DNA from: Zymomonas mobilis subsp. mobilis ATCC 10988 | Lineage (GTDB): Bacteria; Pseudomonadota; Alphaproteobacteria; Sphingomonadales; Sphingomonadaceae | DNA: 32,000 bases | Assembly: GCF_000175255.2 (NCBI RefSeq) | Contig: NC_017180.1 | Coordinates: forward strand, 1 to 32,000 | Direction: 5' to 3' | Part shown: one piece after another, positions 1-32,000 of the stretch | How the letters are laid out: every line of letters begins with the position of its first letter | Position numbering within the stretch: position 1 is the first letter of the stretch | The notes under the pieces: generated by a model | What the model was told of the DNA's origin: nothing | The model's input: only the letters and a program-made list of their open reading frames with translations | Databases searched by the model: none | Translations under genes and position numbers: made by a program

Positions 1-2
1 TA

Positions 3-392
3 ATGTTACAAACAACACATCTAGAGCGTGCGCTTAAACGCCTCAAAGAGGGCTGGGCACGTTATTTGGCTCACTCAGATGATGAGCAACTACGAGACGG
101 GCTAATCCAACGTTTTGAGTTCACTTATGAAATTTCACATAAAATTATTAAGCGATATCTCGAATTAACGTCTCCATCTCCTGATTTGTATGATCGCATG
201 GATTTTGCAGATATCATTCGATCAGCAAGCGAAAAAGGAATCTTGGAAGGTGATTGGAGGCAATGGAAAAAGTACAGAGACAGAAGGAATTTAACAAGTC
301 ATACGTATAACGAAACAAATGCTGAGATTGTTGTTGAGATAATACCTGAATTCATCGAAGAAGTGGAATATTTTTTAAGAAAAATAAAATGA
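3..392 (+). CDS. HEPN-domain protein, HI0074-like nucleotidyltransferase substrate-binding family (putative toxin half of a HEPN/MNT pair)
   Basis: 129-aa ORF. Rx4-6H HEPN signature in 'YRDRRNLTSHTYNE'. Its stop overlaps the start of the MNT ORF (ATGA at 389-392). The ATG at 3 overlaps a TAA at 1-3, so an upstream gene may end at the window edge. Confidence 0.8.
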   Translation: MLQTTHLERALKRLKEGWARYLAHSDDEQLRDGLIQRFEFTYEISHKIIKRYLELTSPSPDLYDRMDFADIIRSASEKGILEGDWRQWKKYRDRRNLTSHTYNETNAEIVVEIIPEFIEEVEYFLRKIK

Positions 393-1972
393 CAATGATG
401 TCCAAAATTGATGTTTCCCCTGAGGATTGGCTTATCATCAAAGCGATACTTCAGGGATTTGTCCCACAAAAGGAAGTGTGGGCGTTCGGTTCACGTGCAC
501 GTTGGACTGCTAAAGATTATTCTGATCTGGATATTGTAATACTTGGTGAGGAGCCTCTCTCCGAAGAATTATTTATGGATTTGGAAAAAAATTTCACAGA
601 ATCGGATTTACCTTGGAAAGTAGATATTGTTGATTGGTACAATTTAGACGACGATTTTAAAAAGATAATAGAAAAAGATTATGTTGTGATACAAAAAAGA
701 AATATCACTAAATGGCCATCCGTTCGCCTTGATTCGATTTTAGTACCAACCGAAAGAATTTCTTATGGTGTCGTTCAACCTGGCAAAGAATCCTTAAATG
801 GCGTACCCATTGTGCGTGTATCAGATGTACGCGATGGAATGATAAAAACAGAAAAGCCTTTAAAAATTTCACAAGAGGTTGAAAATTCGTATTTACGCAC
901 ACGTTTAACAGGAGGCGAACTCTTGCTGAGTATCGTTGGCACTGTTGGCGAAACGGCTATAGTGCCAGAATCTCTTAAAGGATGGAATATCGCACGCGCA
1001 ATTGCACGCATTCCAGTCCGAGAAGATATCGGCGCTCGATGGGTACAATTAGCACTTAAAACAGAAACCATTAAACAACTTATCAACAGCAAACTCAACA
1101 CAACCGTACAACCAACACTTAATCTTCGTGATGTTTTTGAATTACCTGTACCGTTCCCATCTAAAGAAAAACGCTCCAGTATTCTAAACATCCTCGGCTC
1201 CCTCGACGACAAAATCGACCTCAACCGCCGGACAAACGAAACACTGGAAGCCATGGCGCGAGCGTTGTTTCGGGACTGGTTTGTCGACTTTGGGCCGACA
1301 CGGGCAAAAATGGCCGGAGAAGCCCCTTACCTCGCACCAGAACTGTGGGAACTTTTTCCCGACAGGCTGGATGATGAAGGTAAGCCAGAAGGGTGGAAAA
1401 ATAGTCAAATTGGCAAACAATTTGATATTACCATGGGACAGTCCCCTCCTGGATATACATATAACTTAGACGGCAATGGTAAGCCTTTTTATCAAGGAAA
1501 AGCTGACTTCGGAACCATTTTCCCAACTCGTAGAATGTATTGCGCAGCCCCAAATCGTATGGCTTATACGTTTGATAGTTTGGTCAGCGTACGAGCACCT
1601 GTTGGAGAGGTAAATCTTTCAGCTGAAGAGTGTTGTATCGGAAGGGGGTTAGCAGCCATTCGCCATCCGCAGAATCTGCCTTACTATACCTATCTTGTAA
1701 TGAAATCCCTAAGAAAAATATTTTTTTCTTTTGAAGACAACGGCACAGTATTCGGCTCCATCAACAAAAAGCAATTTGAAAAATTGGGTGTTTTAGAAAG
1801 TAAAGTCGAGAATGTTTTTGAGAAACGCGTAGACCCAATTTTTAAAAAAATTATTACCAATGAAGCCGAATCTTATACTCTTGCCCAGCTCCGAGACCTT
1901 CTTCTCCCAAAGCTCATGTCTGGTGAAATAAGTATCCGGAATGCCGAAAAGATGGTGAAAGACGCGGCATGA
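389..1972 (+). CDS. hsdS: Minimal nucleotidyltransferase (MNT) domain fused in frame to the type I R-M specificity subunit HsdS
   Basis: The first ~103 aa carry the MNT signature 'FGSRARWTAKDYSDLDIVILG'. The rest is a two-TRD HsdS with the central conserved region 'LDDKIDLNRRTNETLEAMARALFRDWFVDF' and the C-terminal conserved region 'LAQLRDLLLPKLMSGEI'. No stop codon separates the two parts. An in-frame GTG at 686-688 could also start a stand-alone HsdS. The stop overlaps the hsdR start (ATGA at 1969-1972). Confidence 0.8.
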   Translation: MTMMSKIDVSPEDWLIIKAILQGFVPQKEVWAFGSRARWTAKDYSDLDIVILGEEPLSEELFMDLEKNFTESDLPWKVDIVDWYNLDDDFKKIIEKDYVVIQKRNITKWPSVRLDSILVPTERISYGVVQPGKESLNGVPIVRVSDVRDGMIKTEKPLKISQEVENSYLRTRLTGGELLLSIVGTVGETAIVPESLKGWNIARAIARIPVREDIGARWVQLALKTETIKQLINSKLNTTVQPTLNLRDVFELPVPFPSKEKRSSILNILGSLDDKIDLNRRTNETLEAMARALFRDWFVDFGPTRAKMAGEAPYLAPELWELFPDRLDDEGKPEGWKNSQIGKQFDITMGQSPPGYTYNLDGNGKPFYQGKADFGTIFPTRRMYCAAPNRMAYTFDSLVSVRAPVGEVNLSAEECCIGRGLAAIRHPQNLPYYTYLVMKSLRKIFFSFEDNGTVFGSINKKQFEKLGVLESKVENVFEKRVDPIFKKIITNEAESYTLAQLRDLLLPKLMSGEISIRNAEKMVKDAA

Positions 1973-4900
1973 GCTTTCTGTCTGAAAACGAGATCGAAGA
2001 CTGGGCTTGCGATATTCTGCGCGAATGTGGCTACACCATTGTCTGGGGGCCAGATATTGCCCCCGGTGGCAAAAAGCCGGAACGCGCCTCGTTATCGGAC
2101 GTCATTCTGGAAAAACGCCTGCGTGCGGCCATAGACCGTTTGAACCCACACCTTCTCCAAGCCTCGCGGGATGAAACTCTGCTGGCTCTGATCCGCGAAG
2201 ACACACCCGACCATGTGGACGAAAACCGCCGCCTGCATGATTATCTGGTCAATGGCGTGCCGGTAGACGTGGTGCGCGAAGATGGCACACAGTCTGGCGA
2301 CCGGGTGCGCCTTCTGGATTTTGATACCCCGGAGAATAATGACTTTCTGGTCGTGCGCCAGTTCGTCCTTGAAAAGGACGAGGCCAACCGCAGGCCAGAC
2401 CTCGTTCTGTTCATCAACGGCATGCCGCTTGGAGTGGTGGAACTCAAAAGCCCCAGTTCCGAGAACGCTACGCTGGATTCCGCATGGAACCAGTTCCAAA
2501 CCTATCGCAGCCTTATTTCCTCCCTGTTCCGTTTCAATGAAGCGTTGATGATTTCAGATGGTACACAGGCCCGCGTTGGCTCCCTCACAGCCGGCCGTGA
2601 CCGCTTCATGCCATGGCGCACCATCAACGGCGAAGACCTGATCGCCAAAAACCATGAGGAAATGGAAACCGTATTGCGGGGCGTGTTTACGCCACACTGG
2701 TTTCTGGGTCTGATCCGTGACTTTGTGCTGTTTGGCGAGAAGAACGGGAGTCCTATCAAAATTCTGGCGGGCTATCACCAGTTTCATGCCTGCCTGAAGG
2801 CTGTGACGCAGACTGTGCGGGCCTCTGCCCCGGATGGAAACCGCAAGGTGGGTGTAGTCTGGCACACGCAGGGGTCCGGCAAGAGCCTGCTCATGACGTT
2901 CTATGCAGGCGTGATCGCCCGCCACCCGGAGATGGAAAACCCCACCATCATTGTGCTGACAGACCGCAATGATCTGGACGACCAGCTCTTCGCCACCTTC
3001 TCCGGCGCGCAGGCTTTACTCCGTCAGATACCGGAACAGGCGGACAGCCGAGACGACTTGCAGAAACTCCTCCGGCGTACCTCGGGCGGTGTCATCTTTA
3101 CCACCTTGCAGAAGTTCCAGCCCGAAGACGGCGAAACCAGCCTGCCCATGCTGACCGACCGGCGCAATGTGGTGGTCATGGCAGATGAGGCGCACCGCAG
3201 CCAGTATGGGCTGGAAGCCAAATTCAACCCTAAGACCGGCAAAATGACCTATGGATTTGCCAAATATCTGCGCGACGCCCTTCCTAATGCCTCCTTTATC
3301 GGCTTTACCGGTACACCCATTGAAAATGCCGATGTGAACACACGCGGCATCTTTGGCGACTACATCGACATTTACGACATCGCGCAGGCTGTCGAGGATG
3401 GCGCAACCGTGCCTATTTATTACGAAAGCCGCCTTGTGCGCATCGAACTGGATGAAGACCTCAAGGACGAGCTGGACGATGAACTGGCCGATATTGTCGA
3501 AGGGCTTTGCGAGAACGAGGAACACAAGCTCAGCCAGAAATACTCCCGCGTAGAAGCTTTGGTCGGCTCGGAACCCCGCCTGCGCCGGATTGCCGTAGAC
3601 CTTGTAACCCATTTTGAAAACCGCCTGAATGCCCTTGAAGGAAAAGGCATGATAGTTGGTATGAGCCGGGCCATTTGTGTGGCTCTGTATAACGAGATCA
3701 TCCGCCTGCGCCCCGCATGGCATAGTGATGATGACAATGAAGGAGCCATCAAGGTGGTAATGACCGGCAGTTCATCCGACCCTGCCGGGTTGCAGCCCCA
3801 TATTGGCAAGAAATCCAAAGCCCGACGTGAACTACTGGCAAAGCGCATGAAGGACAACAATGACCCGCTCCGTCTGGTTATTGTGCGCGACATGTGGCTG
3901 ACGGGTTTTGACGTGCCTTCCATGCACACCATGTATGTGGATAAGCCTATGCGCGGGCATGGATTGATGCAGGCCATTGCCCGCGTCAACCGTGTATTCA
4001 AGGGCAAACCCGGTGGTCTGGTGGTAGACTATATCGGCCTCGCTCAGAATCTAAAGGCGGCTCTGGGTGAATATTCAGCCGGAGACCGCGAGCAGGTCGG
4101 CATTGATGAAGGCAAAGCCATCCGCGCCTTGCAGGAACGCTACGAAGTCGTGCGAGCCATGTTCAATCCTGGTCAGGCCGCTGGCTTTGACTACCGCCCA
4201 GCCTTGCAGGACGAGGCAACAGCTAAGACCAAGCTCTCCATCATGGCAGGAGCACTTGACCATATTCTGGGTCAGCAGCAACGCGCCATGGTAACAGCCA
4301 AAAGCGCTGAAGAGCGTAAAGCGATCCAGAAACGCTACCCGGATGGAGTCAAGGCGCTTTCAGTCGCCTTTGCTCTGGCCTCTGCCAGTGATGAAGCTGC
4401 CAGACTGCGCGATGAAATCGGGTTTTTCGAGGCAGTCAGGGCGGCACTGGTCAAAAGTGCGAGCAATGGCAGCGATGGACGCAGTGCGCAGGAACTCGAG
4501 CTAGCTATCAAGCAACTGGTCAGCAAGGCGGTCATTTCAACCGATATTATCGATATCATGGAAGTCGCAGGCATTGGAAAACCTGATATTTCCATCCTCT
4601 CGGACACCTTCTTGCAGGAAGTGCGGGAAATGCCTCAGCGCAATCTGGCCATTGATGCGCTCAAAAAGCTGCTGGAAGGCCAGATACGTAGCCGCACACG
4701 CACCAACATCACGGAAGCCGAAGCTTTCTCACAAAGACTGGAACAAGCTGTCGCCCGTTACCATGCCAATGCACTCACATCTGCCCAGATACTGGATGAA
4801 CTTATCCGCATGGCGCATGATATGGTCTCCGCTTGCGACCGGGGCGAGGAACTGGGACTGACACAGGAAGAAATCGCCTTTTATGACGCACTCGCACAGA

Positions 4901-5154
4901 ATGAAAGCGCCAAGGAGGCCATGGGTGACCCTGGTCTACGCGCTATTGCTACAGCTTTAGTAAAGACCATTCGGGTAAATGCTACCGTTGATTGGACCGT
5001 CATGGCCCAAGCCCGCGCCAAAATGCGTACATCTGTCAAGCGTCTACTTCGCCGCTATGGATACCCGCCTGATATGCAAGATGAAGCTGTACAGCACATC
5101 CTGCGACAGGCCGAACAATTTGCACCTGTTTGGGCTGAGCAAGGAGGTATATAA
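1969..5154 (+). CDS. hsdR: Type I restriction endonuclease R subunit
   Basis: 1061-aa ORF. SF2 helicase motifs are present: Walker A 'TQGSGKS', DEAH box 'MADEAHRSQ', 'GFTGTPI' and motif VI 'QAIARVNR'. The N-terminal nuclease region is typical of HsdR. The gene is GC-richer than its flanks and coupled to hsdS. Confidence 0.95.
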   Translation: MSFLSENEIEDWACDILRECGYTIVWGPDIAPGGKKPERASLSDVILEKRLRAAIDRLNPHLLQASRDETLLALIREDTPDHVDENRRLHDYLVNGVPVDVVREDGTQSGDRVRLLDFDTPENNDFLVVRQFVLEKDEANRRPDLVLFINGMPLGVVELKSPSSENATLDSAWNQFQTYRSLISSLFRFNEALMISDGTQARVGSLTAGRDRFMPWRTINGEDLIAKNHEEMETVLRGVFTPHWFLGLIRDFVLFGEKNGSPIKILAGYHQFHACLKAVTQTVRASAPDGNRKVGVVWHTQGSGKSLLMTFYAGVIARHPEMENPTIIVLTDRNDLDDQLFATFSGAQALLRQIPEQADSRDDLQKLLRRTSGGVIFTTLQKFQPEDGETSLPMLTDRRNVVVMADEAHRSQYGLEAKFNPKTGKMTYGFAKYLRDALPNASFIGFTGTPIENADVNTRGIFGDYIDIYDIAQAVEDGATVPIYYESRLVRIELDEDLKDELDDELADIVEGLCENEEHKLSQKYSRVEALVGSEPRLRRIAVDLVTHFENRLNALEGKGMIVGMSRAICVALYNEIIRLRPAWHSDDDNEGAIKVVMTGSSSDPAGLQPHIGKKSKARRELLAKRMKDNNDPLRLVIVRDMWLTGFDVPSMHTMYVDKPMRGHGLMQAIARVNRVFKGKPGGLVVDYIGLAQNLKAALGEYSAGDREQVGIDEGKAIRALQERYEVVRAMFNPGQAAGFDYRPALQDEATAKTKLSIMAGALDHILGQQQRAMVTAKSAEERKAIQKRYPDGVKALSVAFALASASDEAARLRDEIGFFEAVRAALVKSASNGSDGRSAQELELAIKQLVSKAVISTDIIDIMEVAGIGKPDISILSDTFLQEVREMPQRNLAIDALKKLLEGQIRSRTRTNITEAEAFSQRLEQAVARYHANALTSAQILDELIRMAHDMVSACDRGEELGLTQEEIAFYDALAQNESAKEAMGDPGLRAIATALVKTIRVNATVDWTVMAQARAKMRTSVKRLLRRYGYPPDMQDEAVQHILRQAEQFAPVWAEQGGI

Positions 5155-5709
5155 ATATACTAAATTTATATGATTTTTTTTGTATTAAAACGCGACCAGC
5201 AAGACCATTTTCTTGTAAATGACGAGCAATGCTAAATAGATTGAATTCTTTCCTTGGGGGGGGGCAATTGCAAAAAAATAGGAAAACTTTGGGTATTAAG
5301 AAGTGGAACGCATTACATAGATAAGCTTGGAAGACTAAGTGATTTTTGGTAGTAATGCGCCTGCCAATAAACGGCTTTTATATTGGTTAGCTTTCTCTTT
5401 CAGTCGTGTAAGATGTAAATTTTCGCCCTCGGTTGTAGTAATTATAAAAGAAGTTACTCGATCATTTTGAACCTATGATAATTCGATTTTTCTAGTAACC
5501 TTAATAAATGAAGCAGTCCCGACGTGTCACCATATGCTATAGCAAAATAAGAAAACCTTTCTTCGCCTTTTTGAATCTTGCTGCTGTAAAATTATGACTA
5601 CCTTTTTTTGTCAACAGTACCTAATTATGTCATGAATTTTGAAAAGATTTATTAGTATAATAACCGAATATATCGTTCTATAGATAACGATAAATATTTT
5701 TGTGACATT

Positions 5710-6813
5710 TTATTTCGTAACATTTGAGATAATCTTAGAAATAGCTATTTCAAAAAAATTGAGTTCTTGAGGAGTTGCTGTCCCAACCCTGATCCAATTC
5801 AAATAGTTAGGATCGTTAAAAATACGAACATCTACGCCTTGAGACATGAGGGCGTCTTTCATTTTTTGCGCAGGTCGTAAAGTATTAATATAAACAAAGG
5901 TTCCTTCGCTCGGTAAATAAGGTAATCTATTATTTTTACATATTTTGTAAATTATCTTTCGACAAGAATTTAAATAGTTTATTGCACCTTGTAAGTAATT
6001 AGAATCTCTAAAACAGGCTTGTGCAGCAGCGTAACCCGCTTGATTTCGAGAGGTTGTTGTTAAACTGTACAGTTGTTTAATCCGTTGTGGTTGGGCAAGG
6101 CAATATCCAATTCTTAGACCTGCAAGTCCATATACTTTTGAAAATGTACGTGTAACGATTATATCAGCATTTTTATTAAGTAACGGAGCAACTGTTTTTT
6201 GAGAAAAATTTGATAAAAGTTCATAATAAGCTTCATCAATAATGATAGGTATCTTTGTAGATATTTCTATACAGAAACTGAATAATTCAGATATATCAAG
6301 TACAGTCCCTGTTGGATTATTGGGATTGCATAAATAAATAAGTGCGGTTTGTGAGGTTATTGCAGATTTTATAGCTTCTAAGTCGATCTTATGGTTTTTT
6401 AATGGTATAAAATCTACAGTTATACCTCGCCGTTGTGCATATGATAGATGAGTAGAATAAGTTGGACTAGGCGCAATAATTGTTCCATTCCGTCCAATAT
6501 CAGCAGAAAGCAAAGACAAAGTATCAAGAGATCCATTTGATAGTCCGACCTGTTCAACTTTAAGATGCTCATACTGCGCAATTTTTACTCGTAGTTCGGA
6601 CTCGTCTTCTATGTAATAGGGAGCTTTTGATATACAGGCTGCAATAGCTTGGCGCGCATTGAGCGATGGGCCAAATGGATTTTTTGTAACATTTAACCTT
6701 GCCCGTATAGGTCTATCGCAGGATAACTGTGCATTTAATTCCTTATTTCCTAAAAAAGTCGGACCCATAATACTGGCAGCTTGTAAAATCTTACGTCGAT
6801 TAAGATGCACCAT
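5710..6813 (-). CDS. Class I/II PLP-dependent aminotransferase (HisC-like) with an N-terminal twin-arginine-type signal
   Basis: 367-aa ORF. Contains 'LCNPNNPTG' and the PLP-lysine motif 'RTFSKVYGLAGLRIGY'. The N-terminus 'MVHLNRRKILQAASIMGPTFLG' resembles a Tat signal. Confidence 0.8.
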   Translation of the reverse strand: MVHLNRRKILQAASIMGPTFLGNKELNAQLSCDRPIRARLNVTKNPFGPSLNARQAIAACISKAPYYIEDESELRVKIAQYEHLKVEQVGLSNGSLDTLSLLSADIGRNGTIIAPSPTYSTHLSYAQRRGITVDFIPLKNHKIDLEAIKSAITSQTALIYLCNPNNPTGTVLDISELFSFCIEISTKIPIIIDEAYYELLSNFSQKTVAPLLNKNADIIVTRTFSKVYGLAGLRIGYCLAQPQRIKQLYSLTTTSRNQAGYAAAQACFRDSNYLQGAINYLNSCRKIIYKICKNNRLPYLPSEGTFVYINTLRPAQKMKDALMSQGVDVRIFNDPNYLNWIRVGTATPQELNFFEIAISKIISNVTK

Positions 6814-7008
6814 CTGATAAATCCAAAGTAAAATGCGCTATTAGAAAATCTCTTTTATTTTTTATCACAAAAATATTACAATTTTGTAACATTAAAATGT
6901 TAATTAATAATAAAATTATAAAATGTCATATTTTTTTAATAATTTTCATAGATGGAAGCTCAATAAATGAAATGTCTGAGCCTCTTTATTATGATCTGGA
7001 AGAATATT

Positions 7009-9597
7009 ATGGCAATTCGAAAAGCTCTTCTGATTAGTACTTTTTCTACTTTAAGCATTACATCCACTAATGTTGTCTTCGCAGCAGAAAAAAAAGATAT
7101 AAATGACATCCAAAAACAAAAGGCGACAATAGAAAAATCAAATAATAACTCCGATATTTCACCAAATAATAGTTCGGATACTTTAATTGTTACAGGTACC
7201 AGAACGGTTAATAGGCAGGCGCGCCAGAGCGCTTCACCCGTTAGTGTATTGTCTGCAGCTAATTTACAGCGTTCTGGACAACTCAATTTAGCAGATGCCA
7301 TTACTCGAACTTATGCATCGATCAACGTTAGTACGATGGGGAATGATGCGGGGGCTCTTACATCGGCTTTTCGTATGCGAGGATTAAACCCAAATCAGGT
7401 TTTAGTACTTGTAAACGGAAAAAGGCGCCACACGACAGCCAATATTTATGCTGATGCAGGACCCGATTTTGGTGCAACGCCTGTTGATCTTAATATGCTT
7501 CCATCTGCATCAATAGAGCATATTGAAGTGTTAGAAGATGGGGCTGCCGCTCAATATGGCTCGGATGCTATTGCTGGCGTTGTAAATATTATTACAAAAA
7601 AAAGTAATAATGGTTTAAATGCGAGTGTCCAAACGGGTGCAAATGCTTATAATGGGGATGGTTGGCAATATCAGGCTAATATTGATGGTGGTCTTTCTTT
7701 AGGAAAAAATGGGTATTTGCATTTGAGTGCCCAGTCGTACCGTGCAAATCATATGGTGCCCTATACGGAAGATCATCGTTTGTTAGGATATAAGCCCGCA
7801 GGTGCGGGAACTTCTTTATATACCGATTCTGTTTCAGTCCCTCTTAATTCTAACAAGGTTATGAGTACCCCGAAAGAAACGCGCGAAAATTTGAGTATTG
7901 ATTTTGGCAAACCGCTTTCCGATGGAGTGGAAGGGTACGGTTTAATAACCTATGCTCATCGTCAGTCAGAGTCCTACCAAAATTATCGGACGCCTGATAC
8001 CGTACCCACTATCTATCCTTATGGTTTCTCGCCTCTCGAGACGATTAAAGAAAATGATTACGCAGCGACATTGGGTCTAAAAGGAGATAACCTTTTTGGG
8101 TTTTCTTGGGACGCTAGCTCAACCTATGGGGCAGATGAGGATGATATCGGTAATAAAAATAGTATAAATAATGGTATGCTCAGTACTAAATGTATTGACC
8201 GTCGTCAAAATCCTCAAACAACTAGCGCCTATGCTTCCAGTCAAGGGTGCGGTTGGTCACCAACAAAGACACGCGCCGAATCCTATCGGATGGCTCAGTG
8301 GACTAATAACTTAGATATTAGACGAAGTATAAATACCGGATTCGCTACTTCAACAATATTAGTCTTTGGTGCAGAACACAGACTTGAAACCTATGAAATT
8401 AAGGCTGGTGATCCGCCTTCTTATGAAGCCGGTGGTATGGCAGGATATGTTGGTCTTAGTCCGCAAAATGCAGGACATTGGAATAGAAACATTTTTGCGG
8501 GATATGTGGATGCTGATTTCCATCCTTTAAAAAAATGGAATATCGACTTTGCTGGTAGATTTGAACATTATTCAGATGTTGGAAATACTTTAAATGGAAA
8601 ATTTTCTACCCGCTATGATATTTCGCACCATATTGCCGTTCGTGGTACCGTTAGTAACGGTTTCCGTGCACCGACACTAGCAGAACAGCATTTTAGCTCT
8701 ATTAATGTTGGAGCAACAACGGTCTCTGGATTGCTGCCCGTAAGTTCGAACGCTGCTCATATTCTTGGAGCCTCTCCTCTTAAACCGGAAAGATCTTTTA
8801 ATGCCAGTGGTGGTATTGTTTTAGAGCCTATAAAGGGCTTTCATATAGAAGCCGATGCTTATCAAATTAATATTCGTAATAGAATTATCGCTGGAGGATC
8901 AACAAATGGCAGTAATGCAATTTCGGCATTGGATAGCTTGGGTTTTGTAATCCCATCCGGCTTAGATCCTAATGCTGTTAGTACTTATTATTTTGCAAAT
9001 GGAGCCAATACTCGAACCAGAGGGTTAGATGTAAAAGCGGACTATTTGGTTCATTTGCATGAACTCGGTATTTTATCACTCTCTGCTTCCTTAGACATTA
9101 ACAAAACCATTTTAACGCATGTTGCATCTACAACGGCGAATGGTGTTTCCGTTCCATTACTTAATGCTGCCACTGCTGGTTATATTACGAGTTCTTATCC
9201 TCGTAGTAAGTTAATCCTGAATGCTTTTTGGGAAGTCGGTAAATGGAATATAAATTTGCGTGAAACACGATATGGCTCCACAACTAATATGCTGGTTTAT
9301 CAAGATTGGACACCTAGTTCTGCAATATGTGAGGCAAATGGTAAAGCTTTGCGCTACTCAAATACTTGTTTTGCTAAATTTAAAAATACACCACGCTGGA
9401 TGACTGATATTGAAGTAGGATATAATATAAATTCAAAGATACATCTTGCTGTTGGTGCCAATAATATTTTTAATGTCCGACCTCGTCGTGTAAATCAAAT
9501 AAATAATAATTATGGTGCCCGTATTTATGACGCCAATTCTGCACAAGTACCAATGACTGGTGCTTTCTATTACGGGCGTGTTTCTGTAAAAATTTAA
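7009..9597 (+). CDS. TonB-dependent outer-membrane receptor
   Basis: Signal peptide 'MAIRKALLISTFSTLSITSTNVVFA'. Plug motifs 'DTLIVTGTR', 'VLVNGKR' and 'IEHIEVLEDGAAAQYGSDAIAGVVNIITKK', followed by a long beta-barrel. The longest ORF starts at 6967, but the ATG at 7009 gives a proper signal peptide. The C-terminus ends in '...SVKI' rather than the usual aromatic residue. Confidence 0.9.
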   Translation: MAIRKALLISTFSTLSITSTNVVFAAEKKDINDIQKQKATIEKSNNNSDISPNNSSDTLIVTGTRTVNRQARQSASPVSVLSAANLQRSGQLNLADAITRTYASINVSTMGNDAGALTSAFRMRGLNPNQVLVLVNGKRRHTTANIYADAGPDFGATPVDLNMLPSASIEHIEVLEDGAAAQYGSDAIAGVVNIITKKSNNGLNASVQTGANAYNGDGWQYQANIDGGLSLGKNGYLHLSAQSYRANHMVPYTEDHRLLGYKPAGAGTSLYTDSVSVPLNSNKVMSTPKETRENLSIDFGKPLSDGVEGYGLITYAHRQSESYQNYRTPDTVPTIYPYGFSPLETIKENDYAATLGLKGDNLFGFSWDASSTYGADEDDIGNKNSINNGMLSTKCIDRRQNPQTTSAYASSQGCGWSPTKTRAESYRMAQWTNNLDIRRSINTGFATSTILVFGAEHRLETYEIKAGDPPSYEAGGMAGYVGLSPQNAGHWNRNIFAGYVDADFHPLKKWNIDFAGRFEHYSDVGNTLNGKFSTRYDISHHIAVRGTVSNGFRAPTLAEQHFSSINVGATTVSGLLPVSSNAAHILGASPLKPERSFNASGGIVLEPIKGFHIEADAYQINIRNRIIAGGSTNGSNAISALDSLGFVIPSGLDPNAVSTYYFANGANTRTRGLDVKADYLVHLHELGILSLSASLDINKTILTHVASTTANGVSVPLLNAATAGYITSSYPRSKLILNAFWEVGKWNINLRETRYGSTTNMLVYQDWTPSSAICEANGKALRYSNTCFAKFKNTPRWMTDIEVGYNINSKIHLAVGANNIFNVRPRRVNQINNNYGARIYDANSAQVPMTGAFYYGRVSVKI

Positions 9598-9604
9598 TTA
9601 TCTA

Positions 9605-9634
9605 AGTTATGTACGATTAAAATCGTACATAACT
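9605..9634 (+). terminator. Perfect hairpin just downstream of the TonB-dependent receptor gene
   Basis: 'agttatgtacga-ttaaaa-tcgtacataact' forms a 12-bp perfect stem 8 nt after the stop codon. No strong T-tract follows. Confidence 0.55.
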
Positions 9635-9894
9635 AATAATTATAAATTTATTTTGACAGTGATTTTTTTGAAACTTAAATGAATATATATAAATATGCGA
9701 TATTGTTTGGAATTTACTTAATTTTTTTGCAAAAAAATGCAGGATTGCAAAGTGCTCAACCGTATCGGATGTTCAATAAGATTAAACCATGTGACAACTT
9801 AGCCAATGAAAGATGGCTGAATCTTAGGCTTATGAGCTATTAACTTATTAACAGGTTGTTGTGATCCACAGGCTTACCGGTGGAAGATGAGCCT

Positions 9895-10240
9895 GTGAAT
9901 GAGTTATTTTTGCCGTCTGAGCGCCTGATAGAGCCAATATCCGCGTTTTTCCTATGAGCTGTGGGTTCTAAACGGGATTGTCTACGTGATCCTTAACGGC
10001 TTCAGTAGAAAGATGCCTCGAAAGTCTATGAGACCGATACCAAGAGCAGCTTGGGTATTCGACAGAATTTTCGCCGCGCAGGTTGGCTGGTAAAAGCAGC
10101 TGATGATTGACGCCACTTCTTCCTGCTTAGAAAAGGGATTTTCTTCATTATATCGGACGGGCAAATAGTAGACAAACTCGACATTCCACGCCGCATGTGA
10201 GGCCCAAGGTCGTCCGATTTGTCTCCTTGACAACAAGAAT
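9895..10240 (+). pseudogene. Decayed, internally deleted IS5-family (IS427-group-like) transposase remnant
   Basis: Broken frames read 'ELFLPSERLIEPISAFFP', 'VLNGIVYVILNG', 'KSSLGIRQNFRRAGW' and 'MIDATSS'. These parallel the N-terminal and middle parts of the transposase at 25860-26613 and of IS427-type transposases. The remnant ends in 'ttgacaacaa', as does the right end of the other copy. Confidence 0.5.
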
Positions 10241-10322
10241 TATAGGTTTTCATCGAAAACCTTCGAGCGTGTCGCCAATTATAATTTTGTCACCATTTAA
10301 TTTCATCTGTATATTTCTGAAA

Positions 10323-10348
10323 CTTATGATATACATGTATATCATAAG
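10323..10348. promoter_or_regulatory. 26-bp perfect palindrome, probable operator of the relBE-type operon
   Basis: 'cttatgatatacatgtatatcataag' is a perfect inverted repeat. It ends 10 nt before the antitoxin ATG and overlaps the 'aaggag' RBS. Confidence 0.6.
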
Positions 10349-10358
10349 GAGTGTTGAA

Positions 10359-10583
10359 ATGTTGGCAATTCGTTTACCAGAAGAAATTGAAGATCGTCTC
10401 AGCCAGCTAGCGAAGGCGACCGGCCGGACCAAAACCTTTTATGCCAGAGAAGCTATACTTCAACATTTGGAAGAGCTGGAAGATACTTATCTTGCAGAGG
10501 CGCGTGCCATCAAAATTCGTTCAGGGAAGACTAAAACTGTTTCTTTAGAAAATGTCATGGCTGAATATGGCTTGGAAAATTGA
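10359..10583 (+). CDS. Ribbon-helix-helix antitoxin (RelB/StbD/ParD-type)
   Basis: Preferred start at 10359, after the 'aaggag' RBS. The product '[42 protein letters not shown]...' has an RHH pattern. It overlaps the downstream RelE-family toxin gene. The longer ORF from 10197 is unlikely. Confidence 0.8.
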
Positions 10584-10851
10584 GTTCGATCCAGCCGCTC
10601 AAAAAGAGTTAAAAAAATTAGGAACGCAGCCAGCTAAGCGCATCTTAAAATTTTTATCCGAACGTTTGGCTTCAACCGATAATCCAAGATCATTAGGTGC
10701 TGCTTTAAAGGGGAGCGCTCTAGGCAGCTTATGGAAATATAGGATTGGTGATTATCGCGTCATTGTCGATATTGAAGATAAGATGCTGCGTATTTTGGTT
10801 GTCAGAATTGGCAACAGAAGAGAAATCTATAAAAAAGTTGTGCGGCACTGA
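10567..10851 (+). CDS. RelE/StbE (RelE/ParE superfamily) toxin
   Basis: '[18 protein letters not shown]...[34 protein letters not shown]' is a typical RelE/StbE pattern. An alternative start lies at 10552. Confidence 0.85.
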
Positions 10852-10908
10852 TTGATATAACATACAGATAAATAAACGTTTTTTATATTAATCTATAATG
10901 ATAGCTTA

Positions 10909-10936
10909 ATATCTATATATCATTATATATAGATAT
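10909..10936. promoter_or_regulatory. Inverted repeat upstream of parA (putative partition operator)
   Basis: 'atatctatatat-catt-atatatagatat' has 12-bp perfect arms and lies ~15 nt upstream of the parA start. Confidence 0.5.
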
Positions 10937-10953
10937 CATACAAAGGTGTGCAG

Positions 10954-11586
10954 ATGATTTATGGTGTCGTCAATACAAAGGGTGGCGTTGGCAAAACGAC
11001 GATAGCTGTCCATCTTGCGGCCTATCTTAGTACCAAAGGAAAAACCCTGCTTATTGATGGAGATCCTCAAGCCAGTTCAGCTAGTTGGGCTGCATGGCGG
11101 CGAGATAGTGACCAGAAATATCCATTCAATCCAACAACAACCTGTCTTACTGGCAAAGCGATTTATAGCGAAGGTCGCGACTTATCTTCTGGTTTTATGA
11201 ATACCGTTATCGATGCCGGAGGGCGTGATACATCCGGATTAAGATCGACATTGCTGTTATGTCAGAAAGCTATCGTTCCGGTTGGTGCCTCTAATATGGA
11301 CGCGGCAGCCTTATCTGATCTGTTAGAGGTAATAGATATCGCTCGGGATTATAATTCCGACTTAACGATACATATCTTACTTTCTCGGATTGACCCTAGA
11401 ACCAAAGATTCTGCTGAAATGCTGGCCTTTCTAAAAGATCAAAATTTGACCGTGCTATCCAGTCAAATTTGTGAACGTGTGGCTTTCCGGCGTGCAATTG
11501 GTGAAGGCGCTACTGTGGCAGAAATAAAAAAAGATACTGCGGCTATCACTGAAATAACCCATTTTTTTGAAGAGATCACAGCATGA
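10954..11586 (+). CDS. parA: ParA-family partition ATPase (small, type Ib-like)
   Basis: Deviant Walker A '[10 protein letters not shown]'. About 210 aa. The stop overlaps the downstream small RHH gene. An alternative GTG start lies at 10948. Confidence 0.9.
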
Positions 11587-11858
11587 ATAGAATGAAACGT
11601 AAACCCGATGTCAGCAAGTTTCACTTATCTAAAGACCCAGATGATTTTCTAAATGGAGCCATCGCGGATAAGGCTGAAAAGAAACAATCGAAAGTCGAAG
11701 TCAAGAAAACTGAAACGCAGCAGAAAATTTTTCGATTGCCCGTCGATGTTATTAATGCATTGAAATTACATGTTGCTCATCAACAGGTCGAAACAGGGCA
11801 GAAAATAAGTGAAACGAAAATTGTTGAAAAGCTATTAAGAGAATATTTAAAATTATAG
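11583..11858 (+). CDS. Small ParG-like (RHH) centromere-binding protein candidate
   Basis: 91 aa. A basic, disordered N-terminus is followed by a C-terminal beta-helix-helix pattern '[21 protein letters not shown]...[10 protein letters not shown]'. Translationally coupled to parA (ATGA). Confidence 0.65.
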
Positions 11859-11932
11859 CATTATAGCATTATAGCATTATAGCATTATAGCATTATAGCA
11901 TTATAGCATTATAGCATTATAGCATTATAGCA
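11853..11932. repeat. 10 perfect tandem copies of the 8-bp unit TTATAGCA, candidate partition site
   Basis: Copies counted directly. The array starts inside the last codons and stop of the parG-like gene and has no spacers. Confidence 0.9.
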
Positions 11933-12598
11933 TTTACTAGAGGTGCGGCTAGAATTTTACACAACAGGTATTTTAACACTTTAAAAATTTGGCTCCTCAA
12001 TAATGATATAGCTTAATGCATGGCGCATCATTTTTCTGAAATCCAAAATCCTATCAATTTAACAGAAAACTAAGTAGAGATGTCGCATATAAACAGCGCG
12101 AAAATGACATTCGATATCATCAATTTAATAAGAAATCAGATCTATATATATGGGTTAAAATGATAGTCATAGTTGCGACTTAAAAATGATATCATGTTAT
12201 AATGATATTTTGATAACATTATAGATTTATATATAAGTTGTATGACTAACACTGCTATCATATTGGTCAAAAATAACAGAATATAAGCCTTAATTAGATG
12301 ATCGGCAGCTTAACGATTTGATGATCATTATTCCTAATATGATATCTATCGATCCCCCCCCATTTTGCTAAAAAATAGACAATTTGCTTAAATGCGCTGC
12401 CTTGAGATGAAATGAGATGAGGGTTCCAGCTTGTTTTTAGCTATATGCCGCTTTATAAGGCTAAATACGGAGGATTTAGGGTATGTTTGAGCTGTATCGA
12501 TTTGAGCAAAAATAGGGGGGCAAATTTACCGGGGGCTTTGGTTGGCATCGAACGCAAGGGGTCTAAAAAAACATTTCTGAAATAATGTTATAGAACTT

Positions 12599-12681
12599 AA
12601 AAAGAGTAAGTTGTTTACTCCCTTTTCTAACGGATACCTCTTTTAAGATTACGCTGCCACTGCCCGCCGGACGGCATCTGG
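12599..12681. repeat. Copy A of an ~80-bp direct repeat (antitoxin 3' end plus terminator-like tail)
   Basis: Aligns by eye with 15106-15183. Shared blocks: 'aaaaaga(a)gtaagttgt', 'cttttctaacg', 'tcttttaag' and 'gccactgc.cgcc'. Confidence 0.7.
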
Positions 12682-12860
12682 TTCTTTCCATAAAATCTTC
12701 AATAGCATCCTGATGGCAGGATCGAGAGCCACGCGTCCCTGTTCCCAATCCTGCCAAGTAGCGAGCGGTATGCCCATCAGATCAGCGGGACCTTTTCTAG
12801 ATTATACTCAAAGCGTGTTGGACAGTCTTAGTCGCCGGATATACATTGGAAAATGTTTCC
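12649..12860 (-). pseudogene. Remnant of an XRE/HTH-type antitoxin gene
   Basis: The minus-strand frame reads 'MGIPLATWQDWEQGRVALDPAIRMLLKILWKEPDAVRRAVAA*' (12649-12777). This parallels the C-terminus of the intact antitoxin at 20608-20889 ('LRDWEQTRS...PEMVAEAVAA'). The upstream part ('IRRLRLSNTL') is in a different frame. Confidence 0.5.
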
Positions 12861-13114
12861 TTATCTGTGCCGTCTACATCTACCCGATGGAGAATATCTT
12901 ACATCAATCGTATTCGATAGCCATTCTCGATCTACATGGTCGCCCAAATAATGGATATTTGGCTATTCACTAACTATTTTATTTTTAACTTATAAGAGAC
13001 TACAATATTATTTTAATTAAACATAGTTACCAGATAATAGATGATAAAATACATCATTCAAATTATGGTACGATATATTATAATATTGAGTGATATAAAT
13101 AGGAAATATTATTT

Positions 13115-14713
13115 ATGCATCTACTAAGCGCTCATATTACTAATTTTCGCCGCTTTGCTGATTTAACTATCAAAGAAATACCTAAAACAGCAAAACTAGT
13201 AGTGTTGGCTGGACCGAATGGATCTGGTAAATCATCATTTTTTGATGCCCTTCTTCTTCGATATCGTCTTGACAGTCATTTCGGTTGGAATGGCGATCAA
13301 AAATATTATAATCGACAACACAGTGAGACAGCTACTTGGGATAAGAGAATTACTGTTGAAACAGACTGTGGTAATACTTTGAATCGAGGTAACGTTTATG
13401 TTCGTACAGCCTATCGAAACGATCCAGATTTTCAAACAACGGGTCTAACACGCCAAGAGAATATCCTCGACAACCCTCCTCTTCATCGTATGATTGAAGC
13501 TGATGCTACTGTCAGTGTGAACTATCAGCGCTTGGCATCACAAGCAATGGAAGATGTTTTTCAAAAAGAATCTCCTACCACAACTATAGGACAATTTCGT
13601 GAAAACTTAATAGGTAAGATCGGAGTATCATTGAATCGATTGTTCTTAGATCTGAATCTAATTAGTGTAGGTAATCCAGTAGATCATGGTACCTTTGAAT
13701 TTAGCAAGGGGATGTCAAAGAAATTTGAATACAAAAACCTATCTGCTGGTGAAAAGGCTGCTTTTGATCTTATTCTTGACCTTGTCGTTAAGCGAGATAG
13801 CTATAATAACGCAATATACTGTATCGATGAGCCTGAAACACATATGAATACACGGCTGCAGGCTGCTCTTCTCAAAGAACTTGTTGAATTAATTCCAGAT
13901 AACTCCCAGCTCTGGATCGCATCACACTCAATAGGAATGATGCGAAAAGCACGTGAAATGTATGATGCTGATCCTTCATCTGTAGCGTTTATCGACTTCA
14001 GTGGAGTTGATTTAGACGAACCTGTCGTGCTGACACCAACAAAGCCAACACGCGCATTCTGGAGGAATGTTATGCATGTTGCGCTTGATGACCTAGCCGA
14101 ACTAATCGCACCTAAGCAGGTCATCATTTGCGAAGGTAATCCATCTGGAAATGTGCCGCGAAAAAATTCAAATCATGATGCTGAAATTTATGGAGCAATT
14201 TTTGCTGAAGAATTTCCTGATGCTACTTTTATTTCAGCCGGTAATTCGAAAGAGGTGCAGAATGATTTTATAGGTTTGGCCGCTGTATTACCGAAACTGG
14301 CTACGGGTATAGAAATTATCCGTCTTATAGATCGTGATGATTATACAATTGAAGATATTAACGATTTTAAAAATAAAGGTATCCAAGTATTAAGCCAACG
14401 CCATATTGAATCCTACCTTTATGATGACGAAGTGCTGATTGCTTTGTGTAACTCCGTTGAAAAACCTGAAAAGAGTGCTGATCTCATAGATGAAAAGAGA
14501 AAAATTATCGACGAGATAGTAAAAAATGGAGCTCTAAGTGATGATATAAAAAAAGCTGCCGGAAAATTATCTGTCAAGGCCAAGAAAATATTGGAGCTAA
14601 GACAAGCTGGGAATGACACCCCTGGCTTCGAGCGTAATACACTTTCAAAAATCATTAAACCAAATATGGGCATCTATAAAAAATTAAGATTTGATATATT
14701 TGGCTTGAGATGA
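13115..14713 (+). CDS. ABC-type ATPase fused to a Toprim/DUF4435-like domain (OLD-family or merged-PARIS-like defence candidate)
   Basis: Walker A 'GPNGSGKS', ABC signature 'LSAGEK', Walker B 'IYCIDEPETHM' and H-loop 'WIASHS'. A C-terminal region follows with 'VIICEGNPSG' (Toprim Glu) and 'IRLIDRDD' (DxD). No partner helicase or nuclease gene is adjacent. Confidence 0.7.
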   Translation: MHLLSAHITNFRRFADLTIKEIPKTAKLVVLAGPNGSGKSSFFDALLLRYRLDSHFGWNGDQKYYNRQHSETATWDKRITVETDCGNTLNRGNVYVRTAYRNDPDFQTTGLTRQENILDNPPLHRMIEADATVSVNYQRLASQAMEDVFQKESPTTTIGQFRENLIGKIGVSLNRLFLDLNLISVGNPVDHGTFEFSKGMSKKFEYKNLSAGEKAAFDLILDLVVKRDSYNNAIYCIDEPETHMNTRLQAALLKELVELIPDNSQLWIASHSIGMMRKAREMYDADPSSVAFIDFSGVDLDEPVVLTPTKPTRAFWRNVMHVALDDLAELIAPKQVIICEGNPSGNVPRKNSNHDAEIYGAIFAEEFPDATFISAGNSKEVQNDFIGLAAVLPKLATGIEIIRLIDRDDYTIEDINDFKNKGIQVLSQRHIESYLYDDEVLIALCNSVEKPEKSADLIDEKRKIIDEIVKNGALSDDIKKAAGKLSVKAKKILELRQAGNDTPGFERNTLSKIIKPNMGIYKKLRFDIFGLR

Positions 14714-15105
14714 CCTGTTAGCACTTGAATTTTAATTTATATTGTAGAGATAGACAGAAGAGACACGAATTTCCTTTTACCGATGAAACCTAGTCAGTCT
14801 GGGTACACCCAGTTGGGAAAAACAGCTTTTGACAAGCGTGGATTCGACACCTTTAGGGATACTGATGTTGCCCCTTTACCTAGTGAAAAGCAGATCATAG
14901 GTAGTCAAATATACGTCTACGTCGCAGGCCGCTTAAAATATCCCAGCGGGAATTCTCGCGGATGTTCCATTTATCTTTTTTAACGTTGGTTGATTAGGAG
15001 TAAGGCCGGAAAAAGTTAAATGCAGCTTTTTTGAATTACTTAGCTTTAATCAAGATTCTATACGTCAAATAATAGAATGGCTCATGAATAATGCAGCTTA
15101 AAATA

Positions 15106-15183
15106 AAAAAGAAGTAAGTTGTCATACCCTCTTTTCTAACGAGTAGTCTTTTAAGCCGCCACTGCTCGCCAGGCAGTGGCTGG
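15106..15183. repeat. Copy B of the ~80-bp direct repeat
   Basis: See copy A. The minus-strand frame again ends '...AWRAVAA*' (stop at 15151-15153). Confidence 0.7.
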
Positions 15184-15454
15184 ACCAAAAACTGTATCTT
15201 CATCAGTGGTCGTAGTCAGTCGTTTACGGTCAACACGGCCACTATAAATACCTAAATCTTTAAACAAGGTGCCAGTATCTTTAAACACTTTTACTTTTCC
15301 TGATTACAATTCAATAATATATTTTTTGCTATTAGTGTTTTTTCTGGAAGAGATTAACGTTGCTCATTGGTGATTTTATCCATAAGCAAGCGGATATCCT
15401 TCGAAAGACTAAAGTCCCTTTGTCCTAACGCTTATCAACTGGCCTATACCTTAA

Positions 15455-15721
15455 TCAAAACAACTCTGAATGAGATCCTAGCCGCACCAAATGAAGGGTG
15501 TATTCGTCAGGCTTCCGGTAAATTAAAAGCAAATTAGGCTTAATGTGACATTCCCGATGGTCATTCCAGTTTCCCGTCAACGAATGATCCTTCAAACGAG
15601 GAGCTAGCATAACGTCACTGGCTAGATGGGTAACGACAGGAATAAAATATTTATCTAACTGCGGATCTGACTTTCGTTCTCTTTTGTAATCGCGTTTAAA
15701 TTGAGATGTTCGCTCAATCAT
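15455..15721 (-). CDS. yafQ: YafQ-family (RelE superfamily) mRNA interferase toxin
   Basis: 'MIERTSQFKRDYKR...LTGNWNDHRECHIKPNLLLIYRKPDEYTLHLVRLGSHSELF' is a YafQ pattern. The start at 15721 overlaps the dinJ stop. The longest ORF starts at 15736. Confidence 0.85.
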   Translation of the reverse strand: MIERTSQFKRDYKRERKSDPQLDKYFIPVVTHLASDVMLAPRLKDHSLTGNWNDHRECHIKPNLLLIYRKPDEYTLHLVRLGSHSELF

Positions 15722-15977
15722 CCGCATGAAGGTCATCCATCAGAGATTGAACACTGTCGAACTTTTTCATTTTACCGGCACGCGCGTCTTTCATGGCAGC
15801 CAATGTCTTTTTGTTTGGAGTCAAAGGGTCAAAAGGCAGAGCTTTTTCTTGAACGACTTTTGTCAGCATCATGCGGACAGCATCAGATACCGTCAGACCA
15901 ATGCTTTCTAATATAACAGCAGCCTCCTGTTTTATCTGTCCGTTAATGCGAGCCTGTACGAGCTGATTAGCTGCCAT
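15714..15977 (-). CDS. dinJ: DinJ/RelB-family antitoxin
   Basis: 87 aa. 'VQARINGQIKQEAAVILESIGLTVSDAVRMMLTKVVQEKALPF' is a typical DinJ N-terminal RHH. Lies immediately upstream of the yafQ-like gene. Confidence 0.85.
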   Translation of the reverse strand: MAANQLVQARINGQIKQEAAVILESIGLTVSDAVRMMLTKVVQEKALPFDPLTPNKKTLAAMKDARAGKMKKFDSVQSLMDDLHADD

Positions 15978-15993
15978 TACTTCCTCCTATATG

Positions 15994-16020
15994 AATGACA
16001 ATGTAATACATGTTATCATT
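15994..16020. promoter_or_regulatory. Imperfect palindrome upstream of dinJ (possible operator)
   Basis: 'aatgacaatgta-a-tacatgttatcatt' lies 17 nt upstream of the dinJ start codon on the minus strand. Confidence 0.35.
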
Positions 16021-16152
16021 TATATAGCTTTTTAGAAAGCATCATTCCTCTTTTAAAGCTGCATGTGCCGCAGTGAATAAAAACTTCCCCCTGTTGGAAA
16101 ATAGCCAATATAGAATTGGGAATTGGCTATTCAGGGGGCCTGAATTTATGAT

Positions 16153-16605
16153 TTAACTGAGGAACATCCCTACTTCTTTTATGCCTTTAGGGAGATTCTT
16201 CGCCAAGCTGGATGCAATACGGTATTTAGAATCCCATGGGATATGGTCTTCCATGGGTGCTAAAAGCCCAATAAGTATTTTCTTAAGAGAAGATTCATCA
16301 GGTAAAAAAGTCTTACCGTTACAATCGAATGTCTGCGGTTTTTGGTAAACCTTACCAAGCAATTTCGGAGGGTTCTCTTCGAAAGCCTGTTCAACAAATT
16401 GTAGCCAAGATGGGACACTTTTCATGTGTCCCAGTTCCAAATAGGAAATCGACTGCTGTTTTAAGTCAATCTGAACATTGTTAGCTTTGGCAACCTGAGT
16501 AGCCTTTTCCGCCAGCACTCGCGTACTCCAGTCTCTCAACAGGCGTTCTTGGCGAACCCAGTTCCGGATGTAATCGATTTGGTCTGACTTTTTCATAACA
16601 TGCAT
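16153..16605 (-). CDS. Hypothetical protein with an XRE-like HTH N-terminus (possible regulator)
   Basis: 150-aa ORF. 'WSTRVLAEKATQVAKANNVQIDLKQQSISYLELG' resembles an HTH_XRE segment. Divergent from the Ogr-like operon across an AT-rich intergenic region. An alternative start lies at 16596. Confidence 0.5.
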   Translation of the reverse strand: MHVMKKSDQIDYIRNWVRQERLLRDWSTRVLAEKATQVAKANNVQIDLKQQSISYLELGHMKSVPSWLQFVEQAFEENPPKLLGKVYQKPQTFDCNGKTFLPDESSLKKILIGLLAPMEDHIPWDSKYRIASSLAKNLPKGIKEVGMFLS

Positions 16606-16852
16606 GTTTTACAACCGCTTCAAAAGCGTTTGTTAATCAATGTATGTGTGACTGAATTGTTAATTTTTTATTTTTTTACAAAATTCAATAATTAAATTGA
16701 AAAATACAAAATAATTACATATGAACAACAAATATAAGGTTACGACTCTAATTACGACTCTGTCAGTAGAGGCATTTTAGACAGCAATATGTATTATTTT
16801 TCAATAAAAATTTTACAAAGAATCTTTGTAGATTTTAATTGCGGGCAAGCTG

Positions 16853-17131
16853 ATGACAAATAAATCAGTTACATTGCAGGCTCATAAATTATCGGCAGAT
16901 ATTCCCTCAGGATATTGTCCTTATTGCGGCTCGCGCGTGCATGTCTTGTCTAGTCACATGCAATCGGATTTGATCCGAGACAGTTATGTTGAATGTAATA
17001 ACAAGCGGTGCGGTCACCGCTTTGTATTGCAGATTTCATTCATTCACACAGTTGAAGAGCCAAAGTTTTTTGAGATCTCGCTGAATCTTCCGAAATCTCC
17101 GAAATTAAAGGCGCGTCAAAATGACAATTAA
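16853..17131 (+). CDS. Ogr/Delta-like zinc-finger protein
   Basis: Has the CxxC...CxxxxC pattern 'CPYCGSRVHV...ECNNKRCGHRF', as in P2 Ogr-type activators. 92 aa. Overlaps the next ORF. Confidence 0.65.
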   Translation: MTNKSVTLQAHKLSADIPSGYCPYCGSRVHVLSSHMQSDLIRDSYVECNNKRCGHRFVLQISFIHTVEEPKFFEISLNLPKSPKLKARQNDN

Positions 17132-17438
17132 AACAGCCGAAAATATGCCTTCTGTGGTCGATGGCGAGATCAGCACATTCAAGCAGAAGATTAGTAACGC
17201 CATGTATCTTTATATGGGGCAGATGGAATGTGGCCTTCGCCTGTTGATGGATCGCTTGGAAGGTATTCGTCGGGCAGAAGAGACCCGCTCTTATGCTTTA
17301 CTGGAAAATGTCTCAAAAGATGAATTCATAAGATTTAATACTGAAATATTAAGTCTTATCGAGGTGATTAAGCGTTCGGCAACTACGGCCAATGAAGGCT
17401 TGAATAGCTTTATCCAAAACTTTGGTTCGTCTTTATGA
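17121..17438 (+). CDS. Hypothetical protein
   Basis: 105-aa ORF with an 11-nt overlap with the Ogr-like gene. Helical composition, no recognisable motif. Confidence 0.45.
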   Translation: MTIKTAENMPSVVDGEISTFKQKISNAMYLYMGQMECGLRLLMDRLEGIRRAEETRSYALLENVSKDEFIRFNTEILSLIEVIKRSATTANEGLNSFIQNFGSSL

Positions 17439-17562
17439 CCCATTGTTTTTTCAGCCTTTCCTATTTGGAAAAGACCTGTTCTGTTTCCGTCAGTTCTAAC
17501 CTTGGGTTTCTGGCCGATGCCTATTCGGCAACCCCTCATCTTCTCATTGGAGAGACCGTCTT

Positions 17563-17814
17563 ATGAGTTCTATTCATGCGACCGAAGAGCTGACTGAAAA
17601 GCTCCAATCCATTATCAGCCTTGAAGAAGAAAAGGCGCGTTTGGATGACCAGATTGCCGAAGCCTATCGTGATCTGAAAGGTCAAAAATACGACATCAAG
17701 AAGGCGAAGTTTGCGGTTAGCCGTTCGCGGAAAGGTCATCCTGAAAACTCTATTCGTATTCTGATCAACCAGATCGTCAATGATCGGGCGATGAGCCGGA
17801 AGCTTGTTCCGTGA
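17563..17814 (+). CDS. DUF2312 / GapR-like small DNA-binding protein
   Basis: 'LQSIISLEEEKARLDDQIAEAYRDLKGQKYDIKKAKFAVSRSRK' matches the 'IERLEEEKK..DIKEVYAEAK..GFD.KA' pattern of UPF0335/GapR proteins. Confidence 0.65.
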   Translation: MSSIHATEELTEKLQSIISLEEEKARLDDQIAEAYRDLKGQKYDIKKAKFAVSRSRKGHPENSIRILINQIVNDRAMSRKLVP

Positions 17815-17863
17815 TCAGAACCGGCATCCCCTTTCTCTATCTCTCTATCTCAAATTCAGGCCT

Positions 17864-17897
17864 GCCACAGCGGAGAATCTTCGCTGTGGCTTTTTTG
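17864..17897 (+). terminator. Rho-independent terminator
   Basis: 'gccacagcg-gagaatctt-cgctgtggc' is a 9-bp stem followed by 'ttttttg'. It lies inside the 5' extension of the longest Rep ORF, which argues for the Rep start at 17921. Confidence 0.75.
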
Positions 17898-17920
17898 CGT
17901 CCAAGACCGGAGCCCGCACA

Positions 17921-19504
17921 ATGACCGCCTCTTCTTCATCATCTCATTTCGTGGCGTCATCTCCTATGTCTCCTTCACTTAATGCCGACTTGTCCTCTTC
18001 TGACTCTGCCTCTTCTGCGACCCTGTCGGACGCCTCTGTTCTTTCTTCAGAGCCTGTCTCTGTATCTTTTGAACAAATGACGCCCACAACCAGTCCTTTT
18101 ATCGACAGGCTAGGCCGTTTCAAGCGCGGCACCTATCGAATAATGTTGATAGAAACCGGCATGCCATATGACAGCGCAAAGATCATGGCGGATCAGGCCG
18201 CAGAACAGCATAAAATAGACCGCATATTCTCTAAATCAATGCCACTGGCCAATAGCGTCGCCCCCGAAATTCCGGCCTCAAATACCAATCTTGAGGTTAC
18301 GGCCCCCGCATCAGAAGCGTTCGACGAAATCGAATATTTTGATCAGATGGTGTCTAGCGGGTGTGATCCTGAAACCGCTGCCGATATCGCCCGTAAAACG
18401 GCTGAGACCAGACGCAAAGACCCTCTCGAACGAGCCACCCGCTATAAAATCCGCCGTCGGACTCCTGATCCTGTGCATCGGGACTCTTATGAGGTTGGCG
18501 AGCGCGAGAAGTCGGTCTGGAAACCAGTCAATCCGCAAGAGATCGGTGCCTATCTGGAAGCGGTCGATCAATATTCGATCAAAACCAAGGGCTTAAGCGA
18601 TAAGGCCGTTCGTCTTCTAAAGATGCTGTTTCGGATGGTCGACTTTAAAACTGGCCGTCTGGAACCGACCCTTGATACTATTTGCGATAGTGTCGGCTAC
18701 GCCCGTGCGACGGTCGTCAAATTACTACGACAGCTACAGGATTTAGGCTTCATCCGCTGGATACGCCGGTCAATCAAGATCAAGGCGGACGGCAAAGGTC
18801 CCCGCCGCAAGCAGACCAGTAACGCCTACGGCTTCTTGTCTCCCAAGGCTTGGCCAGAGTTGGCCAGACAGGTTTTCGAGCGCGTCATGCGCCGGAGAAA
18901 TGCGCCTATTCCTGACGATATTGACCACGCCCAAGAGGCGGACAAAGCCGAAACCAAAGCCATAATCGAAAATCTTCCCCCTGTTGAATTCATGAAAGAA
19001 ATATCGGGGGCAAAAGCGCCTAATGCGCTCACAGATTCATTGATAGAGCTTGCGAAATCTATCGAGCGGGCAGACCAACGGGAACAAGAAGAACCGGCTA
19101 AGAAGGCTGCACAGGCCGATCAGGATGAGGTTAAAACATCTTCCCAAATACCTAAGGAGGATACCTCAAAAAAGCCCCAAATCTCGGACAATCAACGCGA
19201 GTTCAATTCTTATACTCTATCCTGTTATAGTTATTTATATAATAACGACGATCACAAATTTGAAACGACAGAAGAGAATATGGACTGTCTCGCTCCTGCT
19301 AACGCAGGCTCGACAGGCGTTGTTTTAGACACGAAACCTGAACCTGACCGCTTCACAAAAGAACTTCATACCCTGAACCTCCGGCATGATCAGGTAGCTG
19401 CTATCCTTCAACACAGGAACAAGCGGAAAGAACAGCGCATGATGCCCCTCTCACCAAAAGATATCGCCGACCTCCTCGTTAAAACCGGACAGATGCGCCC
19501 ATGA
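17921..19504 (+). CDS. Plasmid replication initiator candidate (winged-helix Rep)
   Basis: The ATG at 17921 follows the terminator. A Ser-rich low-complexity N-terminus is followed by a central wHTH-like segment 'LDTICDSVGYARATVVKLLRQLQDLGFIRWIRRS', as in alphaproteobacterial plasmid Rep proteins. The C-terminal half is acidic and disordered. Confidence 0.55.
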   Translation: MTASSSSSHFVASSPMSPSLNADLSSSDSASSATLSDASVLSSEPVSVSFEQMTPTTSPFIDRLGRFKRGTYRIMLIETGMPYDSAKIMADQAAEQHKIDRIFSKSMPLANSVAPEIPASNTNLEVTAPASEAFDEIEYFDQMVSSGCDPETAADIARKTAETRRKDPLERATRYKIRRRTPDPVHRDSYEVGEREKSVWKPVNPQEIGAYLEAVDQYSIKTKGLSDKAVRLLKMLFRMVDFKTGRLEPTLDTICDSVGYARATVVKLLRQLQDLGFIRWIRRSIKIKADGKGPRRKQTSNAYGFLSPKAWPELARQVFERVMRRRNAPIPDDIDHAQEADKAETKAIIENLPPVEFMKEISGAKAPNALTDSLIELAKSIERADQREQEEPAKKAAQADQDEVKTSSQIPKEDTSKKPQISDNQREFNSYTLSCYSYLYNNDDHKFETTEENMDCLAPANAGSTGVVLDTKPEPDRFTKELHTLNLRHDQVAAILQHRNKRKEQRMMPLSPKDIADLLVKTGQMRP

Positions 19505-19645
19505 CCCTGTCAGCTGTCATTCTGACAGATCACCGTCTGTTTATCCCTCCGGTGCTGTTCGCTTCGCTCACAGGCGCGGCGAGGAAGGAATTAGAGTTTT
19601 CGGGAGGCTATCAAATTTCTAACAATTCGCATTATCGAAATGTGC

Positions 19646-20320
19646 TTAAATTGGCTTATTCTCTAATAACGTTTCGACATGGCTTTTGCTGTTATCCAGC
19701 ATCCAATCTGCTGTTGGTCTTGAGCGATATTCAATCAAACGAACAATTCTATCCCAATCAGCTTGCAAATCTCTTTCAAATATCGGCTCGTGATGGGCTA
19801 TGCGATTACGCAGCATCCGAATTTCACCCAGATCACTATAAAGGCTCTGTCTATGGTCTTTAATATCTTGCGTCTGGTCAAGGTTGGGGAATACTTTTAA
19901 CAAATATGAACGCCAAAGCCTTTTATCATGGCGCTTCGTGAACATAGCCTGCCAGAATACAAAGTTCAGTTCTGGTATTACCTTTCCAGTCGTTTCCGCC
20001 TTCCAACAAGCTTTGTTTACATCCGTCAATGCGCTGTATCCTGATTTTATAACCGGAAGGCTTCGTAGGAAGCCTTCTGACCATGGCCAGCGATCTCCAT
20101 AAGTATAGGATAGCGCTTCTGCTACAGCATTTCGGATAGCTATTTCTGTTATATGAAGGGGCGCTAGCAATGCGCCGGATAGCTGTGCATTCCATACATA
20201 TAAATCCAAGGCGACAAGATCATCTTTTCCTAATGCCCTAACCTTGTCTTCATATCTTCCAAGTCGGGGAGCCGATAAGGTCTTTCTAATAGAGATAATC
20301 TTATCTTGAATTGACAGCAT
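19646..20320 (-). CDS. Abi_2-family (AbiD/AbiF-like) abortive infection protein
   Basis: 'LSAPRLGRYE', 'LDLYVWNAQLSGALLAPLHITEIAIRNAV' and 'MLRNRIAHHEPIF' are the characteristic Abi_2 motifs. Confidence 0.8.
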   Translation of the reverse strand: MLSIQDKIISIRKTLSAPRLGRYEDKVRALGKDDLVALDLYVWNAQLSGALLAPLHITEIAIRNAVAEALSYTYGDRWPWSEGFLRSLPVIKSGYSALTDVNKACWKAETTGKVIPELNFVFWQAMFTKRHDKRLWRSYLLKVFPNLDQTQDIKDHRQSLYSDLGEIRMLRNRIAHHEPIFERDLQADWDRIVRLIEYRSRPTADWMLDNSKSHVETLLENKPI

Positions 20321-20400
20321 GGCTACCCATTTATATAATCAACCACATATTCGCCTCGGGTCTTTGTTGGCTTATGCCTCCCCCTGAGGACAAAAGATAC

Positions 20401-20434
20401 AAAAAAGACCTCGCTTAAGGCGGGGTCTTTTTTT
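20401..20434. terminator. Bidirectional rho-independent terminator
   Basis: An A6 tract, then the stem 'agacctcgc / gcggggtct' (9 bp with one G-U pair) and a T7 tract. Positioned downstream of the minus-strand antitoxin gene. Confidence 0.7.
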
Positions 20435-20607
20435 ATCCGTTTCCCTGTATTTTAAAAGCCTTTGCTAACCTAATGGAAAACATCATCATACGATGAATTC
20501 ATACTTCATCCTTTCCGTTAAAGTTTTCCGCCTATTTTCCCTCGATAATTCCGGCCTAAATTAGACCCGTGCTATCTCTGGCCGGAAAACACCTGTTACT
20601 CGGCAGC

Positions 20608-20889
20608 TTAAGCTGCGACTGCTTCAGCAACCATCTCGGGATGAAGACTAATCACCTTCACGTAAGCAATAGCGTAATCCGGTGCCGTGCTGCGGGTCTG
20701 TTCCCAGTCACGCAACGTGCCTACAGATATTTTGAAGCGTGAAGCAAAATCTTTCTGAGATAATCCCAAAGCCGAGCGCGCTTTTCTGATTAACCGAGCG
20801 CGCTGCCCCCGTTCCATGGCTTCCTTGGTTACGTTGAAATCTTCCTCATCCGCAGGGTCAGCAGGAAGAATGATACGCTCTTTCTTCAC
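20608..20889 (-). CDS. XRE/HTH-type antitoxin (partner of the decayed DUF497/BrnT toxin)
   Basis: 93 aa with a GTG start. 'ARSALGLSQKDFASRFKISVGTLRDWEQTRSTAPDYAIAYVKVI' is an HTH. Lies directly downstream of the BrnT-like remnant. Confidence 0.75.
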   Translation of the reverse strand: MKKERIILPADPADEEDFNVTKEAMERGQRARLIRKARSALGLSQKDFASRFKISVGTLRDWEQTRSTAPDYAIAYVKVISLHPEMVAEAVAA

Positions 20890-21047
20890 CTTTATTGCTC
20901 CTTCTTACCGATATGAATCGAGGCAAATCATTGCGCTAAACAAAAACGGCAGTGAAAAGTTTCAAGCCAACAATGCCAATCACTAAAGGCTAACGAAAGC
21001 CCATGCTTCTCTAAATTCTTAGCATCTTTGGCAGGGTCGAATCTCAT
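20858..21047 (-). pseudogene. Decayed BrnT (DUF497) toxin gene
   Basis: The minus strand reads 'MRFDPAKDAKNLEKHGLSLAF...', a DUF497 N-terminal pattern, then stops after 39 aa at 20928. A second frame reads '...NDLPRFISVRRSNKGEERAY', the DUF497 C-terminal 'IRIISARKA..ER' pattern. The middle of the gene is missing. Confidence 0.6.
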
Positions 21048-21576
21048 TTATGCCTTATACGGAAATCCCGTATATAAATAAAGCCTAAAATTTTGTCGCT
21101 GTGATTGAGCATAGTGAAACAAAATTGAACCTGAAAAAGGATGGATTTTTAACCAAGGTAGAAAAGGTAAATAAAGCCGTTCCTCCTCAGTTCTATCGCA
21201 AAAAGAAAGGCAACCAACCCTAAGATTAACCGTCTTTCGTGCGTTTATGAGACTTTTATTTATTAGATCAGGGCGCGATGCAGATAAAGATTTTTACCAT
21301 CAATCTTCATCTGCTGCTTTGCGGCTAAGACAAGCGCCCCGATGATTTTTATGAGACGCTCACAAAATTTGCCGCCTGCCTGAAAGTAGCCCTGCAATCC
21401 GTAGCATTTTTTGAAGACACCAGCTTTACCGAAAAAGACCGCGCCACCTATAAGGAAACACTGAAGCAAATGACCAGCCTGCGCCAGCTGGCACATGATC
21501 TTCAAGACGGAACTCGTAGAACAATGCCTCCTGTATTTTCGTTCGATCATCCATCATTTGCAGATTCCTCCTGCGA

Positions 21577-21599
21577 AGAGTGAATCAGTGCTTCACTCT
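21577..21599 (+). other. Perfect 8-bp-stem hairpin
   Basis: 'agagtgaa-tcagtgc-ttcactct' overlaps the stop of a plus-strand reading frame (TGA 21581-21583). No T-tract follows. Confidence 0.35.
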
Positions 21600-22017
21600 C
21601 AAAGTAAGCGCGACTTTTTCAACACTATCGAAGGAAAGCGGAACGTCTGATTTCAGATTACAGAAAAAAGGAAGTGGACATGAACAGAAGCGACTGACAG
21701 GGGGAATCAATTAAAAGCTTTAGTCAACATTCAGACGACGTCCATAGACAACATCTAAAATTCACCCGCGACACCGATCCACGGCATCTAGAGCATATAT
21801 ATTATGCCAGTTTATACCCTACTGCAGTGAAGGAATTGACACATTCGTCAAAAATAACAACATTCGAGACTGATAATGTCAATAAGTTTTTGCGTAATCC
21901 GCCATTATTTATAGTACAGTGAGATATATTTAGCTCATAAATATTTATTTTTAGCTTGAATTAGAAAAATATATTATTGTACAATCAAATGTATTTTTAT
22001 AAAATTTTATCTATAAA

Positions 22018-22974
22018 TTATCTATTCAAACGCGCTGTCAGAATTGCCTTTGTCCGCTCGTCACAGAAGGCCGCCTCGATGGCGTTTTTGTTAATTATAT
22101 AGTCCGAGAGGCATGACCCAACGGTCCGCGCAAGGGCGTATTCTTGCAACAGGTCGGTATCAAAGAAACTCGGATCATCAGTGCCAAGCGTGATGACACA
22201 TCCGGAATTGGCCAGCCTGCCGATCGGATGAGCGGTTATTGTTGGGTAAAGACCTAGGGCCACGTTACTACTAAGGCAGACCTCGAGTGGAATTCGGGAC
22301 GATGCAATCTGCCGCATCACATTTGGCGATTCGACTGCACGTACTCCATGCCCAACCCTGTCAAGGTTGAGGATTTCAATTGCCTCAATAACCGTCTCGG
22401 CAGGACAGTGCTCGCCGGCGTGTGCTGTTGCCTTGAGGCCTTCCCCTCGAGCAATACTGAATGCCTCGGCAAAATCGCCAACGGAATACTGATTTTCGTC
22501 ACCGGTCAGACCAAAACCGACCAATATGTTCGACCGTATGGATGTCGCCATGCGAGCAGCCTCTATGGCGGCTAGTGGGCCGAGGTGACGGACTGCAGTG
22601 GCGATGAGACAGGAATGCACACCCCACTCCTGACGTGCCCGATCAGCAGCGGCCTGTAGTGCTCTCAGTTGATCAAAAAACGGAACGCCCGTGCGGGCGA
22701 GATCGGGAGGTGACAGCATGAATTCCACATAAGAACCACCCAACAAAGAGCATCGCTGGAGATATGATGTGGCGACTTGCTCAAGGTCGTTCGCAGACTT
22801 CACTACGGATGTGATCAGATCGTAGGATTTCAAAAAGGAAGGGAAATCATGCCACCCGTAGCGCGCAGCCGAGATTACAGAGGAGGGGATTGAAACGTTA
22901 TTGCGTTTAGCAAGTAAAATTACTGTATCGCGGAGCAAGGTCCCCCGAAGGTGAACATGAAGGTCGACTAACAT
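22018..22974 (-). CDS. Adenosine/adenine deaminase-family metallohydrolase
   Basis: 318 aa. All signature motifs are present: 'VDLHVHLRG' (HxH), 'ATAHAGEH', 'RVGHGV' and 'ITLGTDDPSFF'. GC-richer than the flanks. Confidence 0.85.
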   Translation of the reverse strand: MLVDLHVHLRGTLLRDTVILLAKRNNVSIPSSVISAARYGWHDFPSFLKSYDLITSVVKSANDLEQVATSYLQRCSLLGGSYVEFMLSPPDLARTGVPFFDQLRALQAAADRARQEWGVHSCLIATAVRHLGPLAAIEAARMATSIRSNILVGFGLTGDENQYSVGDFAEAFSIARGEGLKATAHAGEHCPAETVIEAIEILNLDRVGHGVRAVESPNVMRQIASSRIPLEVCLSSNVALGLYPTITAHPIGRLANSGCVITLGTDDPSFFDTDLLQEYALARTVGSCLSDYIINKNAIEAAFCDERTKAILTARLNR

Positions 22975-23017
22975 AGCGACCGTTGATACAGATTAGACTA
23001 GGAGCGTGGAAGTCTAA

Positions 23018-23575
23018 ATGCGTATTAGATTCTTATCAAAGAACAAACATAAGATCGCGGAAGCTGAGAAAATACTCAATCCTCTGCATGTCGAGGTTGT
23101 TCCTATCACGGTACAGATCGATGAACTTCAGACCATTGATGTCAAGGCGATCATCCGAAACAAAGTGCTACGCGCTTTCGATAGAATTGGCCATCGACTA
23201 ATTGTGGAACAGACTTGTCTCTACTTGGACGCCCTGAACGGCTTTCCTGGGGGCCTTACTCAGCCGTTTTGGGATACACTTGAAGCAGAGCGCTTCTGCG
23301 AGTTGTTCGGTCGTGGGGAAATGCGAGGCGTTACCGCGAAAACGTGGATCGGCTACTGCGACGGTCGGCAAATTTACAAATTCGAAGGGGAGATCCGCGG
23401 CAGCGTCTCTTCTGAACCGCGTGGCGATCGTGCCTTCCAATGGGACTGCGTTTTCATTCCAGATGGTCATCAGGAAACATTTGCTCAGATGGGCGAGAGG
23501 AAAAACGAGATATCGATGCGGCGCAGCGCGCTGAATGCCTTTGCGCAACACTTGCGGGAGGCAGCCGATGCTTGA
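23018..23575 (+). CDS. HAM1/ITPA-family non-canonical purine NTP pyrophosphatase-like protein
   Basis: 'FLSKNKHKIAEAE', 'IVEQTCLYLDALNGFPGG' and 'FQWDCVFIPDG...KNEISMRRSA' parallel the ITPA motifs 'VEDTCL..AL.G.PG', 'FGWDP.F.P.G' and 'SHR'. The conserved positions here read VEQT and SMR. Confidence 0.8.
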   Translation: MRIRFLSKNKHKIAEAEKILNPLHVEVVPITVQIDELQTIDVKAIIRNKVLRAFDRIGHRLIVEQTCLYLDALNGFPGGLTQPFWDTLEAERFCELFGRGEMRGVTAKTWIGYCDGRQIYKFEGEIRGSVSSEPRGDRAFQWDCVFIPDGHQETFAQMGERKNEISMRRSALNAFAQHLREAADA

Positions 23576-24374
23576 CTTCCTTGCGCGCGAGATCCGCGAA
23601 CATAGGGTGATTCTTTTCGTAGGAGCAGGCCTCTCGCGACCGTTAGGGCTTCCGTCGTGGGGAAAACTCATCAAGCACATGGCACAAGAGCTTGGCTTCG
23701 ACCGCGACGTCCTTGTCGGGCCAAGTGCTGATTATCTGCAGGTCGCAGAGTTTTACAAACTGAAGAAGGGAAACATCGGCGAATTGCGAAGTTGGATGGA
23801 CAGGAGTTGGAATGTGTCCGACGATAAGCTACTGGCATCCAAAGTGCACCAGCAGATTGTCGATCTCAAATTTCCCCTCGTTTACACAACGAATTACGAT
23901 AACAATCTTGAGCGAGCATTTGAGCTGCACGGAGTACAGGTCTCGAAAATTGCGTCAGTCATAGACATCGCCAATGCGAAGCCAGGCCATACTCACGTCA
24001 TTAAGTTCCATGGAGACTTCGCCGACGACAACTCGCTGGTCCTTACCGAGACGGACTACTTCGAGAGGCTAGAATTAAAATCGCCGCTCGACCTGAAGCT
24101 GCGGTCGGATGTTCTGGGACGCACGATCTTGTTTGTTGGGTACAGCCTGAAGGACCTAAATCTGCGTCTCCTTTTCTACAAACTGAAGCGAACCTGGGAT
24201 GGCACTCCCTATGCAAAGAAGCGTCCGCGGTCGTTTATTTTCCTTATCCGGCCCGACGTCGTTCAGGAGACGGTAATGGAAAGCCGCGGGGTCTCCCCCA
24301 TCGTTTCAGATTCTCTTGATCCCGAAGATGCGTTGCCGGCGTTCTTCGAGCGTTTACTAGAATGGACCGGATAG
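23568..24374 (+). CDS. SIR2_2-like (defence-type sirtuin) domain protein
   Basis: 'ILFVGAGLSRPLGLPSW', 'VYTTNYDNNLE', 'IKFHGDF' and 'ILFVGYSLKDLNLR' are present. The preferred ATG at 23568 overlaps the HAM1-like stop by 8 nt. The longest ORF starts at 23535. Confidence 0.8.
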   Translation: MLDFLAREIREHRVILFVGAGLSRPLGLPSWGKLIKHMAQELGFDRDVLVGPSADYLQVAEFYKLKKGNIGELRSWMDRSWNVSDDKLLASKVHQQIVDLKFPLVYTTNYDNNLERAFELHGVQVSKIASVIDIANAKPGHTHVIKFHGDFADDNSLVLTETDYFERLELKSPLDLKLRSDVLGRTILFVGYSLKDLNLRLLFYKLKRTWDGTPYAKKRPRSFIFLIRPDVVQETVMESRGVSPIVSDSLDPEDALPAFFERLLEWTG

Positions 24375-24513
24375 ACGGCAGGTTTAGACAGTTTCTTCAC
24401 GAAAGCTGGCGGTCTGAAAATGTTCTGACTTGACCGTGAGCAGCGCACCGTAACGAGGTCCGGTTTCGAGAAGGTACACGGCCAAATTAAACGGTTGCCA
24501 TGGAGGCGATTGC

Positions 24514-24548
24514 TGCCTGTCTATTTCATGTTTTCGAACAGACAGGCA
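24514..24548. terminator. 9-bp perfect inverted repeat between convergent genes
   Basis: 'tgcctgtct' (24514-24522) pairs with 'agacaggca' (24540-24548) around a 17-nt loop. No T-tract follows. Confidence 0.3.
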
Positions 24549-24639
24549 ACTAAGAGGGCGGATAGGTAGATTTCCAGTTATGAGATCAGAAATTTGACAA
24601 TGGAATTGATGAAAGAAAGTTCGTCTTATGGTCATTATT

Positions 24640-25575
24640 TTAAGAAATTGATTTAGGTAAATCGACCTTCTGCTGATTGGTAATGCCAAATGGGATGTGA
24701 ACTGAGGGTGCTACAGCGCTGGCTGACCGTAGATGACCAGACTGATCATCGAAGAAAATATGCGGCTTAAGTACAGATAAAATTTTTCCTTTTTCGACCC
24801 CACCAAGAAAAAAGGCATCATTTGCCATAACATTCCAGCTCTTTAGAGTGCGGAGTGCTCGCTCGTGATAAGGAGCATTGCGTGCTGTAACTATCGATAT
24901 CCTAAGCCTATTTTTATAATCAGGATGATTACTTTTATGTTCTTCTTCTATTTTTTGTATTTACGACATTTCTACTAGAAATTTTTGGAGAGGTCCTGGG
25001 TTATGTGGCTGCATAACATTTCGCGTTTCGTGTTCATGAAATCTATCTAAACCCGATGATTGCATCACGGCCTCAGATTCATCCCCGGCAAGCACTCCAT
25101 CAAAATCAAATGCGATTCTTAGAGTATTACCTTTTTCGTCGTCTTGAAATGTGGAGTCGAGTACCTGACCGGCTGGATGTCCCAAATGGATTGCGGCGTC
25201 GACGTCTGGCTTATGAGCAGATAAAAATAAAGCAATATTAAAAGCTGGTATGTATTCATATGGGGATTTCCCCTGCATGAAAATTGCGCGGGTGATATCA
25301 AGACCATAATGGGATATCGTATCCATAACCCTCAAACCTGTGTCGGGGTCATTTCTTGATAGCAGCACTACTTCCACAAGCGGGTCTGCCTTATCAGGAC
25401 TGAGATCATTTAATGATAACAGGCGCTTTACAAACGGAAAGGCGATACCCGTTGGAAGAGGGTTATGTAAATTTTCCTCTTGGTACTTTCTATATTTTTC
25501 CTCTCCGTCTTGTCTAAAAATGCTGTCTGAAACACTGAGATCAAAAACCGCGCTGGATGCGACACCAACCACCAA
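24640..25575 (-). pseudogene. 5'-nucleotidase-family gene interrupted by one in-frame TAA
   Basis: ORFs 24961-25575 and 24640-24828 are in the same frame. The segment between them reads through as 'IQKIEEEHKSNHPDYKNRLRISIVTARNAPYHERALRTLKSWNV'. The only break is the TAA at 24961-24963. 'VTARNAPYHERA...FFLGG..K...L....PHIFFDDQ' is typical of this family. Confidence 0.7.
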
Positions 25576-25786
25576 TCTTTTTTAAATCGTACGCCATTAT
25601 ATACGTCTCAGTCTATTTTAGAGAATGCGCCACTATTGAATTGAAAAGTGCAAAATATTTTGTAAAATCACATTTACGAAATAAGATGATCTGATATTTC
25701 TCAATCAAAAAAAGTATCCTGCAAGCCTACTTCATCTATATGAAATTTCTCTGCGTAATTAGTATTGCACTTTACCTACCCGACTA

Positions 25787-26630
25787 GGTTCTGTTGACAA
25801 AGGTTATAATTTAAGATTTTTAGAGACAAATTGAGAACAAGTTTTGTAGGGAAGACAGGATGCGAGGAGATCTGACGGACGCGGAATGGCAGATAATAGA
25901 GGGTCTTCTTCCAAGCGAACGAGGCCGCTGCGCACGTCCCGCAAAAAGTAATCGGTTATTCTCAACGTATGCTTTATGTGCTTCGAACAGGCTGCCCGTG
26001 GCGAGACATGCATGAACGTTATGGGAAATGGAATTCGGTCTATGTTCGGTTTCCTAGATGGGCGGAACAGGGTGTCTGGGATGCTCTTCTTGAAACCCTG
26101 GTTGACCTTGGCCTGACAGATGACTGGCAACATATGATAGATAGTACGATTATTCGCGCCCACAGCCAAACGGCTGGCGCAAAAAGGGGACGGATAAGGA
26201 AGGCTTTGGTCAAAGCCGCGGAGGCTTTACGAGCAAGATCCACGCCCGTTCCGATGGTCAAGGCCGCCCTCTAACTTTCGAACTTACAGGTGGTGAGGTC
26301 CCTGATTATTCTGGCCCTTGTGACAACGCCCCGCTGTTTTCTCGCCGATAAAGGATATTATAGCGATAGGTTATGCGAAAAACTACTCTTTCGAGGCATC
26401 CTTCCTGTTATTCCGCCTTGTTCCAATCGAAAAAAGCCTATTCCTTATAATCTCCAGCACTACAAAGATCGTCATTGTATTGAGCGGATGTTTAATAAGC
26501 TGAAGCAGTTCAGACGTATTGCCAGACGCTATGACAAAACCAGAAAATCTTTCCTCGCCTTTCTTCAGATCGATCCCATGCCCTTTGGTAGAACCAAGCA
26601 AAAATACCTATGATTGTTGACAACAACATC
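25787..26630 (+). mobile_element. IS5-family (IS427-group-like) insertion sequence with a frameshifted transposase
   Basis: The transposase is spread over at least 3 frames: 'MRGDLTDAEWQIIEGLLPSERGR' (from 25860), 'MLYVLRTGCPWRDMHERYGKWNSVYVRF.RWAEQGVWDALL...MIDSTIIRAHSQTAGAKRG' and 'FLADKGYYSD...KDRHCIERMFNKLKQFRRIARRYDKTRKSFLAFL'. Imperfect terminal inverted repeats match at about 14 of 24 positions ('ggttctgttgacaaagg...' and '...gattgttgacaacaacatc'). Size is ~844 bp. Confidence 0.7.
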
Positions 26631-26757
26631 CCCCAATTAACGGACATGGCAGTATTTCTCTCAGTTTCTTAACGATCTAACATGAAAACACGTGAAATAC
26701 GTCGTTTGATTTTATAGATAGCAGACATTATTAAAGTGGATTTTGAGAAGTTTCAGT

Positions 26758-27276
26758 ATGCTCATTGTATTCACAGGATTGCCTGGGTGTGGGAAAACGA
26801 CAATTGCTCAGCTTCTTTCCAAAAAATTGTCGGCTGTGTATATTCGTGTAGATGAGATCGAACAGGCAATTAAATATTCGAATGTTTTACGAGATGACAT
26901 TGGTTCAGTAGGTTACGAAGTGGCGAGCTACCTGGCGCGTTCAAATTTAAATTTGGGAACAATGGTTATCGTGGATTGTGTGAACCCAGTTTTCGAAAGC
27001 CGAGAAATGTTTTATCAAACCGGAAAAGAAACCAATTCCTCAGTCATAGATGTCGAAGTCGTGTGCTCTGATCCTGTAGAACACAGGCGTCGGATTGAAT
27101 TTCGATTGGCGGACATTCCTGGACACAAAGTCCCAGAATGGGATGCCATTTGGGAGATGGAATATACACCATGGTCTAGCCCTCGCCTAATCATCGACAC
27201 CGCGATATGCTCTAGTGATGATGCATTAAGTAAAATTTCTGATTATTTGAGGTTAAAGTCTCGCTCGATTACATAG
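26758..27276 (+). CDS. P-loop kinase/NTPase (AAA_33-like)
   Basis: 'MLIVFTGLPGCGKTT' is a Walker A motif at the extreme N-terminus. About 170 aa, with a 'VIVDCVN' Walker B-like strand. The ORF track starts at a TTG at 26743. Confidence 0.65.
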   Translation: MLIVFTGLPGCGKTTIAQLLSKKLSAVYIRVDEIEQAIKYSNVLRDDIGSVGYEVASYLARSNLNLGTMVIVDCVNPVFESREMFYQTGKETNSSVIDVEVVCSDPVEHRRRIEFRLADIPGHKVPEWDAIWEMEYTPWSSPRLIIDTAICSSDDALSKISDYLRLKSRSIT

Positions 27277-27470
27277 CCACCGATGATCAATTCTGATGCT
27301 CTCGGCTACTGGAAAAGACTTAAGCTCCTTGTGGATTGGCCGATTTTAGCTCCAGTAGGAGACTGATGGAGTACGATTTTATTAAGGTGTTCCGACTGGC
27401 TATTAAAAAGGTAATCCTAGCCTTTCTAGTTTAATCGGAATTATGAAAGCATTAGAGAAACTTGTCCCTA

Positions 27471-28295
27471 TTAATTTTGCGCGTCCATCCAGTGGCTGAT
27501 GGCACCCACCACACTATCTTCAATACCGTAATAACCATGCGGTGTGAGCGATCCACAAGCCTTAGTTGATTTGTTTATACCCCCAGAGACAATAAGCACA
27601 TGCACGTTTCTGCTGGCAGTCATCGCGGCTGCGATCTGGTTTGCAGCTTTAGGGGGCGCTACTTTACAGCGATCGTCCCTGTTGGCGACTACTAAGACAG
27701 GTATACTAACATGCTGCGGATCAGCATCAAAAACTGTCTCGCCACTACCGCCCATTACCGAAACGGATTCAGTAAGTACTAAGCCAGCGATACTGCCCGG
27801 CGCGGCGTGTGCTGCACCATTCACCGCCGCAATTGTTCCTTGGCTCGTGCCAAGCAGGAACACAGGAGTTGTCCCATGTAAGTGAGCAAACTTAACAAGG
27901 TCATCAACTATATGCCCATAAATGGATGAACTGCGTACACCGCGTAAGTTGGCATGATCAGTCGAATCTGGGATAAGCACTGCATAACCTCGCCGATTCC
28001 ATAGTGCGCGGGTTCGTATCAAAAAGTTTTTATTGTGCCTAATGTGGCCGTCTTGTTCTAGACCTATATTTCCAGTTCCACCGGGAAGCATTACAATCGT
28101 TCCCCGCGCGGATAGGGGTGTAGAAAGTAAAACTCTCTGATAATTTCCTTCTCTTAATGGCAGGTTGAATATCTGTTCGGACACCATCCGATGATCTTGC
28201 CGTAGAGCATCTCGAGCTAGCGCTGTAACCGGAATTAACATCATGCTAAGCGCGAATAATACGACTAGATAAAATGGGGAGGGATTTCTTTTCAT
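27471..28295 (-). CDS. Secreted alpha/beta-fold hydrolase
   Basis: Signal peptide 'MKRNPSPFYLVVLFALSMMLIPVTALA'. Nucleophile elbow 'LLGTSQGT' (GxSxG). 274 aa. Confidence 0.7.
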   Translation of the reverse strand: MKRNPSPFYLVVLFALSMMLIPVTALARDALRQDHRMVSEQIFNLPLREGNYQRVLLSTPLSARGTIVMLPGGTGNIGLEQDGHIRHNKNFLIRTRALWNRRGYAVLIPDSTDHANLRGVRSSSIYGHIVDDLVKFAHLHGTTPVFLLGTSQGTIAAVNGAAHAAPGSIAGLVLTESVSVMGGSGETVFDADPQHVSIPVLVVANRDDRCKVAPPKAANQIAAAMTASRNVHVLIVSGGINKSTKACGSLTPHGYYGIEDSVVGAISHWMDAQN

Positions 28296-30308
28296 TTTTT
28301 CCTATTGCACTATCGTGATTTTGTAAGCGCTAAGCAAACAGATAGTTTATATGGAAGCAATATGGGGCTCCCGTAGTTCGACTTTAATCATCAGGTCAGC
28401 GGAATACAATAAACTAAGGATAAGAAGCCTTTTAGCTATTCTATCAACTTGAATCATCGCATTTTGGTAGAGAAATCTTGTTCCAAGAGCTTTTTAAATA
28501 GCCCTGTTGGGTGCCAATTAATAAAGGCTGATCAATTGCAATCCTACCTAAAACAACGACAGGAATAGATCCTGCATATTCTTGAGCTAATTTCGTGATC
28601 TCACAGCAATGGAGGCCGAAACACAATAGCCATACCATAACCCGATGATTTTTTCGCAAAAAAAAAGAAAGTCTCAAAACCCATAATCAGAGGCTATGTC
28701 ATCAGGATTCTACGAAAAATGATTTTGACCTGTTTGGCGTGGTAACCCCACCCAAGCCCTCGGCGTAGAGGTGTCGCTTTTTATGCACTTTCTGACCTTA
28801 TGCAGGATAGCCATAAATAACCTAAAATGCTGCCTTAAAATAGCTTTATTCAATGAAATACGGCCGAAAATATTTTATGCATATTTATGCAGCCTTGTCC
28901 ATTGGTAGCTCCCCCTATTTTCCTGTTAAAATACTCCTTGTTTCTCAAAAGCTATGTCCTCTTTTTTATCCTCAGGATTAGGCTTCAGTTAGCTATGAGT
29001 AGAGGAATTGAAAAAGAGAACGTGTGGGAAAAATCAGACTATAGCAAGCAGCTAGTAAGAAGAATCAGAGAAATGCAATGGAATATACAGGCTGGATAGA
29101 AGTTTGGATCTTCACCTGTTTAGTAAATCAGCCCTTCATTACAGAAGAAGATCGAGGGATAGAGGTTATATTCTGCATCATCCATTTTTAGTCAAGATTT
29201 ATGGACAGAAGATTGTAAGCCCAAAAAGCATTAGGATGTCTTCTCAGAGTAAAATTAAAATACTTCCTCTTCTTGGTCCACTGGTCACATACCTTCTTTC
29301 TTGCTGTAGAGGTCTCTCTGGGCTGATGATGTATAGACAGCTTTTGGCTTTCGGAAAGGTATATCTCTTAGCTATAGCCGATGAAGTGGATCAATTCTTT
29401 TTAAAGAAGCAGTATCAAAACCCATTGGTTGATATAAAAATATCAAGAGAGGTATTTTTTTATTATACCCTTAGCGTTCGGTAGACCAACCCTAGCCCCC
29501 GCGCCATAGATATCGCTTTTCTACGCATTTTTTAGTTCGACGCAAGTAACAAAATATCGCATTAAATAGCCCTTAAAACGCAAAGTTTTTTAGAAAAATA
29601 CCCATTTTTGCTGTTCGCAAAATTACGCATGCTCAACGCATTTTGTAAATAGTAAAAAACGGGCAAAAAAATGCTTATTTTCTCAAAACCGCTCTTGAGA
29701 AAAAGCTGATAAGAGGGCTACTTGGTTAGCCCTGCCATAGCTAACAGTCTGTTCGGATAGGAAAACGATGTTGAGTAGAGTTCTTCCTGAATTGATCTGT
29801 TTAAGCCATTGATAGGCATGTTAAATTTTGCTTGTCGCTATCTTTTGTCAGAATTTACCCAAATCTCTTTAAGATTATCCTGATACTGGAGTTCGTCTGG
29901 GATCTTTGGGAAAAATAGAAAGATCTGCTATGTTATTATGAGGATAATGCTTTCATTAGATCAGCTAATCGATATCGGGTATGGAATTATAGTGAAAGCC
30001 CCTCCGTTTCATCTCAACCTTCACAGGTTGTTTTTTGCTTGTCTGTGTAGCTTTTAGCTATTTTTATTAAACTAAGACCTCTCAAATATATTATACAATG
30101 ACCGAACCTAGAGCTGCATATCGGCATATTCTAAAAATAACCCCGATATTTTTTTCTCATTTTTCAGTGAGCTCTGATATTGTTGTTCAAGTGAATTTTG
30201 CTATTCATAGTATATCTTTCGTCTACTCTATTAATCATCTTAAGAAAAATGACACGCTACAGTGTCACGTAAATTTATGATTACTTTTGGCTTTGGGTAC
30301 AGCCTATT

Positions 30309-30614
30309 TTGGCAGCTATTGCTACAGGATACGTTATGCACGTCGATAGCTATAACAAACTATATGCTGCTGTTAGTAACAAAAATAATACCCGCGATAA
30401 TGCGATGCTATTGCCTTCCATGGCAAGGTCAAACAATAGAAGTTATTCCGAAGATGAGGTTGATTTGGCCATCAATTACCTTTCAAATTATTCATTACCG
30501 TCATCAGGATTCTATAACCTTATAGAGATGATCAATGACTCAAAAGACGAAGCATTTGGAGCTACGGCCATTCGTAAACCATCTGACCAGCTCACTGAGG
30601 TTGAAAAGATCTAA
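30309..30614 (+). CDS. Hypothetical small protein
   Basis: ORF only. It starts with TTG at 30309 or ATG at 30336. No recognisable motif. Lies in otherwise gene-poor DNA. Confidence 0.25.
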   Translation: MAAIATGYVMHVDSYNKLYAAVSNKNNTRDNAMLLPSMARSNNRSYSEDEVDLAINYLSNYSLPSSGFYNLIEMINDSKDEAFGATAIRKPSDQLTEVEKI

Positions 30615-30877
30615 GTTTTATCAATTATATACCCTCAGGTGGCTAAAAAAGTTCGTTAAGTTTAAAGCTGCAGGTAGCGTTGACGAGCTAGCTGCAATGA
30701 TATCAACGAAACTGTAGGCTGCTACGAATAGGCTAAAAAAACCGAGGACATTAACCTTCAGAAAGAGGGGCTATAACCATCTGATAATATATTCATATTT
30801 CTTGAAAAGAAGGCCAATCTTGATAAGACTGTAAACACTTAATTTACTGAATAAGATACAGATAAGGATTCTTTGGC

Positions 30878-32000
30878 ATGGCTCGCAGTCGTCTATCTAA
30901 AAATTCGGATGTAGCTCCAGCTTCCAAGCAAGCAAGCAAGGCCAAGACAGCGACTGCGACATTAGGATTTGAACAGCAGATGTTTCTTGCTGCTGACAAG
31001 CTGCGCAAGAACCTTGAACCCTCAGATTACAAGCATGTTGCTCTTGGCCTAATCTTTCTGCGCTATATCTCCACTGCCTTTGAAGCCCGCCATGTTGCCT
31101 TGATGCTAGACGATCCCGCAGCAGCGGAAGACCCAGACGAATATCTAGCTGAAAATATCTTCTGGGTGCCGGAGACTGCTCGTTGGTCTCATCTTAGGGA
31201 TAATGCCCGCTCCCCTAGCATCGGTAAGATAATTGATGAAGCCATGCTGGCCATTGAAAAAGCCAATCCGGAACAGCTCAAGGGTGTTCTCCCCAAGGAT
31301 TACGGGCGGCCTGCCCTTGATAGCGTGATGCTGGGTGAGTTGATAGACCTGATCTCCGACATAGGCATGGGCGATACGGACGACAAGGCGCGGGACGTGT
31401 TGGGTCGGGTCTATGAATACTTCCTTGGCGGGTTTGCTGGAGCTGAAGGCAAGCGCGGGGGCGAGTTTTACACGCCGTCCAGCGTGGTACGCACGCTAGT
31501 TTCCATGCTCGAACCCTACAAGGGCCGGGTGTATGACCCATGCTGTGGCTCTGGTGGTATGTTCGTGCAGTCTGAACGCTTTGTGGAAACCCATGGTGGC
31601 AAGCTGGGTGACATTGCCATTTACGGGCAGGAAAGCAACCACACTACGTGGCGTCTGGCTCGCATGAACCTTGCTGTGCGGGGTATTGGCGCGGATATCC
31701 GCTGGAACAATGAAGGCAGCTTTCTGCGCGATGAACTAAAAGACCTGCGCTTTGACTATATTCTGGCCAACCCGCCCTTTAACGTGTCGGACTGGTGGAA
31801 TGCGTCACTAGAGGAAGACCCGCGCTGGCAGTATGGCAAACCGCCAGCAGGCAATGCCAACTATGCGTGGCTCCAACATATCCTGTGGCATCTGGCCCCC
31901 GACGGTACCGCTGGCGTGGTGCTGGCCAATGGTTCCATGTCCTCAAACCAGAACAGCGAAGGGGAAATTCGCCGCCGGATGGTGGAAGCAGATGTTGTGG
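30878..32000 (+). CDS. hsdM: Type I R-M DNA methyltransferase M subunit (3'-truncated by the window end)
   Basis: Own translation from the ATG at 30878: '[37 protein letters not shown]', '[10 protein letters not shown]', '[10 protein letters not shown]' (SAM motif I) and 'LANPPFN' (motif IV). Open to the end of the window, so it is absent from the ORF track. GC-rich like hsdR. Confidence 0.9.

Follow-up and report, generated by a model that had tools for sequence, protein, structure and literature searches.

A probable Kongming abortive-infection locus with a divergent deaminase gene on a plasmid-like replicon of Zymomonas mobilis

A horizontally moving 2.5-kb block on a plasmid-like replicon of Zymomonas mobilis subsp. 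mobilis ATCC 10988 very probably encodes an abortive-infection system of the Kongming type, in a subtype that is mainly alphaproteobacterial. Kongming, made up of KomA, KomB and KomC, was reported in a preprint of December 2024 (Zeng et al., bioRxiv 10.1101/2024.12.20.629578) and also, as cited in PMC12967843, in Science in 2025 (Zeng et al., 10.1126/science.ads6055). Its deaminase helps to make dITP, and the catalytically dead HAM1 protein KomB, once bound to dITP, activates a SIR2 NADase (10.1101/2024.12.20.629578; Li et al. 2026, PMC13454610). The E. coli KomBC complex has been solved (PDB 8zsf-8zsi, 9xvc). A preliminary description of this DNA had called the three genes an undescribed system, a claim that the 2024 publication and the KomBC structures in the PDB overturn; its suggestion that the HAM1-like protein senses an inosine nucleotide and thereby triggers the SIR2 protein is in fact the published Kongming mechanism (10.1101/2024.12.20.629578; PMC13454610). 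The interest of the locus is comparative and lies in a Kongming clade with a divergent komA, not in a new defence system. The assignment draws on what can be read from the DNA, namely the homology of KomB and KomC, the retention of ligand-contact and catalytic residues, the tight coupling of komB to komC and the conserved linkage of the pair to this deaminase clade.

The window, that is the whole stretch of DNA that was analysed, comprises 32,000 nucleotides (NC_017180.1 positions 1-32,000, forward strand, assembly GCF_000175255.2), and all coordinates refer to it. The three Pfam families of Kongming (PF00962, PF01725 and PF13289) are present contiguously at 22018-24374, each with a full-length match (A_deaminase, E 1.8e-69; Ham1p_like, 8.6e-36; SIR2_2, 1.1e-26), and the block is arranged as follows:

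22018-22974, minus strand: komA-type gene of the adenosine-deaminase family, 318 aa, divergent from komBC
22975-23017, no strand: divergent intergenic region of 43 bp, which has to contain or abut both promoters; komB ribosome-binding site AGGAG
23018-23575, plus strand: komB, HAM1/ITPase-like predicted dITP sensor, 185 aa, by homology to KomB
23568-24374, plus strand: komC, SIR2_2 predicted NADase effector, 268 aa, by homology to KomC
24375-24534, plus strand: 3' end stretch of the transferred block; terminator-like hairpin at 24504-24518

The layout is as first described: the deaminase gene (start 22974) lies 43 bp from, and divergent to, a two-gene operon (komB ATG 23018), and the komB stop codon (TGA 23573-23575) gives an 8-nt overlap with komC (ATG 23568). 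Through this overlap komC is coupled translationally to komB, and its ATG is preceded by a GGGAGG Shine-Dalgarno sequence 8-13 nt upstream. Gene callers chose the same start on identical contigs. A longer komC start at 23535 was rejected on the strength of the Shine-Dalgarno sequence, these identical-contig gene calls and the KomC alignment, and an antisense ORF (23198-23680, 160 aa) was taken as a high-GC by-product lying over two well-supported genes. The divergent spacing is 43-46 bp in loci of Sphingobium, Neoroseomonas, Novosphingobium and Bradyrhizobium, and a GATAA / GTGGAAG core is conserved within it across these four genera. One sigma-70-like match, at 23039-23011, is oriented for komA. 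Since a promoter and terminator scan of 21600-24800 gave counts that do not exceed those of shuffles (6 vs 3.8; 6 vs 3.6), no promoter is claimed for komA or komBC.

KomB is the predicted sensor. It matches E. coli KomB (PDB 8zsg) over its full length (phmmer E 7e-64), with 54% BLASTP identity to the published protein (WP_001026099.1) and an alignment that is ungapped over residues 1-182. Residues N9, H11, K12, E15, K49, T66, F140, Q141, W142 and R168 are conserved, and position 8 carries a Lys in place of E. coli R8. Mutations of R8, K49, T66, F140, Q141, W142 and N9/K12/E15 abolish or reduce defence in E. coli, and the deoxy specificity of KomB is explained by Q141 together with W142 (10.1101/2024.12.20.629578; PMC13454610). 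Because the pocket keeps its residues for selecting hypoxanthine, triphosphate and 2'-deoxyribose, the messenger sensed by KomB here is probably still dITP.

The motifs VEQT (at 63) and SMR (at 166) are present, as had been pointed out, and the ITPase catalytic acid is replaced by Gln65, a position held by His65 in E. coli KomB. Because this acid is lost, KomB would be catalytically dead, a nucleotide binder rather than an enzyme, which bears out an early suspicion. It also misses the RdgB/ITPase equivalog cutoffs (NF011396, 137.7 vs 203; TIGR00042, 102.5 vs 145.35). Of 80 species-level loci, 9 have Gln65, and every one of these 9 belongs to the divergent-komA clade. The text of the preprint has defensive HAM1 proteins carrying 'invariably' a His at the dead site (10.1101/2024.12.20.629578); the residue there is not always His.

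This dead site bears directly on another reading, the purine-starvation pipeline of the preliminary description (ATP to ITP to IMP), in which the deaminase would convert (d)ATP to (d)ITP, the HAM1 protein would take it on to (d)IMP, and the SIR2 protein would deplete NAD+ independently. The domain composition alone permits such a pipeline, and both RADAR RdrB and Cad1 deaminate ATP. It is nevertheless very improbable, as the catalytic acid is gone from the HAM1 protein (Gln65 here, His in relatives), the solved structures show KomB and KomC joined in a single complex, and the published E. coli KomB is without hydrolase activity while E. coli KomA does not deaminate dATP (10.1101/2024.12.20.629578).

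KomC, the predicted effector of this Kongming locus, matches E. coli KomC (PDB 8zsf) over its full length (phmmer E 1.1e-83; 49% BLASTP identity). The Asn of TNYD (at 108) and the His of FHGD (at 147) were rightly singled out at the start: N109, H148 and D196 correspond to E. coli N107, H146 and D194 and are conserved, and every full-length KomC relative keeps these N/H/D NADase residues. By score, the SIR2 protein clusters with the NADase effectors ThsA, Dsr and KomC, not with deacetylases. Its interface differs from that of E. coli, with E56 replaced by Gln, E169 by Lys (Lys171) and E233 by Thr, and R177 kept; because E56 is Gln and E233 is Thr, the filament interfaces are not those of E. 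coli. Lys171 is limited to the ATCC 10988 protein and identical contigs, all other loci (about 100 relatives) having Glu or Asp, and the 92%-identical Acetobacter KomC carries Glu. In E. coli, mutations mark E56 and the E169-R177 salt bridge as important for activation, E169K significantly weakening defence, and this bridge belongs to the active state only (PMC13454610).

The ATCC 10988 copy may thus be attenuated. Taken further, this would make it a decaying copy with intact ORFs, in which F170L/E171K disabled effector activation so that the block no longer defends here, a possibility that we take seriously and still doubt. Besides the unique Lys and the E. coli mutant, the inactivation of a neighbouring 5'-nucleotidase defence candidate by a stop codon would fit such decay. 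However, the three ORFs are full length with all catalytic residues kept, the presence of the identical protein in seven contigs from several sequencing runs speaks for stable maintenance, and other interface positions of the clade differ too, so the E. coli result may not transfer. In any event, the interface changes concern the activity of this copy and not its family membership.

A neighbourhood survey with KomB as the query gave 80 species-level loci. In all 80, komC follows komB, and 15 of them have, divergently upstream, a deaminase gene of the same clade as that of the window. The same divergent trio was also found in Bradyrhizobium, Pseudosulfitobacter, a Methylobacterium-like contig, a metagenome contig and Acetobacter; in all, the layout recurs in at least 20 loci besides the present one. 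The co-directional order komA-komB-komC is that of E. coli and 16 other loci. The divergent-komA loci form one clade in a tree of KomB and KomC, and they make up a separate, coherent, widespread and mainly alphaproteobacterial Kongming clade whose divergent komA is of a different lineage. The supplement text of the preprint mentions neither Zymomonas, nor Sphingobium, nor the Gln variant, nor the opposite-strand layout (10.1101/2024.12.20.629578), and no experiments on any member of the clade were found in the literature searched.

Could this simply be a housekeeping add, an rdgB and a cobB-like deacetylase brought together by chance? Names of the kind given by PGAP-style HMMs (adenosine deaminase, non-canonical purine NTP pyrophosphatase, SIR2 deacylase) would suggest so. 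Such a juxtaposition is almost certainly not the explanation, as the layout is conserved over many genera, the deaminase gene does not lie in housekeeping synteny, the block is mobile with a GC content foreign to its flanks, the HAM1 site is dead and the protein below the RdgB cutoffs, and by its scores the SIR2 protein belongs with ThsA, Dsr and KomC. The checks on neighbourhood, synteny and SIR2 affinity that the preliminary description had named as possible refutations all favour a defence module.

The deaminase, too, sets this Kongming clade apart from that of E. coli. KomA has the metal and catalytic motifs first reported for it (HVH at 6-8, HAGE at 185, TDDP at 265) as well as GHG at 208, with H6, H8, H185-A-G-E188, H209 and D266-D267 all intact. 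It reads HxHLRG, where E. coli KomA has HxHLNG and housekeeping ADAs have HxHL[D/E]G, and H.H[LI/H]RG is present in all full-length proteins among its top 120 homologues. With 262.6 bits it passes TIGR01430 (cutoff 216.55), which the two co-directional-class KomA proxies tested do not. Its best solved relative is 3ou8 (E 1e-40), and it scores higher against Pa0148/3ou8 (142.8 bits) than against E. coli KomA (74.7 bits), to which it is 22-25% identical; the structures 3ou8, 3pan and 3pao are of Pa0148, which we take to be an adenine deaminase. Given this low identity and the proximity to Pa0148/3ou8, the substrate of the HxHLRG-clade KomA cannot be assumed from that of E. coli KomA. In a neighbour-joining tree the two KomA classes form separate clades. 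Neither class is closer to the other than to a housekeeping ADA. All four sampled KomA homologues are divergent to a Ham1 + SIR2_2 pair. In ADA structures an acidic residue contacts the ribose 5'-OH, and neither KomA class retains it.

The HLRG deaminases might stem from an independent recruitment of another adenosine/adenine-deaminase lineage onto KomBC, with a different substrate and infection cue, which we hold to be unlikely. Spelled out, the same KomBC would receive another input: the recruited enzyme would act on dATP or dADP directly, or on a base or nucleoside, with a trigger other than a phage dNMP kinase or a messenger made independently of the phage. The separate KomA classes, each at least as near to housekeeping ADA, the differing NCBIfam profiles (TIGR01430 passed here, not by the two proxies), the Arg instead of Asn after HxHL and a nearest solved relative that is presumably an adenine deaminase all lean towards this quite improbable scheme. 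It has to contend with the conserved ligand pocket of KomB, for which the messenger is probably still dITP, and with the argument that a constitutive dITP-making deaminase would kill the cell beside an active KomBC. The loss of the 5'-OH-contact acid in both classes would moreover fit a shared nucleotide substrate.

For the Kongming reading that we prefer, the mechanism is carried over by analogy from E. coli. KomA would deaminate a deoxyadenosine nucleotide (dAMP or dADP), and its product would become dITP through a phage dNMP kinase and the host NDP kinase. KomB, with its nucleotide pocket kept and its catalytic acid lost, would bind this dITP; the KomB-KomC complex would then rearrange, KomC would hydrolyse NAD+, and the infected cell would be stopped. 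What KomA acts on, which ligand KomB binds, how a phage sets the system off and whether the ATCC 10988 copy is fully active are inferred.

Like the system of E. coli NCTC13216, the locus has the same three Pfam families, a coupled komB-komC pair with KomB and KomC identities of 54% and 49%, the dITP-contact and N/H/D residues, a HAM1 protein that has lost its acid, and a site in a defence island or mobile element. Unlike it, where komA comes first in a co-directional operon, komA here is on the opposite strand, 43 bp off, and of another ADA branch (HxHLRG instead of HxHLNG, about 25% identity, TIGR01430 passed); Gln65 stands for His65 and Gln/Lys/Thr for KomC E56/E169/E233, and the host is an alphaproteobacterial plasmid-like replicon. 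Another solved HAM1 + SIR2 complex (9v0g/9v0y/9v12), deposited as 'Xanthosine/inosine triphosphate pyrophosphatase' and 'NAD-dependent protein deacetylase', also matches KomB (1.7e-27) and KomC (5.5e-38) but is far more distant than E. coli KomBC.

The closest SIR2 relative outside Kongming is Thoeris ThsA, a SIR2-SLOG NADase (6lhx, 8bto; PADLOC 3e-32, PDB 1.4e-20), and both systems have NADases activated by a small nucleotide signal. KomC, however, is without the SLOG (STALD) domain, the match covering profile positions 9-212 of 478, and where the Thoeris signal is gcADPR, Kongming uses a separate HAM1 sensor and a dITP signal. RADAR (RdrA/RdrB) and the CRISPR-associated Cad1 likewise have an adenosine-deaminase-fold enzyme that makes inosine nucleotides in defence; in contrast, the enzyme here is a small stand-alone ADA (318 aa) without RdrA ATPase or CARF, the PADLOC CARF_ADA match to KomA covering the ADA part alone, and the inosine nucleotide, a toxic end product in RADAR/Cad1, is a signal in Kongming. 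The preliminary description was right that RdrA and TIR partners are lacking, as PADLOC gave no hit for RdrA or RdrB and no TIR domain (ThsB) was hit by Pfam among the subset of window ORFs scanned; its companion statement, that no known system has this composition, falls with Kongming. PADLOC 2.0 (2023) has no model for KomB, because of the date of the library and not because of novelty, and reads KomC as ThsA-like.

The GC content is 0.50-0.53 across 22001-24500, against 0.37-0.43 in both flanks, and falls beyond about 24500. Positions 22015-24534 are 88% identical at the DNA level to an Acetobacter fabarum contig, the flanks being unrelated and the similarity stopping at 24534. The early view of the three genes as one acquired unit is thereby upheld, and the 2.5-kb block appears to move horizontally as a whole. 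No direct or inverted repeats bounding it were found, just short and probably chance matches. The defence and IS setting recorded at the outset was also recovered, with type I R-M genes (hsdS and hsdR, plus hsdM on an identical contig), an AriAB-like ATPase, an Abi_2/PD-T4-5-like gene and IS5-family fragments as neighbours. An adjacent 5'-nucleotidase defence candidate is inactivated by a stop codon. Searched by megablast, the PLSDB plasmids gave no match to the block, and the replicon is therefore absent from PLSDB. The replicon backbone matches Zymomonas plasmids alone (85-88%), and its R-M genes match Acetobacter plasmids; the carrier would be a small plasmid-like replicon related to those of Zymomonas.

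Kongming appears to pass from plasmid to plasmid among fermentation-associated bacteria (Zymomonas-like and Acetobacter), which matters in practice for the phage resistance of industrial strains. The natural KomC variant, with Lys at the E169 position, could serve to test the published activation model. If the independent recruitment of the HLRG deaminases were true, Kongming would be modular, a family that has exchanged its input enzyme at least once while keeping the dITP sensor.

The three-gene block consists of a deaminase gene diverging from an overlapping pair, and each product is matched over its full length by a Pfam family:

22018-22974, minus strand: komA, A_deaminase gene, 318 aa (A_deaminase, 1.8e-69)
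23018-23575, plus strand: komB, HAM1-like gene, 185 aa (Ham1p_like, 8.6e-36)
23568-24374, plus strand: komC, SIR2 gene, 268 aa (SIR2_2, 1.1e-26)

The preliminary description, made from the sequence alone, is confirmed in these positions and families and in its motifs, all found in the translated ORFs: KomA has HVH (residue 6), HAGE (185) and TDDP (265), KomB has VEQT (63) and SMR (166), and KomC has TNYD (108) and FHGD (147). The divergent komA-komB gap (43 bp) and the komB/komC overlap (8 nt) were measured as it had claimed, and the block is indeed GC-rich (0.50-0.53 over 22001-24500, vs 0.37-0.43 in both flanks). The komC ATG at 23568 has a GGGAGG Shine-Dalgarno sequence upstream, and is also the start picked by gene callers on identical public contigs.

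The identity of the system is settled by solved proteins. In the PDB the window's KomB hits “KomB, HAM-like protein” (8zsg, 7e-64, ungapped over residues 1-182), and its KomC hits “KomC, SIR2 domain protein, NADase” (8zsf, 1.1e-83). Kongming, made up of KomA, KomB and KomC, is an anti-phage system presented in a preprint by Zeng et al. (bioRxiv 10.1101/2024.12.20.629578) and in Science 2025 (doi 10.1126/science.ads6055, as cited in PMC12967843); the structure of its effector was dissected by Li et al. (Nat Commun 2026, PMC13454610). Judged by its sequence, then, the locus is Kongming, not the undescribed system first proposed, here in a clade with a divergent, distantly related deaminase. PADLOC-DB 2.0 (2023), older than the Kongming work, gave no match for KomB and read KomC as ThsA-like in its SIR2 part only.

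As the preprint outlines it, KomA deaminates dAMP, dADP more weakly and dATP not at all, and dITP synthesis is finished by a phage dNMP kinase and host NDK (bioRxiv 10.1101/2024.12.20.629578). KomB, its pyrophosphatase activity lost, binds dITP, which it prefers to ITP on account of Q141 and W142, and remodelling of the KomBC filament leads KomC to hydrolyse NAD+, giving population-level defence (bioRxiv 10.1101/2024.12.20.629578; PMC13454610). One earlier hypothesis, that an inosine nucleotide sensed by the HAM1-like protein triggers SIR2, equals this published mechanism. The other, a depletion pipeline from ATP to ITP to IMP, is unsupported because the HAM1 site is dead and the published biochemistry contradicts it. 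The earlier interpretation is thus partly supported, right in its sensor and wrong in its novelty.

Aligned with WP_001026099.1, the published E. coli KomB, the window's protein is identical at N9, H11, K12, E15, K49, T66, F140, Q141, W142 and R168 and has Lys for R8, a set that takes in all residues at which mutation abolished or weakened defence. The two systems share the KomB ligand contacts and, in KomC, the equivalents of the TNYD Asn, His146 and Asp194, but differ at the KomB catalytic position (Gln65 in the window, His65 in E. coli) and at the KomC interface, where E56, E169 and E233 are replaced by Gln, Lys and Thr. The Lys aligned with E169 lies in LELKSP, and every other relative examined (80 species-level loci and about ten more) reads [LF]-[ED] at that site, including LEFESP in an Acetobacter KomC 92% identical to the window's. 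In E. coli, E169K “significantly impaired” defence, since the salt bridge between E169 and R177 is present in the active state only (PMC13454610). By analogy the window's copy may be attenuated, tentatively since interfaces differ elsewhere in its clade.

A survey of one genome per species gave 80 loci with KomB relatives. The proposed pair does recur as a neighbourhood, komC following komB in 80/80, with three arrangements of the deaminase (identities are to the window's KomA):

Opposite strand, 15 loci: 39-73% identity; Sphingobium, Novosphingobium, Neoroseomonas, Paracoccus, Rhizobium, Sphingomonas, Roseivivax, others
Co-directional, 16 loci: 23-34% identity; Pseudomonas, Psychrobacter, Bacillus, others
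None found by tblastn with the window's KomA, komBC present, 49 loci: no identity value; mostly Pantoea

Several of the last group (among retrieved loci L021-L086, Pantoea and allies, match ~6001-7350 per locus) are on large Pantoea plasmids, and the KomC of this group carries Thr where that of E. coli has R177. All four sampled homologues of the window-type KomA (68, 61, 49 and 48% identity) are divergent to Ham1 and SIR2_2 genes, with transposases, a resolvase, TIR proteins or a SIR2-STAND gene as neighbours. This conserved linkage shows that the deaminase is a dedicated partner rather than an ordinary add in housekeeping synteny.

E. coli Kongming, which 80 out of 5426 complete genomes of that species carry, falls in the co-directional class. 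In strain LD27-1 (L088, 5971-8296) the canonical komABC operon lies within a Rac-like prophage region (recE/recT, ydaU/ydaV); RefSeq calls its products adenosine deaminase, non-canonical purine NTP pyrophosphatase and SIR2 deacylase, nothing more, so standard annotation misses Kongming. Two Pseudosulfitobacter pseudonitzschiae loci (L091 and L092, 2576-3391) both adjoin ThsB_TIR, TIR_2 and LD_cluster3 genes; one strain's komC, called at 234 aa vs 271 aa, may be truncated.

Other genes of the replicon are as follows:

3-392, plus strand: HepT-like/NTase_sub_bind ORF, overlapping the next by 4 nt
389-1972, plus strand: MNT-type nucleotidyltransferase (NTP_transf_2/Polbeta, residues 17-105) N-terminal to a type I HsdS (Methylase_S), one ORF
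1969-5154: hsdR, after the HsdS-fusion ORF
13115-14713, plus strand: 532-aa AAA_15/AAA_21 ATPase, best PADLOC match the fused AriAB model (PARIS-like, 1.8e-29)
19646-20320, minus strand: Abi_2/HEPN-like protein (Pfam only 5.7e-6; PADLOC PD-T4-5, 1.8e-17)
20608-20889, minus strand: HTH_3/MqsA-like small protein, adjoining the Abi_2/HEPN-like gene
24640-25575, minus strand: PF06189 5′-nucleotidase (PADLOC defence candidate PDC-S08, 5.5e-90)
25860-26613, plus strand: IS5-family transposase fragments (DUF4096, then DDE_Tnp_1_2)
26743-27276: AAA_33 kinase-like ORF, after the IS5-family fragments

The first two look like a HepT-MNT toxin-antitoxin pair inside an R-M operon, the antitoxin apparently fused to HsdS; the identical contig L001 has hsdM immediately upstream, and its expected position in the window is the 3′ end. 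The ATPase is a second probable defence gene, and the IS, split over several short ORFs, is probably degenerate. The 5′-nucleotidase gene, convergent to komC in DNA of lower GC, is broken by one in-frame TAA (24958-24960), the rest reading in a single frame; four other loci (L064, L067, L068, L084) have a relative of it no more than 2 kb from komABC. According to the preprint, 5′-nucleotidases are among the genes associated with KomBC, and phage dNMP 5′-monophosphatases inhibit Kongming (bioRxiv 10.1101/2024.12.20.629578); the nucleotidase and Kongming may be functionally linked or in conflict.

The block is identical on NCBI contig VFOI01000003.1 (32,458 bp) and six read-assembled contigs. 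From its position 1 to the window's end, VFOI01000003.1 differs by two T-run lengths alone, and a second identical match resumes at window position 1, so the window is close to a complete small circular replicon. These sole differences over 13.7 kb, at 24951 and 29586 (T6 in the window, T5 in VFOI01000003.1), one of them in the broken 5′-nucleotidase gene, may reflect sequencing error or true slippage. The backbone shares 85-88% identity with Zymomonas mobilis plasmids, and the type I R-M genes share 87-90% with Acetobacter plasmids. Positions 22015-24534 have 88% DNA identity to Acetobacter fabarum PDEU01000016.1, where the flanks (RelB/ParE, IS5-family transposase) are unrelated to the window's, which delimits a 2.5-kb transferable unit; it ends at a terminator-like hairpin, and no flanking repeats were found around it.

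The deaminase sets this Kongming apart. The window's komA is on the opposite strand, whereas the E. coli operon is co-directional, and HxHL is followed by Arg in the window's class (H.H[LI/H]RG in all full-length proteins among its top 120 database homologues) but by Asn in the E. coli class. In the mouse ADA structure the acidic residue at this position contacts the ribose 5′-OH; it is Glu in Pa0148 (structure 3ou8) and Asp in 6n91, and its loss in both KomA classes would fit a phosphorylated substrate. BLASTP aligns the window's KomA to that of E. coli at 25% identity (74.7 bits), and its score against Pa0148 is 142.8 bits; for E. coli KomA the best match is 6n91 (99.7 bits), with 3ou8 reaching only 57.7 bits. 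The window's class passes TIGR01430 (262-264 vs cutoff 216.55), whereas the two tested members of the co-directional class (Pseudomonas gingeri, Bacillus salitolerans) fall below it (182-194). A crude NJ tree separates the two KomA classes into distinct clades, with 3ou8 on the side of the window's class, and one clade of the KomB+KomC NJ tree takes in all divergent-komA loci. Gln65 of KomB is confined to that clade (9 of 15 divergent loci, together with the window's close relatives; His in the other six), so that the rule given in the preprint, His “invariably” in defensive HAM1s, needs qualifying; the same source distinguishes two major clades of these proteins and several “candidate types” by operon architecture (bioRxiv 10.1101/2024.12.20.629578). 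With only two housekeeping outgroups, the comparison suggests that the deaminase may have been recruited independently. On these sequence comparisons the Zymomonas Kongming is a distinct subtype.
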